From contig CAWALG010000030.1 in the NCBI GenBank assembly GCA_963782815.1, positions 164,284-228,283 on the forward strand: a stretch of 64,000 bases of DNA, read 5' to 3'. A program made the position numbers and the translations under genes. Below are positions 1 to 64,000 of the stretch, one piece after another. Origin of the DNA: an uncultured Acidobacteriota bacterium (GTDB lineage Bacteria; Acidobacteriota; Thermoanaerobaculia; UBA5066; Gp7-AA6). Numbering within the stretch: the first letter of the stretch is position 1; each line of letters opens with the position of its first letter. Below the pieces are notes generated by a model. The model made no database searches, was not told where the DNA came from, and was given only the letters and a program-made list of their open reading frames with translations.

Positions 1-4
1 TCAG

Positions 5-75
5 GGCCAGGTGTCAGGTTGGGCCCAGGCCATCGTCCCTGACACCTGACACCTGATACCTGACACCTGCATTTC
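5..75. repeat. Heptamer tandem repeat (ACACCTG)n with a short inverted arm
   Basis: cctgacacctgacacctgatacctgacacctg at about 38-69, with caggtgtcagg at about 8-18 as its reverse complement. Confidence 0.8.
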
Positions 76-97
76 CCTGACACCTTTTCCCTGAAAC

Positions 98-1723
98 CTA
101 TTCCCTGTAATTGCGAGGAGGACGTGCTTCGGGGCTGCTCGCGAGAACTCGCGCGGGCACGCCCGAGGCTTCGAACTCTGTCAGGTCGCGGCGGCGGACG
201 AGGGCGGCGTAGCGGTTGCCGCTCTCGCCACTGCGACCAGAATTTTTCGCGGGTCCAGAAGAGGGATTCGCGGACTTCGGAGCGGCGCTCGAACTGGGGC
301 TCCAGCTCTCCGACGTAGTCGGCGAGAGGGACGGGGGATTCGAGCGCCAGGGGAAGGCCCTGGAGATAGGCCTGGTAGCCGACGACCGTCGCGCCGGCGT
401 TCCTGGCGGCGGCCGCGGCGGCGCAGATCGCGTGGGGATCGGTCGCGGGAGGGACTCTCGGCCACACGAGGGCGGCCATGACGGCGAAGCCGGTCCAGCC
501 GGCGGCGAAGCGCCCCGAGCGCGAGCGGCACGCTTCGCTTCGCGAGCGCCGGCGCGGCCCAGGTGCCGAGGAGGAGGACGGCGAGGCCGGCGATGGCGAT
601 GGGAGCGAGGGCGTAGTCGCGGACCCAGGCTTGTGCGGTCGGATTCACGATCACATATGCGGGGAGAAGCGTCGCGAGGAGCGCCGAGACGCGCCAGGCT
701 CCCTGACCCGCCGGCTGTCTCTCGAACAACGCACGCGCGGCGAGCGCGGCGGCGGCGGGGAAAGCGGGCATCAGGTACGGCGGCAGCTTGCTGCGCGAGA
801 GGGAGAAGAAGACGAGCACGACCGCGAACCAGAGCAGGAAGAAGAGCGCCTCCGGCTCGTCGCGGCGCCAGGCTTTCTTGAGCGACGAAAGGAAGAACGG
901 GATGACCGGGAGGAAGCCGGCGAGGAAGATGAGGACGAAGTAGTAGATCGGGCCCGGGCGCTGCGCGACGGAGGTCGAGAAGCGCTGGAAGTGCTCGTGG
1001 ATGAAGAAGAACTGGAGGAACCCGGGAGTGCGGCGTTCGGCGAGCACGAACCAGGGCGCGGCGGCGAGGAGGAACACGGGGAGAGCCGGGCCGAAGAGGA
1101 GCGAGGTGAGAAATCGCATCCGCCGTGTCGCCAGGCACCAGAGAAAGAGGATCGCACCCGGCAGCACGATGGCGACGAGCCCCTTGCTCAGGAATCCTCC
1201 GGCGGCGGCGAGCCCGGTCAAGGCGGCCAGCGCCTTCCACCGCAGGCGCGCCTCGTAGCGGACAAGCGTCGCCCGGGCGAGAAAGAGCGTCAGCGTGAAG
1301 AAGAACGTCAGAGGAGCGTCGGTCAGGTTCACGCGCGAGAAGGCGAAGCCGAGCGGCGCCGCGAGATACAGGATCGCCGCCGCGAGCCCCGACGGCGTCC
1401 CCCAGACCGCGGCCGTCCCGAAGAGGAGCGTCAGCGATCGTGCCGAGCCCGAAGAGGCGAGTCGGCAGCCGCGCCGCCCAGGGAGTCAGGCCGAAGAGGC
1501 GCAGCGAGGCGGCGTTGGCCCAGTACAGGAGAGGCGGCTTCTCGAGGTAGGGCACGCCGTTCAACCTCGGCGTCACGAAGTCGCCGGAGGCGAGCATCTC
1601 GCGCGGGATCTCCGCGTAGCGCGCCTCGTCCGGCTCCGCGAGCCAGGAGCCAGCCGGCTCGACCCAGACTGCCCCTTCGAGCAGCAGCACTCCGAGCAGG
1701 AGAATTCCGAGGCGAGGGTTCAC
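98..1723 (-). CDS. ArnT/GT83-like (PMT/GT39 superfamily) membrane glycosyltransferase, split by about 3 frameshifts
   Basis: N-terminus EPDEARYAEIPREMLASGDFVTPRLNGVPYLEKPPLLYW; middle frame (181..1332) has GFLSKGLVAIVLPG and SRSKLPPYLMP plus many TM helices; C-terminus continues in other frames. Confidence 0.85.
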   Translation of the reverse strand: MNPRLGILLLGVLLLEGAVWVEPAGSWLAEPDEARYAEIPREMLASGDFVTPRLNGVPYLEKPPLLYWANAASLRLFGLTPWAARLPTRLFGLGTIADAPLRDGRGLGDAVGARGGDPVSRGAARLRLLAREPDRRSSDVLLHADALSRPGDACPLRGAPAVEGAGRLDRARRRRRIPEQGARRHRAAGCDPLSLVPGDTADAISHLAPLRPGSPRVPPRRRALVRARRTPHSRVPPVLLHPRALPALLDLRRAAPGPDLLLRPHLPRRLPPGHPVLPFVAQESLAPRRAGGALLPALVRGRARLLLPLAQQAAAVPDARFPRRRRARRACVVRETAGGSGSLARLGAPRDASPRICDRESDRTSLGPRLRPRSHRHRRPRRPPPRHLGRAGAREAKRAARARGASPPAGPASPSWPPSCGRESLPRPIPTRSAPPRPPPGTPARRSSATRPISRAFPWRSNPPSLSPTTSESWSPSSSAAPKSANPSSGPAKNSGRSGESGNRYAALVRRRDLTEFEASGVPARVLASSPEARPPRNYRE

Positions 1724-1741
1724 TCCCGGCGAGTCTAACTA

Positions 1742-1820
1742 ATTGAAAGATTGAATGATTGACGATCTGACGGATTGAGCCGGGCCGGATCGAGCAATCG
1801 TCAATCTCTCAATCTTCAAT
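1742..1820. repeat. Inverted heptamer repeat block (GATTGAx arms / TCAATC arms) in the divergent arnT-SDR intergenic region
   Basis: attgaaagattgaatgattgacgatctgacggattga ... caatcgtcaatctctcaatcttcaat. Confidence 0.8.
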
Positions 1821-1838
1821 GCTAAGATTCGCGCCGCT

Positions 1839-2652
1839 TTGTCCACCGAGATCCGCTCCCGCTGGGCCGTCGTTCTGGGCGCTTCCTCCGGCTTCGGGGA
1901 GGCGTGCTCGCTCGCGCTCGCGAGGGCGGGCTGGAACGTGTTCGGGGTCCACCTGGACCGGAAGGCCACGCAGGCCAACGCGGACAGGATCGTGGCGGAG
2001 ATCGCGTCCATGGGGCGCCGCGCGGAGTTCTTCAACGTCAACGCGGCCGACGACGGCAAGCGCGGCGAGGTCGTGGCGGCGATCGCCGAGAAGTGCGGCG
2101 GCGACCCGCCGGAGTCTCGCGTCTCGGTCCTCCTCCACTCCCTCGCCTTCGGGACCCTGAAGCCGTTCTTCGCGGAGTCGCGGGAGGCTTCGATCGCGAA
2201 GGCCGCAGCTCGAGATGACGCTCGACGTCATGGCCAATTCGCTCGTCTACTGGGTGCAGGACCTCTTCTTCGCGGGGCTGCTCTCGCCCGGCGCGCGCGT
2301 CTTCGCGATGACGTCGGCCGGCGACCACATCGTCTGGCCCTCCTACGGAGCCGTCTCGGCGGCCAAGTCGGCGCTCGAGTCCTACGTCCGGCAGCTCGCG
2401 GTGGAGCTCGCGCCGCACCGCGTCGCGGTCAACGCGCTGCGGGCCGGAGTCACCGACACGCCGGCGCTGCGCAAGATCCCCGGCAACGAGGCGATGATCG
2501 AGCGGATCGGCAAGATCCATCCGGCGGGACGGATGACGAAGCCCTCCGACGTCGCCGGCGCCCTCGTCGCCCTCTGCTCCGAAGGCGCCGGCTGGGTCAG
2601 CGGCAACGTCATCGGCGTGGACGGCGCCGAAGACGTCGCCGGCGGACGGTGA
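1839..2652 (+). CDS. SDR-family oxidoreductase, enoyl-ACP reductase (FabL/FabI-like), one frameshift near 2205
   Basis: VVLGASSGFG Rossmann motif; LHSLAFG; YGAVSAAKSALE (YxxxxxxK); NALRAGVTDTPAL; second half is ORF 2215..2652. Confidence 0.85.
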
Positions 2653-4133
2653 TGGTGAGGAGAAGGTCCAAAGTCCAAGGTCTAAAGTCCAAGGTCGCCA
2701 ATCCAAGATCCAAGACCCGTAAGTCGAAGACCGGATCGACCCGCAGCCCGGACCCGAGTCCCGAGTCCCGAGTCCCGAGTCCCGAGCCGCGTCCTTTCGA
2801 CTTCATCAAGGAGAAGGCCGGCATCCGCGAGTTCCGCCTGAAGGCGAACGGACTCCGGCTGCTGCTGCTCCAGAACCGGATCGCGCCCGTCGCGACGTTC
2901 GCGGTCGTTTATTGCGTGGGCAGCCGCAACGAGGCGGTCGGCTACACCGGCGCGACGCACCTGCTCGAGCACCTGATGTTCAAGGGGACGCCGCGTTACA
3001 ACCGGGAGAAGGGGACGGCGATCGCGGCCGTGCTCGAGGCCCTGGGAGCGCGCTTCAACGCCACGACCTGGTTCGACCGGACGAATTACTACGAGACCCT
3101 CCCCTCGGCGCAGCTGGAAGTGGCGATCCGGATCGAGGCGTCGCGCATGCGCGGCTCGCTCATCCGGGACGAGGACCGGCAGCCGGAGATGACGGTCGTC
3201 CGCAACGAGTTCGAGCGGGGAGAGAACTCGCCCTTCCAGGTCCTCTACAAGCACACGTTCGCGGCGGCCTTTCGCGAGCACCCCTATCACCACCCGACGA
3301 TCGGGTGGAGGAGCGACATCGAGGGGGTCACGACGGCCCGTTTGAAGGAGTTCTACGACGTCTTCTACCACCCCAACAACGCGATCGCGATGGTGATCGG
3401 GGACTTCGAAGAGAAGGAGGCGCTGGCGAAGGTCGCGCGCCACTTCGGCTCGATCCCCGCGTCCGCGCGCCCGATCCCGGCCGTTCACACCGTGGAGCCG
3501 CCCCAGGAAGGGGAGCGGCGCTTCACCGTCCGGCGTTCCGGCCAGGTCGCCTGGTGCGGGCTCGCGTGGCGGACCGTCGAAGCGCTTCATCCCGACACGC
3601 ACGCGCTCGCGGTGCTCGGCAACATCCTGGGAGGCGGCGTGACCTCGCGTCTCTACCAGGCGCTCGTCGAAAAGAGCCTCGCGCTTTCCGTCACCGCCGT
3701 TCCATGGCAGCTGCGCGACCCGGCCTTGCTCTCGATCTTCGCGCCGGTCCGGCCGGGAGTCGAGCCGGCCTCCGTGGAATCGGCGATCCGCGAGGAGGTC
3801 TCGCGAATCGCGCGGGAAGGCGTGACGCCGGCGGAGACGGAAAAGGCCCGGACGCAGATCGAAGCGGAGGTGATCTTCGACCGCGATTCGACCGATCAGG
3901 TCGCGGCTTCCCTTTCCGAGGCGATCGCCGCGGCCGACTGGGATTGGTACGCGGACTATCCGGCGGCGATCCGGCGCGTCACGCCGGAGGACGTCCAGCG
4001 CGTCGCCCGGGCGTACTTGAACGACGACGACCTGACCGTCGGGATCTTCCTTCCGAAGCCGGAGGGCGGCGAGGAGCCGGCTCCTCCGCCGGGCCCCGAA
4101 GACCAGCAGGCTCCCGACCGGGAGACGGCCTGA
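2652..4133 (+). CDS. M16 (pitrilysin/insulinase) zinc peptidase, catalytic subunit
   Basis: GATHLLEHLMFKG (HxxEH), NATTWFDRTNYY, VRNE; ATG at 2652 overlaps the SDR stop; repeat-derived low-complexity N-terminus. Confidence 0.9.
   Translation: MVRRRSKVQGLKSKVANPRSKTRKSKTGSTRSPDPSPESRVPSPEPRPFDFIKEKAGIREFRLKANGLRLLLLQNRIAPVATFAVVYCVGSRNEAVGYTGATHLLEHLMFKGTPRYNREKGTAIAAVLEALGARFNATTWFDRTNYYETLPSAQLEVAIRIEASRMRGSLIRDEDRQPEMTVVRNEFERGENSPFQVLYKHTFAAAFREHPYHHPTIGWRSDIEGVTTARLKEFYDVFYHPNNAIAMVIGDFEEKEALAKVARHFGSIPASARPIPAVHTVEPPQEGERRFTVRRSGQVAWCGLAWRTVEALHPDTHALAVLGNILGGGVTSRLYQALVEKSLALSVTAVPWQLRDPALLSIFAPVRPGVEPASVESAIREEVSRIAREGVTPAETEKARTQIEAEVIFDRDSTDQVAASLSEAIAAADWDWYADYPAAIRRVTPEDVQRVARAYLNDDDLTVGIFLPKPEGGEEPAPPPGPEDQQAPDRETA
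2664..2787 (+). repeat. Two heptamer tandem repeats (AAGTCCA-like and CCGAGTC) inside the M16 5' region
   Basis: aaggtccaaagtccaaggtctaaagtccaagg... and ccgagtcccgagtcccgagtcccgagtcccgag, translating to SKVQGLKSKV and PSPESRVPSPEP. Confidence 0.85.
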
Positions 4134-4175
4134 TGGCGCGCGCGGGCGCGAGCCCGGCCTTCGCCTCGCCGCCGC

Positions 4176-5504
4176 GTGCCCGTCGCGGAGGCGGTTCGCC
4201 GGCGCGTGCTCGGCAACGGAACGGAGTTGCTCGTTCTCGAGAACCACTTCAATCCCACCGTCGCGGTCTCCGGCTCGCTTCACGCGGGGTCCGTCTTCGC
4301 TCCGCCCGGCCGCCGGCTCATCGCCTCGATGACCGCGGGCGAGCTCGCCAAGGGCACCGAGAAGCGCACCAAGCTCCAGATCGCGGAAGACCTGGAGAGC
4401 CGGGGCGCGTCCCTTTCGTTTTCCTCCGACTCCTCCGATCCCGTCGGCGTGGACATCGGAGGCGCCGCCCTCTCGCGCGACGTGGACCTGCTGCTCGACC
4501 GGCTGGTCGAGATCCTGCGCTCGCCCGTCTTTCCCTCCGAGGAGCTCGAGAAGGAGAAGAAGCGCGTCGTCGGAGCGATCCGCCAGCAACAGGATCAGCC
4601 GAGCGTGCGCGCCTACGAAGAGGCGGCGCGGCGGGTCTATCCGCCGGAGCATCCGCTCCATCGCCGCACGGGGCAGGCGCGCATCGCGCTCGTCGAGGCG
4701 CTGACGCGCGAGGACCTGGTCGCGTTCTACCGGCAGCGCTACGGCGCCGGCACCCTGCAGCTCGTCGTCGTGGGCGACGTTTCCGCCGACAGGATCCTGG
4801 ACGGCCTCGAGAAGCGCCTCTCGTCCTGGGCGCGCGGCCCGGAGGCCGGGTTCCCCGCGCTTGCCGTGCCGGAGCCCTCCCCGGGTCGGGACACGATTCT
4901 CATGCCGGACAAGGCGAGCGCCGACGTCGTGATGCTCGAGCCCTCGACGCTCCGGCGAAACGACCCGGCCTACCTCGCCTGCACTCTCGCCAATTCCGCC
5001 CTGGGCCAGTCGTCGCTGACTTCGCGCCTGGGCGTGCGCGTCCGGGACATCGAGGGCCTGACCTACGGGATTCACTCGAGCTTCCATGCCACCCACGTCG
5101 CCGGGCCCTTCGTCGTCAGCGTGACCGTCAAGCCCGAGAGCCGCGACGCCGCGGTCGCCTCGACGCTCGACGAGATCGCGCGGTTCCTGAAGACCGGCCT
5201 GACGCGCAAGGAGCTCAAGGAGGAGAAGAGCTCGCGGATCGGGAAGTTCCAGGTGGATCTCGCCTCCAACCCGGGAATCGCCCAGGCGCTGGACGCCGCC
5301 GTCTACTACGGCCTCGGTCTCGACTACCTGGACCGCTTTCCCGCCCTCGTGGCCTCCGTCACCAAGGAGCAGGCCGACGCGGAGTTCCGCAAGAGCGTGC
5401 ACCCCGACCGATTCACGATCGTCTCCGCAGGGTCCTTCGGTCAGGTTCCTGAGTCGCGGGTTCCGTTCCAGTCGCTCCGATGGTCCTGCTCCGGGAAAAC
5501 ATGA
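4176..5504 (+). CDS. M16 peptidase, non-catalytic (beta-like) subunit
   Basis: M16 fold signatures (LAKGTEKRT, SSLTSRLGVRVRDIEGLTYG) without HxxEH; directly follows the catalytic subunit. Confidence 0.85.
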   Translation: MPVAEAVRRRVLGNGTELLVLENHFNPTVAVSGSLHAGSVFAPPGRRLIASMTAGELAKGTEKRTKLQIAEDLESRGASLSFSSDSSDPVGVDIGGAALSRDVDLLLDRLVEILRSPVFPSEELEKEKKRVVGAIRQQQDQPSVRAYEEAARRVYPPEHPLHRRTGQARIALVEALTREDLVAFYRQRYGAGTLQLVVVGDVSADRILDGLEKRLSSWARGPEAGFPALAVPEPSPGRDTILMPDKASADVVMLEPSTLRRNDPAYLACTLANSALGQSSLTSRLGVRVRDIEGLTYGIHSSFHATHVAGPFVVSVTVKPESRDAAVASTLDEIARFLKTGLTRKELKEEKSSRIGKFQVDLASNPGIAQALDAAVYYGLGLDYLDRFPALVASVTKEQADAEFRKSVHPDRFTIVSAGSFGQVPESRVPFQSLRWSCSGKT

Positions 5505-5531
5505 CAGAATGGACGTGACAGAGGAGGCATC

Positions 5532-5884
5532 ATTCCGAGACGTCCGCAGTACCGCAAGCCGATGCGCCGCCGTCCGGGCGAGGCGGCGCCCACACACCGG
5601 GTCTATCTCTCCAACGAGCAGCCATCAGGGAAGGTCCCGCGCCGGATGGCCGGACTTACTTCCGCGCGCGCCTGGATTCAGAGCCCTCGCCCGAGTGGAT
5701 GCGCGCCTACCGCGCCGGCATGCTGGGCCTTCTGCCGGAAGACCGGGATGCCGTGCTCCGCTTCGAGTTCCAGGGGGACAGCGTGCGCTTCGCCGCCCAG
5801 GACGCCGAAGTCGGGCGCATGCGCCGCGTCCTCCAGAGCCGCGTGGACGCCGTCAACGGGATCTTCTCCGGCGGCCGCGGCTGA
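5532..5884 (+). CDS. Hypothetical protein (about 117 aa), one frameshift near 5630, start uncertain
   Basis: GAGGAGG at 5521-5527; joined frames read ...THRVYLSNEQP/PDGRTYFRARLDSEPSPEWMRAYRAGMLGLL...; no family recognised. Confidence 0.45.
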
Positions 5885-5894
5885 CGAAAACGAT

Positions 5895-5975
5895 GTTTCA
5901 GGTCTCGGTTCCAGGTTTCAGGATCTTTTCTCGGTTCTGAGACCTGAGACTTGAAACCGGAGACCTGAGACCGGA
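5895..5975. repeat. Inverted heptamer repeat block (AGGTCTC / GAGACCT arms)
   Basis: ttcaggtctcggttccaggtttcagg ... ctgagacctgagacttgaaaccggagacctgagaccgg. Confidence 0.75.
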
Positions 5976-5976
5976 A

Positions 5977-7068
5977 ATGGCCGAGGTCACTCTCCAGAAG
6001 ATCTGCAAGCGGTACGGCGAAGTCTCTGTGATCGAGGATCTCGACCTGGAGGTCCGCGACCGGGAGCTGATGGTCCTCGTCGGGCCCTCCGGCTGCGGTA
6101 AGTCGACGGTGCTCCGCATGATCGCGGGGCTCGAGGAGATCTCCGCGGGGAACGATCGCGATCGGGGGCCGCGTCGTCAACGAGGTCCGCCGCGGGACCG
6201 CGACATCGCGATGGTCTTCCAGACCTACGCGCTCTACCGCACATGACGATCCGCGAGAACCTCGAGTTCGGCCTGAAGATGCGCAAGACCCGCGGGAGCA
6301 GATCGACCGGCTCGTCGCGGAAGCGGCCGAGGTCCTCGAGATGGAGACAAGCTGCTCGACCGGAAGCCCGCGGCAGCTCTCCGGGGGCCAGCGTCAGCGG
6401 GTCGCGCTGGGGCGGGCCTCGTGCGCAAGCCCGCCGTCTTCCTCTTCGATGAGCCGCTCTCGAACCTCGACGCGAAGCTGCGCGTCCAGATGCGGGCGGA
6501 GATCAAGAGGCTCCAGCGGCGGCTCGCGACGACGGCGGTGTACGTCACTCACGACCAGATCGAGGCTATGACGATGGGCTCCGGATCGCGGTCATGCGCG
6601 ATGGCCGACATCCAGCAGGTGGGGGAGCCGCTCGAGATCTACGAGCGGCCGCGCAATCTCTTCGTCGCCAACTTCATCGGGTCTCCGCCGATGAACCTCC
6701 TGCGGGCGCGGCTTTCCCGGGACGGAACGGCCGCCGTCGCGTCGGGCTTCACGCTGACGCTCCCGGCGACGCTGCGAGCGGCCTCGGGGAACGACGCGAA
6801 GGAAGTGGTCCTCGGCATCCGTCCGGAGAACGTGGTCGAGGCGGGCGAGGGAGCGCGCGGGCTCACGGCTTCGCTTCCCGTGGAGGTCGAGTTCGTCGAG
6901 CCGCTGGGGGACGAAGTCATCGTCCACGGCCGGGTTGGAGAAGCGGTGCTCCTCTGCAAGCTCGGGCCGCGCCGCGTGCCCGAGGCGGGCAGCCGGCTCG
7001 ACGTGGCGATCGAGCTCGACAGAGTGCACGTGTTCGACGCGGAGACCGAGCTCCGCATGACGGCGTGA
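5977..7068 (+). CDS. Sugar ABC transporter ATP-binding protein (MalK/MsmX/UgpC type), several frameshifts in 6150-6600
   Basis: Walker [51 protein letters not shown]-terminal TOBE-like region. Confidence 0.9.
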
Positions 7069-8423
7069 CCGGGCCGGCTCCGTTTCCGGAGCAATTCCTC
7101 TGGGGGGCGGCCGTCTCTGCCTACCAGGTGGAAGGGTCGCCCCTGGCCGGCGGCGCCGGTCCGAGCATCTGGCATCGGTTCAGCCACACGCCCGGCTGCG
7201 TGCGCGACGGCGACACCGGGGACGTGGCCTGCGACCTCTACCGGCGATACCCCGACGACGTCCTCCTGATGCGGGAGCTCGGGCTGACGGCCTTCCGCTT
7301 CAGCGTCTCCTGGAGCCGCGTCCTGCCGGAGGGGCGGGGGCGCGTCAACGCGCGCGGCCTCGATTTCTACGAGCGTCTCGTGGACTCCCTTCTGGCGCAA
7401 GGCATCGAGCCTTTCGTGACCCTCTTCCACTGGGACCTGCCGGCGGCGCTCGACGACCGGGGAGGCTGGCTGAACCCGGACATCGCCGGATGGTTCGCGG
7501 AATACGGACAGGTCCTCTTCCACGCGCTGGACGACCGCGTGAAGTTCTGGACGACTTTGAACGAGCCGTGGGTGGTCGCCGACGGCGGATACCTGCACGG
7601 CAAGCTCGCGCCCGGCCACCGGAGCCTCTTCGAGGCGCCGATCGCTTCCCACAACCTGCTGCGCGCGCACGCCGCGGGGGTCCGCGCCTACCGCGCGGAA
7701 GGGCGGAACGCGATCGGCCTCGTCGTGAACCTGGAGCCCAAGTACCCGGCGTCGCAGAACCCGGAGGACCTGGCCGCCACGGCGCGGGCGGATGCCTACA
7801 TGAACCGCCAGTATCTGGATCCGGTGTTCTTCGGGCGTTACCCGGAGGAGCTGCGCGAGATCTTCGGCGAAGCCTGGCCCGAATTCCCGGCGGCGGAGAT
7901 CGAAGAGATCCGCGAGAAGATCGACTTTCTCGGCGTGAACTACTACACGCGGAGCGTCACCCGGGACGACCCCTCGGCCCTTCCCGTGCGCGCGCGGCCG
8001 GTCCGGCAGAAACGGCACGCGTACACGAAGACGCATTGGGAGGTCTATCCGCCGGGCCTGACCGACATCCTCCTGTGGGTGAAGGAGCGCTATGGCGACA
8101 TTCCGCTCTACGTCACGGAGAACGGCGCCGCGTTCTATGACCCTCCCACGGCTCCCGGGCCGACGCTCGAGGATCCCCTGAGAGTCGACTACTTCCAGGG
8201 GCACCTTCGGGCGGCCGCCCGGGCCCTCGAACAGGGCGTGGATCTGCGCGGCTACTTTGCCTGGTCTCTGCTCGACAACTTCGAATGGAACCACGGCTAC
8301 TCCAAGCGCTTCGGCATCGTCCACGTGGACTACGAGACGCAGCGGCGCACCCCCAAGGCGAGCGCCCGCTTCTACGCCGAAGTGATTCGCACCCGAGGAG
8401 CGAACCTGTCTCTGTCATCCTGA
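7065..8423 (+). CDS. bglA: GH1 beta-glucosidase
   Basis: FLWGAAVSAYQVEG, TLFHWDLP, TLNEP (acid/base), YVTENG (nucleophile), WSLLDNFEW; GTG start overlaps the malK stop. Confidence 0.93.
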   Translation: MTGPAPFPEQFLWGAAVSAYQVEGSPLAGGAGPSIWHRFSHTPGCVRDGDTGDVACDLYRRYPDDVLLMRELGLTAFRFSVSWSRVLPEGRGRVNARGLDFYERLVDSLLAQGIEPFVTLFHWDLPAALDDRGGWLNPDIAGWFAEYGQVLFHALDDRVKFWTTLNEPWVVADGGYLHGKLAPGHRSLFEAPIASHNLLRAHAAGVRAYRAEGRNAIGLVVNLEPKYPASQNPEDLAATARADAYMNRQYLDPVFFGRYPEELREIFGEAWPEFPAAEIEEIREKIDFLGVNYYTRSVTRDDPSALPVRARPVRQKRHAYTKTHWEVYPPGLTDILLWVKERYGDIPLYVTENGAAFYDPPTAPGPTLEDPLRVDYFQGHLRAAARALEQGVDLRGYFAWSLLDNFEWNHGYSKRFGIVHVDYETQRRTPKASARFYAEVIRTRGANLSLSS

Positions 8424-8495
8424 GCGTAGCGAAGGATCTGCCCCGCCAGGAACGAGAGAGCAGATCCTTCGTCGCTTCGCTCCTCAGGATGACAG
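8412..8495. repeat. REP-like palindromic element (CTGTCATCCTGAGC...GAAGGATCT...AGATCCTTC...CTCAGGATGACAG), copy 1
   Basis: Long imperfect inverted repeat between convergent genes; related copies at 29306-29393 and 30601-30685. Confidence 0.85.
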
Positions 8496-8520
8496 GGTGG
8501 GAGCAGGTCTTGACGGGCGC

Positions 8521-11500
8521 TTACCGCTCGAAGAGGACGTCGGCGGGGAGACGGCGGATCACGAGCTCTTCGCCAGAGAAGGGGACGGGCTTTCCGTTGA
8601 CCGTCACGCGGCGGGGCGGTGACTTCGAGCGGGGGCGCAGCGCGATCCCGCCGGGCGGGATCGCGAGAGCGCCGATCGTGAAGCGCAGGCCGCGCTTCTC
8701 GTTTCGCAGCGTGTAGTCGAGGAGGCCGTGCGGGGTTCGGAGGTGCCGGACGGCGACGCCCGGGCCTTCGCGCAGCCAGGCGGCCGGGATTCCCGCGGCG
8801 AGGACGAGCGCTCCGTCGCTCTCGCGCTCCCAGGCGAAGAGGTCGAGGCAGGAGCGGATGAAATCCGCGCCGACCCAGGCGTGCGGCATGTCGCCCACGA
8901 AGCGCGGCGCGCGCGGCTCGCGTCCGACGACCTCCGCCCACTGGTTCCAGGCCGCCGGGCGGCGGCCGGCGAGGAAGAAGTCGAGCAGCTCGTGCGCGCG
9001 CTCCCGCCAGCCGAGGCGCACGAACGCCCCCACCGTCCGGATCTCGTACGGCGTGTAGGCGTCCCAGGGTCTTTCCGTCGCGGCGGCGCAGAAACTCCTC
9101 GTCGTAGCGCTCGAAGGTCGCGAGCAGTTCCCGCCGCGGCAGCCGCTCGGCTCGCCCACCGGGTCGAGAGCGATCGTCGTCGCCGTCGGATCGAAGTCGG
9201 CAAGCTCCGCGGAGCCCGGGATGAAATCGATGCCGCGCGAGGAGATCGTCCGCGAGAGGGACGCGAAGAGGTCCCGCGCGAACTCGTCGCGAAGGCGGCC
9301 CAGCGCGAGCGCAGATCCTCCCGGCCGCGGGCGGCGGCGAGATCCGTTGCGTCCTTCAAGCCCTTGAGCGCCCAGAAGTCGTCCCAGTACGAGTGCACGG
9401 GTTTGGCCGAGTAGCCCTCGTGGCTGATGGACTCGGGAAGGAGCCCGAAGAAGAGGAGCTTTTCGGGCGTCCGGTACTCGTCGGTCCGCCGTTTCTGCCG
9501 GAGAGAGTCGATGTAGGCGACCGCGCTCTCGACGTGCGGGAAGACGCGGCGCAGGAACTCCCCGTCGCGGGTGAAGCGCCAGTATTCCGCGATCGAGAAG
9601 AGGAGCTCGCCATGGCTGTCGTTCTCGGCCACGGCGTCGGCGCCGCGGCCGTCCACGCAGCAGGGGACCCGGCCGTCCGGATCCTGGAACTTCGCGAACC
9701 ATTCGATGTAGGCGCGCACGGCCTCCGCGTGCCCGAGCCGCAGGAGAGCGGCGGAGATCAGGGCGCCGTCGCGGATCCAGGAGCGGGCGTAGGCGCGCGT
9801 CCCCGGCCGGATCGCGGGACCGTCGCGCTCGAGGAGCGCGTAGGCGAGGTTGCTGCGGAGCGTCCGCAGGAGAGGCCGCGCGGCGGCGGGTCCCGAGAGT
9901 CCGACGCGGTCGAGCTTCCCGCGCCAATCCCGCGCGCAGGCGGCGAGGCGCCGCGCGAAGAGCTCCCGCGCTTCCGGCCGCGCGAGGGGCCGGCGAGGGG
10001 AGTCGAGCGGCGTCTTCGGGTGGAGCGGCAGCTCGAGAGAGACTTCGTCGGATCCTCCGGGCGGCGGATCCAGGTCGAAGGCGAGGGCGCCCGAGGCGTA
10101 GCCAGCACTCGTCCTGCGCTCGCTCGTGAAGGCGGAAGCTCCCCGCGGGCGAGGAAATCGGTGATCGGGCCCGCGTCGAAGGAGACCGCGCCGAACCCGG
10201 AGGCGGGCACTCGCGCGAAGAGCCGCGGGAATCCGTTCACGCTCACGGCGGAGCCGTCCCATTCGAGGCTGGCGATTTTCGTCGCGCCGCCCGCGCCGTT
10301 CAAGAACTGCGTCGGGGGATTGACCTGGAAGGGGCGCAGCGCGAGAAAGAGCTTCCCCTTCTGCCTTCGCGCGCCGGAGTTGCCGACGCGGTAGCGGACC
10401 TGCAGCGAGGAGGCGCCGGGCGGCCCGAAGACGAAGGCGGTGATCGTCAGCCGCAACGTCCCTGCCGCCAGGCGACGGTCGGAATCGGCAGGTCTCCCTG
10501 TTCGAGGGAGTGCTCGATCGTCACGTCGCTCCAGCAGAGCAGCTTCCCGTCGAGAAAGAGAAAGGGCTCGACCGAGAAGGATCCCCGGGCCGGCTCGACC
10601 GCGCCGTCCTCTCCGACGAGGGCGTTCTCCGTGTCGCCGTCGGCCCCGGCGACCGTCCAGTACGACTGCTCGCCGGAGAAGGAGCGCGGGTAGGCGCCGC
10701 GCGGCGCGTCCTTCGCGATCGCTTCGAAGAACGCGTTCGGCGAATCGGAGTAGGAGAGCGGCTGAACGACGATCTCCCGGATGCCGAAGCCTTCGCTCCC
10801 TCCCGCCGCGAGCATCGTCAGCCGCAGGTAGCGCGACTCCGACTCCGGCAGGAACAGATCGTCGCGGCCGCCGTTGCCCTCCTCGACCGCGCGGGCCGCC
10901 GTCCAGTCCATCCGGTCGTCCGAAGTCTCGACGCGATAACGGCCGGCGAAACGGCCGGGCTCCCACTGGATCGTCAGGCCCCCGAACTCGCGCTTCTCTC
11001 CGAGATCGATCTCCAGCCACGCGGGGCCGGCTCCGCCGCTCCGCCACGACGTGGCCGGATCGCCGTCCATCGCGCGCTCGGGACCGTAGCCCGGCGCCGA
11101 CGAGGACGCGGTCAGGACGGGAGGATGGGCGGGAGGCCCCGGCGGCGGGAGAGGCGTCAGCGTCAGGTCTTCGATCGCGATCCAGCCCCGGCCGCCGGCG
11201 CGGGCCGTCACGGTGATCTCGAGCGCGGCGGCATGCCGGATCTCGCCCCCTCCCGCCGGTCCCCAGGCGAAGGAGAAGTGGCGCTTCTTCGAGACGAGCC
11301 TCGTCCAGGAGGGGGGCGGCGTGAAGTCGCGCCGGACCGCCCACCAGACGTTCTCCCCGGAGGCATCGATCAGCTTGATCTCGAGGTCGTTGGACGCCGC
11401 TTCGCCGCGCAGGGCGAAGGCGAGCTCCCAGTTCTCCGGCAGATCGACCGCGACGTCGCGCCGGGCCGCCGCCCAGCCCGCGTGCCCGCCGAAATCGAAG

Positions 11501-11828
11501 TCGAGGCGCAGGGCGCGCCCGCGGTCGCCTCGGCGCCGGAGAGCGCGAGCCGGACGCCGGCCGACGGAAGGGCCTGCCACCGGGTGATGTCCTGGAAGTC
11601 GTCGCGGAAGATCGCCGTTCGGCGCCGCCGCTCGAGCGGACAGGGCCGCGCCCACGACCCGCCACGAGCCGCGGGCTCTCCCGGAGCGGGGCCTCTCGGA
11701 CGGCACACCAGACGGTTTCCAGACGCCGGGACGACCTGTGCCGTCCGAGCGGAGCGGCGGCCAGGCGTCCTCGAAACATCCGAGGCCGCCGCGTCCCCGC
11801 GAGGGAGATGCCCGCGAGCGAGCTTCAT
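8521..11828 (-). CDS. Large multidomain carbohydrate-active protein: N-terminal CBM-like beta-sandwich, discoidin/F5-8 type C (CBM32-like), C-terminal (alpha/alpha)6-barrel GH-like domain; at least 5 frameshifts, start uncertain
   Basis: Pieces in ORFs 11370..11828, 10447..11706, 9758..11779, 8604..10262, 8521..9927; AMDGDPATSWRS...WLEIDLG; YARSWIRDGA; ESISHEGY...HSYWDDFW; WNQWAEVV...GDMPHAWVG. Confidence 0.75.
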
Positions 11829-12646
11829 TCCTTGACGCCGCCGATCAGGATGCCGGCGATGTAGTAACGCTGGAGCGCCAGGAAGAGGAGCAGCACGGGG
11901 AGGACGGTGAGCACGGAGCCCGCCATCATCAGCTCCGTGTCCTGCGCGTGCTCTCCGGAGAGGATCGCGAGGGCGACGGGAAGCGTGTAGCGCGACTCTC
12001 CCGTCAGGACGATGAGCGGCCAGAGGAAGTCGTTCCAGGTCGAGAGAAACGTCACGATCCCCAGGGTCGTCAGAACGGGAAGGAGAAGCGGCAGGACGAT
12101 CTTTCGGAAGATCGTCAGCTCGCCCGCCCCTTCCAGGCGGGCCGCGTCGAGCAGGTCGTCGGGGATCGAGAGCGCGAACTGCCGGATGAGGAAGATGCCG
12201 AGGATGGTCGAGATGGCCGGGAGGACGACTCCGGCGTAGGTGTTGACGAGCCCCATCGCCCGCAGGATCAGGAAGAGGGGGAGCATCGCGACCGGGGCGG
12301 GGACGAGCATCGCGGCGAGAAGGACCGAGAAGAGCCGGTCCCGGCCGGCGAAGCGCAGCTTCGCGAAGGCATATCCGGCCATGCCGTTGGCGGCGAGCGA
12401 CAGGAGCGTGACGACCGTCGCGACGAGGAGGCTGTTGGCGAAGGAGCGGCCGAGGTCCAGGCGCGTGAAGAGCTCGCCGTAGTGGGCGAGCGTCGGCCGG
12501 GAGGGGAAGAACGAAGGCGGAAAGGAGTTCGCCTCGCCGGTCGGCATGAGCGACGCCGAGATCATCCAGAGGATCGGCGTCAGCGTCACGGCCGCGCCGG
12601 CGGCGAGGACCGCGTTGACGAGGATCGATCCGCCCGGGCGCCTCAC
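11825..12646 (-). CDS. Carbohydrate ABC transporter permease (MalG-like)
   Basis: EAA loop IPDDLLDAARLEGAGELTIFRKIVLP, FLSTWNDFLWP; GTG start at 12646. Confidence 0.92.
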   Translation of the reverse strand: MRRPGGSILVNAVLAAGAAVTLTPILWMISASLMPTGEANSFPPSFFPSRPTLAHYGELFTRLDLGRSFANSLLVATVVTLLSLAANGMAGYAFAKLRFAGRDRLFSVLLAAMLVPAPVAMLPLFLILRAMGLVNTYAGVVLPAISTILGIFLIRQFALSIPDDLLDAARLEGAGELTIFRKIVLPLLLPVLTTLGIVTFLSTWNDFLWPLIVLTGESRYTLPVALAILSGEHAQDTELMMAGSVLTVLPVLLLFLALQRYYIAGILIGGVKE

Positions 12647-13551
12647 GCCTCGCGCCTCCTCTGGATCGCGAACTGGACGGCGGAGACGGCGAGGATCACG
12701 AGGAACAGGATGAACGCGATCGCCGCGGCATAGCCCATGTTCCACCAGCGGAAGCCCTGCTTGTACATGAGGAGTCCCACGGAGAGAGTCGCGTTCAACG
12801 GCCCGCCGACGCCGCCGGTCAGGACGTAGGGCTCGGCGAAGAACTGGAAGTAGCCGATCGTCGTCGTGACACCGAGGAAGAGAAACGTCGGCGCGAGGAG
12901 CGGCATCGTGACGTGCCGGAAGCGCGCCAGCGCCCCCGCCCCGTCGATCTTCGCCGCCTCCAGGAGCGATTCGGGGATGTTGCCAAGCCCGGCGACGAAC
13001 AGGAGCATCGCGTAGCCGAAGTTCTTCCAGATCGCGAGCAGGATGATCGCGGCCATTGCCCAGTGCGGGTCTCCCAGCCAGTTGATCGGCGCGATCCCCA
13101 CCCACCCGAGCGCGCGGTCGAGCAGGCCGAATCGCGGATGGTAGAGATAGCGGAAGACCACGGTCACGCCGACGAGCGTCGTCACGTAAGGCGCGAAGAA
13201 GACCGTTCGGAAGAGTCCCTTCCATCGCGCGAGCTTCGAGTGGAGCAGGAGCGCGGCCGCGAGGGCGACGCCGAGCGTCAGCGGCCCCCCGACGAACACG
13301 AAGTAGACGGTGTTGCGAAGCGCGATCCAGAAGAGCGGGTCGCGCGCGAGGGCGGCGTAGTTGGCGAGCGCCACGAGGCGCAGGTTGGCGGAGTCCGCCA
13401 GGGCATAGATGTCGAAGTCGGTGAAGGAGAGGAGAAACGAAGCGGCGATCGGAACGAGGAAGAACAGGCCGACGACGGCGAGACCGGGGGCGAGAAAGAG
13501 GAGGGCGGCCCTCGCCTCGCGGGGAAGCGGGCGTGGATCCCGAGCGCTCAT
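12643..13551 (-). CDS. Carbohydrate ABC transporter permease (MalF-like)
   Basis: WKNFGYAMLLFVAGLGNIPESLLEAAKIDGA; six TM segments. Confidence 0.92.
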   Translation of the reverse strand: MSARDPRPLPREARAALLFLAPGLAVVGLFFLVPIAASFLLSFTDFDIYALADSANLRLVALANYAALARDPLFWIALRNTVYFVFVGGPLTLGVALAAALLLHSKLARWKGLFRTVFFAPYVTTLVGVTVVFRYLYHPRFGLLDRALGWVGIAPINWLGDPHWAMAAIILLAIWKNFGYAMLLFVAGLGNIPESLLEAAKIDGAGALARFRHVTMPLLAPTFLFLGVTTTIGYFQFFAEPYVLTGGVGGPLNATLSVGLLMYKQGFRWWNMGYAAAIAFILFLVILAVSAVQFAIQRRREA

Positions 13552-14830
13552 CTCTTCCTCGCGAGCATCCAGCGCCGCTTCTCCAGGATCCGGTCCACGT
13601 CGGCGTCGAGCCGCGCCAGAGCCCCGGGAACGCTTTCTCGTCCTCGGACGGCGGGCTCCAGGTCCTCGACGATCTTCTGCGCGATCTGCTCCCATTCGGG
13701 CACGCGGGGCATGGGGCTGACGTGCTCGAGCTGCGCGCGGAACGCGAGGGCCTTGCGATCCCCCGAGAGGGAGGGATCGTCCCACGCCTCCTTGCGGGCC
13801 GGCAGGTCGCCCGAGAGCGCGTAGAAGCGGGCCTGGACGCGCGGCCGCGAGAGGAACTCGATGAGCTTCCAGGCTTCCTCCTTCGCGCGCGAGGCGCGGA
13901 AGACCGCGAGGCTCGACCCGCCCGCGAACGACGTGCCGGGCCAGTCCGACTCCCGCGGGGCCGGGAGCGGCGCCGTCATCCAGAGGTCCTGCTCCGAGGG
14001 CGTCAGGCGGAGCCGGAACTCGCCGAGGTTCCAGGGGCCGGTCATCCAGAACGCGAGGTTCCCCCGCGCGAACTCCTGGTAGACGTTCCCGATCTGCGTG
14101 TAGCTGACCATGGGGGCCAGGTCTTCACGGAAGAGGTCCGCGTAGAACTTCGCCGCCGCGGCGAAGGCGGGCTGGCGGAAGGCGCCTCGGGTGCCGTTGT
14201 CCGAGAGGAGGCTCGAACCCTCCTGCAGGCCGAGGATCGTCGCCTGCTCCCACTCGTTGGTCGGCAGGAGAATCGGATGCGCGGCGGGGTCCTGCAGGGA
14301 CTTGATCTTCCGCATCGCCTCGCGCCACTTCTCCCAGCTCTTCGGCATGGCGTCGAATCCGGCCCGGGCGAGCAGGTCGGGGCGGTAGAAGAGGACCCGC
14401 GTGTCCACGTACCAGGGGATGCCGTAGACGGCGCCGTCGTAGAGGCTCGTCTGCCACACGCCGGGGAAATAGCCGCCGGGCTTCGCCGCCGCCGAGCCGG
14501 CGACCCGGCCGTCCAGTTTCTCGAGGGCGCCGATCGCCGCGAGCTCCGGGATCCAGGTGTTGCCGAGCTGCGCCACGTCCGGGGTGGACTTTCCGACGAA
14601 CGCGGTCAAGAGCTTCTCGTGCGCCGAGGTCCAGGGGATCTGCTGGACCACGAGCCGCACGCCGGGATTCTCCCGCTCGAACTCGGAGACCAGGCCGCGC
14701 ACGACTTCCCCTCGCGCCCGAGCCCCCAGAAACTCAAGGTCTCTCTCTGCGCGGCGCCGGCCCGCCCGCCGCAGGCGGCTCCCGCGAGCGCCAGCCCGGC
14801 GCAGATCAGTTGGCCGAGCGCTCGAGCCAT
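13548..14830 (-). CDS. Sugar ABC transporter substrate-binding lipoprotein, frameshift near 14705
   Basis: Lipobox LAGAAC after MARALGQLICAGL; PDVAQLGNTW, YGIPWYVDTRVLFYR, GPWNLG. Confidence 0.9.
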
Positions 14831-16278
14831 CCGCCCGTAAACCCGGCGCGCTTCAGGCCGCTCAAGACGTAGGGGTTCTTTCGCAGGGTTCGCCACACGA
14901 GCTCCGACCGGTAATTCTCGATCATCGCCACGATCGGGCCCTGGTCGATCCCGAGCTGGTCGCCGTCGAACCACCCGACGCCGGCCACGACGCGCCCATG
15001 CTTGAGCGAAGCCTCCGGATCGGTCAGCGTCGGGTTGAACGCGTCCACGAACCCGTATCGGTTGAGAAGGTGCTCGCCCCAGCGCCGTTTCATCTCTGCG
15101 AGCGCCGGGATGACGATCTCCGGAGCGAACGCGATCGAGCCGGCCGCGGCGGTCGGCGCGATCGTGCCGTCGTCGTTGACGTAGACGAGAGAGGCCCCCC
15201 GGGGCCAGTACGTGTGAAACGTGCGGGACCGGCCGGCGATCATCCGGGTCGCGTCCATGGGACCGTCGCACGCGGTCAGGCCCCAGACGTTCGGGCCATA
15301 CTCCCTCCATCCGCCCGGGTTCTCCATGGCGTACGCGCGGTGCGCGTAGGTCGCGCGCCGGGAGTTTTCGAAGTAATCGATCCCCTTCTCGCGCATGGCG
15401 CTGTCCCGGATTCCGCGGAAGTCGATCCAGACGTGTGAGTACTGGTGGCCGAAGAGGGGCGAGAAGTTCACGTACGTCTGTCCCTCGAACTCTCCCCAGC
15501 GGTATGTCTTCACGAATTCGTCCCATGCCGCGGGCGCGACGGGGTGGGTCGGGGACCCGAGCGCCAGGATGAAGAGGATCATGGACTCGTCGTAGCCGTG
15601 CCAGTTCCAGGAGTGGTAGCCCTCCTCCGGCGTCCAGCCCATCGCGATGCCCGGCGGCCGCGGCTGCGCCCAGTCCCATTCGATGCGGCGGTAGAGAAGA
15701 TCGGCGTCGGCGCGGATCCTCGCCTCGATTGTGTCGTCGCGGCCGAAGTAGGACTGGCAGGACAGGACGCCGGCGGCCAGCAGCGCCGTGTCGATCGTCG
15801 AGAGCTCGATCGTCTGGAAGCGCCGCCCCGTCTTCATGTCGAGGAAGTGGTAGTAGAGACCATGGAAGCCGGTCTCGCCCGCCGCGAGCTCGCCCTGGGG
15901 AGCGTCGAGGAGGAATCGCAGCGTGGCGGCCACGCGGCCGGCCGCCTCGGTCCGCGTGACCCAGCCGCGCTCGGCGCCGATCGTGTAGGCCGTCAGGCCG
16001 AAGCCGACGGCGGCCACGCTCGAGAACGAGGGGGTGGGCGCCCGGTCCGGGATGAGCCGGGTCGCCGGGTCGGCCAGGTCCCAGAACCAGCGGAAGGTCC
16101 GTTGCTCGAGGTCGTCGAGGAAGGCCTCGGCCGCCGGCCCGGAGAGCGGGCGGACGTCGGACGCCGCCGGCCGAGGCGCCGGCGCCGGCCGGCAGGCGGC
16201 GACGGCGAGGAGGAACGAAAGAAGAAGCGAGGCGGCGCGCGCGGCAACCGCGCAACGCCGCCTCCCTCCGTCCGTCAC
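14806..16278 (-). CDS. GH144-like endo-beta-1,2-glucanase ('glucoamylase family', DUF3131-type) lipoprotein
   Basis: LEQRTFRWFW, SVAAVGFGL, GFHGLYYHF, ELSTIDTALL, YDESM, PLFGHQYSHVWIDFRG, WGLTACDGP, GIDQGP; lipobox LAVAAC. Confidence 0.8.
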   Translation of the reverse strand: MTDGGRRRCAVAARAASLLLSFLLAVAACRPAPAPRPAASDVRPLSGPAAEAFLDDLEQRTFRWFWDLADPATRLIPDRAPTPSFSSVAAVGFGLTAYTIGAERGWVTRTEAAGRVAATLRFLLDAPQGELAAGETGFHGLYYHFLDMKTGRRFQTIELSTIDTALLAAGVLSCQSYFGRDDTIEARIRADADLLYRRIEWDWAQPRPPGIAMGWTPEEGYHSWNWHGYDESMILFILALGSPTHPVAPAAWDEFVKTYRWGEFEGQTYVNFSPLFGHQYSHVWIDFRGIRDSAMREKGIDYFENSRRATYAHRAYAMENPGGWREYGPNVWGLTACDGPMDATRMIAGRSRTFHTYWPRGASLVYVNDDGTIAPTAAAGSIAFAPEIVIPALAEMKRRWGEHLLNRYGFVDAFNPTLTDPEASLKHGRVVAGVGWFDGDQLGIDQGPIVAMIENYRSELVWRTLRKNPYVLSGLKRAGFTGGWLERSAN

Positions 16279-16316
16279 CGATCGGACGCGGCACGTTCTG
16301 CGTCAGGCCATGCTCC

Positions 16317-19196
16317 TCAGAATCCGACGGTCACGCCGAACTGAAAGCGCCGCGGCAGGGTCAGCAGCGCGCCGGCGGTCCCGAAGTTGGGGTTGGTCCC
16401 GGTCTTGGGGATGAAGCCGTCGATCGATCCCGGATCGAGGTTGTCGTGATTCGTCAGGTTGAAGACGCCGACATTGAATCCCAGGCGGGCCAGTCCGACG
16501 AGAAAGTCCTTCTGGAGCTGAAGGTCGATGCTCTGCTCCGGAAACGTCCCGCTCTGGGAGCCGTCGTAGAGAAGGACCTGGGACAGGCCGGGCCCGAAGA
16601 AGTCGCCGTTGATGATCGTGAAGCCCCTGCCGGTTCCGAGCGTGATGAGCGTCGAGAGCCGGGTGTCCCACGGCAGGCCGACGATGCCCGAGAGAACGAT
16701 CCGGTGCCGCTGGTCGAACGGCGTGCGGTGGCGCGGGTACGCGGGCACGTTGACGTAGTCGAGGCTGAACAGGTCGCCGCCCGTGGCCGTGGCGTGCGAG
16801 TACGTGTAGGCGAGGGTCGCGCCCCACGGCGAAGAGGCCGTGTACTGCTTGTTGGCCGAGACGAGGAGCGCGTCGTACCAGCCTCGCTTGCTGGCCTGCG
16901 AGAGGAGAATCTCGGCGAAGTCGGGCGCCGGATGCTGGCAGCAGGGGAAGTTGTTCCAGACGTACGTGTACCCGTTGTCTGACCGGGAGCCGGCATAGGA
17001 CATCGAGACCCCGACCATCCCGAACTGCTGGCGGATTCCGGCGCTGAACTGGTCGGAGCGCGGGGGCTTCGTCTCGTTGTTGATCAGGAAGACCTGGGGC
17101 TTGGGCCCGATCCCGCTCGCGGCCAGGGCTTCGAGGCCGTCGGCCGAAAGGTACTTCGGGTCCCACTTGATCGTCGGCACGCCGTTGCGCGGCAGGCCGT
17201 CCGCCGAGAACAGGAACTGCAGGCGCGTGTACTGGAGGCGATACCGCTCGTCGAGGACGTAGTTGTAGGTGTCGCGGTCGAAGTAGCGCCCGTAGCCGCC
17301 GAAGAGGACCGTCGTTCCTTTCCCCGAGAGGTCGCAGGCGAACCCGACGCGGGGCTGGAACTCGTTGGTGTAGTTGGGCCGCTGCGTCCCGTCGGTGAAG
17401 TATCCCGGAGGGCACCTTGCCGGACAGCTCGCTGACGACGTTGGCCGGCGTCACGTAGCTGTTGTTCAACTGGTCGGTCTCGTAGTCCCACCGGATGCCG
17501 AGCGTTGACCGTCAGGCGCGAATTGACCGTCCAGTCATCCTGGACGTAGACGCCGTACTGGTTGTTGTGCGCGGAGATGTCGGGATTGCCGAAGCCGAAG
17601 AACGCCTGGTAGGGGAAGCTGAAATCCGGGCTGATCGAAGAGGTGTAGTCGAATTCCGGGTTGTCGTTCTGGAACTTGTGGACGTTGTAGTCGTTCGAGT
17701 TGAAGTACGCGCCCCCCTTGAAGACGTGGTTTCCCAGCGCCTGGAGGCCCATGTAGCTGAAGTCCTCGCGCAGCGTGAACCGTCTCTGGTTGAAGTCCTG
17801 GTGGTTGTTCCCGCCGCCGATGCGGAGGACCTGCTCGTAGTTCTGGCCGATCTGGCCGGGATTGACGGGCTGGGGATTCCACCGGTAGTCGTTGTAGGAG
17901 GCGGTCGTCTCCGAGATATAGGTGGTCTGGACCCAGGTGTTCTTGACCTGCGCGTTCCAGACGCCGTTTTCGATGTTGTTGGCGCTCTCGAAGCTCGTCT
18001 GGCCGCCGAAGTCGCGGATCTCGTTCTCCTTCCGGTAGAAGCCGCTCGTGTCCACGACGTCGGAGCCCGACGCCTGCCAGGAGATCTTGCCGAACGCGAG
18101 GTGGGACTGGAACGGGCTCGTGATGTTCCCCTGTCGGGCGAGGAGATCGTCGCGCAGCGGCTGCGGGGACCAGATTGATCTGAGATCCGACCGCGACGTT
18201 GTTCGCCCGGTTCTGGTCGTTGTATTCCCAGGACCCGAAGAAGTGAAGCGTGTCCTTCATGATCGGCCCGCCGAGCGAGACGCCCGCCTGCCAGCGCGTG
18301 TAGTCCGGCTTCTCGTGGTTCGGGTTGTGGGCCGTCCCGCAGCGGCCATTGACGGTGTTCGCGCAGTCGTCGTCGGCGACGAGCGACTTGTCCTGGTACT
18401 GGGCGAAGCCGTCGGCATGGAAATCGTTCGCGCCGGATTTCGTGACCGCCGTGATGATCGCGCTCGAGGACTTCTCGTACTCGGCCTTGAAGTTCTGGGT
18501 CACGACGCGGAACTCCTGGACCGCGTTCTGCGGGAACGGATTGCCCCGGCTCGTGTCCTGGCCCGAGACGCCGCCGGTCAGGACGTCGTTCTTGTAGCTC
18601 GTGCCGTCGATGAAGACGTTGACGTTGTTGGAGCTCGGTCGCCCCGGCGCTGACCGTCTTGGAGAGCGGCGAGTCGTTGTAAACGACGCCCGGCGCGAGC
18701 TGCGCGAAGGAGAGGAAATTGCGGTTGTCCTGCGGCAGCTGTTTGAGCTGTTGCTCGGTGACGTTGGTCGCGACCTCGTTGCTCTTGGTCTCGATGACCG
18801 GCGCCTCGGCCGAGACCGTCACCGACGCGGCGGCCTGGGCCGCGAGCTTCAGCTCGAAGTCGAGCCCCTGCGTCTGGCCGACCTGCACGCGCGTCTTTCT
18901 CGTGCCCCGGTCGTGAAGCTCGGCAGGGTCGCCGTGACGGTGTACGGCCCCGGCGGAACCGAGAGGTTGTAGAAACCGTCCGACGCCGGTGGTGACCGTC
19001 GGAGGTGGATTCCGGAATCGTCGTTGACCGCCTCGACCGTGACTCCGGGCAGGACGCCCCCCGTCTCGTCCTTGACGGTGCCCCGGAGCGTCCCGGTGGT
19101 CGTCTGCGCCGTCGCCGTCCCCCAGAGCCAGACCGTGCCCAGAATCAGAAGCATGCAGAAGCGCCGGGCCGCGCCGTTGCCGAGTCTCCATTTCAT
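16317..19196 (-). CDS. TonB-dependent receptor with N-terminal carboxypeptidase-regulatory-like domain (Oar-like), at least 4 frameshifts
   Basis: TGTLRGTVKDETGGVLPGVTV, LPQDNRNF, EFRVVTQNFKAEY...SSAIITAVTKSG, YVQDDWTV, C-terminal Phe (FQFGVTVGF); AAGGAGG RBS. Confidence 0.88.
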
Positions 19197-19243
19197 CTGG
19201 AATCCTCCTTCCTCACTATTACGAACCCTTCCTTCCTTCGTCT

Positions 19244-20310
19244 TTACGCCGAGACTCTTCTTCCAGGCAACAGCGCTCCGCAGGAGGAGCGCACGACGAG
19301 AGTCGTGGGCAGGACCTCCTCGCCCCTCCGCGCGCCGCTTCCGTTCAGCGCATGCAGGAGTCGCGCCGTCGCCCGGGACCCGAGGTCCGCGATCGGGACC
19401 CTCGCGGTCGTCAGCGGCGGCGTGATGAACCGGGCGATCGGGATGTCGTCGAAGCCGGCCAGGGCCATCTCTTCGGGCACCTGGACGCGGCGTTCACGGA
19501 AGGCGCACAGCAGGCCGATGGCCATGGCGTCGTTGGCGGCGAAGACCGCGGTCGGAGACGGCCTCTCGCGCAGAATCCGCGGCGCGGCCCGGTAGCCCGC
19601 GTCTTCACGGAAGTCGCCGGGGATCACCAGCGCGCGGGCTCCGGCGTGGCGGCCCAGCGCGTCGCGGTAGCCGCGCAGCCTTTCGGAGGCGTCGTGGTTG
19701 CCCTCCGGCCCCGTGACGAACGCGATGCGCCGGTGTCCCAGGCGGGTCAGGTGCCGCACCAGCGCGAACGCGCCGCCGTAGTTGTCTACCCGGATGGAGC
19801 CGTAGCGGTTCTTCTTGACGGCCGCGTTCAGGAGCACGACGGGAAAACCGGACGGGAGGTTCTCCTCGAACGCCCGCGCGTCGAGCTCGGGCGAAAACGC
19901 GATCAGGCCGTCGACGCGCCCCCGGATCGCGCGCAGCAGCTCCTGGGTTTCGACGCGGTCTTCGTGCGAGCCGGAAACGAGGAGATGGTAGCCGCGCAGG
20001 CGTGCCGCGACGTCGATGCCGCGGATGAGCTCGGAAAAAAACTCGCCGAAGAGGTCCGGCAGAAGAACGCCGAGGGTGTGGGTCTTGCGGGTGATGAGAC
20101 TGCGCGCGGCGCCGTGGGGAGCGTAGCGGAGCTTCTCGATGGCCCGCCGGATACGCAGGCGCGTCTCTTCCCGGACGGGTCCCTTTTCATTCACGACGCG
20201 GGAGACGGAGGCGACCGACACGCCCGATTCCCGCGCGACCTCCTTGATCGTGACGGCCGGAGCCGTCCGCGCCTGCCGATTTCGCCGGGTTGCTGGGTCG
20301 GGTGTGAGGT
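19244..20310 (-). CDS. LacI-family transcriptional regulator (start codon uncertain)
   Basis: VTIKEVARESGVSVASVSRV HTH, ARSL hinge, FAANDAMAIG, GFDDIP, PPLTT. Confidence 0.93.
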
Positions 20311-20337
20311 GGTTTCCCGTACCGTCCCCCCTGCGGG

Positions 20338-20351
20338 TGTAATCGTTTACA
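20338..20351. promoter_or_regulatory. LacI-family operator TGTAATCGTTTACA
   Basis: 14-bp palindrome, one mismatch from TGTAAACGTTTACA, central CG, directly upstream of the lacI-led operon. Confidence 0.7.
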
Positions 20352-20392
20352 TCAGGCCTTTTAGCGCGCCGCCGCACCGCTGTCAAGAAGGT

Positions 20393-21268
20393 TCAGGGCC
20401 GAGAGGATGGAGGGGGCACGGCCCCCGCGGGCATCCGGGAGTCTTCCCACTTCAGCTTCGTGTAGTCGAATGCCCCGAACTCGCCGGTGTTGAATTTCAC
20501 GATGTCGAAATAGGGGGAGAGGTCGAAATCGCGCGGGACGCAAAGCGTCGGATGCCGCGCGCGAAGCAGGCCGCTGTAGGCGCGGCGCGTAGGGCGGCCG
20601 AGGACCATCTGCTTGAACTTCTCGCCCGTGGTTTCCGGCTTCCAGGGCAGGTGCGCGGGCAGGATCGGGAATCCCACCTTCCCGAAGGCCTCGGCCAGGA
20701 GAGTCGAGCAGATCGTCTCGGTTTCGACGCCGCTGCCGAAGTGGAGAGCATCCTCCTTCAACTTCAGCGGGATCAGGTGGAAGGGGAGGAGATACCGAGC
20801 GAGCTCCAGGAAATTGCGGCGGTCGTAGGTGTGGCCGATCCGCGAAATCACGTACTCCAGGATGACCTCGAGGTCCTCGGGGCGCAGGCCGATCGGCCGG
20901 CAGATCCGGAGATTCAGGTCCATGTACTTCACGACCGGCGAGGCAATGACACCTCTCTCGACGAGCGCCTCGACGATCAGGAATCGCGCCTCGCGCCCGA
21001 ACTGGCGGTTGAGCCGGGCGCGCAACTCGGGCTTGCGCCGCAGGAGAGCGTCGCCGATGTAGATCGCGCTGTGCGACCACGTGGACGTCGTCAGGTACTT
21101 GACGGCCTGGGAGACGCGCTGGTCTCCGTCGACGAGGAGAACGTCGCCGGCCTGGAGCGTGGCTTTGAGCTTGACCGGGTCGTTGTAGACGAAGCGGTGG
21201 TAACGCCTGCGGCGCCGGGTGATCTGATCGAGGAACCAGTCGGAGAGGACTCGCCGCGGGGAACGCAT
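20393..21268 (-). CDS. YiiX/YebB-like permuted papain-like (NlpC/P60) amidase
   Basis: LQAGDVLL, TWSHSAIYIG (His), TICSTLLAEAF (Cys after His = permuted order), PRDFDLSPYF. Confidence 0.8.
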   Translation of the reverse strand: MRSPRRVLSDWFLDQITRRRRRYHRFVYNDPVKLKATLQAGDVLLVDGDQRVSQAVKYLTTSTWSHSAIYIGDALLRRKPELRARLNRQFGREARFLIVEALVERGVIASPVVKYMDLNLRICRPIGLRPEDLEVILEYVISRIGHTYDRRNFLELARYLLPFHLIPLKLKEDALHFGSGVETETICSTLLAEAFGKVGFPILPAHLPWKPETTGEKFKQMVLGRPTRRAYSGLLRARHPTLCVPRDFDLSPYFDIVKFNTGEFGAFDYTKLKWEDSRMPAGAVPPPSSRP

Positions 21269-21300
21269 TTTCCGTGACACCTTCAACCTGACACCTGTTC

Positions 21301-22377
21301 CTATGGCTTTTCTCGCTTGTACAGGTACGCGGACTCCAGGAGCCGGGCTCCGGAGGCGTCGGCGCACGCGCGTAGTCGCCCTCCCGGACCAGAGCGCGGC
21401 GCCCGCGAACTCCCCCTTCTTGTTGACGACGTAGAAGTTGATGTTGAAGCCGGTCTTCAAGCCGGCCGCGGCGCGTCCTGGTTCTCCCTGGCGAGCGCCG
21501 AGATCCGCTCGAGCGTCTTCAGCGCGGCTTCCTCCGGCGACTTGCCCTGGCGCAGGAACTCGACGACCGTATGGGAGCCGCAGGAACGCAGGTTCCCCTC
21601 GCCCCAGCCGGTCGAGCCGCAGGCGCCGACTTCGCCCGTCCACGTAGAGGCCCGCCCCGATCACGGGGGAGTCGCCCAGGCGCCCCGGGACCTTGAAGAA
21701 GAGGCCGGAGGTCGTCGTCGTCCCGACGATGTCTCCGTCCTTCGTCACCGCGTTGCAGTTGATCGTGCCCTGGGGCCGGAAGTCGGAGGCTCCGAACTTC
21801 TGGATGAACCAGCGGATGTCGGGGTCCTTCTCCTCCTCGTCGCCGGCCTCGATCCAGTCGTCGTGGCCGGAGAGCTTCTCCTTCCAGTAGAGCCAGATCT
21901 TCCGGCTCCTTTCGGTCAGGAGGTTCTCCTCCTTGAAGCCGTGAGCCCTGGCGAACTTGAGCGCGCCCGGTCCGACGAGGAAGACGCGGTTGGTCCGCTC
22001 CATGACGAGGCGCGCCACTTTCGACGGGTTCTTGATGTTCTCCAGCGCGCCGACGGCTCCCGCCTTCATGGTGCGCCCGTCCATGACGGAGGCGTCGAGC
22101 TGGACGACCCCTTCTTCGTTGGGGATGCCGCCGTACCCGACCGTGACGTCGTCCGGGTCGTCCTCGACGATGTTGACCCCGGAAATGACGGCGTCCAGCG
22201 GATCGCCTCCCGACGCGAGCACGGAATAGGCCTTCTCCACCGCTCGCAAACCGTTGGCCGAGGAAACGACCACGGGCCGCGAGGCCGCAGCGGTTTCGCC
22301 GCTGTTCCCTTGAGCTGCGCCGCCAGAGGCAGGAACGCGGCGCTCTTGAGGAGGTCCCGCCGGCTCGGACTTGTCAT
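21301..22377 (-). CDS. Tat-exported N(4)-(beta-N-acetylglucosaminyl)-L-asparaginase (Ntn hydrolase), about 3 frameshifts
   Basis: Tat motif SRRDLLK; TVGYGGIPNEEGVVQLDASVMDG, GTINC (catalytic Thr), GRLGDSPVIGAGLY. Confidence 0.82.
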
Positions 22378-22421
22378 GGACGCATCACCCGATCACCCGA
22401 AATGACGCGAAGCCCGATTCC

Positions 22422-22829
22422 TTACTCGTCCGGCAGCTCCGGCTCCTCCTGGATCTCCCTCCTGGTTCCCGGAGCGAGCAGGTCCATGATCAGGTCGGGA
22501 AGCCTCTCGGAGAACTCGCTGCGCGGCATGACGCGCGTCACGCCGGAGGACTCGGCGCGCAGGGCCAGATCGCGATCCACGTGGGAGAGGAACCCGATGA
22601 TGGGCAGGTCCCGTGTCGCCGCGTCCGCGCGCAGCTCCGTCACCGCGTCGAGCGGGTTGCCGTTGGCCGACAGGTCGAGGAGCACCGCGGCGGTCTTTCC
22701 GTCCCGGCAGGTCTTCGCGAGGTCGCCGGCCCCGGTGAAGCGCAGCGGGACGTTCAGGTGACGCGCCGTCGCCTCGATCTTCGAACGGAAGAAGAGGTCG
22801 TCCAGACAGGCCACGAGTGTCTTGCCCAT
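22422..22829 (-). CDS. Stand-alone receiver (CheY-like) domain protein
   Basis: ACLDDLFF acidic pair, VLLDL phospho-acceptor, GFLSH; the conserved Lys position reads PRS. Confidence 0.7.
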   Translation of the reverse strand: MGKTLVACLDDLFFRSKIEATARHLNVPLRFTGAGDLAKTCRDGKTAAVLLDLSANGNPLDAVTELRADAATRDLPIIGFLSHVDRDLALRAESSGVTRVMPRSEFSERLPDLIMDLLAPGTRREIQEEPELPDE

Positions 22830-22878
22830 GAGTGGAGTGATTCTAGTACGACATTCGGTTGTCGCAAGCCAGCCGTGT

Positions 22879-24002
22879 TCAGAACATCTTGACGAGATCG
22901 ACAATGACCCGGTTCAGAGTGTTCTGCAGATCGAGTCTCTTCTGAAATACGACCGTGGCCTGGACGAAAACCTGAGGGAGAATCGTGACGCCGACGCCCG
23001 CCCGGCTGCCGCGGTACCAGGAGTGAAACCACCAGTCGTCGGTCGTGTAGGCGCCGAGCACGGCGTCTCGCTCGACGTACTGGTACGTGTAGAAGACGCG
23101 CCAGTCTCCGGGGTTGCCCAGCCGGCCGGCGGACACGGTGCCTTCGAAGGCCGACTTCTCGTCGGTGGCCTCATCGGCAACCCCGAGATTGACGGCGCCA
23201 TCGAGGCCCACGGTCATCGGAACCTTCCCGACGGGCGAATCGCAACCGGACGAGAGCGTCCACGATGCGGAAACGCGACACGTAGACCCGCTCGCCGGCG
23301 ACGATCTTCGAGTAGTTCTGGCGGATATAGACCGGCTTGAGATCGTCCGGGTCGAAGTGCCAGTACGATCCCGCGGCTTCCAGGGCGAGCCTGCCGGGGT
23401 CTCCGGTGCGGAACACGATCTGTCCCGCGCCGATGCGGGTATGGTCCCCGTCCCGCTGCGGGCCGTAGAAGCCCGCCGCGGCCAGAGTGAGGGTGGAAGT
23501 CCCGCCGGCCTTGATCTCCCATGCCGCGGCCGCGCCCGGGGTCTGGATGTCGCGGTCCCAGATCATCTCGGTTGAAACGAGCGGCATCCCGAAAGCGCCG
23601 GCCAGGACGCGTGAGCTGGCCGGGCTTCCCCTCCAGGTAATACCGCTCGATCGAGGCTCCTCGCGAGCGATAGTTGTCGAAGTTCTTCGGGTTGTCCTCG
23701 TTGTGGTCCGATCCGAGGTCGCCGATGGCGCGGACACCGACCTTGAAGCGGTCGGAAAAGACCAGGTCGAGCTCCGGCCGGACCTCGAGCCGGATCCTCT
23801 CGATCTCGGGACGAAAATGAAGGTGATCGATGAGGTCGTAGCGCGCGAGCGCATCCCACAGGAAGGCGACGTGCGGCTTCTCCGAAGGGGGCGAGAAGAA
23901 CTGCTCCTCCTGCGCGGCAGCCGGGCCGGCGGGAGAAAGGAATGCCGTAGCGAGCAGGAGCGGGAAGACTCGGACGACGGCTGGCCGCGTCAATCCAACC
24001 AA
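22879..24002 (-). CDS. Putative outer-membrane beta-barrel porin, 2 frameshifts
   Basis: Signal peptide, alternating amphipathic strands, DAVLGAYTTDDWW, C-terminal Phe (VDLVKMF). Confidence 0.65.
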
Positions 24003-24021
24003 GATCCAGAGTCCGAAATCG

Positions 24022-26161
24022 CTAGGCCGTCACTTTCGTCAGCGCCTCGTAGAGCTGATTGACGCTCTGGAAACGGGCGGCGGGGTCCTTCTGCATGCAT
24101 TTCAGGATGATAGCCGCAATCTTGGGATCGATCCTCGGATTCTTCGCCTGCGGGGAAGGCGGGTTGTCCTGCACGTGCTTCAGGACGACGGCGAGCGGCG
24201 TGTCCCCCTCGAAGGGGAGCATGCCCGTGAAGAGCTCGTAGAGGACGACGCCCGTCGAGTAGATGTCGGAGCGGAAGTCGAGCGCCAGGCCGCGGGCCTG
24301 CTCGGGCGACATGTAGTCGGGCGTGCCGACGACCGTGCCCGTGGACGTCATTCCCCGGTCCTGGGTCAGCCGCGCGATGCCGAAGTCCATCACCTTCAAA
24401 CCGCCCGTCGGTTCGATGATGATGTTCTGCGGCTTGATGTCGCGGTGGATGACCCCGACCTCGTGCGCCGCCGCCAGGCCCGCGCAGATCTGCTTGGCGA
24501 TCCGCAGCGCCACGGGCACGGGGATCAGCTGGTCCTGCTCGACGAGATGCTTCAGCGTGATCCCCTTGACGAACTCCATCGAGAGGTAACGCAGGCCGTT
24601 GGTCTCCCCGAGGTCGTGCGTGCGCAGGATGTTGGGGTGCGTGATCTTGCGCGCCAGGCGGATCTCCTGCTTGAAGCGGTCGAGCAGCGACGGGTCGGCC
24701 GAGAGCGCGTCGCTGCGCAGCGTCTTGATCGCGACGACGTCGTCGAGGTCCCGGTCATGAGCCTTGTACACGATGCCCATGCCCCCCTGTCCGAGGACCG
24801 ACTGGATCTCGTAGCGGGAGGCGAAGAGCTGGCCGACCTGGGGCTCGTAGCCCTTCGCCTGGCCGGAGGCGCCGCCCGGCTCCGAGGGTTGCCCCGACGC
24901 GGCCGGCCATGACGGTCTCGGCATCGGTGCGAGCGTTCAGCGACAGAGACCGGACGTACTCCTCCAGCGCCGCCTTCTCCTTCAACTCCTCGAGCATGGC
25001 GTTGAAGGAGCGGGCGAGGATGCCGATCTCGTCCCTGGACTCCACGGGCAGGTCCACCGCGTCCAGGTTCCCCACGCGGACTTCTTCGGTCGCGCGCACG
25101 AGCCGGTCCACGGGACCCGTGATGCGCCGCGCCAGCACGAAGGAGAGGACGAACGCGATGAGCAGCGCCAACAGGCCCACGAGCACCTGCGTGTTCTGGA
25201 TCTGCCGGAAAGCCGCGAGCTCCTTTTCGCGGCTTCGCAGGGCGACCGCGGCCCCCACGAGCTGGTCGGTCGAGGAGCGGATCGGCAGGAAGTACCCGAG
25301 ATAGGTGTCGCCGGAGACCTCGAGCGGGAGCGGGCCGATCGTCTTGCCCTGGCGGAAGACCGCGTCCACGAGCCCGGCGTTCCGCTTGACGGCCTCGACC
25401 ACGGCCGGGCTCGCGTCCTGCATCGTCGTGCCCGCGACGGCGGGCAGCGGCCGCTCGGAAGGCTTCGCGTCGTCGGCCAGGAAAACGACTTCGGTGTTCA
25501 TCAGGGACTTCAAGTTGCGCGCCACGTCGTCGTTGATCTGGAAGGCCGCTCCGATCACGCCGACGACGCGGCTTCCGCCCTCGACGACCGGCTCGGCGAC
25601 GACGTGGTAGAGCTTGCCGCCCGAGACCCAGATTCCCTGCGTGCCCTCGCCGGCGAGCGCTCCGGCGATCGTGGGGACGGCAGACAGGTCGGCCGAATAG
25701 CCGAGCGGCTTGTCGGTGCGCGCGAAGACGATCCCCTTGCGGTCCGCCGCGAGCAGGAAGTCGGCCCGCGCGTTGGACGCCTGCTCGGCTTTGAGCGTGT
25801 CGATGGTCGTCGCCGGGGAGAGCGGGTCGAGCGTCATGAGGCTGATGATTCCCGGGTTGCTGACGACGACGCCGAGGGCGCGGTGGAGCTCGCCGTAGCG
25901 GTTCTGCTGGAACGATTCCCAGGCGGGACCCGACTTCTTCAGGTCGTCGGCGATCTTCGCGTCCGCCACGCGCCGGGCGCGGTACGTCGAGACCGCGATC
26001 GCGCCGCCGATCGCGATCAGGATGAGCAACGCGGCCGCGAGAAAGATCTTGAAGGAGAGAGAGAAGCGGGGCGGCGCCGGCGGGGGCAGCTTCAGACCCA
26101 CGCGCACGGGCGGCCCGGCCTCCGTCGCGCCCGTCGTCCGGCGCGGCTCAGTACCGCTCAT
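24022..26161 (-). CDS. Membrane sensor: TM-periplasmic (Cache-like)-TM-HAMP fused to Hanks-type Ser/Thr kinase, frameshift near 24850
   Basis: Two TM helices; HAMP ITGPVDRL...DEIGILARSFNAM; kinase LGQGGMGIV, VAIK, HRDIKPQN, DFG, GTPDYMSPEQ. Confidence 0.88.
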
Positions 26162-26813
26162 CGTCCGTTCCGGCTCCGGGCGGATAGTCCTTGCCGTACT
26201 TGTTCTTGTGCGGGAGCGGCTTGTAGTTGGTCGCGTCCAGGCGGATCGCCAGCGGCGCGTCCGATCCGCCGGAGACCGTCACCGGCGTCTGCGTCTCTCC
26301 CGCCTCCTCGTGCCAGACCTTGACGACGTGGGCTCCCGGCGGGACGCCCTGGAACCGGAACGAGCCGTCCGGCCCGGTCACGGCGGCGAAGTCCGAGTCC
26401 ACGACCATCACGAAGCCGACCATCTGGGGGTGGATGTTGCAGTACACGCGCACGAGTCCCGGGTCTTCGAACTTCTTCTCTTTCGCGACGCCGCTCCGGT
26501 AGAGGCCGAGGTCGAACCGGTTGGCCCCCGAGACGGAGAAGACGTTGTGGTAGATCGCGTCCGCGTTGGGGAACTGCACTGTCGCGTTCTTGCGCACGAC
26601 GATGGCGCGCGGGGCGAATCGTTTCTGCTCGCTCTTCATCTCGCCCTGCGCCGCCGGGCTGCCGCCGCCGTGAAGGCGCTCGATCCAGACGATTGCGTTG
26701 GCCGCATCCGGCGCGGGAACACCCGCCCGGACGAGCACGACGCGGCCTTCGACCACGCCCCCGGCCGGTGGCGGAGAGAGCGCGAGGAGAAGGGAAAAGC
26801 AGAGCGCGATCAT
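26148..26813 (-). CDS. Secreted cupredoxin-like protein with C-terminal carboxypeptidase-regulatory-like (prealbumin-fold) segment
   Basis: Signal peptide; FPNADAIYHNVFS and YCNIHPQM give the His...Cys-x2-His-x2-Met type-1 copper pattern; GPDGSFRFQGVPPG. Confidence 0.7.
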   Translation of the reverse strand: MIALCFSLLLALSPPPAGGVVEGRVVLVRAGVPAPDAANAIVWIERLHGGGSPAAQGEMKSEQKRFAPRAIVVRKNATVQFPNADAIYHNVFSVSGANRFDLGLYRSGVAKEKKFEDPGLVRVYCNIHPQMVGFVMVVDSDFAAVTGPDGSFRFQGVPPGAHVVKVWHEEAGETQTPVTVSGGSDAPLAIRLDATNYKPLPHKNKYGKDYPPGAGTDDERY

Positions 26814-26897
26814 CGGGTCCTGGCCTGAAAAAATCATAGCATCCGGCCTTCGGGAGCCGTTTCCGCATGCCGGGTTAAGATCAGGCGGGAGGAAGCG

Positions 26898-27122
26898 ATG
26901 ACCGCCGAACCCGTGGAGATCTTCGGAAAGGACACCTGACCCTACACGACCGCGGCCCGTGAGGACTACGCGAAGAGGAAAATTCCCTTCACCTACATCA
27001 ACGTCAAGGACGACAAGAAGGAGCTGGACCGGATGGTCCGCCTCTCCGGAGAGCGCCGTGTCCCCGTCATCGTCGAAGGCGGCAAGGTCACTATCGGCTT
27101 CGGCGGAACGTGAGGGGTGTAG
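26898..27122 (+). CDS. Glutaredoxin-like UXX-star-type selenoprotein, 74 aa with two in-frame UGA (Sec) codons
   Basis: MTAEPVEIFGKDT[U]PYTTAAREDYAKRKIPFTYINVKDDKKELDRMVRLSGERRVPVIVEGGKVTIGFGGT[U]GV*; TGA at 26937 and 27111, TAG at 27120; GGAGG RBS; absent from the ORF track. Confidence 0.85.
26951..26972 (+). promoter_or_regulatory. Candidate bacterial SECIS for the first UGA
   Basis: CGCG/CGCG lower stem, CC/GG upper stem, G-initial GUGA loop 19 nt after the UGA; folded by eye. Confidence 0.5.
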
Positions 27123-27142
27123 GCGCCCCGTCGGGGCGCCTA
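27120..27142 (+). promoter_or_regulatory. Candidate bacterial SECIS for the second UGA
   Basis: Perfect 10-bp stem TAGGCGCCCC/GGGGCGCCTA with G-initial loop GTC 16 nt after the UGA; no U-tract follows. Confidence 0.6.
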
Positions 27143-27147
27143 TCGGT

Positions 27148-27192
27148 GATTGGTGATTTCCGCGCTCTGGTCCAATCACAAATCACAAATCG
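27148..27192. repeat. Inverted heptamer block (GTGATT arms / AATCACA arms)
   Basis: gtgattggtgattt ... ccaatcacaaatcacaaatc. Confidence 0.7.
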
Positions 27193-27262
27193 AAACCTGA
27201 AGGAAATCCCTTCCTGTAGAGGCTGGGCCGTGCTAGAAAGCGCCTAACTCACTGGAGGCAAG

Positions 27263-29278
27263 ATGGCACAGGAGTCCGGCCAGGAGTTCCGTCCGTACAT
27301 CAGCTCGGAGCAGAAGGTCGCCGAGTTCACGCCGAAGGCGATCGTGCTCGGAGTTCTCTTCGGCATTCTGTTCGGCGCGGCCACGGTCTATCTCGCGCTG
27401 CGGGCGGGGTTGACGGTCTCGGCCTCCGTGCCGATCGCGGTGCTCGCGATCGCCGTTTTCAAGAAGCTCGGCAAATCCACGATCCTCGAGAACAACATCG
27501 TGCAGACGATCGGCTCGGCCGGAGAGTCGGTCGCGGCGGGAACCGTCTTCACCGTCCCGGCCCTGCTCTTCCTGGCCGGCGGCGGGGACTACTTCCAGTA
27601 CGTCCAGATTACGATCCTCGCGATCTTCGGCGGCGTGCTCGGCGTCCTCTTCATGGTGCCGCTGCGCCGCGCGCTCATCGTCAAGGAGCATGGCAAGCTC
27701 CCGTATCCGGAGGGAACCGCATGCGCCGACGTGCTGATCGCCGGCGAGAAGGGGGGCGACCTCGCCCGGATGGTCTTTGCCGGCGTCGGCGCGTCGCTTC
27801 TCTACAAGTTCCTCTACGGAGTCCTGGGCCTCTGGAACGAGACGGCCACCTGGTTTCGGACCAAGAAGGAGTCGGTCTATCCGGCCGCGACCCTGAACGT
27901 GGATGTGACGCCCGAGTACCTGGGACTGGGTTACATCATCGGGCCGCGGATCGCCGGCGAGCTCTTCTCGGGAGGCCTGCTCGCCTGGATGGCTCTGATC
28001 CCGCTCATCGCCATCTTCGTGCCGGAGACCCGCCTCGTGGACGACCTGACCAAGCTCGGGTTCTCCGAGGGGTGGCGCAACGGACACTCCTACGCCGAGT
28101 GGATCTACCGGGCCTACATCCGCTACATCGGAGCCGGGGCGGTGGCGTGCGCGGGAGTCATGACCCTCATCAAGTCGCTGCCCACGATCGTCGGGGCCTT
28201 CCGCGAGTCGGTCAAGAGCTTCGGCGAGGGCCGGCGGGGAGCCGTGAAGAAACGGACCGAGGACGACCTCGGCATGGGCATCGTCATCATCGGATCGCTC
28301 ATCCTGGTGCTGCTCCTCGCCGTGATCCCCAAGTTTCCCCACGGCCCATTCCCCCAGTCGCTCCTGATGTCGCTCCTGATCGTGATCTTCGGCTTCTTCT
28401 TCGTGACGGTGTCCTCGCGCATCGTCGGCATCATCGGGACTTCCTCCAACCCGATCTCCGGAATGACGATCGCCACGCTCATGGCGACCTGCATCGTGTT
28501 CGTCGTGATCGGCTGGAAGGGGGACGTCTATCAGGCTGTCGCGCTTTCCGTCGGCGCGATCGTGTGCGTGGCAGCGGCCAATGCCGGCGCGACCTCCCAG
28601 GACCTGAAGACCGGCTTCCTCGTGGGCGCCACGCCCAAGCTGCAGCAGTGGGGCTTCATCATCGGGGTCGTGACGTCCGCGTTCGTGATCGCCATCACCC
28701 TCTTCGTCCTGGACCAGACCTACAAGGGGACCGAGCTGCACGGCATCGGGGGCCCGAAGCTCGCCGCGCCGCAGGCCACTCTCATGGCCACGATCATCAA
28801 GGGACTGCTCGCGCAGAACCTTCCGTGGGCGCCGGTTCTCGTCGGCGTCTTCCTCGCCTTCATGGCGCAGCTGGCCGGAGCGCACGCGCTCTCCTGGGCT
28901 GTCGGCGCCTACCTCCCGGTGTCCACGACCGCGCCAATCTGGGTCGGCGGAATGATGAAGCACCTCGTCGATTCGATGAGGAAAAAGAAGGAAGGGGTCG
29001 CCGGAGAGGAGTCGGAGCTCTCCTCCGGGATGCTCTATTCGACGGGTCTCGTCGCGGGCGGCTCGCTCGGCGGCGTGCTGATCGCTTTCGTCGCTTTCTT
29101 TGGCGACCGGGTCTTGAGGATGGAGAAGCCGACGCTCCTGGAGAAGCTGGACCTGGGATCCAAGTTCTTCCCCGACTTCAAGAACGGTCTGATCAGCGGC
29201 AACGTCCTCTGCGCCGTCGTCTTCGCCGTCCTCTGCGTCCTCCTCGTCAAGAACGCGAGAAGGAAGCTCGAAGCGTAG
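27263..29278 (+). CDS. OPT-family oligopeptide transporter
   Basis: [77 protein letters not shown]. Confidence 0.93.
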
Positions 29279-29280
29279 CC

Positions 29281-29393
29281 GTCCCTGTCATCCCTTCGCT
29301 CCCTTCCTGTCATCCTGAGCGCGGCGAAGGATCTGCCCCGGGTTCTGGAGACGAGAGCAGATTCTTCGTCGCTCCGCTCCTCAGAATGACAGG
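29281..29393. repeat. REP-like palindromic element copy 2, with a 25-bp GTCCCTGTCATCCCTTCGCT... extension
   Basis: cctgtcatcctgagcgcggcgaaggatctg...gcagattcttcg...ctcagaatgacagg. Confidence 0.85.
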
Positions 29394-29400
29394 AGGAGTC

Positions 29401-30582
29401 TCAAAGCACTCCGAATTTCTTCCCGACTTTTCGGAAGGCGTCGACGGCGCGGTCGAGATCGGATCGTTCATGCGCGGCGGAGACCTGGCAGCGCAGGCGG
29501 GCCTGGCCCTGCGGGACGACGGGGTAGCCGAATCCGGAGACGTAGACGCCTTCCTCGAAGAGCGCTTTTCCCATCGCGAGCGCCTTCGCGGTGTCTCCGA
29601 CGATGACGGGCACGATCGGGTGCGTGCCTTGAGGGATCCGGAAGCCGGCGTCCGAGATCGCCTTGCGGAAATAGGCCGCGTTGTTCCGCAGCTTTCGGAC
29701 CGGTGCCGGATCCTCGCGCAGCATCCGGAAGGCCTCGAGCGATCCCGCGGCCACGGCCGGCGGCAGCGAGTTGGAGAAGAGATATGTCCGGCTGCGCTGG
29801 CGGAGAGTCTCGATGAGCGCCCTGGGGCCTGTCGTGAAGCCTCCGGCCGCCGATCCCATGGCCTTGCCGAGCGTGCCGGTCGTGACGTCGATCCTGTCCA
29901 TCACGCCCTGTTCCTCGGCCGTGCCGCGCCCGGTCGCGCCGAGAACGCCCGTCGCGTGGGAATCGTCCACCGCGAGGAGGACATCCTTCTCTCCGCAGAT
30001 CCGGGCGAGCTCGACGAGGTCCGCCTCCTCGCCCTCCATCGAGAAGACGCCGTCGGTCATCATCAGGCGGAAGCGCGAGGTCTTGTCCTCCGCGAGCATC
30101 TTCTCGAGCGCCTTCGTGTCGGCGTGCGGGACCTTGTACCGGGTGGCCTTGCAGAGGCGCACGCCGTCGATGATGGACGCGTGGTTCAGCTCGTCGGAGT
30201 AGAGCCCGTCCGGCTCGTCCAGGACCGCGGCGAAGAGGCCCTCGTTCGCGTTCCAGCAGGACATGTAGAGGATCGCGTCGTCGGTCCCGAAGAACGAGGC
30301 GATCTCCGCCTCGAGCTCCCTGTGCAGCTGTTCGGTGCCGCAGATGAAACGCACCGAGGCCATTCCCGCTCCCCACCGGTCGATCGCCTTCTTCTGCGCC
30401 TCGCGGATCCTGGGATGGTTGGCGAATCCCAGGTAGTTGTTCGAGGTCAGCATCACGACCTCGCGCCCGCCAACCCTGACCCGCGCGTCTTGCGGCGACT
30501 GGAGGACCAGTTCCTCCTTGTACGTCCCCGCTTCCCGGAGCTTCGCCATCTCCCCGGCCAGGTGATCAATGAGCTTGTTCAT
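29401..30582 (-). CDS. kbl: Glycine C-acetyltransferase (2-amino-3-ketobutyrate CoA ligase)
   Basis: SNNYLG, GMASVRFICGT, DELNHASIIDG, TDGVFSMEG, DDSHATG, GTLGKA (PLP Lys), RLRCQVSAAH. Confidence 0.93.
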   Translation of the reverse strand: MNKLIDHLAGEMAKLREAGTYKEELVLQSPQDARVRVGGREVVMLTSNNYLGFANHPRIREAQKKAIDRWGAGMASVRFICGTEQLHRELEAEIASFFGTDDAILYMSCWNANEGLFAAVLDEPDGLYSDELNHASIIDGVRLCKATRYKVPHADTKALEKMLAEDKTSRFRLMMTDGVFSMEGEEADLVELARICGEKDVLLAVDDSHATGVLGATGRGTAEEQGVMDRIDVTTGTLGKAMGSAAGGFTTGPRALIETLRQRSRTYLFSNSLPPAVAAGSLEAFRMLREDPAPVRKLRNNAAYFRKAISDAGFRIPQGTHPIVPVIVGDTAKALAMGKALFEEGVYVSGFGYPVVPQGQARLRCQVSAAHERSDLDRAVDAFRKVGKKFGVL

Positions 30583-30600
30583 GTGCGATGGTCTCCCACG

Positions 30601-30710
30601 CCCTGTCATTCTGAGGCCCGCAGGGCCGAAGAATCTGCTCCACTGGATGCGAGAGCAGATCCTTCGCTGCGCTCAGGATGACAGGAAGGAAGCGAAGGGA
30701 TGACAGGGAC
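30601..30710. repeat. REP-like palindromic element copy 3, inverted relative to copy 2
   Basis: 30655-30710 is the reverse complement of 29281-29336 at 54/56 positions. Confidence 0.85.
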
Positions 30711-30736
30711 TCAACTTGCTCTCGACAGGCCTTTCG

Positions 30737-31204
30737 CTACTCCTCCGAGAGGATCTTGCCGGCGACGCGGCCGCCGGGGAAGGCCGCTTCGAGGGCGGCG
30801 AGCGCGCTGTCGAAGGCGGCGTTCGACCGCGCGGTGATCTCGGCGCAGAGGGTCGGGCGGTTGACGATCTCGGAGGTCCCGGAAGGGTTGCGCACGATGA
30901 CGGCCTGCGCCGGCTGCTCGACGTAGAAGAGGATGTCGTCCACGTCCTCGAGCGCCCGGGCCGCGGCGCGGTGCGCGTTGGACTGCTCGTCGCGCTTCAG
31001 GCAGACGCCGGCCAGCCCCAGCAGCCGGTAGTGGTTCGGCTCGAACTCGGTCCGGTCCCAGTTCTTCCAGACGCGGTCCCGCGGCGCGAGCTTGAACCGG
31101 TAGGCGAGATTGGAGAGACGGGACTCCTCGAGCGCGAACTCCGCGATGCGGCGGTCGGTCAGCTCGTGGGGCGTCAGCGGGAGCGCGGGCTTGCTGGTCG
31201 GCAT
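30737..31204 (-). CDS. Hypothetical protein (155 aa)
   Basis: Open frame with GC-rich codon usage and GGAG-like RBS region, between tdh and kbl; no motif recognised. Confidence 0.6.
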   Translation of the reverse strand: MPTSKPALPLTPHELTDRRIAEFALEESRLSNLAYRFKLAPRDRVWKNWDRTEFEPNHYRLLGLAGVCLKRDEQSNAHRAAARALEDVDDILFYVEQPAQAVIVRNPSGTSEIVNRPTLCAEITARSNAAFDSALAALEAAFPGGRVAGKILSEE

Positions 31205-31233
31205 CGTCAGGCCAAGCTTACCGGACTTTGGAC

Positions 31234-32322
31234 TCAGGAGGGTTTGCCGTTGGGATAAAACACGACTTTCATGGCCTGGCGGTTTTCCAGCAGGGCCATG
31301 GCCTCATGAAAGCTGTCCAGGCCTTCGAACTCGTTCGTCACGAGGTCGGCGACGTCGAGGCCCGCGGTGAGCAGATCGAGCATCTTGATCCAGGTCTCGA
31401 AGACGCGCCGCCCGATGACGGCGTGGAGCGTCAGACCCTTGAAGATCAGGTCGCTGGTGTAATCGCGGATCGTGACCGACCTTCCCTTGGGCAGGCCGAG
31501 AAGAGAGATCGTGGCGCCGCGCCTGGCGGCCGCCAGACCGAGGTTGATCGAGGACTCCGCTCCGGAGAGCTCCAGCACGACGTCGGCCCCTCCGTTCGTG
31601 GCGTCCTTCAGGCTCCCCGCCGGGTCCTTCGTTCTCGTCAGATCCAGAACCGTGACGTTGGTCAGCCCGCGGTTGCTTGCCCATCGCCGGGCGTGGGCCG
31701 CGGCGTGAGGGTTGACCTCGGTGATCGCGATGCGCGAGGCGCCGGAGACGCGCGCGATCTCCGCGCACATGGCGCCGATCGGCCCGTAGCCCAGGACCGC
31801 GATGGACTTTCCCGAGAGGTCGGCGACCTGCGTCGTGTGGACCGCGTTTCCGAGCGCGTCGAGGAACGCCCCGACCTTCGGAGGCACGATGTTCCGGTCC
31901 AGGGGAACGACGTTGAAAGCCGGCACGGCCACGTACTGCGCGAAGCAGCCGTCGCCGTGCACGCCGAGGATGCGGGTGTTCTCGCAGATGTGCCTCTGCC
32001 CCGTGCGGCAGGGGCGGCAATGGCCGCAGGTGACGTGCATCTCCGCCGAAACGTACTGGCCTTCGAAGAGGTGGGGCCGCGCGCCGCCCGGCCCGAAGGC
32101 CACGATCTCGCCGCAGAACTCGTGGCCGTAGACACGCGGCGGCTTGACCATCGAGGCCATGGAAGGGTCCCACCGGTAGATGTGCTTGTCCGAGCCGCAG
32201 ACGGCCGTCGCGAGCACTCGGATGAGCACCTCCGCCTGGCCGGGTTTCGGGACGGGCACGCTCTTGATCTCGGTCGCGTCCGGTCCAGCGGTGGCCTTCG
32301 TCTTGACGACGGCCCGCATCAT
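31234..32322 (-). CDS. tdh: L-threonine 3-dehydrogenase (Zn-dependent MDR)
   Basis: VCGSDKHIY, GHEFCG, structural Zn CGHCRPCRTGQRHIC, DALGNAVHT, GYGPIG; near kbl. Confidence 0.9.
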   Translation of the reverse strand: MMRAVVKTKATAGPDATEIKSVPVPKPGQAEVLIRVLATAVCGSDKHIYRWDPSMASMVKPPRVYGHEFCGEIVAFGPGGARPHLFEGQYVSAEMHVTCGHCRPCRTGQRHICENTRILGVHGDGCFAQYVAVPAFNVVPLDRNIVPPKVGAFLDALGNAVHTTQVADLSGKSIAVLGYGPIGAMCAEIARVSGASRIAITEVNPHAAAHARRWASNRGLTNVTVLDLTRTKDPAGSLKDATNGGADVVLELSGAESSINLGLAAARRGATISLLGLPKGRSVTIRDYTSDLIFKGLTLHAVIGRRVFETWIKMLDLLTAGLDVADLVTNEFEGLDSFHEAMALLENRQAMKVVFYPNGKPS

Positions 32323-32326
32323 CCGG

Positions 32327-32412
32327 GAGACTGGGGGAGGCTGGGAGACTGGGAGACGTTCGGGGCGAGGCTTTCTGCTTCTCCCAGTCCCCCCGTCTCC
32401 CCGTCTCCCAGT
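32327..32412. repeat. Inverted 7-8-mer repeat block (GGGAGACT / AGTCTCCC arms)
   Basis: ggagactgggggaggctgggagactgggagacg ... ctcccagtccccccgtctccccgtctcccagtcc. Confidence 0.8.
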
Positions 32413-32420
32413 CCTTTTCT

Positions 32421-33839
32421 TCAATCGCCCGCCTGATCGTCGCGCACGAAACGGTCGCCGCCAGCGGCAACGCCGCTCGCGGCGAGGACGTCCACCGGCT
32501 TGATGTACCGGGCGGCGACCGCGCGCGTGCCGGCGATGCGGAGCTTCTCGAACAGGAAGTGGAACTTCTTCTCGAGAGAGGCTCCAATCGCATCCCGCGT
32601 CCCTCCCGGGAGGTTCCAGAACTGCTCCTTGAAGGGGCCGACCGCGAACTTTCGCGCCTTGTAGAGGAACTGGCTCTCGGTCTCGCCGCGCTTTCTGTCC
32701 TCTCCCTTGTTCTGGAAGAGCCACCGTTCCGTCTCCCGCTTCAAGGGGAGCGGCAGCGACGGGTGCTCGTAGACCATGTTCTGGAACTCCGTCGCCAGGT
32801 GGATCTCGGCGCAGTCGTGGTCGGGGAAGTGCCCGAAGAACTCCGAGGGGAGCGTCGAGGCTCCGTGCTGGACCGCGCCGGCCATCCCGTATTCCTCCCG
32901 GGCGACCCGCGAGATCTTCCGCAGCGTCTCGAAGTCGATCGCGACGCGCTGGACCGTGCCGTCGGGTCCCACGATGCCGCCGTGCGAGGAACCGGTCTGG
33001 ATCGAGACCTTCGCGATCCCTTCGCCGCCGCCGAGCGACTTCCGGTATCCGTCCATGTAGGCGCGCAGCTCCTCGGGCGTCGAGTTCTCCTTGCCGACCT
33101 CTCCGATCTCGCCTCCCACGGAGATCGGCATCCCTTCGGGCTCGCGGGACCGGATGAACTTCGTAAAGCGCGCGGCGAGCTCGAAGTTCTGCCTCTGCTG
33201 CTCGGCCAGGGTCGGCTTCGAGAGGTCCACGAGTGTCGAGGTATCGATGTCGATCTGGAAGAAACCGGCCGGGATCGCCTCCTCGATCAGGGCCTCGATC
33301 GCGGCGATCTCCTTCTCCGGGTTTTCTTTCATCTTCTTCGGGTTCGTCTGGTAATGGTCCCCCTGGAGAAAGACCGGCCCCTCCCAGCCTTCGCGGATCG
33401 CCGCCGCGAGCACGACCGCGGCGTACTCGGCCGGCCGCTGCTCCGTGTAGCCGATCTCGCTGCGGGCGATCTCGAAGATGAGGAGACCCGTGTCGAGCGC
33501 GCGCGCCGCGCGGAAGGCCGCCCGGGCCGCGTCGTAGGCCAGCATGCGGATGTTGACGGCGGGGACCGTGAAGCCGGAGATCTCGCCCCGCCCCCGCGCC
33601 TTGTAGAGAGGCAGGATCGAGGCGGGGAGAATCCCGAGCGAAGCGGCGGCCTCGCGGATCTTCCCCCGAGCCGCGTCGCGGACCGAAGGCTGGCCGAACA
33701 CGGCGTTCCAGACAAGGCTGTCCACCACGTCCTGCCTGAACCCTGCCGGGTCCGTAACGCGCACCGCGCCGTTTCGTTCAACGGTTTCCGAGCGACGCAG
33801 GAAGGCGTCGAGCTCCTCCAGAGTGCTGAAGAGTTCCAT
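32421..33839 (-). CDS. Class II fructose-bisphosphate aldolase family protein (long form)
   Basis: FEIARSEIGYT, FLQGDH, GGEIGEVG, GSSHGG, VQHGASTLP, EIHLAT. Confidence 0.82.
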   Translation of the reverse strand: MELFSTLEELDAFLRRSETVERNGAVRVTDPAGFRQDVVDSLVWNAVFGQPSVRDAARGKIREAAASLGILPASILPLYKARGRGEISGFTVPAVNIRMLAYDAARAAFRAARALDTGLLIFEIARSEIGYTEQRPAEYAAVVLAAAIREGWEGPVFLQGDHYQTNPKKMKENPEKEIAAIEALIEEAIPAGFFQIDIDTSTLVDLSKPTLAEQQRQNFELAARFTKFIRSREPEGMPISVGGEIGEVGKENSTPEELRAYMDGYRKSLGGGEGIAKVSIQTGSSHGGIVGPDGTVQRVAIDFETLRKISRVAREEYGMAGAVQHGASTLPSEFFGHFPDHDCAEIHLATEFQNMVYEHPSLPLPLKRETERWLFQNKGEDRKRGETESQFLYKARKFAVGPFKEQFWNLPGGTRDAIGASLEKKFHFLFEKLRIAGTRAVAARYIKPVDVLAASGVAAGGDRFVRDDQAGD

Positions 33840-33855
33840 GCGGCCCGGCGATTCT

Positions 33856-33945
33856 AATCGATTGAACGATTGATGGTTTGACGATTGAAAGATTGAGTTC
33901 GCCGGCCTTGCAATTCGTCAATCGTCAATCAGACAATCGTCAATC
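33856..33945. repeat. Inverted heptamer block (GATTGAx / TCAATCG arms) in the divergent fba-queD region
   Basis: cgattgaacgattgatggtttgacgattgaaagattga ... ttcgtcaatcgtcaatcagacaatcgtcaatc. Confidence 0.8.
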
Positions 33946-33948
33946 CCG

Positions 33949-34392
33949 ATGATCCGTCTCTCCCGCACCATCCACTTCAACGCCGGCCGGAGCCTTTGGC
34001 GGGCGGACTGGACGCCGGAGAGGAACCGGTCGGTGTACGGGGAGGAGGGGCCGCACGGCTACGGCCACAACTACGAGCTGGAGGTGGCGGTCGAAGGCGA
34101 GATCGACCCGGAGTCCTCCATGGTCATCAACCTGACGGACCTCGACCGGATCCTCAAGGAAGAGGTGGACGAGCCTCTCGATCACCGGAACCTGAACCGC
34201 GACGTTCCCGATTTCGCGGATCTTCCTCCCACGGCGGAGAACCTGGCGGCCTGGATCTGGCGGCGGGTCGGCGCGCGCATCGCGCGGGAGAGATGGTCCT
34301 GCCGGGTGGTTCACCTGCGCCTGCGCCTGACGCCCGGTTTCGCCGTCGAAATCGAAGCGGAGCGGCAGGATAGGATTCGCCCGTCGGAATGA
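33949..34392 (+). CDS. 6-pyruvoyl-tetrahydropterin synthase / QueD-like T-fold protein with degenerate active site
   Basis: GHNYELEVAVEGEIDP..MVINL, LDHRNLN, PTAENLA; FNAGRSL and EEGPHGYGHNY replace the canonical His and Cys ligands. Confidence 0.75.
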   Translation: MIRLSRTIHFNAGRSLWRADWTPERNRSVYGEEGPHGYGHNYELEVAVEGEIDPESSMVINLTDLDRILKEEVDEPLDHRNLNRDVPDFADLPPTAENLAAWIWRRVGARIARERWSCRVVHLRLRLTPGFAVEIEAERQDRIRPSE

Positions 34393-35948
34393 ACTTCGCC
34401 TTCGTCATCGACAACCGGCGATGCATCGGCTGCCACGCCTGCTCGACGGCCTGCAAGGCGGAGAACTCGGTTCCCCTCGGAGTCTCCCGCACCTGGGTCA
34501 AGTACGTCGAGAAGGGAACCTTCCCGCACACGAGGCGGTACTTCCAGGTCACGCGCTGCAACCACTGCGCGAAGCCGCCCTGCGTTCCGATCTGTCCGAC
34601 GGCGGCGATGTTCCGGCGGCCCGACGGGATCGTGGAGTTCGACTCGGACGCGTGCATCGGCTGCAAGGCGTGCCTGCAGGCCTGTCCGTACGACGCGATT
34701 CACATCGACCCCGAGTCCGGCACGGCCGCCAAGTGCCATTTCTGCGCGCACCGCACGGAGGTGGGCCTGGAGCCCGCGTGCGTCATCGTCTGTCCCGTGC
34801 ACGCGATCCTCGCGGGAGATCTCGACGACCCGGCCTCCGAGGTCGCGAGGGCCGTGTCGGTCGAGCAGGTCGCGGTCCGCAAGCCCGAGCAGGGCACGCG
34901 GCCCAAGCTCTTCTACATCGAGGCGGAGGAGTCGGCGCTCCTTCCGATGCTCGCCGCGCAGGACGGCGGCTATCTCTGGGCGGAGCAGCCCGCCGCCGGC
35001 GCCGGAGGGGTCGAGGACTGGCGCGGCCCGATCCAGATCGGAGAGGGGCGCATGGCCGGCGCGCTCATTAGCTCGGCGGCGTCGCCGAGGGAGACTTACA
35101 ACGTGCCGCACCGCGTCCCGTGGCACTGGCAGGTCCCCGCCTACCTCGTGACCAAGGCGATCGGAGCGGGGCTCCTGATGCTCGCGGCCGCGGGCACGGC
35201 GCTCGGGATTCTGCCCGCCTCGCCGCTCTTCCTGACGGTCGCCCCGGCGCTCGCGCTGTTGCTCGCCGCGGTCACGACGGGACTCCTCGTCTGGGATCTC
35301 GACCGCCCCGAGCGCTTCTGGAAGATCCTCGCCCGCCCTCAGTGGCGCTCCTGGCTGACGCGCGGCGCGGTCGTGCTCATCGCGTTCTCGGGAGGGGCGG
35401 GCCTGATGTGGTTCGCCAACCTGACTGGCCGCGCCGGCCTCGCGCGCGCCCTGGCGTGGCCCGTGGTCGCGCTCGGCGCTCTCGCGGCCGTCTACACGGC
35501 CTTTCTCTTCGCGCAGGCGGAAGGGCGGGACCTCTGGCAGAGCCCGCTCCTCTCCTCGCATCTGCTCGTGCAGTCGGTCATGGCCGGCGCCGCGGGGTTT
35601 CTCCTGATCGGTCCGTTCTCCGGTCTCGACGCGGGCGCGGCGCGCACGGTCGCCGTGATCTTTGCCGCGAGCCTCGGCATGGATCTGCTCATCACCGTCG
35701 CCGGCGAGTTCGGCCTGCCGCATGCGAGCGTCGTGGCCGCGACCGCCGCCCGCATGATCACGCGCGGACGCTATGCCCGCCACTACTGGGGGAGTCTCGC
35801 CTGCGGCATCCTCCTCCCTCTTGCGATCGTGGCGACGTCGCGGTCGTCGCCCGCCGCCCTCGCCGTCGCCGGAGCGCTCTCGCTCGCCGGTCTCTTCGCG
35901 TACGAATGGGCGTTCGTCTTCGCGCCCCAGCAGGTGCCGAACAGTTGA
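34389..35948 (+). CDS. 4x[4Fe-4S] ferredoxin (PsrB/NrfC/DmsB-like) fused to NrfD/PsrC membrane anchor
   Basis: CIGCHACSTAC, CNHCAKPPCVPICP, CIGCKACLQACP, KCHFC...PACVIVCP; then WHWQVPAYL, DLDRPERF, SWLTRG and about 8 TM helices. Confidence 0.9.
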   Translation: MNFAFVIDNRRCIGCHACSTACKAENSVPLGVSRTWVKYVEKGTFPHTRRYFQVTRCNHCAKPPCVPICPTAAMFRRPDGIVEFDSDACIGCKACLQACPYDAIHIDPESGTAAKCHFCAHRTEVGLEPACVIVCPVHAILAGDLDDPASEVARAVSVEQVAVRKPEQGTRPKLFYIEAEESALLPMLAAQDGGYLWAEQPAAGAGGVEDWRGPIQIGEGRMAGALISSAASPRETYNVPHRVPWHWQVPAYLVTKAIGAGLLMLAAAGTALGILPASPLFLTVAPALALLLAAVTTGLLVWDLDRPERFWKILARPQWRSWLTRGAVVLIAFSGGAGLMWFANLTGRAGLARALAWPVVALGALAAVYTAFLFAQAEGRDLWQSPLLSSHLLVQSVMAGAAGFLLIGPFSGLDAGAARTVAVIFAASLGMDLLITVAGEFGLPHASVVAATAARMITRGRYARHYWGSLACGILLPLAIVATSRSSPAALAVAGALSLAGLFAYEWAFVFAPQQVPNS

Positions 35949-35983
35949 GCGATCCGCGCGGCCCGGTCCGCCTTCCGCCGCAG

Positions 35984-38848
35984 ATGACCGAGTCGGGCTC
36001 GCGCCTGCAGCAGTACCCGCCCGTCGAGGCGTGGGACGACTGGGTGGAGTGGGATCCGAAAGCATGGCCGCGCCGCGTGCCGAAGCGCTACCGGCTCATC
36101 CCGACGGTCTGCTTCAACTGCGAGTCCGCCTGCGGCCTGCTCGGGTGGGTGGACAAGGAAACGATGGAGGTGCGCAAGTTCGAAGGGAACCCGGCCCATC
36201 CCGGGAGCCGCGGAAGGAACTGCGCCAAGGGACCGGCGACGTTGAACCAGGTCAACGACCCGGACCGGATTCTCTATCCGTTGAAGCGCGCCGGCCGCCG
36301 CGGCGAGGGGCGCTGGACTCGCGTCAGCTGGGCGGAGGCCCTGGCGGACATCGGCGGGCGCATTCGGAAAGCGTTCCAGGAGGGGCGGCAGAACGAGGTC
36401 ATGTATCACGTCGGCCGGCCGGGGCACGACGGCCTGATGGAGTGGATCCTCCCGGCGTGGGGCGTGGACGGCCACAACTCCCACACGAACATCTGCTCTT
36501 CCGGCGCGCGCGCCGGCTACGCCTTCTGGATGGGTTACGACCGGCCGAGCCCCGATCACGCGAAGGCCAGCGTGATTCTCCTCATCAGCAGCCACCTCGA
36601 GACAGGGCATTACTTCAACCCGCACGCGCAGCGGATCGTGGAGGGGAAGGCCGCCGGAGCGAAGCTGATCGTCTGGGATACGCGCCTCTCCAACACGGCG
36701 TCCATGGCCGACACCTGGATCTCTCCCTGGCCCGGCTCCGAGGCGGCGATCCTGCTCGCGATCGCGCGGCACCTCGTCGCGACGAAACGCTACGACCGCG
36801 ACTTCGTCCGCCGCTGGGTCAACTGGGAGGAATTCCTGAAGAGTCGGGACTCGGGACTCGGGACTCGGGACTCGAACGATGAGCGCCACTCCCACCTTTC
36901 CTACGACTCCTTCGAAGCCGCCTTCCTCGAGACCTACAAAGACTTCACCTTCGACTTCGCCGCCCGCGAATCGGGCGTCGAAGCGCGCGTGATCGAAGGC
37001 ATCGCCGAAGACGTCGCCAACTGCGGCGGTCGCCTCGCCGCGCACAACTGGAGGAGCGCCGGCTCCGGCAACCTCGGCGGCTGGCAGGTCGCGCGCTGCC
37101 TCTGGCTCTTGAACGTCCTGACGGGTTCCGTGGGCCGGGAAGGAGGCACCTCCGCCAACGGGTGGGACAAGTGGGTTCCGCGCCCGCCGCACCTGGCTCC
37201 CCACGTCCAACGCTGGAACGATCTCTCCTGGCCGCGCGAGTACCCGCTCTCCTATTTCGAGATGAGCTTCCTGCTGCCCCACTTCCTGAAGGAGGGGCGC
37301 GGCAAGCTCGACGTCTACTTCACCCGGGTCTACAACCCGATGTGGACGAACCCCGACGGGTTCACCTGGCTCGAGGTGCTTCGCGACGAATCGAAGATCG
37401 GGCTGCACGTCGCGCTGACGCCGACCTGGAGCGAGACGGCGTGGTGGGCGGACTACGTGCTGCCGATGGGTCACGGCTCGGAGCGGCACGACGTCATGAG
37501 CCAGGAGACGCACGCGGGACAGTGGATCGCCTTCCGGCAGCCGGTCCGCCGCGTCGCGCTCGAGCGCGCCGGAAAGCCCGTCGCGCGGACGTACGAGGCC
37601 AACCCCGGGCAGGTCTGGGAGGAGACGGAGTTCTGGATCGACCTCTCCTGGGAGATCGATCCGGACGGCTCGCTCGGGATCCGCCGCTACTTCGAGTCGC
37701 CGTACCGGCCGGGCGAGCGGATCACCGTGGACGACTACTTCGGATGGATGTTCGAACGCTCCGTCCCCGGCCTGCCGGAAGCGGCGGCGCGCGAAGGGTT
37801 GAAGCCGCTGGCTTACATGCGGCGATACGGCGCCTACGAGATCCGCTCCGGCGCCGAGGCGGAGTTCGAGCGAGCGCTCTCGCGCGAAGAGACTCTCGAA
37901 GCCACGAAGGACGAGGCCACCGGGGTCCTCTACACGCGGGCGGCCGCGGCGCCGGCCAAGAACATCGTGCCGAGCCCTGTCGCCCCCTCCGGCGAGCGCG
38001 GACGCCCGATCGGGGTCCTCGTGGACGGAGAGGCGCGCTTCGGATTTCGCACCCCTTCGCGGCGCCTGGAATTCTTCTCCTCGACGCTCGCGGATTTCGG
38101 CTGGCCGGAGCTGGCGATTCCGACATACATCCGGAGCCACGTCCATCCCGACAACGTGGACCGCGCGAAGAGCGAATTCGTCCTGCTCTCGACGTACCGG
38201 CTTCCGACACTCATCCACACGAGGAGCGGCAACGCGAAGTGGCTGCTCGAGATCTCCCACACGAACCCGACATGGATCCACACCTCCGACGCGCAGCGCC
38301 TGGGCGTCGCGACGGGCGATCTCGTGCGGATCGAGACGGAGATCGGGCACTTCGTGGACCGGGTCTGGGTCACGGAGGGGATCCGCCCGGGTGTCGTCGC
38401 GTGTTCGCACCACCTGGGACGGTGGCGCCTCGCGGAAGGGGAGGGGACGAGCCGGCTCGCATCTTCTCTCGTGGACGTCAGGGAGGATCGCGGGCAGTGG
38501 AAGCTCACGCAGCTTTCCGGCATCGAGCCGTACGACTCCGCCGATCCCGACACGCGGCGGATCTGGTGGACGGAGAGCGGCGTGCATCAGAACCTGACGT
38601 TTCCCGTCCAGCCCGATCCGGTCAGCGGCTGCCACTGCTGGCACCAGAAGGTCAGGATCACGCGCGCTCGGCCGGAAGACCGTTACGGCGACGTCAGCGT
38701 AGACACGAACAAGTCCCACGAGGTGTACAGGCGGTGGCTCGCGCTCGCGCGCCCGCCGCGCGGAGCCTGGCGGCGTCCCTACTGGATGCTGCGCCCCTTC
38801 CGCCCCGCCGAGAGCGCCTTCCGCCTCCCCGGGAGCGAGAACCCGTGA
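35984..38848 (+). CDS. Mo/W-bisPGD (DMSO reductase superfamily) catalytic subunit, Psr/Phs/Arr/Soe-like, no Tat signal
   Basis: CFNCESAC...CAKG Fe-S motif, SHTNICSS (probable Cys ligand), DTRLSNTA, C-terminal binding domain (HTRSGNAKWL, WIHTSDA). Confidence 0.88.
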   Translation: MTESGSRLQQYPPVEAWDDWVEWDPKAWPRRVPKRYRLIPTVCFNCESACGLLGWVDKETMEVRKFEGNPAHPGSRGRNCAKGPATLNQVNDPDRILYPLKRAGRRGEGRWTRVSWAEALADIGGRIRKAFQEGRQNEVMYHVGRPGHDGLMEWILPAWGVDGHNSHTNICSSGARAGYAFWMGYDRPSPDHAKASVILLISSHLETGHYFNPHAQRIVEGKAAGAKLIVWDTRLSNTASMADTWISPWPGSEAAILLAIARHLVATKRYDRDFVRRWVNWEEFLKSRDSGLGTRDSNDERHSHLSYDSFEAAFLETYKDFTFDFAARESGVEARVIEGIAEDVANCGGRLAAHNWRSAGSGNLGGWQVARCLWLLNVLTGSVGREGGTSANGWDKWVPRPPHLAPHVQRWNDLSWPREYPLSYFEMSFLLPHFLKEGRGKLDVYFTRVYNPMWTNPDGFTWLEVLRDESKIGLHVALTPTWSETAWWADYVLPMGHGSERHDVMSQETHAGQWIAFRQPVRRVALERAGKPVARTYEANPGQVWEETEFWIDLSWEIDPDGSLGIRRYFESPYRPGERITVDDYFGWMFERSVPGLPEAAAREGLKPLAYMRRYGAYEIRSGAEAEFERALSREETLEATKDEATGVLYTRAAAAPAKNIVPSPVAPSGERGRPIGVLVDGEARFGFRTPSRRLEFFSSTLADFGWPELAIPTYIRSHVHPDNVDRAKSEFVLLSTYRLPTLIHTRSGNAKWLLEISHTNPTWIHTSDAQRLGVATGDLVRIETEIGHFVDRVWVTEGIRPGVVACSHHLGRWRLAEGEGTSRLASSLVDVREDRGQWKLTQLSGIEPYDSADPDTRRIWWTESGVHQNLTFPVQPDPVSGCHCWHQKVRITRARPEDRYGDVSVDTNKSHEVYRRWLALARPPRGAWRRPYWMLRPFRPAESAFRLPGSENP
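36844..36874 (+). repeat. (TCGGGAC)4 heptamer repeat inside the Mo-enzyme CDS
   Basis: tcgggactcgggactcgggactcgggactcg, read in frame as SRDSGLGTRDS. Confidence 0.9.
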
Positions 38849-39756
38849 ACGCGCCTCCGCTCTCTCTCCTGTCCCGTCTCTGGCTCTCGGAGCCCGACGC
38901 GGAGACGGTGGCCCGCGCCGCCGAGGCGGGTCTTGCGGGCGGCGAGCCCTCCGACCTCGCCGCCGCGTGGACCGACCTCTTCCTCCTGAACGTGTACCCC
39001 TACGGCACCGCCTTCACGGACATCTCCGGGGAGTTGAACGGCCCGGCCGCCGCCGCCGCGTCGCGCCGGTACGAAGCCGCGGGATACCGGCCGCCGGAGC
39101 TTGCCGGAACCGGAGCGCCCGACCACGCCGGCCTCTGTCTGGGTTTTCTCGCGCACCTGGCGGCGCAAGGACGGGAAGACCCGGGGTTTCTTGCGTGGAC
39201 TCTGGACTGGCTTCCGGTCTGCGCGCTCGCCGTCGAGCGCCAACCCTTCGCGCATCCGTTCTATCGTGACCTCGCGGCGGCGACGCGGGAGAGCCTCTTC
39301 GCGATGGAGTCCCCGCCCTCCGCCGCTCCGGAGGATCTCGCGCCGGTTCTGGAGGCGGGTTCCGAGACCGAGGAAGAAGTCGGCCTCTCCCGTGTCGTGA
39401 GATTCCTGCTCGCGCCGGCGGCATCCGGCTTCTTCCTCTCCCGGTCGCGGCTGGGAGCGCTCGCGCTCGAGGCCGGTCTGCGTCTCCCGTTCGGATCGCG
39501 GTTCGACGTCGCGCGCGCTCTCTTCGAAGCCGCCGGGGAATCCGGCCGCGTCGAACCGGTCCTGGCGGCGCTCTCCCGCGAGGCGGAGGCCTGGGACACC
39601 GCCTACGCGGCGCTAGCCGGCGAACATTCTTCGTGGCAGACTCGCGCCGCCGTCTGGCGTTCCCGGATCGCGGCGACGCGCGAGCGGCTGACTGAAATGC
39701 GACAGATCCTCGACAGCCCGCTCGAACTGGAGTATGGGAGTCGGGCAGAGAGTTAA
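38845..39756 (+). CDS. TorD/DmsD-like redox enzyme maturation chaperone (extended, about 303 aa)
   Basis: TDLFLLNVYPYGTAF, PDHAGLCLGFL, WLP, PFYRDLA; GTG overlaps the Mo-enzyme stop. Confidence 0.7.
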   Translation: MNAPPLSLLSRLWLSEPDAETVARAAEAGLAGGEPSDLAAAWTDLFLLNVYPYGTAFTDISGELNGPAAAAASRRYEAAGYRPPELAGTGAPDHAGLCLGFLAHLAAQGREDPGFLAWTLDWLPVCALAVERQPFAHPFYRDLAAATRESLFAMESPPSAAPEDLAPVLEAGSETEEEVGLSRVVRFLLAPAASGFFLSRSRLGALALEAGLRLPFGSRFDVARALFEAAGESGRVEPVLAALSREAEAWDTAYAALAGEHSSWQTRAAVWRSRIAATRERLTEMRQILDSPLELEYGSRAES

Positions 39757-39769
39757 TCAGGAGCTTCCT

Positions 39770-41149
39770 ATGTACTTCAAGCAGTTCTATCTCGGGTGCC
39801 TGGCGCAGGCCTCCTACATGATCGGATCGAAGGGGGAGGCGGCCGTCGTGGACCCCAGGCGCGACGTCGAGACATACCTCGAGGAAGCCGAGCGCGAGGG
39901 GCTCACGATCCGGCACGTCATCGAGACGCACCTCCACGCGGACTTCGTGTCGGGGCACCGGGAGCTCGCGGCCAGCACCGGCGCGAAGATCTATTTCGGG
40001 GCGAAGGCCAAGGCCGGGTTCGACCACGTCCCCGTCCGCGAAGGAGACCAGATCGTCCTCGGCGACGTCGCGCTGCGTTTCCTCGAGACGCCCGGCCACA
40101 CGCCGGAGTCCCTCTCGATTCTGGTCATCGACCGGGCCAAATCGGAGGAGCCCGAGGCCGTTCTGACCGGCGACACGCTCTTCATCGGAGACGTCGGCCG
40201 GCCGGATCTCCTCGGCGCGAAGATGAGCGCGGAGGAGCTCGCCGGAATGCTCTACGACTCTCTCCACGAGAAGCTCCTGAAGCTGCCCGATTCCGTCGCC
40301 GTCTACCCGGCGCACGGAGCGGGGTCGCTCTGCGGCCGCAACATCTCGAGCGAGACCTCCTCGACGATCGGCCAGCAGCGCCGCTTCAACTACGCCCTCC
40401 AGCCGATGCCGCGGGAGGACTTCATCCGGATGATGACGACGGACCTGCCGGAGGCGCCCGCGTATTTCTCGCGCGACGTCCAGTTGAACCGCGAGGGGCC
40501 GTCGAATCTCTCGGAGCTTCCAAAACCTCCCGGACTTCTCCCCGCCGCCGTGGACGAGATGCGGCGGTCAGGAGCCGTCGTGCTCGACACGCGGCCTGCC
40601 TCGCAGTTCGGGACGGGCCATGTTCCGGGATCCCTGAACATCGGTCTCGGCGGCCAGTTCGCTTCCTGGGCCGGAGCCCTGATCCCGGCCGAGAAGCCGA
40701 TCGTCCTCGTCACCGAGGACGAGGAGCAGGTCGAAGAGGCGCGCACGCGCCTGGCGCGCGTCGGGCTGGAGAACGTGGCGGGCTACCTCGCGGGAGGTCT
40801 CCTCGCCTGGCATGAAGCGGGGCGCCCGCTCGCGGCGATGGAGCAGATCAGCGTGGACGAGCTGCGTCACCGGATCGCGCAGGGCGAGGTCGGGCAGCTC
40901 GTGGACGTGCGGCGTCCGGCGGAGTGGCAGGCCGGCCACATCGCGCAGGCCCGGAACCTGCCCTTGAACGAGCTCGCCGCCCGCGCCACGGAGCTCGACC
41001 GCGGCAAGCCCGTCACCGCCATCTGCGCCGGCGGCTACCGCTCCTCGATCGCGACGTCCGTCCTCGAGCAGCAGGGCTGCGCGCGGATCATCAACGTCGT
41101 CGGGGGAATGACCGCCTGGAACCAGGCGAAATTCGAGACGGCCGCCTGA
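39770..41149 (+). CDS. MBL-fold persulfide dioxygenase with two rhodanese domains (CstB/Blh-like architecture)
   Basis: ETHLHADFVSG, TPGHTPES, TGDTLFIGDVGRPD, YPAHGAGSLCG; C-terminal rhodanese ICAGGYRS. Confidence 0.85.
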   Translation: MYFKQFYLGCLAQASYMIGSKGEAAVVDPRRDVETYLEEAEREGLTIRHVIETHLHADFVSGHRELAASTGAKIYFGAKAKAGFDHVPVREGDQIVLGDVALRFLETPGHTPESLSILVIDRAKSEEPEAVLTGDTLFIGDVGRPDLLGAKMSAEELAGMLYDSLHEKLLKLPDSVAVYPAHGAGSLCGRNISSETSSTIGQQRRFNYALQPMPREDFIRMMTTDLPEAPAYFSRDVQLNREGPSNLSELPKPPGLLPAAVDEMRRSGAVVLDTRPASQFGTGHVPGSLNIGLGGQFASWAGALIPAEKPIVLVTEDEEQVEEARTRLARVGLENVAGYLAGGLLAWHEAGRPLAAMEQISVDELRHRIAQGEVGQLVDVRRPAEWQAGHIAQARNLPLNELAARATELDRGKPVTAICAGGYRSSIATSVLEQQGCARIINVVGGMTAWNQAKFETAA

Positions 41150-41183
41150 CTTCCGACGCAACTCCGACGCGGCAGGTTCGCGG

Positions 41184-42953
41184 ATGCATCTGACGCGGCT
41201 CGACTGGTGGATCGTCGCGGCCTCGGTCGTCGTGTCGTTCCTGCCGGCCATCTTCTTCTTCCGGCGCGCGAGCAAGAGCACCACGGAGTTCTTCACCTCG
41301 GGGCGGGCCGCGCCCTGGTGGCTCGTCGGAGTCTCCATGGTCGCGACGACCTTTTCGACCGACACGCCCAACCTCGTCACGAACATGGTGCGCGAGCACG
41401 GCGTCTCGGACAACTGGCTCTGGTGGTCGTTCCTCTTGACCGGGATGCTGACGGTCTTCTTCTACGCGCGGATGTGGCGGCGCTCGGGAGTCCTGACGGA
41501 CCTCGAGTTCTACGAACGGCGTTATTCCGGCAAGGCGGCGAGCTTCGTGCGCGGCTTCCGGGCGGTCTATCTCGGCCTCTTCTTCAACTGCGTCATCATG
41601 GCGACGGTCAACCTCGCGGCCGCCAAGATCGGCAACATCCTGTTCGGATGGCCGATGGCGAAGACCCTCGTCCTCTGCTCGGTCATCACGATCTTCTTCG
41701 CGTCGGTCTCCGGGCTCTGGGGCGTGCTCGTCACGGACTCGATCCAGTTCTCGATCACGATGACCGGGACCTTCGCGATGGCCTACTTCGCCGTCAAGCA
41801 GCCGCAGGTCGGCGGACTCTCGGGGCTCGTGCACCGGCTCGATCCGAAGATGTTGAATCTCCTGCCCGACTTCGGGGACTGGAGCCTCGCCCTCTCGGTC
41901 TTCCTGATCCCGATCACGATCCAGTGGTGGTCGGTCTGGTACCCGGGAGCGGAGCCCGGCGGCGGCAGCTACATCGCCCAGCGGATGCTCGCTTCCCGCA
42001 CCGAGAAGGACGCGCTGACGGGAACTCTCCTCTTCAACGCGATGCACTACGCCCTGCGTCCCTGGCCCTGGATCATCGTGGCGCTCTCCTCGATCCTGGT
42101 CTACCCGCAGCTCTCCGACATCCACCGGGTCTTCCCGTACGTGGAAGAGCGTTTGATCGGCAACGACATGGCCTACCCGGCGATGTTGCGGTTCCTGCCG
42201 GCGGGGTTCCTGGGCCTCATGGTCGCGGGGATGCTGGCGGCCTACCGCTCGACGATCGAGACCCACCTGAACTGGGGCACGTCGTATCTCGTTCACGACT
42301 TCTACCGCCGCTTCTTCAGGCGCGACGCCGCCGAGCGGCACTACGTTTTCATGGGGCGCGTCGTCACGGCGCTCCTGATGATCTGCGCGGCGCTCCTGAC
42401 CTTCGCGCTCGACACGGCGAAGGAGAGCTTCGACCTGATCCTGTCGGTGGGCGCCGGGACGGGGTTGATCTACCTGCTGCGCTGGTTCTGGTGGCGCATC
42501 AACGCCTGGAGCGAGGTCTCGGCCATGGCGAGCTCCTTCCTGGTCGCGGTGGGTTTCTTTGTCGCGCGAAAGGCCGGACACCCGGTCGCGCCGCACCTCG
42601 CCCTGATCGTCACGGTGGCGGCGACGACGGTCGTCTGGATCGCGGTCACTTACGCGACCCGGCCCGTGGACCGGCCGACCCTCGTCGTGTTCTACCGCCT
42701 CGTGCGGCCGGCGGGCCCCGGCTGGCGCGAGATCCGCCGCGAGGCGGGCGTGGGTCCGTCGCCCGACAGCCTCCCCCAGAACCTCCTCGGCTGGGTCCTC
42801 GGCTGCGTGTTCGTCTATGCCGCGCTCTTCGGGACCGGCAGCGTCCTGTACGGCAAGACCGCCCAGGCCGCGGTCTGGATCGCCCTCTTCGTCGTCAGCG
42901 GCGTCTGGCTGGCGCGCCTGGTGCCCGCCCTCTGGCCCGCCCGCGAATCGTGA
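41184..42953 (+). CDS. Sodium:solute symporter (SLC5/SSS) family protein
   Basis: EFFTSGRAAPWWLVGVSMVATTFSTDTP, YIAQRMLA, STIETHLNWG, LLRWFWWRINAWSE. Confidence 0.9.
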   Translation: MHLTRLDWWIVAASVVVSFLPAIFFFRRASKSTTEFFTSGRAAPWWLVGVSMVATTFSTDTPNLVTNMVREHGVSDNWLWWSFLLTGMLTVFFYARMWRRSGVLTDLEFYERRYSGKAASFVRGFRAVYLGLFFNCVIMATVNLAAAKIGNILFGWPMAKTLVLCSVITIFFASVSGLWGVLVTDSIQFSITMTGTFAMAYFAVKQPQVGGLSGLVHRLDPKMLNLLPDFGDWSLALSVFLIPITIQWWSVWYPGAEPGGGSYIAQRMLASRTEKDALTGTLLFNAMHYALRPWPWIIVALSSILVYPQLSDIHRVFPYVEERLIGNDMAYPAMLRFLPAGFLGLMVAGMLAAYRSTIETHLNWGTSYLVHDFYRRFFRRDAAERHYVFMGRVVTALLMICAALLTFALDTAKESFDLILSVGAGTGLIYLLRWFWWRINAWSEVSAMASSFLVAVGFFVARKAGHPVAPHLALIVTVAATTVVWIAVTYATRPVDRPTLVVFYRLVRPAGPGWREIRREAGVGPSPDSLPQNLLGWVLGCVFVYAALFGTGSVLYGKTAQAAVWIALFVVSGVWLARLVPALWPARES

Positions 42954-42959
42954 CTGGGT

Positions 42960-43169
42960 TCAAAACCGATCTCTCTTTTCGCGGAGGTTCTTCGGACTCA
43001 TTCGCGTCAGGAATCCCTTGAGGCTTAAGAGAGGCTGATCAGGGATGAGAGTGATCACACCATGCTTGGCGACCACGCGCAGGACTTGTCCCACCCTGAG
43101 ACCGGCGGCCTGGCGCACCTCCCTGGGAATGACGATCCGAAACTTCGATGAAACGACGGCATGGGCCAT
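42960..43169 (-). CDS. AbrB/MazE/SpoVT-family DNA-binding protein (orphan antitoxin-like)
   Basis: VSSKFRIVIPREVRQAAGLRVGQ swapped-hairpin motif; C-terminal KGFL...REKRDRF. Confidence 0.78.
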   Translation of the reverse strand: MAHAVVSSKFRIVIPREVRQAAGLRVGQVLRVVAKHGVITLIPDQPLLSLKGFLTRMSPKNLREKRDRF

Positions 43170-43197
43170 AGCCGAATTGTCTTAGATTTCACATGCA

Positions 43198-44040
43198 ATG
43201 AGATTCCCATCTGACGTTCCTCTGGACACCATTGCGTACAAAGCCGTCGTTCTGGCACGGGGCCTTGGCACCCGCATGCGCCAGGAGGACGTGGCGGCTG
43301 CACTCGATCTGGGCCAGGCGGCCGCGGCCCGCCAGGGCTTGAAGGCGATGATCTCCTTCGGCCGGCCGTTTCTGGACTATGTCCTCTCCTCGCTCGCCGA
43401 CGCCGGGTTGAGGGAGGCCTGTCTCATCATCGGCCCCGAGCACGGGGCTATCCGCGAGTACTACACCGAGAAGGCTCCGCCTCACCGCCTTCACGTCTCC
43501 TTCGCGATCCAGCCGGAGCCGCGCGGCACGGCGGACGCGGTGCTCGCGGCGGAGTCCTTCGCGGCCGGTGAGGATTTCCTGGCCGTCAATTCCGACAACA
43601 TCTATCCGGTCTCGGCGCTGTCGGCCCTGGCGCGTCTCGCGGAGCCAGGTGTTGCTCTCTTCGAGCGGGACGCGCTCATCGCGCAAAGCAACATCCCCGC
43701 CGAACGGATCGCATCGTTCGCCGTCTGCCGCGTGGGAGCGGACGGCTATCTCGAAGAGATCCTGGAGAAGCCGAACCCGGCGATCCTCGCGTCTCTCGGC
43801 CCGGGAGCTCTCGTCAGCATGAACTGCTGGCGGTTCTCTCCGGCGATCTTCGAAGCGTGCCGCCGCGTGCCGCTGTCGCCGCGCGGCGAGCTGGAGCTGC
43901 CGATGGCCGTGCGCGAGGCGATCGCGCGGGGTGTGCGCTTCAAGGTCGTGCGGAGCCGCGAAGGGGTGCTGGACCTCTCCCGCCGCTCCGATGTCGCGGC
44001 GGTTGCCGAGCGGCTGCGAGGCGTCAGCGCGGAGCCGTGA
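43198..44040 (+). CDS. Sugar-phosphate nucleotidyltransferase (NTP_transferase family)
   Basis: AVVLARGLGTRM, PFLDYVL, QPEPRGTADAV, NSDNIY, SPRGELELP. Confidence 0.85.
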   Translation: MRFPSDVPLDTIAYKAVVLARGLGTRMRQEDVAAALDLGQAAAARQGLKAMISFGRPFLDYVLSSLADAGLREACLIIGPEHGAIREYYTEKAPPHRLHVSFAIQPEPRGTADAVLAAESFAAGEDFLAVNSDNIYPVSALSALARLAEPGVALFERDALIAQSNIPAERIASFAVCRVGADGYLEEILEKPNPAILASLGPGALVSMNCWRFSPAIFEACRRVPLSPRGELELPMAVREAIARGVRFKVVRSREGVLDLSRRSDVAAVAERLRGVSAEP

Positions 44041-44079
44041 GAAATTGTGAAACCGTGAATTGTGAATTGTGAATTGTGA
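44037..44079 (+). repeat. (GTGAATT)n heptamer tandem repeat
   Basis: gtgagaaattgtgaaaccgtgaattgtgaattgtgaattgtgaa fills the entire intergenic gap. Confidence 0.85.
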
Positions 44080-45408
44080 ATGAGGATTGCCGACCAGCTG
44101 ACGTCAGCCGGTTTGAGTGATCGGGAAGCGGAGGCGAAGGCCAGGCTTTTCGATGCGGCTGAGCGGCGGCTGGAAGGCCACTCGGGCGGCGACATCTGGC
44201 GGTGGTTCATCCCGGGGCGCATCGAGGTGCTCGGCAAGCACACCGACTACGCGGGAGGGCGGAGTCTCCTCTGCGCGGTCGAGCGCGGCTTCTGCCTGGC
44301 CGCGCGGGCGCGGGAGGACCGCGTCGTCCGCATCGCCGACGCCGTCCTCGACGTCGAAGCCCTCCTGCCGCTCTCCGGCGATCCCGGCGCAGCCGAGGAG
44401 GGGAGGTGGACGGCCTATCCTTCGGCGGTCGTCCGCCGGGTCGCGCGCGACTTCACGGGATCCCTGCGCGGCGCCGACATCGCCATCGCCTCCGACCTGC
44501 CGCGCTCGGCCGGCTTATCCAGCGGGAGCGCGCTCGTCGTCGCGGTCTTCACGGCCCTGGCTCACGTCAACGCCCTCGAGGAGCACGCCGTGTACCGCGC
44601 GAACATCGCAAGCCCCGAGGACCTCGCGGGTTATCTGGCTGCCGTCGAGAACGGCCTCTCCTTCGGCGCTGTGGCCGGCGATCGCGGGGTGGGCACCTTC
44701 GGCGGAAGCGAGGACCACACGGCGATGCTCTGCTGCCGCGCCGGGAATCTCTCGCAATACGCCTTCTGCCCGGTGCGGCATGAGCGCGATGCCGCTCTGC
44801 CGGCGGATCGGACGTTCGTCGTCGCCTCGAGCGGCGTGACGGCGGAGAAGTCCGGAGCGGCGCGCGACCGCTACAACCGGCTGTCTCTTGCCGCCTCCGC
44901 GATCTTCGAGCTCTGGCGGGGCGCCGGCGGGCCGGGAGAGACGCTCGGCCAGGCCGTGGCCCAGCCCGGAGCGCCCGATCGAATTCGTGAGGTTCTGAGC
45001 CATTCCGCGCATCCGCTCTTTACGCCGAGGGAGCTCTCCGACCGTTTCGAGCAATTCCTCCTGGAGAGCGAAACGATCGTTCCGGCCGCTGCCGAAGCCG
45101 TGGCAACGGCCGACGACGCCGTGCTCGGGGCCGTCGTCGCGCGGTCCCAGAGCGGAGCCGAGCGCCTCCTCGGGAATCAGACACCAGAGACGTCCGGCCT
45201 CGTCGCTTCGGCCCGCGCCCGCGGCGCCATCGCCGCCTCCGCCTTCGGAGCCGGCTTTGGCGGCAGCGTCTGGGCTCTCGTCGAAAGAGATCGGACCGAG
45301 AGCTTCCGAACCGCCTGGCAGGACGATTACCGCCGGAGCTTTCCTAACGCCGCAGCCTCGAGCGAGTTCTTCGCAACCCGCGCGGGACCGGGACGCCTTC
45401 GCCTGTAA
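44080..45408 (+). CDS. Galactokinase-family GHMP kinase (atypical substrate motif)
   Basis: PGRIEVLGKHTDY, LPRSAGLSSGSA, GGSEDH, AFGAGFGG. Confidence 0.85.
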   Translation: MRIADQLTSAGLSDREAEAKARLFDAAERRLEGHSGGDIWRWFIPGRIEVLGKHTDYAGGRSLLCAVERGFCLAARAREDRVVRIADAVLDVEALLPLSGDPGAAEEGRWTAYPSAVVRRVARDFTGSLRGADIAIASDLPRSAGLSSGSALVVAVFTALAHVNALEEHAVYRANIASPEDLAGYLAAVENGLSFGAVAGDRGVGTFGGSEDHTAMLCCRAGNLSQYAFCPVRHERDAALPADRTFVVASSGVTAEKSGAARDRYNRLSLAASAIFELWRGAGGPGETLGQAVAQPGAPDRIREVLSHSAHPLFTPRELSDRFEQFLLESETIVPAAAEAVATADDAVLGAVVARSQSGAERLLGNQTPETSGLVASARARGAIAASAFGAGFGGSVWALVERDRTESFRTAWQDDYRRSFPNAAASSEFFATRAGPGRLRL

Positions 45409-45442
45409 ACTCGGTGCTCGCTTAACCCTCGGAGGAGGCAGA

Positions 45443-45649
45443 ATGGAGCAGTCGCGCCGGAAGTCCGCAATCTCCACGATCGCAGTTTCTCTCGTCGTCG
45501 GGATCGTCGGCCTGACAACCGTGTCCGGCCGTCCCCGTTTCTCCGGCTACGCCACGGTGGACGTTCTCCAGCTCCTCGCCTCCGGAATGTGCTTCGGAAT
45601 CGCGCTCGTGGGGATTGTGCGTTCCTTCCGAAACTCCGGCCCACGGTAA
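45443..45649 (+). CDS. Small two-TM membrane protein (68 aa)
   Basis: GGAGGAGG RBS; two hydrophobic segments (IAVSLVVGIVGLTTV; LLASGMCFGIALVGIV). Confidence 0.6.
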   Translation: MEQSRRKSAISTIAVSLVVGIVGLTTVSGRPRFSGYATVDVLQLLASGMCFGIALVGIVRSFRNSGPR

Positions 45650-45841
45650 GCGGCCCAGGAGCGCAACGGCGCAACCCGTGCCAGCCCCGGTCGCGGCGCG
45701 AGGAGTCTCCCAGAGGGGAGGAGCCTCGCGCCGCGGGAGCGTAGCGTTTGCGCGTGAATCAGGCGAGCGATCGAGGCCGCATCCGGCCGAGTCGCTCGCC
45801 GGTGCGCCGAAGGCGCAGATCCGCGCAAGCGCGGAGCGACG

Positions 45842-47260
45842 TCAGCGGAGCCCGACGAGGGCGCGGACGGAGTCGAGGAGTTTGGCGGAGTCGTAGCCGA
45901 TGCCGTCCTTGAAGACGGTCTCGACTTTTTCGATGTCGGCGATGTTCTTCGTGGGGTCGCCGTGGATCACGACGAGGTCGGCCTGCTTGCCGGGGGCGAT
46001 CGTGCCGATACGGTCCGCTTCGCCGAGGAACCGCGCGCCGTTCTCCGTCTGGATCTGGATGGCTTCGACGGGGGTGAAGCCGGCTTCGACTAGGAGCTCG
46101 ACCTCGCGCTGGTCGCCGTAGCCGGCGAGCGTGCCGCCGATGCCGGTCGGGTCGCAACCGGCGAGCAGCATGCCGCCCGCCTTCGCGAAGGCGTACTCGA
46201 ATTCCATCTCCTTCTTCAGGAGCGCGGCCCAGTCGGGGCCGGAGGCCGTCGCGCCGGCCCCGGCGCGGCGCGAGAGGTAGTTGACGCGGGCGTCCGGCGT
46301 CATCGCCGCGAGAACTCGCTCTGCCAGCGGCGGCCGGCCCGGGACCTGCAGCTCGAACACGGGAAGAGTCGAGGTGACGGCGACCTTGTGCCGGACGAGA
46401 TCGGCGATCAGCTCACGGGCCTGCGGCCCGGCCATGTCGAGCTTCGAGGTGATGCCGTACATCGCCCGGGCGGACGGGCAGACGTCCGGCTCCTTCCCGG
46501 GGGCGAATTCCATGTCGTAGTACATCGGCCCGTGCTCGAGGTCGTCGATGCCGAGCGCGGCCGCTTCCGGGTAGGTGACCGAGCACAGGTGCGCGGTCAC
46601 CTTGATCTTCCGGGCGTGCGCCTCGGCGATCGCGGCGGCGAGCTCCGCCCGGCTGATGTGCATGTACGCCTTGAAGGAGGTCGCGCCCTGGTCCGCCCAG
46701 AACGCGACGGTCTTGCGGGCGTCCTCGGGACCCTTCAGCACGTGGAGCTGCGGAATGACCGCGCCCGTGCCCTCCAGGTAGGGCCCGGTCACGTGGATTT
46801 TCGGGCCCGGCGCCTTGCCAGCGTCGATCAGCTTCTTGATCTCGAGGTCGGTGTACGGCTCGATCGAGCCGGTCGTGCGGATCGTCGTCACGCCGCAGGC
46901 GAGATAGAGGCGCGGGAAGCTGAAGGCCATCTCGGCGAAGAAGCCCCCGCCCTGCGGATAGAAGAGATGGTCGTGCATCCCGACGAGCCCGGGGATGACC
47001 GTGTACCCGGAGAGGTCCATCACCTTCGCGCCGGCGGGGACAGCGGGCGAAGCGCCCACGGCCTGGATCCTTCCGCCCGAGATGACGAGGGTCTGGTCTT
47101 CACGAGCCGGACCGCCGGTGCCGTCCACGACGCGCACGTGCGTCAACACGACGACCGGCGCGTCCACGCTGACGAAGGCCTTGACCTCGGCAGACAGCGG
47201 CTGCGCCGGCAGGGCCTTCGGAACGAGCAGACAAATCGCGAGCGCCCAGCGGCTTCGCAT
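45842..47260 (-). CDS. Secreted amidohydrolase-family protein (imidazolonepropionase-like fold)
   Basis: Signal peptide; VIPGLVGMHDHL, GVTTIR, KVTAHL, DDLEHG, GTIAPGKQADLV. Confidence 0.88.
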   Translation of the reverse strand: MRSRWALAICLLVPKALPAQPLSAEVKAFVSVDAPVVVLTHVRVVDGTGGPAREDQTLVISGGRIQAVGASPAVPAGAKVMDLSGYTVIPGLVGMHDHLFYPQGGGFFAEMAFSFPRLYLACGVTTIRTTGSIEPYTDLEIKKLIDAGKAPGPKIHVTGPYLEGTGAVIPQLHVLKGPEDARKTVAFWADQGATSFKAYMHISRAELAAAIAEAHARKIKVTAHLCSVTYPEAAALGIDDLEHGPMYYDMEFAPGKEPDVCPSARAMYGITSKLDMAGPQARELIADLVRHKVAVTSTLPVFELQVPGRPPLAERVLAAMTPDARVNYLSRRAGAGATASGPDWAALLKKEMEFEYAFAKAGGMLLAGCDPTGIGGTLAGYGDQREVELLVEAGFTPVEAIQIQTENGARFLGEADRIGTIAPGKQADLVVIHGDPTKNIADIEKVETVFKDGIGYDSAKLLDSVRALVGLR

Positions 47261-47343
47261 GGAGTCCTCCGAATCGGGCAATACTGACGCACGAGTCGAA
47301 GGAATCCAAGGCCGCCGTTGTACTCTCTCTCGCGGACAGCGAG

Positions 47344-49959
47344 ATGAGCGTTTCCGCCGGCACGCGCCTCGGCCCCTACGAGGTCCTCGCTCCGCTCGGG
47401 GCGGGAGGAATGGGGGAGGTCTGGAGGGCGCGGGACGGCAAGCTCGGCCGGGAAGTGGCGATCAAGGTGTTGCCGTTTGCGTTCGCGGCCGACACGGAGC
47501 GGCTCTCCCGGTTCCGGCGCGAGGCCCAGGTCCTGGCCTCGCTGAATCACCCGCACATCGGCGCGATTTATGGGCTGGAGGAATCCGGCGGGATCGAGGC
47601 GCTCGTGCTCGAGCTCGTGCCGGGCCAAACGCTGGGCGAGATGCTGGCCGCGGGAGCGCTCCCGCTGGAAGAGGCGCTGGAGATCGCCCGGCAGATCGCC
47701 GGAGCGCTCGAGGCGGCCCACGAGAAGGGGATCGTGCACAGGGACCTGAAGCCTTCCAACGTCAAGCAGACGCCGGAGGGCAAGGTCAAAGTCCTGGACT
47801 TCGGCCTGGCCAAGGCGCTGGAGGTGGAGAGACCGACCTCGGATCTCTCGAGCTCGCCCACGGCGACGGCGGGAACGGAAGCGGGGGTGATCCTGGGCAC
47901 CGCGTCGTACATGTCGTCCGAACAGGCCCGCGGCAAGCCGGTGGACCGGCGGACGGACATCTGGGCGTTCGGCGCCGTGCTCTACGAGATGCTGACGGGA
48001 AAGCGCGCCTTCCCCGGCGAGACAGTCTCCGACGTGCTGGCGGCGATCCTGAAGACCGAGCCGGACTGGAGCGCTCTGCCGCCGGCAACGACTCCGGCGA
48101 TTCGCGAGCTGCTCCGGCGTTGCCTTGAGAAGGACCCGTGGCACCGGCTGCGCGACATCGGCGACGCGCGGATCACGCTCGAGGAATCGGCGCGCGGTGC
48201 CGTCCGCGATGCGCCAGCGGCGCTCGAACCTCCGCGAGCCGTGCGGCGCTCCGTCGTTCCGGCCGCGCTGCTGGGCGTGGCGGTGGGGGCGGCCGCCACG
48301 GTTCTGTCCGTCGTCGCACTCCGGAGGCCGTCACCACCTCCGATGCGCTTCGTCACCGTCACGAATTTCTCCGGCCTGGAAACCCAGCCTTCGCTTTCCC
48401 CCGACGGCCGCTCCGTCGCCTTCGTCTCCAACAGCGACGGTTCCTACGACCTCTGGGTGGGGCTCGCCGCGGGCGGGCGCCTGGTGCGCGTCACGAACGA
48501 CCCGATCGTGGAATCGCACCCGACCTGGTCTCCCGACGGAACGAAAATCGCCTACGCGAAGCTGAAGGAGTCCGGCCTCTGGGACATCTGGGAGATTCCG
48601 GCCCTGGGAGGCGCTCCCCGGCGGGTCGTCGTGGACGCCACCGAGCCCGCCTGGTCCCCCGACGGGCGCTCCCTCGCGTATTGCAATCTGGCGACCGGCA
48701 GAATCTGGACCTGCGACGCCTCCGGAGGCAATCCACGCGCGGTCACGCAACCGGACCCGAAGTATCGCTTTCAACGCCAACCCGCTTTTTCCCACGACGG
48801 GCGGCGGATCGTTTTCGTTCAGCGCCAGGGCGGTCCGTACGGAGAGCTCGCCGTGGCCGAGCTTGCCGGCGGACAGGTCCGGCCTGTCACGCACGACAAT
48901 GTTCTGGTTCATTCGCCCGTCTGGTCGGCGGACGACAGGTTCCTCTACTTCGCTTCCGGCCGCGGCGGGTCCGTCAACATCTGGAAGATCCCATCGGGCG
49001 GCGGCGAGCCGGAGCAGATCACAGCGGGCCAGGGGGACGATGCGGACCTCTCCCTCTCGGCCGACGGCAAGCGGATGGTGTTCTCGACCTACCGGCAGAA
49101 CATCAACATCGGCGTCTCGGACCTGGACTCGAAGGAACCGAGTCTGACTCTCAAGTGGCTGACCTCCGACGCCGCGCGCGGGGAGCTGGGTCCCGCCTAC
49201 TCTCCCGACGGCAAACACATCGCCTACTTCTCCAATCGCAAGGGGGTCGAACGGGAGGGCATCTGGGTCATGGACGCGGACGGCTCGAACCCGACGCCTC
49301 TCGTCGTGGACGAATACCAGAACGTCTTCCCGCGCTGGTATGCCGACGGACGCGCTCTCCTGTTCCGGTCCAGCCTTGCCCGGCTCGGCCTACCGGGCGA
49401 CCAGTTCCGGCGCGTGGCGATTTCGGGCGGGCCTCCGGAGGTCGTCGTGCCGCAGCAACTCGGTCTCACGGCGGACGTCGATTCGAAGGGGCTCATCCTG
49501 AGCAACGACGCGCAGGGCCGCGGGGCCATCTACGATCCGAAGACGAAGCGGACGCGAGTGCTCGAGGCCTGCGGCGGCAGCGCGTTCCGCTGGTCTCCGG
49601 ACGGCCGCAGGATCGCCTACATTGGCCGGCAGGGAAGCGCCCAGGCGGGCCTCTGGGTCTACGACTTCCAGGGCGCCGCGCGCCAGGTCTTTTCCGGCTG
49701 GCTGGTGCAATTCACCTGGACGGGTCCGGACGAGCTCGTCTGCGAAGAGGGGAAATCGGACCTGACCGGCGTCTTCTGGCGGGTCCGGGCGGACGGATCG
49801 GGCCGAGAGAAGATCCCGCTCACGATTTCCCTGGCCACTACGTTCTATCAGCTCCTTTCGAACAACACCTTCGACATCAGTCCCGACGGCCGCCGCCTGG
49901 CCGTCCACATGATGGAACAGCAGGAAGCCGACATCGGCATGATCGAGAACGTCCGCTGA
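47344..49959 (+). CDS. Ser/Thr kinase K1 with TM helix and TolB/PD40 beta-propeller
   Basis: [37 protein letters not shown]; TM helix; repeated SPDG/WSPDG. Confidence 0.93.
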   Translation: MSVSAGTRLGPYEVLAPLGAGGMGEVWRARDGKLGREVAIKVLPFAFAADTERLSRFRREAQVLASLNHPHIGAIYGLEESGGIEALVLELVPGQTLGEMLAAGALPLEEALEIARQIAGALEAAHEKGIVHRDLKPSNVKQTPEGKVKVLDFGLAKALEVERPTSDLSSSPTATAGTEAGVILGTASYMSSEQARGKPVDRRTDIWAFGAVLYEMLTGKRAFPGETVSDVLAAILKTEPDWSALPPATTPAIRELLRRCLEKDPWHRLRDIGDARITLEESARGAVRDAPAALEPPRAVRRSVVPAALLGVAVGAAATVLSVVALRRPSPPPMRFVTVTNFSGLETQPSLSPDGRSVAFVSNSDGSYDLWVGLAAGGRLVRVTNDPIVESHPTWSPDGTKIAYAKLKESGLWDIWEIPALGGAPRRVVVDATEPAWSPDGRSLAYCNLATGRIWTCDASGGNPRAVTQPDPKYRFQRQPAFSHDGRRIVFVQRQGGPYGELAVAELAGGQVRPVTHDNVLVHSPVWSADDRFLYFASGRGGSVNIWKIPSGGGEPEQITAGQGDDADLSLSADGKRMVFSTYRQNINIGVSDLDSKEPSLTLKWLTSDAARGELGPAYSPDGKHIAYFSNRKGVEREGIWVMDADGSNPTPLVVDEYQNVFPRWYADGRALLFRSSLARLGLPGDQFRRVAISGGPPEVVVPQQLGLTADVDSKGLILSNDAQGRGAIYDPKTKRTRVLEACGGSAFRWSPDGRRIAYIGRQGSAQAGLWVYDFQGAARQVFSGWLVQFTWTGPDELVCEEGKSDLTGVFWRVRADGSGREKIPLTISLATTFYQLLSNNTFDISPDGRRLAVHMMEQQEADIGMIENVR

Positions 49960-49980
49960 GGGACTCCGGATGGGTTTGGT

Positions 49981-50421
49981 GACCCTGACCGGCTCTCGTT
50001 CTCCGGCCAGCCTGTTCGAATCGCAGAGAACGTGAACTTCGATTCCGGAGTCTGGCGGGGGAGCTTCACATTCTCTGGAGGGGGCGTCCTCGCCTACCGG
50101 CTCATCTTCATCGTCCCGCCCCCATCCTTCCCCTACGGAGTGACGGTCGATTCCGGCCACATCTACTGAACCAATGGCCTCCTCATCGGGACGATCGGCC
50201 GCGCCGACCTGGATGGGCAGGACGCGGATCCAAGCTTCATCCCTGCGTCCAGCCCCAGAGGAGTCGTAGTCGATTCGTGCCACATCTACTGGGCTAACGA
50301 AAACTTCGGCAGCGACATCCCCGGGACGATCGGCCGTGCCGATCTGGACGGGCAGAACGTGAACCAGAGCTTCATCACCGGCACGACCTCCCCCGAGAGC
50401 GTGGCAGTCGATCCGAACTGA
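49981..50421 (+). pseudogene. Chimeric relic: kinase-propeller fragment fused in frame to a YWTD/NHL-like repeat fragment with an internal stop
   Basis: DPDRLSFSGQPVRIAENV...GVLAYR then YGVTVDSGHIY*TN...IGRADLDG / VDSCHIYWAN...IGRADLDG; TGA at 50167 where the sister repeat has TGG; no start codon. Confidence 0.65.
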
Positions 50422-50982
50422 GCAGCGGCTTGCCCTTCGACGGCCGCGTCGACGGGCTCACCGCGTGCCGAATCGACCGGAAAACCCGCGGTGGCCCTTC
50501 GACGTCGGAGCAGGCGAGCGGATTCCTGCGCCCGCTGATCACGGAAGCGGGCTCCTCCTTCGAGGCTGGATTCCCAGGGCGATGTTCGAGATCGGCGCGA
50601 CTCCCGCAACCAGACTTGCGCCACCAGTATTGCGGGACGCACGACGGAGCGCTTCCTGGTCGTCCGAGGCGCGAAGACGCAAGAAACGATGCGGCGCGGC
50701 GAGCTTTCAAGAAGCTTCAGACGCGCGAAGCAGCGCTTCTGACGAGGACATTTGTTCTCGTCGGCCTAGCCCGCATTATTCATGATCGACTCCGGCCGCC
50801 GCTCCGATCTTTTCCGCCGATACGGCGTCAGCGCTCCTCTGCGATGCGCCCCGGCATCGCCGTCGTCGCGCTTCCTTGTCTCGACGAAAAATCTCAGTCG
50901 CGGACAACCTGTCCCCGGCTGCGATCATCGGTTTCCTGTCACAACGTTCTTTGGCGCAGAGAGTTGCCCGTGTTTCGGCCGG

Positions 50983-51024
50983 GTGACCATGAATAATCCG
51001 GGCTAGTATAATATTGACATGTCA
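50983..51024 (+). promoter_or_regulatory. Candidate sigma70 promoter and operator of the TA operon
   Basis: GTGACC (50983) - 18 nt - TATAAT (51007-51012); perfect palindrome TGACATGTCA at 51015-51024. Confidence 0.5.
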
Positions 51025-51041
51025 GGGAGGTATTACCAAAC

Positions 51042-51281
51042 ATGAAGACGATGAGCCTGAAGATGCCGGCCGCGCTCGAGGAGGAGCTCTCGGAGCTTGC
51101 CCGCAGGACGGGGCGGAGCAAATCGCTCGTCGTCCGCCTGGCACTCTCAGAGTTCCTGCCCCGGCGATCGCGCTCTTCCCGGCGGTCTTTCCTGTCGCGC
51201 GCTTCCGATCTGGCGGGCTCCGTCGCCGGGGCGCGTGACCTCTCCACGAACAAACGCCGGCTCGAAGGTTACGGCCGGTGA
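51042..51281 (+). CDS. vapB: CopG/ribbon-helix-helix antitoxin (VapB-like)
   Basis: MKTMSLKMPAALEEELSELARRTGRSKSLVVRLAL RHH pattern; overlaps the PIN gene. Confidence 0.8.
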   Translation: MKTMSLKMPAALEEELSELARRTGRSKSLVVRLALSEFLPRRSRSSRRSFLSRASDLAGSVAGARDLSTNKRRLEGYGR

Positions 51282-51700
51282 CGGAAGCGGTCATTGTCGA
51301 CACCGGCCCTCTTGTCGCGTTCCTGAACGGCCGGGATCGATATCACGCATGGAGTGAAGAAGTCTTCTCCGGCGTGGACGCGCCGGTCTTCACCTGCGAG
51401 GCGGTTCTTTCGGAGGCGTGTTTCCTCCTGCGGCAAGCGAAGGGCGGAGCGGAAGCTGTCATCACCCTCCTGCATCGCGGTCTCGTCCGCATCCCGTTCC
51501 GCCTGGAGCCCGAGAGCGCCACGATCCGGCGCCTTCTCGCTCGATACGGGAATGTTCCCATGTCGCTCGCCGATGCCTGCCTGGTCCGGATGAGCGAGCA
51601 GATGTCCGAATCCGTCGTTTTGACGCTCGATCGCGCCTTCAAGATCTATCGGCGGCAAGGCCGAAACGTCATCCGGACGTGGATGCCCTCGGGACTCTGA
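51278..51700 (+). CDS. vapC: PIN-domain ribonuclease toxin
   Basis: VIVDTGPLVA, VLSEA, MSLADACL, TLDRAF acidic residues; GTGA overlap with the antitoxin. Confidence 0.88.
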   Translation: MTEAVIVDTGPLVAFLNGRDRYHAWSEEVFSGVDAPVFTCEAVLSEACFLLRQAKGGAEAVITLLHRGLVRIPFRLEPESATIRRLLARYGNVPMSLADACLVRMSEQMSESVVLTLDRAFKIYRRQGRNVIRTWMPSGL

Positions 51701-51736
51701 TGAGAATTGGTGATTCGTGATCGGTGATTTGTGATC
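51700..51736 (+). repeat. GTGATT-like heptamer tandem repeat
   Basis: gatgagaattggtgattcgtgatcggtgatttgtgatc. Confidence 0.65.
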
Positions 51737-51913
51737 AGCGCGGGGATGCGGCTGGGTCCCGACGAAGTTGTTCGGCGCCCGAGCATCTTCAGGGCAAGGA
51801 CGCGGATTCCCGGGGCGACATCTTCGCGCTGGGCGCGGTGCTGTACGAGATGGCGACAGGGAGGAAGGCGTTCGAGGGGGCGAGCCCGGTCGGCTCTGCT
51901 CCCGAAGAATTGA
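51731..51913 (+). pseudogene. Collapsed kinase-gene remnant (5' start + subdomain VIII-IX + 3' end)
   Basis: [13 protein letters not shown], then [35 protein letters not shown] in a shifted frame, then the last 23 nt of K3 (CGGCTCTGCTCCCGAAGAATTGA). Confidence 0.8.
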
Positions 51914-51926
51914 GCGGGCAAGTGGA

Positions 51927-54621
51927 ATGAGCCTGATCTCCGGCAGCCGGCTCGGCCCCTACGAGGTCCTCTCGCCCCTGGGCGCGGGAGGGATGGGGGA
52001 AGTTTACAAGGCGAAGGACGCGCGGCTCGAGCGGACGGTGGCGATCAAGGTCCTGCCGACACAGCTCTCGTCGAGCGAGGAGGTGCGGCAGCGGTTTGAG
52101 CGGGAGGCGAAGACGATCTCGCAGCTTTCGCACCCGCACATCTGCGCGATCTACGACGTCGGAAACCAGGACGGGGTCGAGTACCTTGTCATGGAGTACC
52201 TCGAAGGGGAGACGCTGGCGGAGCGGCTGGTCAAGGGCCCGCTTCCGACGGAGCAGACGCTGCGTTACGGGATCGAGATCGCGGGCGCGCTGGATAAGGC
52301 TCACCGTCAGGGGATCGTGCATCGGGACTTGAAGCCGGCCAACGTCATGCTGACGAAATCGGGCGTCAAGCTCCTGGACTTCGGCCTGGCCAAGGCGGTT
52401 CAGCCGGCGTCTTCGGCAGCCACGTTGACGTCGCTCCCGACGGAGGGTCCGGCGCTGACGGCCGAGGGGACGATCCTCGGGACGTTCCAGTACATGGCGC
52501 CGGAGCAGCTCGAAGCAAAGGAAGCCGATGCCCGGACGGACATCTTCGCCTTTGGCGCCGTGCTGTACGAGATGGCGACGGGGCAGAAGGCGTTTTCGGG
52601 AAGGAGCCGCGCTTCCCTGATCGGCGCGATCCTGAAAGATGAGCCTCCTCCGATTGCGACGATCCAGCCGATGACGCCTCCGGCCCTGGACCGCGTGGTC
52701 CGGACCTGTCTCGCCAAGGACCCGGAAGAGCGTTGGCAAAGTGCCCACGACATCAAGAGCGAGCTGGCGTGGATCGCCCAGGCCGGCTCACAGGCCGGCG
52801 TCGCCGCGACGGCCCTCGGCGGGCGGAAGAGCCGGGAGCGCGTCGCCTGGATCCTGGCGGCCCTCTTCGGAATCGGACTGGCCGTCGCGCTGGCAGTCTC
52901 GGTCATGAGGCGTCCGCGGGCCTCGGGGGAAGAGCGAGCGGTGAAGCTCTCGGTTCTGCCTCCCCAGAAAGAGACGTTCATTCCCGGGATGATCGCTCTC
53001 TCGCCCGACGGGAGCCGCCTGGCTTTTATCGCGGCGGGCGCCGATGGCCAGAATCTCTTGTGGATCCGGCCGCTCGACGCCGTCGAGGCGCGGCCCTTGC
53101 CCGGTACCGAGGGCGCCTACGGTCCCTTCTGGTCTCCCGACGGCCGTTTCCTCGGCTTCTTCGCCGAAGGGAAATTGAAAAAGATCGAGGCTTCGGGCGG
53201 TCCGCCCCAGATCCTCTACAGTCTGGTCACGTTCGTGGGACGGGGCGGCACGTGGAACCGCGACGGAATCATTCTTTTTGCCCCGAGTCCGACGAGTGCT
53301 CTCGTCCGTATTTCAGAGGCCGGAGGCGCGTCCACTCCCGTAACGAAGCTCGACGATTCCAGGCAGGAGAATTCCCACCGCTGGCCCGTCTTCCTGCCGG
53401 ACGGCCGGCACTTCCTCTACTACGCGAGGAGCCGGCAGAAGGAAAACCGCGCGATCTTCGTGGGATCGCTCGATTCGAAGGAGACGCGGTTTCTGATGAA
53501 TGGGACGTCCAACGTCCTCTTCGCCCCCGGCTCCTCCGGGGCGTCCGAGGGCTACCTGCTGTTCGAGCGCGAGGGATGGCTCGTGGCGCGAAAACTCGAC
53601 GCGGCGACTCTTCGATTCGAAGGCGACCCTATCCCGATCGCCGAGAAGATCCAGGCGAGCGATCCTCTGACGGCGGCGATGTTCACGGTCTCGGGAACAG
53701 GGGTTCTCGCTTACGGAAAGGGGACCAGCACCGGTCCCCAGCAGCTGACCTGGTTCGACCGGAGCGGCAAGCGGCTTGGCGCAATCGAGGAACCCGGGTA
53801 CAGCCTGGACATGAACCTGTCACCCGATGAGAAGCGCGTTGCCGTGGATGTCGTCAGCTTCGATGTCGGCGGCCGCGAGCTCTGGCAGATGGAGCTGACG
53901 CGCGGCGTCTCTGCCCGGTTGACGCTCGGAGACAAGCTAGAGGTAAGTCCCGTCTGGTCTCCGGATGGGAGCCGCATCGCCTTCGGTTCGTATTCGACCG
54001 GTGAACCGCCGGATATCATCGAAAAGCCTTCGAGTGGCGTTGGAAAAGAAGAAGCTGCTCTTCCATTCCGATACGCCGAAGTTTCCCGTGGATTGGTCGG
54101 CGGACGGCCGATTCCTCCTTTTCGAATCGAGGGGCTCCGCCGTGAAGTCAAAACTCTGGGTGCTTCCGCTTTCGGGCGACCGCAAGGCCTTTCCCCTCCT
54201 CCAGACCCCCTACAATGAGTCCCTCGGAGCCTTTTCTCCGGATGGGCGCTGGATCGCGTATGTCTCGGACGAGTCGGGACGGCCGGAGGTGTACGTGCAG
54301 ACCTTCCCGATCTCGACCTCCAAGCGGCGGGTCTCGACCAATGGCGGCACGCAGCCTCGCTGGCGACGCGACGGAAAGGAGATCTTCTACGTCGCTCCCG
54401 TCTCGCGCCTCATGGCCGTTGAGGTTACTGCAGGGTCTCTTTCGAGGCCGGCATCCCCGCGGCGCTCTTCGAAGATCGGCGCGACTCCTGGCGTCGGCCT
54501 GCGCCATCAGTACTGCGTGACATCCGACGGTCAGCGCTTCCTCGCCGTCCGAGGCTCCGAAGCACAGGAAACGGCTCCGATCACGGTCGTCTTGAACTGG
54601 ACGGCGGACTTGAAGAAGTAG
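51927..54621 (+). CDS. Ser/Thr kinase K2 with TM and PD40 propellers, frameshift near 54055
   Basis: [24 protein letters not shown]; TM helix; C-terminal PITVVLNW. Confidence 0.9.
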
Positions 54622-54661
54622 CCTCTCCCGGGCGCCGGCTCCCGTTGTAATCTTTCCGGTC

Positions 54662-57330
54662 TTGACCATCCCACAAGGCACCCGTCTCGGCCCTTACGAG
54701 GTCCTCTCTCCGCTCGGCGCGGGAGGGATGGGAGAGGTTTACAAGGCGAAGGACACTCGCCTCGAGCGCACGGTCGCGATCAAAGTGCTTCCGACGCATC
54801 TCTCATCGAGCGAAGAAGTGCGGCAGCGGTTCGAGCGAGAGGCGAAGACGATTTCGCAGCTCTCGCATCCGCACATCTGCGCGCTGTACGACGTCGGGAA
54901 CCAGGACGGCGTCGAGTATCTGGTCATGGAGTACCTGGAGGGGGAGACGCTGGCCGACCGGCTGCTCAAGGGCGCGCTCCCGACGGAGCAGACGCTGCGC
55001 TTCGGGATCGAGATCGCCGACGCGCTGGACAAGGCGCACCGGCAGGGGATCGTGCACCGGGACTTGAAGCCCGGCAACGTCATGCTGACGAAGTCCGGAG
55101 TGAAGCTGCTCGACTTCGGCCTGGCAAAAGCGGTTGCTCCTGCGAAGCAGCCGTCCGGCATGACCTCCCTCCCGACGATGGCGAGCAGTCCCCTGACGCA
55201 GGAGGGGACGATCCTCGGGCACCTTCCAGTACATGGCGCCGGAGCAGCTCGAAGGCAAGGAAGCGGACTCGCGGTCGGACATCTTCGCCTTCGGGGCCGT
55301 TCTCTACGAGATGGCGACGGGCAAGAAGGCGTTCTCCGGCTCGAGCCAGGCGTCCTTGATCTCGGCGATCATGAAGGAGGAGCCCGCGCCGATCGCGGCG
55401 CTCCAGCCGATGACGCCGCCGGCGCTCGACCGGGTTGTCAAGACCTGTCTCGCCAAGGACGCGGAGGACCGCTTCCAGACCGCGCACGACGCGAAGCTCC
55501 AGCTCCAGTGGATCGCCGAGGTCGGCTCCGCGTCCGGCGTTCCGGCGCCGGTCGTCGCGCGCCGCAGGAGCCGCGAGCGCCTCGCCTGGACGGGCTTCGC
55601 GATCGCCGCCCTCGCCGCCGCCCTGTTCGCCGCCGGCTACCTGCGGCGGGCGCCCGCGGCCCGAACGCGGCATCCGTGCCACGCTACCGTTTCCCGAGAA
55701 GATGTTCCTGGGAGAGATGGCGCTCTCTCCCGACGGAACGCGCCTCGCCTTCACGGCCAACAAGGTCGGCATGGAGCCGGCCCTCTGGGTGCGCAACCTC
55801 GACGGGTCTTCCGCGCAGCCCGTGGCCGGCGCGGAGAACGCCTACTTTCCCTTCTGGTCGCCCGACAGCCGGTCGGTCGGCTTCTTCGCGGCCGGGAAGC
55901 TGAAGCGCGTCGATGCCTCCGGGGGCGCGATCCTGACGGTCTGCGACGCGGTGAGAGGCGTCGGCGGGACATGGAACCGCGACGGGACGATCGTCTTCGC
56001 TCCCGCGCCGACCTCCGCTCTCTTCCGCGTCGCGGCGGGCGGCGGAAAGTCGGTCCCCGTCACCAAGCTCGACGCTTCGCGCCACGAAGCCGCGCACCGG
56101 TATCCCCAGTTTCTTCCGGACGGACGCCACTTCCTCTACATGGCCGGAAACCTCGGGGGCGCCACGGACGATCCCGCAAACGCCATACGCGTCGGTTCTC
56201 TCGACGGGAGCGTCGACAAGCTCCTCGTGAAGACACTCTCGAACGCCGGTTACGCTTCGGGCTATCTGCTCTACGGACGCGAGGGGACGTTGCTGGCGCA
56301 GCGCTTCGACACGTCGAAGCTCGAGGTCCGGGGAGAGCCGGTGCCGGCCGTTCCGAAAATCGGGCTTTCCAGCTGGCACAGCAACTGGCTCTTCTCGGCG
56401 TCCGAGAACGGCATGCTCGTGGCCGCGCCTGTTTTCGCCCCGCCCTCCCGGCTCGTCTGGCTCGACAGGAACGGGAAGGAGACCGGTGCGATCGGGGAGC
56501 CGGCCCCTTTCGGGACGCTGCGGCTCTCTCCGGACGGCCGGAAAGTCGCCGCGGACGTGTACGACCCGGTTCACGACACTTCCGACATCTGGATCTACGA
56601 CGCGGCCTCAGGAACGGGCGCGAAGTTCGTGTTCGGACAGGCCCATGAGAGCAACCCGGTCTGGTCGCCCGATGGCTCTCGCATCGTTTTCGTATCCGAC
56701 CGGAAGGCCAAGTCGGGACGCGGCGACATGTGGATGAAGCCGCTCGACGGAGGCAAGGAGGAAATCTTCTCCGAGTCCGAAGACGCCCGCACTCCGGAGG
56801 ACTGGTCGAAAGACGGACGGTTCATTTCCTGCAATGTCATTCCGGCGAAAGGCAAGAGAGACTACGAGGTCTGGGTCGTCGACACGGCCGAGCAGAACCG
56901 CGTCGCTCCGTTCGCGACGGGAGCCCTCAACGATGTTTCGAGCCGTTTCTCCCCCGACGGCCGTTGGATCGCCTACTCCTCCAACGAGTCCGGAAGGTTC
57001 GACGTGTACGTGCGCCCGTTCCCCTCGGGAGCGGGGACCTGGCAGGTCTCCACGGCCGGCGGCGGATTGCCCGTGTGGAGGCGCGACGGGAAGGAGCTCT
57101 TCTTCGTCAGCCTCGATTCCAAGATCATGGCCGTCCCTGTCGAAGCCGACTCGAAGTTTCATGCCGGCGCCCCGGTCGTTCTCTTTCCCCTCCGCTCGTC
57201 GGGCGGCACCGCGAATTACGACGTATCTCCCGACGGGCAACGATTCCTAGTCAACAGCCCGGCCTCGGACGTCGCCTCTCCTCCAATCGACCTCTTCGTC
57301 CATTGGACGGCTCTGCTCCCGAAGAATTGA
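54662..57330 (+). CDS. Ser/Thr kinase K3 with TM and PD40 propellers, frameshifts near 55220 and 55680
   Basis: ORFs 54662..55903, 55233..56648 and 55435..57330 join into the kinase-TM-propeller architecture. Confidence 0.88.
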
Positions 57331-57343
57331 GCGGGCAAGTGAA

Positions 57344-59974
57344 ATGAGCCTGATCTCCGGCAGCCGGCTCGGCCCCTACGAGGTCCTCTCGCCCCTGGGC
57401 GCGGGAGGGATGGGGGAGGTTTACAAGGCGAGGGACGCGCGGCTCGAGCGGACGGTGGCGATCAAGGTCCTGCCGACACAGCTCTCGTCGAGCGAGGAGG
57501 TGCGGCAGCGGTTCGAGCGGGAGGCGAAGACGATCTCGCAGCTTTCGCACCCGCACATCTGCGCGATCTACGACGTCGGGAACCAGGACGGGGTCGAGTA
57601 CCTCGTCATGGAGTACCTCGAAGGGGAGACGCTGGCGGAGCGGCTGGTCAAGGGCCCGCTTCCGACGGAGCAGACGCTGCGTTACGGGATCGAGATCGCG
57701 GACGCGCTGGATAAGGCGCACCGTCAGGGGATCGTGCATCGGGACTTGAAGCCGGCCAACGTCATGCTGACGAAATCGGGCGTCAAGCTCCTGGACTTCG
57801 GCCTGGCCAAGGCGGTTCAGCCGGCGTCTTCGGCAGCCCCGTTGACGTCGCTCCCGACGGAGGGTCCGGCGCTGACGGCCGAAGGGACGATCCTCGGGAC
57901 CTTCCAGTACATGGCGCCGGAGCAGCTCGAAGCAAAGGAAGCCGATGCCCGGACGGACATCTTCGCCTTCGGCGCGGTGCTGTACGAGATGGCGACGGGG
58001 CAGAAGGCGTTTTCGGGACGGAGCCGCGCTTCCCTGATCGGCGCGATCCTGAAAGATGAGCCGCCGCCCATCTCGACGGTGCAGCCGATGACGCCTCCCG
58101 CGTTGGACCGCGTCGTCAAGACGTGTCTCGCCAAGGACCCGGAGGAGCGCTGGCACTCGGCTCACGATGTCGGCCTCGAGCTTCGCGCCGTCTCCGAAGG
58201 CGCGGTGATTCCCGGCTCGCGACAGGCGGCTTCACGCTTTCGATTTCTTCCCTGGTTGGTCGCGGTCGTTGCGGCCGCCGCCGCGGTGGCGTCTCTGTCG
58301 ATCGTGCGCGCGCGGAGTGGTCAGCCACCGCGTACGATCCGCTTCTCCATCCCGCCTCCGGCAAATGGAGCCTTTTCATCCTTTGTGGAGGTCTCTTTTC
58401 TCGCCGTCTCGCCCGACGGATCGCAGCTCGCATACGTCGCATCGGATTCGCAGCACGGGCAGCGCGTCTTCCTCCGGCCACTGTCCGCGTTCGACGCCCG
58501 GCCGATTCCCGGAACCGAAGGCGCCGACTCGATCTTCTTTTCGCCCGATGGCCGTTCGCTCGCTTTTTTCGCGCAGGACAAGTTGAAACGCGTCGAGCTC
58601 GCCGGAGGCGCGGCCGTCTCGATCTGCGACGTCCCCTCCGGCGCGCACTCCTCAGGGACCTGGGGCAGCGGCGGAAACATTCTCTTTGCCGGAGCAAAGG
58701 CGATTTCCCGCGTTTCGGCGGCGGGCGGCGTGCCGGCCGAGACGATCCGGTGCGATCTCTCGCGTGGCGAGGCGCGGGTCCGCTGGCCCTGGTTCCTCCC
58801 GGACGGCGAGCGATTCCTTTACCTTCTTCGTCATCTCGACGGCCATGGCGAGTTGATGCTGGCAGAGCCCGGGAAGCGGCCACGCCCCCTCATGGCCCTG
58901 GAGTCTGCCGTGCAGTACGTCGACCCCGGCTATCTCGTGTTCGCGAGGGAAGGGGCCCTGCTGGCGCAGCGCTTCGATGCGGATAGCGGCCGGGTCGTGG
59001 GCGAGCCCTTTTCGATCGCCGAGCGCGTGCGGTACTTTGCCTCGACGGGCGCCGCTTCCTTCGCCACGTCGCGGACCGGTACGCTCGCCTACCAAGCCCA
59101 GGAGAACGTGAGGAGTCTGAACTGGTTCGACCGAGCCGGTCGCGAGCTCGGAACCGTCGGTTCGCCCGGGTACTACTTGAGCGTCTCGATTTCCCCGGAC
59201 GGCCGGCGGGCTGTCTTCGATCGAGCCCGGTCCGGGATCGGGACCTACGACGTCTGGTCTCTCGACTTCGAGCGGGGGACGGAGACCCCCGTCACTTCGG
59301 AGCCGGGAACCGAGGTCTATCCAATCTGGCTGCCCGGCGGAAGGAGCGTCGCCTACTCCGCCACCCGGACCACCGTGCCGCAACTCTTCCGCAGGGACCT
59401 CGCGACCGGGAAGGAGGAGAAGCTCCTTCCCGTAGGAGGATTCCAGATCGCACAAGATGTCTCGCCCGACGGCAGGTCTCTCGCTTACATAGAATCGAGC
59501 GGGCACGGCTGGTTCGACGTCTGGGCTCTCGATCTGTCCGGCGGCGGTAAGCCGGTCGCTCTCCTGCAGTCGCCGTTCGACAAGGGTTACGTGCGCTTCT
59601 CGGCCGACGGCCGCTCCGTAGCGATGATCACGGGCGAGTCCGGCCAATCGGAAGTCTACGTGACGGCCTATCCCGGGCCCGGGGAGAGGATCCGCGTTTC
59701 GACCGGAGGAGCCCGGGGTCTGCGCTGGAGCCGCGAGGGCCGGGAGCTCCTCTATCTCTCTGCGGACGGGCACATGATGTCGGTACCTGTGAGGACGTCT
59801 CCTTCGCCCGAGCTCGGAGCTCCGACCGCGCTCTTCGAACTGAAAGGGTCGATCTGGGCGGGCTTCGACGTATCGCCGGACGGCAAGCGATTTCTCGCCA
59901 TCGTTCCGAAGATTGTCGCCGACGAGCTTCCGCTCACCGTTGTCGCCAACTGGGCATCCGAGGTCCGCAAGTGA
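57344..59974 (+). CDS. Ser/Thr kinase K4 with TM and PD40 propellers
   Basis: Intact 876-aa ORF; kinase domain nearly identical to K2. Confidence 0.93.
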
Positions 59975-62668
59975 CGCTCGCCTCGGGGAGTCGCCTCGGC
60001 CCCTACGAGATCCTTGCGCCGATCGGCGCAGGGGGGATGGGGGAGGTCTACAAGGCGAAAGACACTCGCCTCGAGCGGACGGTCGCGGTGAAGGTGCTGC
60101 CGTCGCACCTCTCTTCGTCCGAGGAGGTCCGGCAGCGGTTCGAGCGGGAGGCGAAGACGATCTCCTCGCTCTCGCACCCTCACATCTGCGCGCTCTACGA
60201 CGTCGGGAACCAGGACGGGGTCGAGTACCTCGTCATGGAGTACCTCGAAGGGGAGACGCTGGCGGACCGGCTGCTCAAGGGCGCGCTCCCGGCGGAGCAG
60301 ACGCTGCGTTTCGGGATCGAGATGGCCGACGCGCTGGACAAGGCGCACCGGCAGGGGATCGTGCACCGGGACTTGAAGCCCGGCAACGTGATGCTGACGA
60401 AGACCGGCGTGAAACTCCTCGACTTCGGCCTGGCGAAGTCATTTGAGCGGCCGCTCGACGCGGCCGAGGTCGCGGCCGGAAGTCGCATCCCGACTCACGG
60501 CTGCACGCGTGGGGGCTCACAACTTGACGCAGGAAGGGACGATTCTCGGGACGTTCCAGTACATGGCTCCCGAGCAGCTCGAGGGCAAGGAGGCGGACGC
60601 GCGCACGGACATCTTCGCCTTCGGCGCCGTCCTCTACGAGATGGCGACCGGGCGGAAGGCCTTCGCCGGCACGAGCCAGGCCTCGCTCATCTCCGCCATC
60701 ATGAAGGAGGAACCGGCGCCCATCGCGACACTTCAGCCGATGACACCGCCGGCTCTGGAGCGCGTGGTCCGGACCTGTCTCGCCAAGGACCCCGAGGACC
60801 GCTGGCAGAGCGCGCACGACATCAAGAGCGAGCTAGCGTGGATCTCCCAGGCCGGCTCGCAGGCCGGGGTCGCCGCTCCCGTCGCCGTCTCGCGGCGGAG
60901 GCGGGATCGGGCCGGATGGGCGGTTCTGGGAGTCCTCGCCGGCGCCGCCCTCGCGGCCGCCGTGTTCTGGGCGCTCTCCCGAACGCGGGGGGCGGCCCCG
61001 CAGCCCGTGACGAGGGTGGCCATCCCGATCCCGACCGGCGACGCCTTCGTCACCGACAACTACTCCTCGCTTGCCATCTCTCCCGACGGGCGCCGGGTCG
61101 TCTTCGTCGGACGCCGCGCGGACAAGAGACAGCTCTTTCTGCGTTCGCTCGACGCGGCGGAAGCCGTTCCCATCGCCGGAACCGAGGGTGCTTATTCGCC
61201 GTTTTTCTCGCCGGACGGCCAGTCGATCGGTTTCTGGAACGACGCGAGGATCAAGAAGGTCTCGGTCTCTGGAGGAGCGCCGGTCACGATCTGCGACTGC
61301 GGCGTTTACGAGCGGATGCTGGGCGGCTCCTGGGCGCCGGACGACACGATCGTATTCACGCCGAAATGGGCGAGCGGAATCCTGCGGGTCCCGGCTTCCG
61401 GAGGAGAGCCGAAGCCCGTGACGAAGGTGGACGCGAAGGGGGAGAACCGCGGGCACATCTGGCCGGAAGTGCTGCCGGGAGGCAAGGCCGTCCTCTACAC
61501 GATCTTCACCGGTGGAAGCCTGGACGATTACGCCATCGCCGTCTCCCCTCTCTCGACCGGGGAGCGAAAGATTCTCGTCAAGGGCGCGACGTACGGCCGG
61601 TACGCCGCCTCGGGCCATCTTCTCTACGTGCGCGCCGGCACCCTCTTCGCCGTGCCGTTCGACGTCCATCGGCTCGAGCTCACTGGAGTCGCCGTCGCCG
61701 TCGCGCAGGGAGTGTACGAAAACACGAATGGCGGCGCGGGCTACGCCGCGTCGGCCAACGGAACGCTCCTCTACGCGTCAGGAGGGATGGCGCTTCCCGA
61801 ACGGTCGCTGATGTGGGCGGACCGCAACGGAACGACGACCCCGGTGACGAAGATCCGAAAGTCTTTCAGCGATCCCCGCCTCTCTCCCGACGGCAAGCGA
61901 TTGGCCGTCCAGGTCCAGGCGGAGACGTACGACATCTGGGTCCTCGACATCGACCGCGACAGCCTGACGCGGTTCTCCTTCGGCAAGGACGACGCCCTCC
62001 CCGTCTGGTCGCCGGATGGAAGGCGAATCGTTTACAACTCGAGCCAGGCGGGGACATACAACCTCTACCTGCGCCGGTCGGACGGAAGCGGCTCGGACGA
62101 GCGCCTGACGACGGACCAGGACAACTCGAACGCTTCGTCCTTCTCTCCCGACGGCAGACTCCTTGTCTTCAACAAGGTCCGCGCGGGGATGCCGGAGATC
62201 TGGGTCTATCCCTTCGACAAAGGGTCTTCGCCGCGCCCCATCCTCCAGGGCCCATTCCGGTACGGGGGCGCAATGCTCTCGCCCGATGGGAAATGGCTGG
62301 CCTACGAATCCAACGAATCGGGAAAGGTAGAGGTCTACGTCACGGAGTTTCCCGGGCCCGGCGGCAAGTGGCAGATCTCGACGGACGGTGGTCGGGGCGC
62401 CCTGTGGGCGCCGGACGGCCGCGAGATCTTCTATCGGAAAGACAAGAAGGTCATGCGCGTCGCGGTCACGACGGCGCCGGCTTTTACGGCCTCGCGTCCG
62501 GAGACGCTCTTCGAAGGGGAGTACGAGAGCGGCTGGGACATCGCCCCGGACGGAAAGCGGTTCCTCATGATCAAGGACGAGACCGCTGAGTCGGCCCCCA
62601 AGCACTTGAACCTGGTGCTGAACTGGTTCGAGGACCTGAAGGCGCGGAGCCGGAGCGCTTCGAAGTGA
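59971..62668 (+). CDS. Ser/Thr kinase K5 with TM and PD40 propellers, frameshift near 60500
   Basis: ORFs 59971..62589 (N-part) and 60443..62668 (C-part); GTG overlaps the K4 stop; C-terminal HLNLVLNWF. Confidence 0.88.
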
Positions 62669-62678
62669 TCCTGGCGGG

Positions 62679-64000
62679 ATGATGGAACCCGGAACGCGGC
62701 TGGGCCCGTACGAAATCGTCGCGACCCTCGGCGCGGGCGGAATGGGAGAGGTCTACCGGGCCCGCGACAGCCGGTTGAAACGGGATGTCGCGATCAAGGT
62801 CCTGCCGGCGTCCTTCTCCAGTGACCCCGAGCGGCTGCGCCGTTTCGAGTTGGAGGCGCAGGCGGCGGGCAGCCTGAACCATCCCGGGATCACCGCGGTG
62901 TACGACTTCGGCACGCACGAGGGCGCGCCCTACATCGTCACGGAGCTTCTGGAAGGCGAGACGCTGCGGGCGCGGGTCGCGGGCGGGCCGCTGCCGTCCC
63001 GCAAGGCGCTCGACTACGCGGCGCAGCTCGCGAGAGGCCTGGCCGCCGCTCATGAAAAGGGGATCGTCCACCGGGATCTGAAGCCGGAGAACGTTTTCGT
63101 CACGCGCGACGGCCGCGTCAAGATCCTGGACTTCGGTCTGGCGAAGCTGAAGGAGAGCGATCTGCCCGCGGCCGGCCAGACCCATCTGCCGACCGAGGCC
63201 GGCGGAACGGAGCCGGGGGTCGTGCTCGGAACCATGGGATACATGTCCCCCGAGCAGGTGCGGGGCAAGCCCGCCGACCGCCGATCGGACATCTTCTCCT
63301 TCGGCGCGATTCTCTACGAGATGCTCTCGGGGCAGCGCGCCTTCCGCGCGGACACGGCCGCGGACACGATCACGGCGATCCTGACGAAGGAGCCTCCGGA
63401 CCTCTCGCAGACCAACCGCGACGTCCCCCCGGGCCTGGAGCGGATCGTGCGCCACTGCCTGGAGAAGAACTCCGAGGAGCGCTTCGAGTCGGCGCGCGAC
63501 CTCGCCTTCGATCTCGAAGCCCTGTCGGGGATTTCGGGGAGCGCGCCGGCAGTCACGACCGCGCCCGCCGCCGCGCGCCGGCGGCGTCCGGTCGCGCTGG
63601 CGCTCGTGGTGCTCATTGCCCTGGCGGGGATGGCGGCGGCCTACTTTGCCGGCAAGAAGGCGGGATACGTCAATCCTCCGAGCTTCCGCCAGATCACGTT
63701 CCGCCGGGGCCAGATCCAGTCGGCCCGGTTCGCGCCCGACGGTCAGACCATCCTCTACTCCGCGGCGTGGGAGGGAAGGCCCGTCGAGGTCTTCGTCAGC
63801 CGCCTGGACAGCCCGGAATCGCGGCCGTTCGGCCTGGCGGGCGCCGAGGTTCTGTCCATTTCTCCTTCCGGCGAGATGGCCGTCTCCCTGGGACGCCGTC
63901 CGCTGGGCGGCTTCGTGTCGACCGGGACCCTGGCCCGGATCGGGATGACCGGAGGAGGCTCGCCCAAGGAGGTGCTCGAGGACGTCCAGTGGGCGGATTG
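62679..64000 (+). CDS. Ser/Thr kinase K6 with TM and propeller start (runs off the window)
   Basis: [14 protein letters not shown]...[35 protein letters not shown] helix, RFAPDGQT; open to 64000, hence absent from the ORF track. Confidence 0.9.
   Translation, partial: MMEPGTRLGPYEIVATLGAGGMGEVYRARDSRLKRDVAIKVLPASFSSDPERLRRFELEAQAAGSLNHPGITAVYDFGTHEGAPYIVTELLEGETLRARVAGGPLPSRKALDYAAQLARGLAAAHEKGIVHRDLKPENVFVTRDGRVKILDFGLAKLKESDLPAAGQTHLPTEAGGTEPGVVLGTMGYMSPEQVRGKPADRRSDIFSFGAILYEMLSGQRAFRADTAADTITAILTKEPPDLSQTNRDVPPGLERIVRHCLEKNSEERFESARDLAFDLEALSGISGSAPAVTTAPAAARRRRPVALALVVLIALAGMAAAYFAGKKAGYVNPPSFRQITFRRGQIQSARFAPDGQTILYSAAWEGRPVEVFVSRLDSPESRPFGLAGAEVLSISPSGEMAVSLGRRPLGGFVSTGTLARIGMTGGGSPKEVLEDVQWAD

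Follow-up and report, generated by a model that had tools for sequence, protein, structure and literature searches.

The question raised by this locus is whether a short reading frame that is interrupted twice by TGA can be a functional gene, and what the two TGA codons would then stand for. The locus lies in a stretch of 64,000 nucleotides from an uncultured Acidobacteriota bacterium of the Thermoanaerobaculia, and we refer to this whole stretch as the window. An earlier note on this DNA had described a frame led by a ribosome-binding site, with one TGA at 26937 in the context DT-U-PYT and a second at 27111 in the context GGT-U-GV-stop, and we find these coordinates and motifs to be exact. 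The two codons, TGA 26937-26939 and TGA 27111-27113, are the sole interruptions of the frame 26898-27122, whose 3' end reads TGA 27111, GGG, GTG and TAG in both the sequence and its translation. With TGA translated as U, the product is MTAEPVEIFGKDTUPYTTAAREDYAKRKIPFTYINVKDDKKELDRMVRLSGERRVPVIVEGGKVTIGFGGTUGV, followed by the stop. The gene consists of the following parts:

26888-26892, + strand: ribosome-binding site GGAGG, ending 5 nt before the ATG, read from the sequence
26898-27122, + strand: coding sequence of a 74-residue glutaredoxin-fold selenoprotein (UXX-star family 1), translated with TGA as U
26898-26900, + strand: start codon ATG
26937-26939, + strand: first proposed Sec codon TGA (U14, in DT-U-PYT), aligned with the nucleophilic Cys of the E. 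coli Grx3 motif CPYC
27111-27113, + strand: second proposed Sec codon TGA (U72, in GGT-U-GV), the third residue counted from the C-terminus
27120-27122, + strand: stop codon TAG, part of the coding span

None of the open reading frames in the table-11 list of the window spans this frame. The gene had been called unannotated, which may apply to the gene track of the record and does not hold for the family, which is already catalogued (NF041114, PMC13188914). Our best explanation, in which we have high confidence, is that 26898-27122 is a functional gene of UXX-star family 1 in which both in-frame UGA codons are read as selenocysteine.

The family membership follows from profile scoring, for which Cys was substituted for Sec in the protein. 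The model NF041114 "UXX-star selenoprotein family 1" gives 115.5 bits against a cut-off of 72 (residues 6-74 on profile positions 1-70 of 70) and the umbrella model NF041212 gives 99.9 bits with a cut-off of 66. A six-frame search of the whole genome with NF041114 returns exactly one locus, at 101 bits and with two TGA codons inside. The Pfam Glutaredoxin family PF00462 is matched with E = 6e-11, and the more specific models for Grx3 (TIGR02181, 36.7 bits) and NrdH (TIGR02194, 26.9 bits) stay below their cut-offs of 90 and 85.75. The dithiol motif CPYC or CVQC is absent from the 74-residue protein, which carries UPYT instead.

The earlier note had placed the first TGA at the redox position of a glutaredoxin fold, and the Pfam match, the AlphaFold2 model and the Foldseek search agree with this. 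In the structure-sequence alignment the best matches are E. coli Grx3 (3GRX/1FOV) and archaeal and clostridial glutaredoxins, with U14-P-Y-T lying over C-P-Y-C. The AlphaFold2 model, built on an alignment of 78 homologues, has a mean pLDDT of 83.3 and a strand-helix-strand-helix-strand-strand topology, in which a helix (residues 15-26) follows directly on U14 and the C-terminal helix is absent. Foldseek groups the model with glutaredoxins at TM values of about 0.73-0.78 (top matches 3ic4, 7c10 and 3grx). Across the 78 aligned sequences U/C14, P15 and T17 are invariant.

Neither the family nor its two-Sec form is new. Table 1 of a 2026 review lists it as UxxT with 2 Sec, with WP_258313609.1 as an example, and credits another name, 'distant Grx-like protein 1', to Zhang and Gladyshev 2008 (PMC13188914). 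The text of Zhang and Gladyshev 2008 (PMC2398784) contains no 'distant Grx' phrase and nothing specific to UXX-star family 1, and the 2026 review was the only match of a literature text search on UXX-star (PMC13188914). Homologues in Acidobacteriota and Vicinamibacterales MAGs are already named "UXX-star selenoprotein family 1" in NCBI records. Because of the curated NCBI model, these named homologues and the entry in Table 1, we regard the two-Sec form as known before, and the gene at 26898-27122 is an ordinary member of the family.

A survey with NF041114 found the gene in 54 of 81 related genomes and in 16 of 21 genera, with two in-frame TGA codons in nearly all cases, and a further scan with one genome per species added 80 loci. 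Judged by record titles, the nearest relatives belong to the Thermoanaerobaculia (Acidobacteriota), and more distant members are found in Vicinamibacterales, Methylomirabilota, Binatia and Desulfobacterota-type MAGs. The codons at both sites were tallied over 109 homologous loci:

TGA at site 14, TGA at site 72: 89 loci
TGC or TGT at site 14, TGA at site 72: 18 loci (17 by script, plus L125)
TGA at site 14, GGA at site 72: 2 loci (L045 and L057, one sequence)

For L125 the script had scored TGC/ACG, an artefact of an extra residue, and the true state is Cys/TGA. Site 14 therefore holds TGA in 91 of the 109 loci and TGC or TGT in the other 18, never a Trp codon; judged from the aligned codons, this is the classical exchange of Sec and Cys. 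Site 72 holds TGA in 107 loci, and a Cys codon at this site occurs in none of the 109. The comparison of homologues that had been suggested as a check thus finds position 14 occupied by Sec or Cys and position 72 by TGA, and the conditions named as refuting the earlier reading were all decided in its favour. The claim of two Sec residues within 74 amino acids is supported by the 89 TGA/TGA loci and by the listing of the family with 2 Sec. The GGA (Gly) codon at site 72, next to TGA at site 14, is confined to the L045/L057 sequence (QHVV01000049.1, Acidobacteria bacterium gp7 AA6), and means either that the tail Sec was lost in nature or that the assembly is in error here.

The importance of the locus is mainly one of annotation. 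A real and conserved selenoprotein gene is invisible to gene callers that take every TGA as a stop, and its nearest relatives are publicly stored in mistranslated or truncated form. In the public protein collection these relatives (P0001, P0002 and others) carry W at both TGA positions, end in ...GGTW and are without their last two residues, while distant relatives with Cys at position 14 are stored cut off at ...GGT. The public translations of UXX-star family 1 are systematically wrong at the C-terminus. What is known of the family is left unchanged by our results.

If both codons are read as selenocysteine, each should be followed by a SECIS element. Bacterial SECIS (bSECIS) rules ask for a loop of 3-9 nt with a G in the first two loop positions, a spacing of 16-37 nt and a minimum free energy of -7.5 kcal/mol or lower (PMC13188914). 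A SECIS-like hairpin had been claimed after each UGA. The claim stands for the second, which is strong, conserved and spaced by 16 nt; the first, at 19 nt, is present and weak. The region behind UGA-14 contains two nested features:

26952-26969, + strand: RNA-constrained block GCG GCC CGU GAG GAC UAC after UGA-14, from the freezing of synonymous sites and the RNAalifold consensus
26954-26967, + strand: small candidate SECIS hairpin of UGA-14, with a GUGA loop at 26959-26962, 19 nt past the UGA

The hairpin with the GUGA loop is the RNAalifold consensus of 74 Sec-form homologues. Numbered from the U of the UGA, its pairs are G18-U31, G19-C30, C21-G28 and C22-G27, that is 2+2 bp around a C.A mismatch, and its energy is -1.9 to -5.6 kcal/mol depending on how far the stem is extended. 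Its spacing and loop agree with the bSECIS rules and its energy falls short of -7.5 kcal/mol. The G and U fall on nt 23 and 24, which in the SECIS of E. coli fdhF are occupied by the critical bases of the loop. When the single sequence is folded with RNAfold, a rival structure of -7.3 kcal/mol appears, in which a 9-nt loop starts 9 nt past UGA-14, outside the bSECIS rules for spacing and loop. Neither of the two folds shows any compensatory double change among the homologues, and neither is proven, because the variation in both is almost wholly invariant or one-sided.

The third codon positions are more informative. The Ala codon at +6 is GCC in all 75 distinct Sec forms and in 6 of 18 Cys forms, where GCG (9), GCT (2) and GCA (1) also occur. 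The Arg codon at +7 is CGT in 71 of the 75 Sec forms (CGG in the other 4) and in 4 of 16 Cys forms, next to CGC (6), CGA (4) and CGG (2); elsewhere in the homologue genes CGT is rarely used for Arg. The contrast between Sec and Cys forms gives Fisher p values of 4e-11 for Ala +6 and 9e-9 for Arg +7, both uncorrected for shared ancestry. The four Cys forms with GCC CGT all fall into one subgroup, which also holds the Sec form L111, and they may be recent conversions. This codon pattern points clearly to a constraint at the RNA level after UGA-14 that is limited to Sec forms. The model with canonical spacing explains the frozen third positions better than the fold with the 9-nt loop, since it has C21-G28 and G18-U31 paired and U24 in the loop. 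Support for the first hairpin thus comes from the frozen synonymous sites, and not from folding energy or compensatory changes.

We consider it rather unlikely, if worth keeping in mind, that the decoding of UGA-14 relies on a SECIS not covered by the standard bacterial model, be it the minimal GUGA hairpin or the 9-nt-spaced one. Such decoding might receive help from the strong SECIS, which lies only 174 nt further along this very short mRNA. If this were true, a widespread gene with two Sec codons would offer a compact natural test of the minimal RNA structure that SelB needs. The contrast in codons between Sec forms and Cys forms is in any case a clean and reusable signature for locating weak SECIS elements inside coding sequences. 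On the preferred reading, in which both UGA codons are decoded as selenocysteine, UGA-14 would be served by the small element within the coding sequence, with G23-U24 in its tetraloop.

The hairpin of UGA-72 is of a different kind:

27119-27143, + strand: SECIS hairpin of UGA-72 predicted by RNAfold, mostly in the 3' UTR, with the stop codon inside its stem

Its G+C-rich stem of 11 bp (27119-27129 with 27133-27143) carries a GUC loop (27130-27132) that starts 16 nt past UGA-72, and its predicted energy is about -21.8 kcal/mol (RNAfold). It agrees with the bSECIS rules in every point and is conserved. For the comparison with homologues we defined a test hairpin as one whose stem has 6 bp or more without a mismatch, whose loop has 3-6 nt and a G in its first two positions, and whose loop begins 14-24 nt past the UGA. 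This hairpin is found in 72 of 90 distinct homologues, compared with 8.6% of dinucleotide shuffles, and in 4 of 89 cases in a control stretch 60 nt further downstream. The loops of the 72 hairpins are GUC, GGUC, GGC, GGA and GGU, and the loop-proximal arm of the stem occurs in 36 different sequences. With 26800-27300 as query, Rfam gave no match at E <= 10.

It would be conceivable that only UGA-14 encodes Sec and that UGA-72 is a true stop, ending a protein of 71 residues, with the hairpin acting as a stabilising or terminator stem. The overlap of the hairpin with the gene end does resemble a terminator, and the stored public relatives end at GGT or GGTW. However, none of the 72 homologue hairpins is followed by a T-run, and our scan for promoters and terminators found no terminator at the gene end (nor a sigma-70-like promoter). 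The loops begin 14-23 nt from the UGA and start with G, GG or GU as bSECIS requires, so the 3' hairpin fits the bacterial SECIS model and not an intrinsic terminator. The coding sequence argues in the same direction. In all 91 distinct genes UGA-72 is followed by exactly two sense codons and then a stop, and the dipeptide of this tail is G-V in 73 of them, E-V in 10 and A-V in 5. Conservation of Gly and Val goes together with variable third codon positions, four synonymous codons being in use for each (GGG, GGC, GGA and GGT; GTG, GTC, GTT and GTA). A tail of two fixed codons with synonymous variation indicates a translated sequence under purifying selection, and therefore UGA-72 is not a real stop. 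The curated family model also covers the U-x-x end, and the earlier assignment to a UXX-star type ending in U-x-x-stop agrees with a score above the NF041114 cut-off and with the same layout in 91 of 91 distinct homologues. We therefore regard a stop at UGA-72 as very improbable and keep to the reading of both UGA codons as Sec. The codon that terminates the frame after U-x-x is TAG in the window and TGA in 43 of the 91 distinct homologues. In those 43, the earlier of two UGA codons only 6 nt apart would be read as Sec and the later one as stop.

That the locus is a decayed glutaredoxin pseudogene, or that its TGA codons are assembly or sequencing errors for TGC or TGT, might be suggested by the lack of a table-11 frame and by a draft genome in 41 contigs, but this hardly merits consideration, since 89 of 109 loci, assembled independently and drawn from many species, have TGA at both sites, the protein is strongly conserved and free of frameshifts, the ribosome-binding site is intact and purifying selection acts at the codon level along the whole frame.

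The remaining question is whether the organism is able to decode selenocysteine at all, as had been supposed. Its draft assembly of 4.06 Mb contains selA (453.5 bits), selB (310 bits, with the C-terminal domain also found), selD (364.6 bits) and two genes for tRNA-Sec(UCA), and thus carries the full bacterial system for Sec decoding. The selD gene contains one in-frame TGA, at the canonical position of the G-U-A-C-K active site.

G000:C6:28402-29364 (locus L010): selD with Sec-TGA
G000:C22:366-459 and G000:C33:57828-57921 (loci L014 and L015): two tRNA-Sec(UCA) genes

The selD gene is a second, independent selenoprotein gene of the same genome. Two copies of selC are unusual in a bacterium. 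They differ by 1 base and have unlike flanks, each adjoining tRNA-Ala(GGC) genes, and the pair could also reflect strain mixing in the MAG. Among the 81 related genomes 73 have selA, and the assemblies of most others are highly fragmented. A genome-wide reassignment of TGA to Trp or Gly, which would place W or G at both sites, might be read from the W in the stored relatives and from the single relative with GGA at site 72, but TGA is the stop of 72 of the 95 long open frames in the window, which excludes it. The Cys and never Trp at site 14 of relatives and the complete Sec system also count against reassignment, the stored W are best read as translation artefacts in entries that are also without their last two residues, and we attach practically no weight to this reading.

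We propose that both UGA codons would be read as selenocysteine by SelB and tRNA-Sec, with UGA-72 served by the strong G+C-rich hairpin overlapping the stop codon and continuing into the 3' UTR. In the protein, U14 would open helix 1 at its N-terminus, where CPYC has the attacking Cys, and Thr17 would take the position of the resolving Cys. U72 would be carried by a tail, flexible and rich in Gly, that stands where Grx has its GG-C-DD motif and last helix. Being on a flexible tail, U72 may be the second redox partner and swing onto U14 to form an intramolecular diselenide, so that the protein would amount to a mono-"thiol" Grx with the resolving residue relocated to its tail. Alternatively, both selenols might jointly bind a soft metal or metalloid, and a role as metal ligands has been raised for UXX-star proteins in the 2026 review (PMC13188914). 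Both roles are plausible inferences, and the tail in the AlphaFold2 model is of low confidence (mean pLDDT of 63 for residues 71-74).

The genomic neighbourhood might be expected to give a hint of function. Downstream lies a transporter gene:

27263-29278: OPT-family transporter gene (Pfam PF03169)

It starts 140 nt after the selenoprotein gene, with no terminator found in the gap, and an OPT gene adjoins the small gene in 73 of 109 loci. On the upstream side a HAMP-domain gene is kept alongside in 66 loci, and an upstream Ser/Thr-kinase gene is also conserved. In L023, L027 and L029 the HAMP-domain and OPT genes have swapped sides relative to the small gene, which indicates that the small gene alone was inverted between the same flanks; L028 has the same divergent OPT gene and no HAMP match in its flank. 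Members outside the Thermoanaerobaculia have different neighbours and no linkage to OPT. Because of the co-conserved HAMP gene, the inversion of the small gene and the other neighbours outside this class, we read the OPT linkage as synteny within a clade and have set aside a functional coupling to the transporter.

Directly after the 3' SECIS hairpin, at 27146-27186 of the window, we observed an inverted repeat, GTGATTGGTGATT ... AATCACAAATCAC. Similar words of the form GATTKGTGATT stand behind the gene in the related loci L030, L032, L034 and L051. A tandem pair is found at 51717-51736, and the pattern has 4 matches in the window where 0.04 are expected. The inverted repeat may serve as a regulator site in front of the OPT gene, or it may itself be a small repeat element.

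A comparison with known systems places the protein among glutaredoxin-like selenoproteins with a Sec near the C-terminus. The UXX-star families 2 and 3 and the HUGP/GUXX-star fusion are likewise glutaredoxin-like and end in U-x-x-stop. The scores with NF041211, NF047338 and NF045501 (57.3, 49.7 and 57.5 bits) are all below the cut-offs (100, 97 and 325), and these are sister families and not the family of this locus. Mammalian thioredoxin reductase is a flavoprotein with a C-terminal G-C-U-G tail, and uses the eukaryotic SECIS and decoding factors. Like our protein it has its Sec close to the C-terminus, with few residues following, in a flexible tail rich in Gly, and this closeness is why the SECIS has to be placed beyond the stop codon, in the 3' UTR. 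The folds are unrelated, and the reductase has a Cys-Sec pair in its tail, whereas the partner of U72 would presumably be U14 on the body of the protein.

With E. coli Grx3 (3GRX/1FOV) the protein shares the thioredoxin/glutaredoxin fold (TM 0.76, rmsd 1.6 A over 64 columns), an active-site residue at the start of helix 1, the conserved C-P-Y, and a V-P loop (cis-Pro) before strand 3. It differs from Grx3 in having Sec for Cys and Thr for the resolving Cys (UPYT versus CPYC), and in the GFGGT-U-GV-stop end that replaces the GG-C-DD motif and the C-terminal helix. From UXX-star family 1 (NF041114) we find no difference of substance. The locus is a member, scoring above the cut-off, with about 70 residues, [U/C]-P-Y-T, G-F-G-G-T-U-x-x-stop and two Sec. 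What our analysis adds to the family are the statistics of the 3' SECIS, the synonymous sites after UGA-14 that are frozen in Sec forms only, and the conserved place of the gene between HAMP-domain and OPT genes in the Thermoanaerobaculia.

Follow-up and report, generated by a model that had tools for sequence, protein, structure and literature searches.

The operon at positions 33949-41149 of the window (the whole 64,000-nt stretch of DNA analysed here, from an uncultured soil bacterium of the Acidobacteriota) is best explained as encoding a cytoplasm-facing, quinone-linked molybdoenzyme of two polypeptides, expressed together with the enzyme that supplies its substrate. Its most likely function is the conversion of toxic persulfide sulfur to sulfite and, further, to sulfate. 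The family to which the molybdoenzyme belongs is probably a SoeABC-like sulfite:quinone oxidoreductase, draining the sulfite made by the dioxygenase, and the window copy is one intact, typical and ordinary member of this very widespread family.

The five genes of the operon are all on the + strand, and each domain was confirmed by Pfam. The first gene (33949-34392) encodes a 147-aa PTPS-like protein of the PTPS/QueD family (PF01242, E 2.6e-26), which scores under the NCBIfam QueD and PTPS cut-offs; according to the locus comparison, it is kept solely in the closest relative locus, L001. The second gene (34389-35948) encodes a 519-aa ferredoxin-NrfD fusion (Fer4_11 and NrfD). Its start shares 4 nt (ATGA) with the stop of the first gene, and the two are therefore probably co-translated. 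The gene of the catalytic subunit, a 954-aa MopB protein (35984-38848; PF04879, PF00384 and PF01568), begins 35 nt after the fusion gene, and its stop is overlapped (GTGA) by the GTG start of a gene for a 303-aa TorD/NarJ-family protein (38845-39756; PF02613, E 2.1e-9). A 13-nt gap separates the latter from the gene of a CstB-type MBL-Rhod-Rhod protein (39770-41149; Lactamase_B and two Rhodanese domains). The divergent intergenic region 5' of the operon (33840-33948, no strand assigned) is A+T-rich, and its CGATTGA-type repeats make up an imperfect palindrome of 30 nt. The region may serve as an operator or promoter, or represent a REP-like element. A search of it for the sigma-70 consensus gave no match, and the promoter/terminator scan was uninformative.

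The catalytic subunit carries an FS0 [4Fe-4S] motif (C43-x2-C46-x3-C50...C80) and is conserved in an N-terminal segment, YPPxExWDDW, and in its C-terminal tail. Cys171, which aligns with the Mo-ligand Cys of PsrA and is followed by Ser172, is the predicted Mo ligand of a putative Mo/W-bisPGD subunit. The AF2 model (pLDDT 91) shows a confident MopB fold with two internal dips, one near residues 201-210 (pLDDT 66) and the other at residues 294-298 (block-mean pLDDT 51). The second lies in a loop (about residues 287-302) that is absent from the family consensus. An in-frame heptamer-repeat insertion at 36844-36874 (+ strand) adds a short loop to the protein surface without disrupting the gene.

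No twin-arginine leader precedes the window MopB: the in-frame starts at 35945 (TTG) and 35906 (ATG) add charged residues only, and in a maximal-ORF scan an RR motif with an uncharged h-region before FS0 was found in none of the 85 family MopBs, the window copy included. An upstream start with a Tat signal was rejected on these two grounds. The formate-dehydrogenase-like MopBs of the same genome on contigs C10 and C16 bear the Tat leaders RRNLLK and RRGFFK. In the fusion protein, the ferredoxin (residues 1 to about 200; 16 Cys, four [4Fe-4S] cluster motifs) is followed by a linker and an NrfD/PsrC-type domain (about 250-505), in which eight hydrophobic helices were recognised by helix and loop-charge analysis. 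No signal peptide was found on the fusion; the first cluster motif, at residue 12, leaves no room for one. The ferredoxin is joined to the N-terminus of NrfD as one ORF in 69 of 70 family loci, and K+R averages 10.65 on the ferredoxin side and 1.57 on the opposite side, a bias present in all 68 fusions compared. Because the family lacks Tat leaders (0/85), the genome's own formate-dehydrogenase-like MopBs have them, and the positive-inside rule points the same way (68/68), it is well supported that the ferredoxin and catalytic side face the cytoplasm. An earlier note, made from the window alone, had described a catalytic subunit without twin-arginine leader, a signal-less ferredoxin at the N-terminus of NrfD, a cytoplasm-facing complex, and TorD-like and MBL-rhodanese-rhodanese genes following by overlap or a 13-nt gap. 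The scans, charge bias and coordinates agree with it on all these points, and no upstream start with RRxFLK exists.

The same note had called the last protein a CstB-like persulfide dioxygenase (PDO), which holds: it matches S. aureus CstB (3R2U, E 3.6e-71) over its full length (residues 1-446), as well as PDB 3TP9 (E 2.9e-97, full length), BpPRF and ETHE1. The alignments to 3TP9 and 3R2U run from residue 1, backing the start at 39770. The protein consists of an ETHE1-like MBL domain with the metal motif HxHxD (as THLHAD), a middle rhodanese without Cys, as in the aligned CstB, and a C-terminal rhodanese with the active-site loop CAGGYRS, which includes the catalytic Cys. It is the single CstB-like copy in the genome, which is 57% complete. 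S. aureus CstB reportedly releases thiosulfate, not free sulfite. The TorD-like protein scores 38 bits with PF02613 (gathering cut-off 22.2) and has a C-terminal extension; a TorD-like gene lies downstream of the two-gene core (fusion and MopB) in 13 of 86 loci. Its presumed task is the maturation of the catalytic subunit, which lacks a Tat leader, in the way that NarJ serves NarG.

The family, whose usual arrangement is this two-gene core, was found in at least 592 species of many phyla at 60-90% identity, including Acidobacteriota, Chloroflexota, Actinomycetota, Bacteroidota, Planctomycetota and haloarchaea; P0122 is a divergent member of it. Among the carriers are Chloroflexus, Thermomicrobium roseum, Rhodococcus jostii RHA1 and haloarchaea. 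The annotated carriers, e.g. R. jostii RHA1 and Thermomicrobium roseum, are presumably aerobes, which agrees with an oxidative role and with a dioxygenase partner that needs O2. The commonest neighbours of the core are sulfur genes (PDO-rhodanese, TauE, sHdr/LbpA, SulP and FCSD-like), with a sulfur gene within 6 kb in only about one in three loci. PDO-rhodanese (MBL(-Rhod)) genes lie no more than 6-7 kb from the core in 14 of the 86 loci. These loci represent at least five phyla, and the gene is upstream of the core in some and downstream in others. The TauE/SafE sulfite exporter is near the core in nine loci, and sHdr-type neighbours comprise LbpA-type GCV_H (5), LplA (3) and an HdrD-like protein (3). 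Others are SulP-STAS (4), FCSD-like (4), SoxY (3) and single rhodanese (3) genes, and SoxYZ is recurrent. For example, on plasmid pRHL3 of R. jostii RHA1 DsrE and TusA genes lie ahead of the core, and genes for three MBL proteins, ArsR regulators and thioredoxin are close by; in Thermomicrobium roseum a CsoR/CstR-family regulator gene lies directly 5' of the core.

According to the mechanism we propose, sulfide oxidation or the breakdown of cysteine or organosulfur compounds would yield low-molecular-weight persulfides, which the CstB-like Fe/O2 dioxygenase would convert to sulfite, while its C-terminal rhodanese would interconvert sulfite plus persulfide and thiosulfate. The Mo-bisPGD subunit, with Cys171 as ligand, would oxidise sulfite to sulfate in the cytoplasm, and the electrons would pass from FS0 along the four [4Fe-4S] clusters in the ferredoxin part of the fusion to a quinone, which the NrfD domain would bind on its cytoplasmic side. 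Draining sulfite would shift the rhodanese equilibrium off thiosulfate, so that sulfane sulfur would end as sulfate and its electrons in the respiratory chain. The route from PDO to SoeABC is an accepted pathway concept (PMC11507549).

SoeABC, known from Allochromatium vinosum and Aquifex aeolicus (Dahl 2013 and Boughanemi 2020, both cited by PMC8076601), is built from modules that the window complex also has: a Mo-bisPGD subunit bearing FS0, a ferredoxin with four clusters and a cofactor-free NrfD/DmsC-type anchor. It likewise has no export signals, adjoins sulfite-producing systems and, by prediction, is oriented towards the cytoplasm on an inverted anchor; every sHdr or Dsr oxidiser carries soeABC (PMC6397845). 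In the window complex, too, the A and B modules have no Tat or Sec signal, and the active site is cytoplasmic. However, soeA, soeB and soeC are separate genes, whereas here B and C form one ORF (69/70 loci) in the order BC then A. In addition, SoeC-type anchors are found solely in Proteobacteria, Aquificae and three Clostridia (PMC8076601), a narrow range beside that of the family, from Acidobacteriota to haloarchaea. No named SoeA or PSRLC3 sequence was found in NCBIfam, PDB, plasmids, cluster names, ESM Atlas or homologue searches, and no SoeA-like full-length representative was recognised in the 150 best matches (all at least 274 bits) from 1.84 billion nameless representatives. The matches suggest that SoeA may be more distant from the window MopB than Psr/Phs-like enzymes are. 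Among 251 genomes from the phylum of locus L076, there are Tat-bearing Psr-like enzymes at 29-30% identity, and Tat-less MopBs beside DmsC-family anchor genes that share only 21-26% identity with the window MopB, the latter in A-B-C order where three genes were recovered. The Tat-less ones, which we take to be smaller than the A. vinosum SoeABC proteins, are not called SoeABC here.

PSRLC3 of green sulfur bacteria is described as "2 genes encoding PSRLC3" (PMC5473276) and as an alternative sulfite-oxidising system (PMC6338057). Compared by description only, its two-gene layout and inferred role match those of the family, and a two-gene complex without export signals is what we found here. Nevertheless, green sulfur bacteria are anaerobes that obtain sulfite via Dsr, whereas the partner here is a PDO. 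No Chlorobi or Allochromatium names occur among the homologues listed.

The cst operon of S. aureus (CstR, CstA, CstB, SQR and TauE) shares the CstB-type MBL-Rhod-Rhod enzyme with the window, and other family loci share DsrE/TusA, CsoR/CstR-like regulator, TauE and FCSD-like (SQR-related) genes with it. The S. aureus system is not known to include a molybdoenzyme, and it exports its sulfite or thiosulfate. In contrast, a quinone-linked Mo enzyme is added here, and the window operon lacks a regulator and SQR. NarGHI/NarJ is likewise a cytoplasm-facing complex iron-sulfur molybdoenzyme with a Tat-less catalytic subunit and a TorD/NarJ-family chaperone, but it differs in its NarI dihaem cytochrome b anchor, Asp Mo ligand and nitrate substrate, and the NCBIfam NarH match (70 bits) indicates no close sequence relation.

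Several observations run against the sulfite-oxidising reading. The closest characterised enzymes (PsrA, PhsA and ArrA) are reductases, PDO genes occur in 14/86 loci only, CstB is said to release thiosulfate, and the genome also encodes SUOX-type molybdoenzymes able in principle to oxidise sulfite.

That the cytoplasm-facing enzyme works as a sulfane-sulfur or thiosulfate reductase, similar to Aquifex SreABC or to an inward Psr/Phs, with quinol reducing polysulfide, persulfide or thiosulfate inside the cell, is in our view unlikely. Among characterised enzymes Psr/Phs are indeed the closest sequence matches of the window MopB, both in the PDB (PsrA, 2VPW, E 6e-33) and among NCBIfam profiles (PhsA), and PsrA 2VPW is among its best Foldseek matches, which ArrA 6CZ7 heads. 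Bacterial SreA, given as a cytoplasmic protein, groups with SoeA (PMC10100899), and thiosulfate is a possible product of CstB-type enzymes. However, no NCBIfam equivalog cut-off is reached, and the best match, PhsA, attains 175 bits where 694 are required, with an alignment confined to the N-terminal third. PsrABC (T. thermophilus, 2VPZ/2VPW) and PhsABC share the fold, the FS0 cluster, the Cys Mo ligand and the 8-helix NrfD anchor, but they are Tat-exported, periplasmic, reductive enzymes of about 760 aa, whereas the window MopB is Tat-less, inward-facing and 954 aa long. In addition, the window MopB has extra N- and C-terminal segments and about 19% identity in the structural alignment, and in a tree without named SoeA or PSRLC3 sequences it falls in its own clade near Psr/Arr, with Tat-bearing relatives. 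The neighbours (sulfite exporters, sulfate permeases and sulfite-producing sHdr/PDO) point to the oxidised end of a sulfur pathway, and the family is found in presumed aerobes and beside an O2-dependent dioxygenase. Quinol-driven thiosulfate reduction is, moreover, endergonic.

Very improbable is a cytoplasmic reductase or oxidase of arsenate, selenite or selenate, despite ArrA as the first Foldseek match, the ArsR-family regulators beside the Rhodococcus copy and the selenoproteins made by the source genome. The recurrent neighbour clusters of the family hold no ars or selenium-handling genes, the NCBIfam ArrA score is 89 bits (cut-off 1600), and ArsR-family regulators include persulfide sensors. 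Of the two functions that the earlier note had offered, comparative genomics favours persulfide to sulfite to quinone, and the neighbourhoods lend the As/Se reductase little support. A formate:quinone oxidoreductase is scarcely credible: several homologues are named "formate dehydrogenase" or "anaerobic selenocysteine-containing dehydrogenase" by their sources, but the Mo-ligand Cys is followed by Ser and not by the His of the Sec/Cys-His pair of formate dehydrogenases, formate dehydrogenase models and structures match less well than those of Psr, Phs and Arr, the genome's own formate-dehydrogenase-like enzyme sits on a very long separate branch of the MopB tree, and no formate-related neighbours were found at family loci. 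The placement with formate dehydrogenases that the note had named as a counter-indication was not seen, and that identity was rejected on the tree, the Cys-Ser pair and the structural ranking, with ArrA and PsrA as closest structures. An uncharacterised NrfD complex of Chlorobi, Chloroflexi and Actinobacteria has tentatively been named "FqoABC" (PMC8076601); its equation with the present family was rejected as unproven, because residue numbering shows its template CT0494 (of CT0494-0496) to be a stand-alone anchor without fusion.

Returning to sulfite oxidation, we tentatively suggest that the family might be a separate inward-facing sulfite:quinone oxidoreductase lineage and no offshoot of proteobacterial SoeABC. 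It might have arisen next to relatives that are Tat-exported, when the leader was lost and the ferredoxin became fused to an NrfD anchor in inverted orientation. In Acidobacteriota, Chloroflexota, Actinomycetota and other groups of soils and sediments it might then be the chief enzyme of cytoplasmic sulfite oxidation, not labelled as such until now. Sulfite-making enzymes (PDO and sHdr) are common in heterotrophs of many phyla, and metagenome surveys report few direct sulfite oxidisers; in Bohai Sea sediments, for example, soeABC was not detected (PMC12345210). A two-gene enzyme of at least 592 species could be the missing sulfite-oxidation step, and a separate lineage, if true, would fill this survey gap. 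Routine database names of the family are "molybdopterin-dependent oxidoreductase" or "formate dehydrogenase", and its cultured carriers include Rhodococcus jostii RHA1 (plasmid pRHL3), Thermomicrobium roseum and Chloroflexus.

The five genes at positions 33949-41149 share one orientation and are nearly gapless, in a window with a G+C content of 66-70%. A PTPS-family gene (33949-34392, + strand) is followed, with an ATGA overlap, by a gene (34389-35948, +) whose 519-aa product carries a four-cluster ferredoxin with 16 Cys ahead of a fused NrfD-type membrane domain; the fusion gene and the next gene, which encodes the 954-aa molybdopterin subunit MopB (35984-38848, +), make up the core. The GTG start of a TorD/NarJ-family gene (38845-39756, +) overlaps the stop of the MopB gene, and an MBL-rhodanese-rhodanese gene (39770-41149, +) begins 13 nt further on. 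All domains of the five genes were confirmed by Pfam, and the operon stands as the earlier note had described it, with a Tat-less MopB and a ferredoxin fused to NrfD. None of the NCBIfam equivalog cut-offs was reached by the operon, the top score being that for PhsA (175 bits vs a cut-off of 694).

Among relatives, only the closest (L001) retains the PTPS/QueD-family gene, which is coupled translationally to the ferredoxin-NrfD gene. The product fails to reach the NCBIfam cut-offs for QueD and PTPS and apparently lacks the catalytic Cys preceding the HGxGHNY motif. Between an aldolase-like gene and the operon lies a divergent, A+T-rich intergenic region (33840-33948) composed of CGATTGA/TCAATCG-type repeats. 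Together these make up an imperfect palindrome of 30 nt with 77% complementarity; the region may serve as an operator array or represent a REP-like element. Within the catalytic gene, a heptamer repeat, (TCGGGAC)x4 at 36844-36874, encodes an extra loop of ~12 residues absent from the family consensus. Confidence in the AF2 model is low at this loop, which therefore most probably represents a surface insertion that the protein tolerates; the catalytic gene is intact.

Close homologues of the catalytic subunit number in the thousands in the homologue search, and at least 592 encoding stretches were found when one genome of each species was scanned; the nearest relatives there are Thermoanaerobaculia MAGs. 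The best 80 of these stretches (58-94% identity) span Acidobacteriota, Chloroflexota, Gemmatimonadota, Bacteroidota, Calditrichota, KSB1, Planctomycetota, Verrucomicrobiota, Methylomirabilota, Nitrospinota, Actinomycetes and other groups. Among cultured organisms, the carriers are Chloroflexus aurantiacus and C. aggregans, Thermomicrobium roseum (megaplasmid, 63% identity), Rhodococcus jostii RHA1 (pRHL3, 60%) and several haloarchaea (~52%). The ferredoxin-anchor fusion and the order BC-then-A, with the fusion gene ahead of the catalytic gene, occur in 69/70 loci; therefore, the layout that had seemed odd in the earlier note is the normal form of the family, and the copy in the window is intact and typical of this family, which is widespread and uncharacterised.

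The catalytic subunit begins with MTESGSRLQQYPPVEAWDDW, and the cysteines of its N-terminal [4Fe-4S] cluster (FS0) start at residue 43; two alternative in-frame starts contribute charged residues only. An RR motif with an uncharged stretch ahead of FS0 was found in none of 85 family members (maximal ORFs). The missing leader is meaningful, because formate-dehydrogenase-like enzymes of the same genome carry textbook Tat leaders (RRNLLK, RRGFFK). In the fusion protein, the first ferredoxin cluster begins at residue 12, and the ferredoxin is covalently linked to the N-terminus of the anchor, which continues with eight helices. Loops on the ferredoxin side hold on average 10.65 Lys+Arg, vs 1.57 on the opposite side, and the bias is present in 68/68 fused homologues. 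Together with the N-terminal fusion, this positive bias indicates that the anchor is inverted relative to PsrC, an orientation likewise proposed for SoeC (PMC8076601).

The MBL-rhodanese-rhodanese protein aligns over its full length, from residue 1, with 3TP9 (E 2.9e-97) and with S. aureus 3R2U (E 3.6e-71), the CstB structure; matches to BpPRF and human ETHE1 are weaker. Its THLHAD metal motif is preserved, a CAGGYRS loop occurs in the C-terminal rhodanese, and no cysteine is present in the middle one. The gene is the sole copy found in the 57%-complete genome. Of 86 loci, 14 have a PDO-rhodanese gene (PDO, persulfide dioxygenase) no more than 6-7 kb from the core; these loci come from Thermoanaerobaculia, several Chloroflexota classes, KSB1, Rokubacteria/Methylomirabilota, a proteobacterial MAG and Rhodococcus. 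The gene's position, upstream of the core in some loci and downstream in others, argues for repeated recruitment.

Neighbours were tallied by an unbiased Pfam count of the two nearest ORFs per side, followed by clustering. Apart from the core, the most frequent were TorD-like proteins (13 loci) and TauE/SafE sulfite exporters (9), followed by LbpA-type GCV_H (5, with LplA in 3 and an HdrD-like protein in 3), SulP-STAS sulfate permeases (4), FCSD-like flavoproteins (4), SsuA/NMT1-like binding proteins (4), SoxY (3), SoxZ (2) and rhodaneses. LbpA-type GCV_H, LplA and HdrD-like proteins are hallmarks of the sulfite-producing sHdr system. The TauE count is a large excess, because the window's genome has one copy in 4.06 Mb of sequence vs nine in ~260 neighbour ORFs. 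At least one sulfur gene is nearby in ~29/86 loci. A CsoR/CstR-family regulator gene stands immediately ahead of the core in T. roseum; in R. jostii, DsrE and TusA genes precede it, with three MBL genes, ArsR regulators and thioredoxin around. The R. jostii RHA1 locus on pRHL3 (L081, 1-20793) is a dense sulfur-stress island that also holds Mrp/NBP35, two DUF202 genes and an MFS transporter beside the fused ferredoxin-NrfD, MopB, DsrE-like, TusA, thioredoxin, three MBL-fold and two ArsR/SmtB genes, and it makes this cultured host a tractable system in which to study the family; the two core genes there are RHA1_RS43840 and RHA1_RS43835.

Taken together, neighbour genes account for sulfide oxidation, the conversion of sulfane sulfur to sulfite, and the export of both sulfite and sulfate, and the cytoplasmic conversion of sulfite to sulfate is the sole step without an enzyme among them. 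Because this step is left unfilled, we read the core as a fairly likely functional analogue of SoeABC, the sulfite:quinone oxidoreductase, which performs it in Proteobacteria (PMC6397845; PMC8076601). In the window, the CstB-type dioxygenase would supply sulfite, which the core would oxidise to sulfate in the cytoplasm. The persulfide-to-sulfite-to-quinone route of the earlier note is supported by comparative genomics, and systems of this kind, in which persulfide oxidation is coupled to a Mo sulfite dehydrogenase facing the cytoplasm, are already known. Sulfite oxidation with quinone as acceptor is strongly exergonic; the step would not itself be electrogenic, both sites being on the inner face, unless the anchor moves protons. 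The main rival, an inward-facing sulfane or thiosulfate reductase, appears improbable.

Indirect evidence suggests that the family is not closely akin to SoeABC: reports of SoeC-type anchors are confined to Proteobacteria, Aquificae and three Clostridia (PMC8076601), and no SoeA-like full-length representative was recognised among the best 150 matches, unnamed sequences that all scored >= 274 bits. The two-gene layout of the core matches that of polysulfide-reductase-like complex 3 (PSRLC3) of green sulfur bacteria, as given in PMC5473276, a likeness by description only; PMC6338057 presents PSRLC3 as an alternative sulfite oxidiser there.

The top PDB sequence matches of the catalytic subunit are PsrA (E 6e-33) and ArrA (E 1.3e-26), and Cys171 falls at the position of PsrA's Mo-ligand cysteine in the alignment, the next residue being Ser, not His. 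A confident AlphaFold model (pLDDT 91, pTM 0.92), built from 38 sequences, best matches ArrA (TM 0.66/0.77) and PsrA (0.61/0.78). Arsenic or selenium chemistry fits the data poorly and is very unlikely. Formate oxidation, also a poor fit, is less credible still; formate dehydrogenases and Nap rank below in the structural comparison.

When 1.84 billion representatives were searched, the family condensed to a few clusters at 50%; full-length relatives come next, at 35-47% identity, some with clear Tat leaders (proteins P0127, P0180 and P0150). A quick ML tree, sampling none of the named Ttr, Soe or Sre enzymes, joined the family and these relatives in a single clade (SH-aLRT 99, stem length 1.2), separate from the Tat-bearing Psr/Phs-like enzymes, with the genome's FDH-like protein far outside. 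P0127, P0180, P0150 and the Sulfurovum mangrovi copy L083 (915-1123 aa, 35-44% identity) have in common with the family a YPPxExW N-terminal motif, placed after their signal peptide; they gave no NCBIfam match at E 1e-40 and form an uncharacterised periplasmic sister group. The L083 gene (plasmid NZ_CP087125.1, 383912-387044) is split across two frames. More Tat-less MopB genes adjoin DmsC-family anchor genes at two sets of loci (L118, L121, L122 and L119, L120, L125) from the phylum of family locus L076. They follow two arrangements, one with the anchor gene immediately ahead of MopB and one in the order A-B-C; their products have just 21-26% identity to the window's enzyme. Two Tat-exported formate-dehydrogenase-like molybdoenzymes of the window's genome (contigs C10, ~86672-88273, - strand, and C16, ~31627-32118, +) have an in-frame TGA that probably encodes selenocysteine, in agreement with a selenoprotein elsewhere in the window.

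Follow-up and report, generated by a model that had tools for sequence, protein, structure and literature searches.

How does a bacterial genome come to carry a row of receptor kinases with similar cytoplasmic halves and strongly differing sensors, and which of the two halves has been changing? To our knowledge, no branch of signal sensing in bacteria is less well understood than the receptor Ser/Thr kinases, and we know of hardly any ligand. The window analysed here is a 64,000-nt stretch of DNA whose host is an uncultured soil acidobacterium (Thermoanaerobaculia). Its initial annotation had described a diversifying repertoire in which a constant kinase is coupled to variable propellers.

Layout and domain composition of the row

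Six receptor-type Hanks Ser/Thr kinase genes (K1 to K6) lie between 47344 and 64000, co-oriented as initially annotated and all on the forward strand. K1 (47344..49959) encodes an 871-aa receptor Ser/Thr kinase with its kinase domain at residues 12-269, a transmembrane (TM) helix at 308-326 and a PD40 double propeller. It is followed by K2 (51927..54621; ~899 aa, with the C-terminal 180 aa in the next frame), K3 (54662..57330; ~890 aa over three frames), K4 (57344..59974; an intact 876-aa receptor kinase), K5 (59971..62668; ~897 aa, its start overlapping the K4 stop by 4 nt) and K6, an 859-aa receptor kinase of outlier type that occupies 62679..64000 of the window and ends at 65255 in window numbering. 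The row had been thought to comprise at least six genes and to continue past the window; K6 itself does so, by 1.25 kb, but the array consists of exactly six genes, and downstream of K6 come DinB, a TPR protein and an MFS transporter. Metabolic genes flank the array. The tight packing described initially was found from K2 to K6 (spacers of 40, 13, -4 and 10 nt), unlike the K1-K2 interval of 1.97 kb. All in all, K1-K6 are six paralogous receptor-type Hanks Ser/Thr kinases in an operon-like row, which supports the earlier reading of an operon-like tandem array.

The K1-K2 interval holds four further features, all on the forward strand. The first is a YWTD-like propeller repeat remnant (50120..50422) made of IYWxN...GTIGRADLDGQN units, in which one W codon reads TGA; strain L001, which is 97% identical, has a version of this remnant with an extra 975 bp. 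Then come a vapB-like gene for a 79-aa RHH antitoxin (51042..51281), with a sigma-70-like promoter upstream at 50983-51012, and a vapC-like gene for a 140-aa PIN-domain toxin (51278..51700; PIN match at E 3.8e-9) that overlaps vapB by 4 nt. The Pfam scan gave no match for the antitoxin frame, and RHH_1 was weak on its L001 orthologue. With a PIN toxin following a small overlapping antitoxin ORF, the pair at 51042-51700 is a predicted type II VapBC module; vapC is a lower-GC insert that was found in this strain group only. The last feature is a kinase gene relic (51741..51895) that corresponds to nt ~539-692 of a kinase, has neither start nor N-lobe and is ~78% identical to the K4-type kinase of genome G006.

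Every one of the six proteins gave a Pkinase match (PF00069; E 1e-33 to 1e-51, 116-175 bits against a gathering cut-off of 31.7), with the domain divided between two frames in K3 and K5. The GxGxxG, VAIK-type (I/V)K, HRDLKPxN (RD type) and DFG motifs are intact in 6/6 kinases and at the APE motif the sequence is APE, SSE or SPE, in agreement with the annotation of an RD-type Hanks kinase in each. The kinase region (1-285) of the K4 AF2 model has a bilobal fold that best matched mycobacterial PknB, PknA and PknE (target-normalised TM 0.8-0.88), with 35% identity to PknB and PknA. The cytoplasmic domains of K1-K6 are therefore predicted RD kinases resembling PknB. Near-identity of the K2-K5 kinases, as claimed initially, holds for the K2/K4 pair (96.4% aa identity) and not for the whole set (81-96%), K3 and K5 being 81-85% identical to K2/K4. 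The K2-K5 heads are one slowly evolving subfamily, and the K1 and K6 kinases are outlier types with ~52% identity to it.

A single hydrophobic helix (19-residue peak), preceded by basic residues, was found within residues ~303-334 in each of K1-K6. The K4 AF2 model also has this helix, at 304-320, followed by an all-beta ectodomain at 332-868; the annotation of one TM helix per protein is thus upheld in 6/6. PD40 (PF07676) scored above its gathering threshold in K1 (191 bits), K2 (59), K3 (102), K4 (70) and K5 (122). PD40 repeats after the helix, attributed earlier to all six proteins, are accordingly confirmed for K1-K5, and the K6 ectodomain lies mostly beyond the window. The ectodomains measure ~550 aa with roughly 44-56 strands, and the model matched tandem double propellers over 545-605 columns, against ~340 for TolB, which was the only PDB family found by sequence and also one of the top structural matches. 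Precomputed matches to Tricorn_N (PF26549) and Tricorn_2nd (PF26550) exist for K4 and its homologues and are often weak or faint; hmmscan returned none at E <= 0.001. No NHL match, the mark of a six-bladed NHL propeller, was obtained in the K1-K6 sensors, the TolB N-terminal alpha/beta domain is absent from K1-K6, and no Pal-like or other Tol-Pal gene is linked to the array. Sequence and model together show that in each K protein a single TM helix links a cytoplasmic kinase to a double beta-propeller of PD40/TolB type in the periplasm. With similar kinases and ectodomains only 26-45% identical, the description of a constant signalling module joined to differing extracytoplasmic propellers stands.

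The row belongs to a genome-wide kinase expansion that the initial annotation overlooked. The genome has 99 kinase loci in 4.06 Mb, at least 51 of them with a PD40 ectodomain and 53 in arrays, with arrays of 9, 6, 6, 5, 3, 3 and 3 genes among them. Against these 99 stand three FHA and two PP2C loci. Relatives have from 24 to >58 Pkinase matches each (n=30), with >=40 in 29/30, and the family counts >8000 members.

Kinase-head exchange and the age of the sensors

K2 and K4 share a tract that extends from -37 to ~+715, its K2 copy (51890..52641, forward strand) being 98% identical to its K4 copy (57307..58058, forward strand). DNA identity is 97-100% along the tract and ~40% on either side, and the two proteins are 96% identical in the kinase versus 38% in the ectodomain. 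The K4 copy stands in its native context of K3 tail, 13-nt spacer and K4 kinase. The K2 copy opens with displaced K3-type last codons and stop, followed by the K3-K4 spacer; the 'ALLPKN*' within the tract is the C-terminal end that K3-type genes conserve. These features show that the K2 position received a copy of ~750 bp, K3 tail included, whose source was the K3-K4 junction. The AU test on the kinase alignment rejected a K4-type clade (p = 0.0008, for a group chosen after the trees were seen), and relative to its orthologue K4 has a dS of 0.75 in the kinase and 0.43 in the ectodomain. Congruence of kinase and propeller trees, which would have spoken against the initial reading, was thus not found, as both the AU test and the sharp K2/K4 conversion tract indicate. 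The K3- and K5-type kinases mostly follow their ectodomain types in the tree. The K2-K5 heads serve as substrates for homologous recombination because long stretches of similar DNA are common to them. This genome has a single kinase-only tract at >=90% identity; head exchange is therefore occasional, not continuous.

Each type from K1 to K6 has ectodomain orthologues in other genomes at 60-93% identity (93-99% for the K1 orthologues in L001 and G007), and every type clade is starred in the ectodomain tree, where the K6-type forms its own clade. Whole-domain dN/dS in close orthologue pairs was 0.20-0.28 for the ectodomain and 0.10-0.29 for the kinase, slightly higher for the ectodomain in most pairs. 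All six sensor domains represent ancient, separate types under purifying selection, and rapid diversification of the propellers was not borne out. An arms race, in which propellers would be under diversifying selection for changing ligands (phage, competitors, peptides) and the kinase held constant, could draw on the identity of neighbouring ectodomains (26-45%) as opposed to kinases (81-96%), on array content that varies between close relatives and on the slight dN/dS excess. We consider it unlikely, however, given the conserved orthologues of every ectodomain type with their low whole-domain dN/dS, and given that the K4 ectodomain is better conserved than the K4 kinase (79% and 72%, respectively, to the L002 orthologue). 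Positive selection could act at a few propeller surface residues. The contrast between conserved kinase and divergent propeller is mostly the product of ancient sensor divergence, a slow kinase and at least one recent head replacement. These results indicate that the row is reshaped by recombination within shared kinase DNA and not by fast sensor evolution.

Comparison of array content across relatives showed that synteny varies: in same-genus genomes this locus holds 2-6 genes in differing type combinations. In strain L001, a crossover at the 3' edge of the K2/K4 tract has removed K2ext-K3-K4kin. Array variation consists of gene content and of which kinase sits on which sensor. We tentatively suggest a broader possibility, that the kinase head (~0.75-0.9 kb) is at once a shared output and a portable homology region that makes TM-double-propeller sensors exchangeable cassettes; through unequal crossovers and conversions between heads, Thermoanaerobaculia populations would acquire, drop and recombine sensors and take up toxin-antitoxin cassettes at the junctions, yielding a species-level variable 'pan-receptorome' of periplasmic sensors on one phosphorylation network. 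Such a system, if true, would parallel in prokaryotes the dynamics of plant RLK and NLR clusters, but with no hypermutation.

Proposed signalling and integrity of the genes

We infer the signalling steps from PknB/PknD-type kinases. By this analogy, every propeller would recognise a separate ligand in the periplasm, most likely a peptide, envelope protein or glycan, and binding would lead to kinase dimerisation and activation-loop autophosphorylation. Similar heads would feed a small common set of cytoplasmic targets, for which the few FHA and PP2C loci also speak. Alternatively, the TolB-like propellers might have endogenous partners, either envelope proteins or partners linked to peptidoglycan, so that the array would report the state of the envelope and not external ligands. 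That TolB was the one solved family recovered by sequence, and a top structural match as well, is consistent with this, and sensor types are conserved across species, as endogenous partners would predict. Nevertheless, about 50 distinct PD40-type ectodomains per genome are far more than the plausible endogenous partners, neither a TolB N-terminal domain nor a linked Pal-like gene accompanies them, and the flanking genes are metabolic, all of which makes envelope monitoring improbable.

The sequence as given does not read K2, K3 and K5 as single open frames, a point missed in the initial annotation. K2 has one break at ~54066-54090, inside an A-rich run; K3 has an extra C at 55220, between 'TILG' and 'TFQYMAPE', and a 1-nt shift at 55662, just past the TM helix; K5 has one break in the activation loop at ~60470-60500, adjoining a 12-nt repeat. 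Two independent assemblies both show a garbled K5 activation loop, and this site could be unstable for real; a true frameshift is conceivable in K3 or K5. Motifs are conserved in the frames on both sides of each break, without stop codons or other decay. In the same assembly, which is 56.7% complete, rpoB is spread over three frames by two breaks, and candidate frame switches occur at ~0.29 per kb in kinase genes as well as elsewhere, an approximate comparison since the detector gives false positives. The L001 and G005 assemblies likewise contain indels. Because rpoB is also split and the break rate outside kinase genes is equal, the breaks in K2, K3 and K5 most likely reflect indels introduced by a long-read-type assembly and not pseudogenisation.

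A decaying array, with K2, K3 and K5 as real pseudogenes in a birth-and-death graveyard and only K1, K4 and K6 functional, would fit the four breaks across three genes and the 43/99 kinase domains of the genome that span >1 frame, and the kinase relic and propeller-repeat remnant do represent real gene decay at the locus. It is very unlikely all the same, in view of the broken rpoB, the equal break rate, and the nature of the breaks as 1-nt indels between perfectly conserved motifs; moreover, of ten K2- to K6-type copies that were read as single ORFs in G002, G006, G005 and G007, eight are intact, and the first gene of the G005 and G006 loci is truncated. This assembly and several related ones are rich in 1-nt indels, and apparent pseudogenes in it are therefore not to be trusted as such. 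Repetitive genes in an error-prone assembly might suggest dispersed paralogues collapsed or chained into a false array, but this is extremely improbable and the array is real, because L001 (an independent ENA assembly) and same-genus genomes keep the same flanks and the same amidohydrolase-K1-vapBC-K2... and K5-K6-DinB adjacencies, and the K2 and K4 tracts, which differ at 13 sites, are not collapsed. Taken together, we hold it to be probable that the locus is a recombining, operon-like row of receptor kinases with old sensors, assembly errors as breaks and signalling of the kind outlined above.

Significance and relation to known systems

About 100 Hanks kinases occupy this 4-Mb genome, approximately half of them with one architecture, the periplasmic double PD40 propeller, and many in operon-like rows. 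The sensor types are old and conserved and therefore define a finite set of ectodomains for expression and ligand screening. The near-interchangeability of the heads points to natural chimeras and hence to chimeric-receptor assays, and strain-level structural variants make population-genomic association with habitat possible.

In the survey of Tyagi, Anamika and Srinivasan (2010, PMC2877116), PD40 repeats rank with the domains that prokaryotic Ser/Thr kinases most frequently carry; this domain census does not deal with tandem arrays, sensor types, head exchange or an Acidobacteriota expansion. Mycobacterium tuberculosis PknD, a receptor Ser/Thr kinase whose beta-propeller is extracellular (Good et al. 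2004; Greenstein et al. 2007, PMC1847690), shares with K1-K6 the order of N-terminal cytoplasmic Hanks kinase, single TM helix and extracytoplasmic beta-propeller. PknD, however, is a single gene with one six-bladed NHL propeller in a monoderm, whereas the K1-K6 sensor is a ~550-aa double propeller of PD40/TolB type in the periplasm of a diderm, and the genes occur in tandem arrays, with about 50 such receptors per genome. PD40 repeats are also common to TolB of Tol-Pal and to the N-terminal propellers of Tricorn protease, and the precomputed, often weak Tricorn matches suggest tandem propellers in the K ectodomains; unlike these proteins, K1-K6 have no TolB N-terminal domain, protease domain or Tol-Pal linkage, and their propeller is fused to a kinase via a TM helix.

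Myxobacterial kinomes reportedly reach a very high Hanks-kinase density (Perez et al. 2008, PNAS). The number of loci found here is comparable with the densest myxobacterial genomes, but in another phylum and a much smaller genome, with most copies of one receptor architecture and many in arrays. Plant LRR-RLK arrays change copy number through unequal crossing-over. Like K1-K6, these clusters are tandem and join variable ectodomains to a conserved kinase; the resemblance does not go beyond analogy. The ectodomain fold is unrelated, and the genes here are prokaryotic, predicted to be co-transcribed, and carry no domain-wide signal of positive selection.

Gene order and reading frames of the array

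The window covers positions 164284-228283 of contig C30 in an Acidobacteriota genome (G000) of 4.06 Mb assembled in 41 contigs, which database hits assign to the class Thermoanaerobaculia. ORF listing combined with a Pfam scan placed six receptor-type Hanks Ser/Thr kinase genes on its forward strand: K1 (47344-49959), K2 (51927-54621), K3 (54662-57330), K4 (57344-59974), K5 (59971-62668) and K6 (62679 to 65255 in window numbering, its end lying outside the window). The initial annotation had described a tandem array of at least six co-oriented kinase-TM-propeller genes; the array stands, and it consists of exactly six genes, because K6 is followed by DinB, a TPR protein and an MFS transporter. 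On the 5′ side lie metabolic genes encoding a rhodanese-MBL protein, an SSF symporter, an NTP transferase, a GHMP kinase and a divergent amidohydrolase. In all six proteins the RD-type Hanks kinase is complete, its HRDLKPxN, DFG and APE-like motifs included, and basic residues precede a single hydrophobic helix at residues ∼303-334; PD40 repeats fill the ∼550 residues after the helix. Because K2 to K6 are separated by only 40, 13, -4 and 10 nt and the spacers contain no convincing terminator or promoter, K2-K6 look co-transcribed, as judged from the sequence. A search beside the array for FHA, PP2C and ECF sigma genes found none. An unrelated Hanks kinase, a 300-aa ORF without a propeller that is 35% identical to the K4 kinase, is encoded on the reverse strand 23 kb upstream of the array (24022-24924).

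K2, K3 and K5 are not single ORFs in the raw sequence. K3 is broken by a surplus C at 55220, between '...EGTILG' and 'TFQYMAPE', and by a 1-nt shift at 55662, directly past the TM helix. K5 changes frame within the activation loop, near 60470-60500, and K2 in an A-rich run at ∼54066-54090, which leaves its final ∼180 residues in the next frame. Most likely, these breaks are indel errors of a long-read-type assembly, since candidate frame switches detected by codon-usage Viterbi segmentation occurred at ∼0.29 per kb inside and outside kinase genes alike, rpoB is spread over three frames, CheckM completeness is 56.7% (94-97% in relatives), and conserved motifs are encoded on either side of every break, with no further decay. 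Candidate in-gene frame switches number about 900-1000 in the genome, and 43 of its 99 kinase domains are spread over two or more frames. Pfam validation of the detector on non-kinase genes was only partly informative, several junctions being normal gene borders, and rpoB and completeness therefore serve as the main evidence. Because K3 and K5 each have a break close to the activation loop, programmed frameshifting or phase variation was considered. It was rejected: K3 carries a 1-nt insertion after GGG and K5 a garbled loop, so that the two events are unlike, K2 breaks elsewhere, and rpoB and ∼900 other places break alike. One-nucleotide indels were seen throughout the assembly (for example G000:C28:37255-41456), and pseudogene calls in this genome need read support. 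The activation loop of the K5 type includes a 12-nt tandem repeat (60459-60486). The loop is garbled by several indels both here and at 17000-17200 of L001, a 97%-identical strain assembled independently; the K5 orthologue of a same-genus genome, G002, carries an insertion in the same loop. This loop is either a consensus-error hot spot or truly length-variable.

Predicted structure of the kinase and sensor

An AF2 model of K4, built from a 54-sequence alignment (pLDDT 82), comprised a kinase (residues 1-285), a TM helix (304-320) and an all-beta ectodomain (332-868; pLDDT ∼90). The kinase model resembled M. tuberculosis PknB, PknA and PknE, with TM-scores of 0.8-0.88 and ∼35% identity. Because a fold search with the full-length model returned kinase matches only, a model of the ectodomain alone was built (pLDDT 78). 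It aligned with the tandem double-propeller proteins Pwp2/Utp, Aip1 1nr0 and 2ymu over 545-605 columns and with TolB, the only solved family matched by the ectodomain sequence, over ∼340 columns. The model suggests that the sensor is a double propeller of ∼12 blades, a number taken from the 44-56 strands counted, because TM-scores to double propellers were low (0.3-0.38).

Kinase heads, sensors and recombination at the locus

Identities were computed after stitching the frames. K2 and K4 share 96% identity in the kinase domain (the head) and 38% in the ectodomain; the other K2-K5 pairs share 81-85% and 35-45%, and K1 or K6 compared with the rest ∼52% and 26-32%, respectively. The near-identity initially attributed to all K2-K5 kinases thus holds for K2 and K4 and not for the other pairs, and the picture of a constant module joined to variable sensors is anatomically correct.

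In DNA sequence, K2 and K4 match at 97-100% from -37 to about +715 relative to the gene start. Identity falls abruptly to ∼40% upstream and decays downstream to about 45% or less by +850. Ahead of K2, the first 24 nt of this tract encode 'ALLPKN*', a C-terminus that K3-type genes conserve in four genomes, and the 13-nt K3-K4 spacer comes next, which identifies the K3-K4 junction as the donor context copied into the K2 position. Directly 5′ of the K2 start (51741-51913) lies a relic of a kinase gene (nt ∼539-692, ∼78% identity) fused to displaced terminal codons copied from a K3-type gene; the fusion is a scar left by earlier rearrangements. The K2/K4 tract is the only kinase-only stretch of at least 90% identity in the genome; five other near-identical pairs span whole genes. 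Whole kinase genes or gene groups are duplicated between contigs at 91-97% DNA identity (C30:1-5000 and C31:1-5200; C20:∼25000-27700 and C30:∼44000-46700; C34:∼72000-74800 and C6:352000-354600), reflecting either recent segmental duplication or the co-assembly of strain variants. In L001, the upstream flank of K2 precedes a head that is a mosaic of K2 and K4, and from nt 675-719 on the sequence is purely K4, so that the K2 ectodomain, K3 and the K4 kinase are missing; a crossover at the tract's 3′ edge would be expected to produce this loss. Together, the tract and the structure of L001 indicate that heads are real substrates for unequal recombination, which alters copy number and head-sensor pairing.

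The family is very large: a search that reached saturation found >8000 proteins, mostly from Acidobacteriota, and full-length K4 homologues reach 76% identity. The K4 orthologue on a metagenome contig, L002, is 79% identical to K4 in the ectodomain and only 72% in the kinase. In the ectodomain tree, every sensor type formed a strongly supported clade on a long stem. The kinase tree was shallow, and the K4 kinase of the window grouped with that of K2 and with a K2-type gene of the same-genus genome G007, apart from other K4-type kinases. Forcing K4-type genes together on the kinase alignment cost 45.6 lnL units (AU p = 0.0008); this group was chosen on the basis of the ectodomain tree, with both trees already known. 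Between K4 and its orthologue, dS was higher in the kinase (0.75) than in the ectodomain (0.43), as a replacement of the head would predict. Concerted evolution of all kinase heads across the genome was rejected, because kinases of the K3 and K5 types fall mainly with their own orthologues and only one kinase-only tract of at least 90% identity was found.

Same-genus genomes and L001 carry this locus downstream of the amidohydrolase gene, and the number and types of its genes differ among them: two in G005 (K3 and K5 types), three in G006 (K4, K3 and K5 types), five in G002, K1, K2-type and K5-like genes in G007, and six of a different set in L001, where two additional genes with orphan ectodomains lie between K4 and K5. 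The dynamics initially proposed hold in part, the trees being incongruent and the array content variable, but the proposal that the sensors are diversifying was unsupported: Nei-Gojobori dN/dS of ectodomains was 0.20-0.28 in close orthologue pairs, reaching 0.42 in saturated distant pairs, and that of kinases was 0.10-0.29 in orthologue pairs. Both parts are under purifying selection.

Between K1 and K2 lies a vapB (RHH)/vapC (PIN) pair (51042-51700) of lower GC (0.64), with its own sigma-70-like promoter at 50983-51012. It is present only in the window and in L001. Its absence from the locus in four same-genus genomes, and the fact that the RHH-PIN pair ahead of the L002 array is unrelated, rule it out as a conserved array component; because that unrelated pair also precedes an array, array junctions seem to be repeated landing sites of toxin-antitoxin cassettes. 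The vapC stop is directly followed by a 14-nt direct repeat (GGTGATTCGTGATC x2; 51709-51736). Just past K1 (50120-50422) are two to three YWTD/LDL-receptor-B-like propeller repeats (IYWxN...GTIGRADLDGQN...VAVD), one with TGA in place of a W codon, which look like the remnant of another propeller gene; L001 has ∼975 bp more of such repeat at window position 50103/50104.

Genomic scale and relation to known receptor kinases

Of the 99 kinase loci in the genome, at least 51 encode a PD40-type ectodomain and 53 are grouped in arrays of at least two, with sizes of 9, 6, 6, 5 (plus K1), 3, 3 and 3. Among the matches listed per relative, Pkinase counts ranged from 24 to at least 58 in all 30 relatives searched, with at least 40 in all but one. 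Only three FHA and two PP2C loci were found in the genome, a pattern consistent with many sensors feeding into few downstream components. One FHA locus (G000:C16:258649-259779) adjoins a receptor kinase of the same family as K1-K6, and its product is a candidate downstream partner.

The combination of STK and PD40 domains was already listed in a 2010 census (PMC2877116); our literature search found this PD40 domain census only, and no description of arrays, conserved sensor types or head exchange. The K1-K6 array is real and represents a receptor-kinase family that is both widespread and uncharacterised. Among characterised proteins, M. tuberculosis PknD comes closest, combining a kinase with a TM helix and an NHL propeller; the K1-K6 sensor differs from that of PknD in its repeat family, its predicted double propeller and its periplasmic location.
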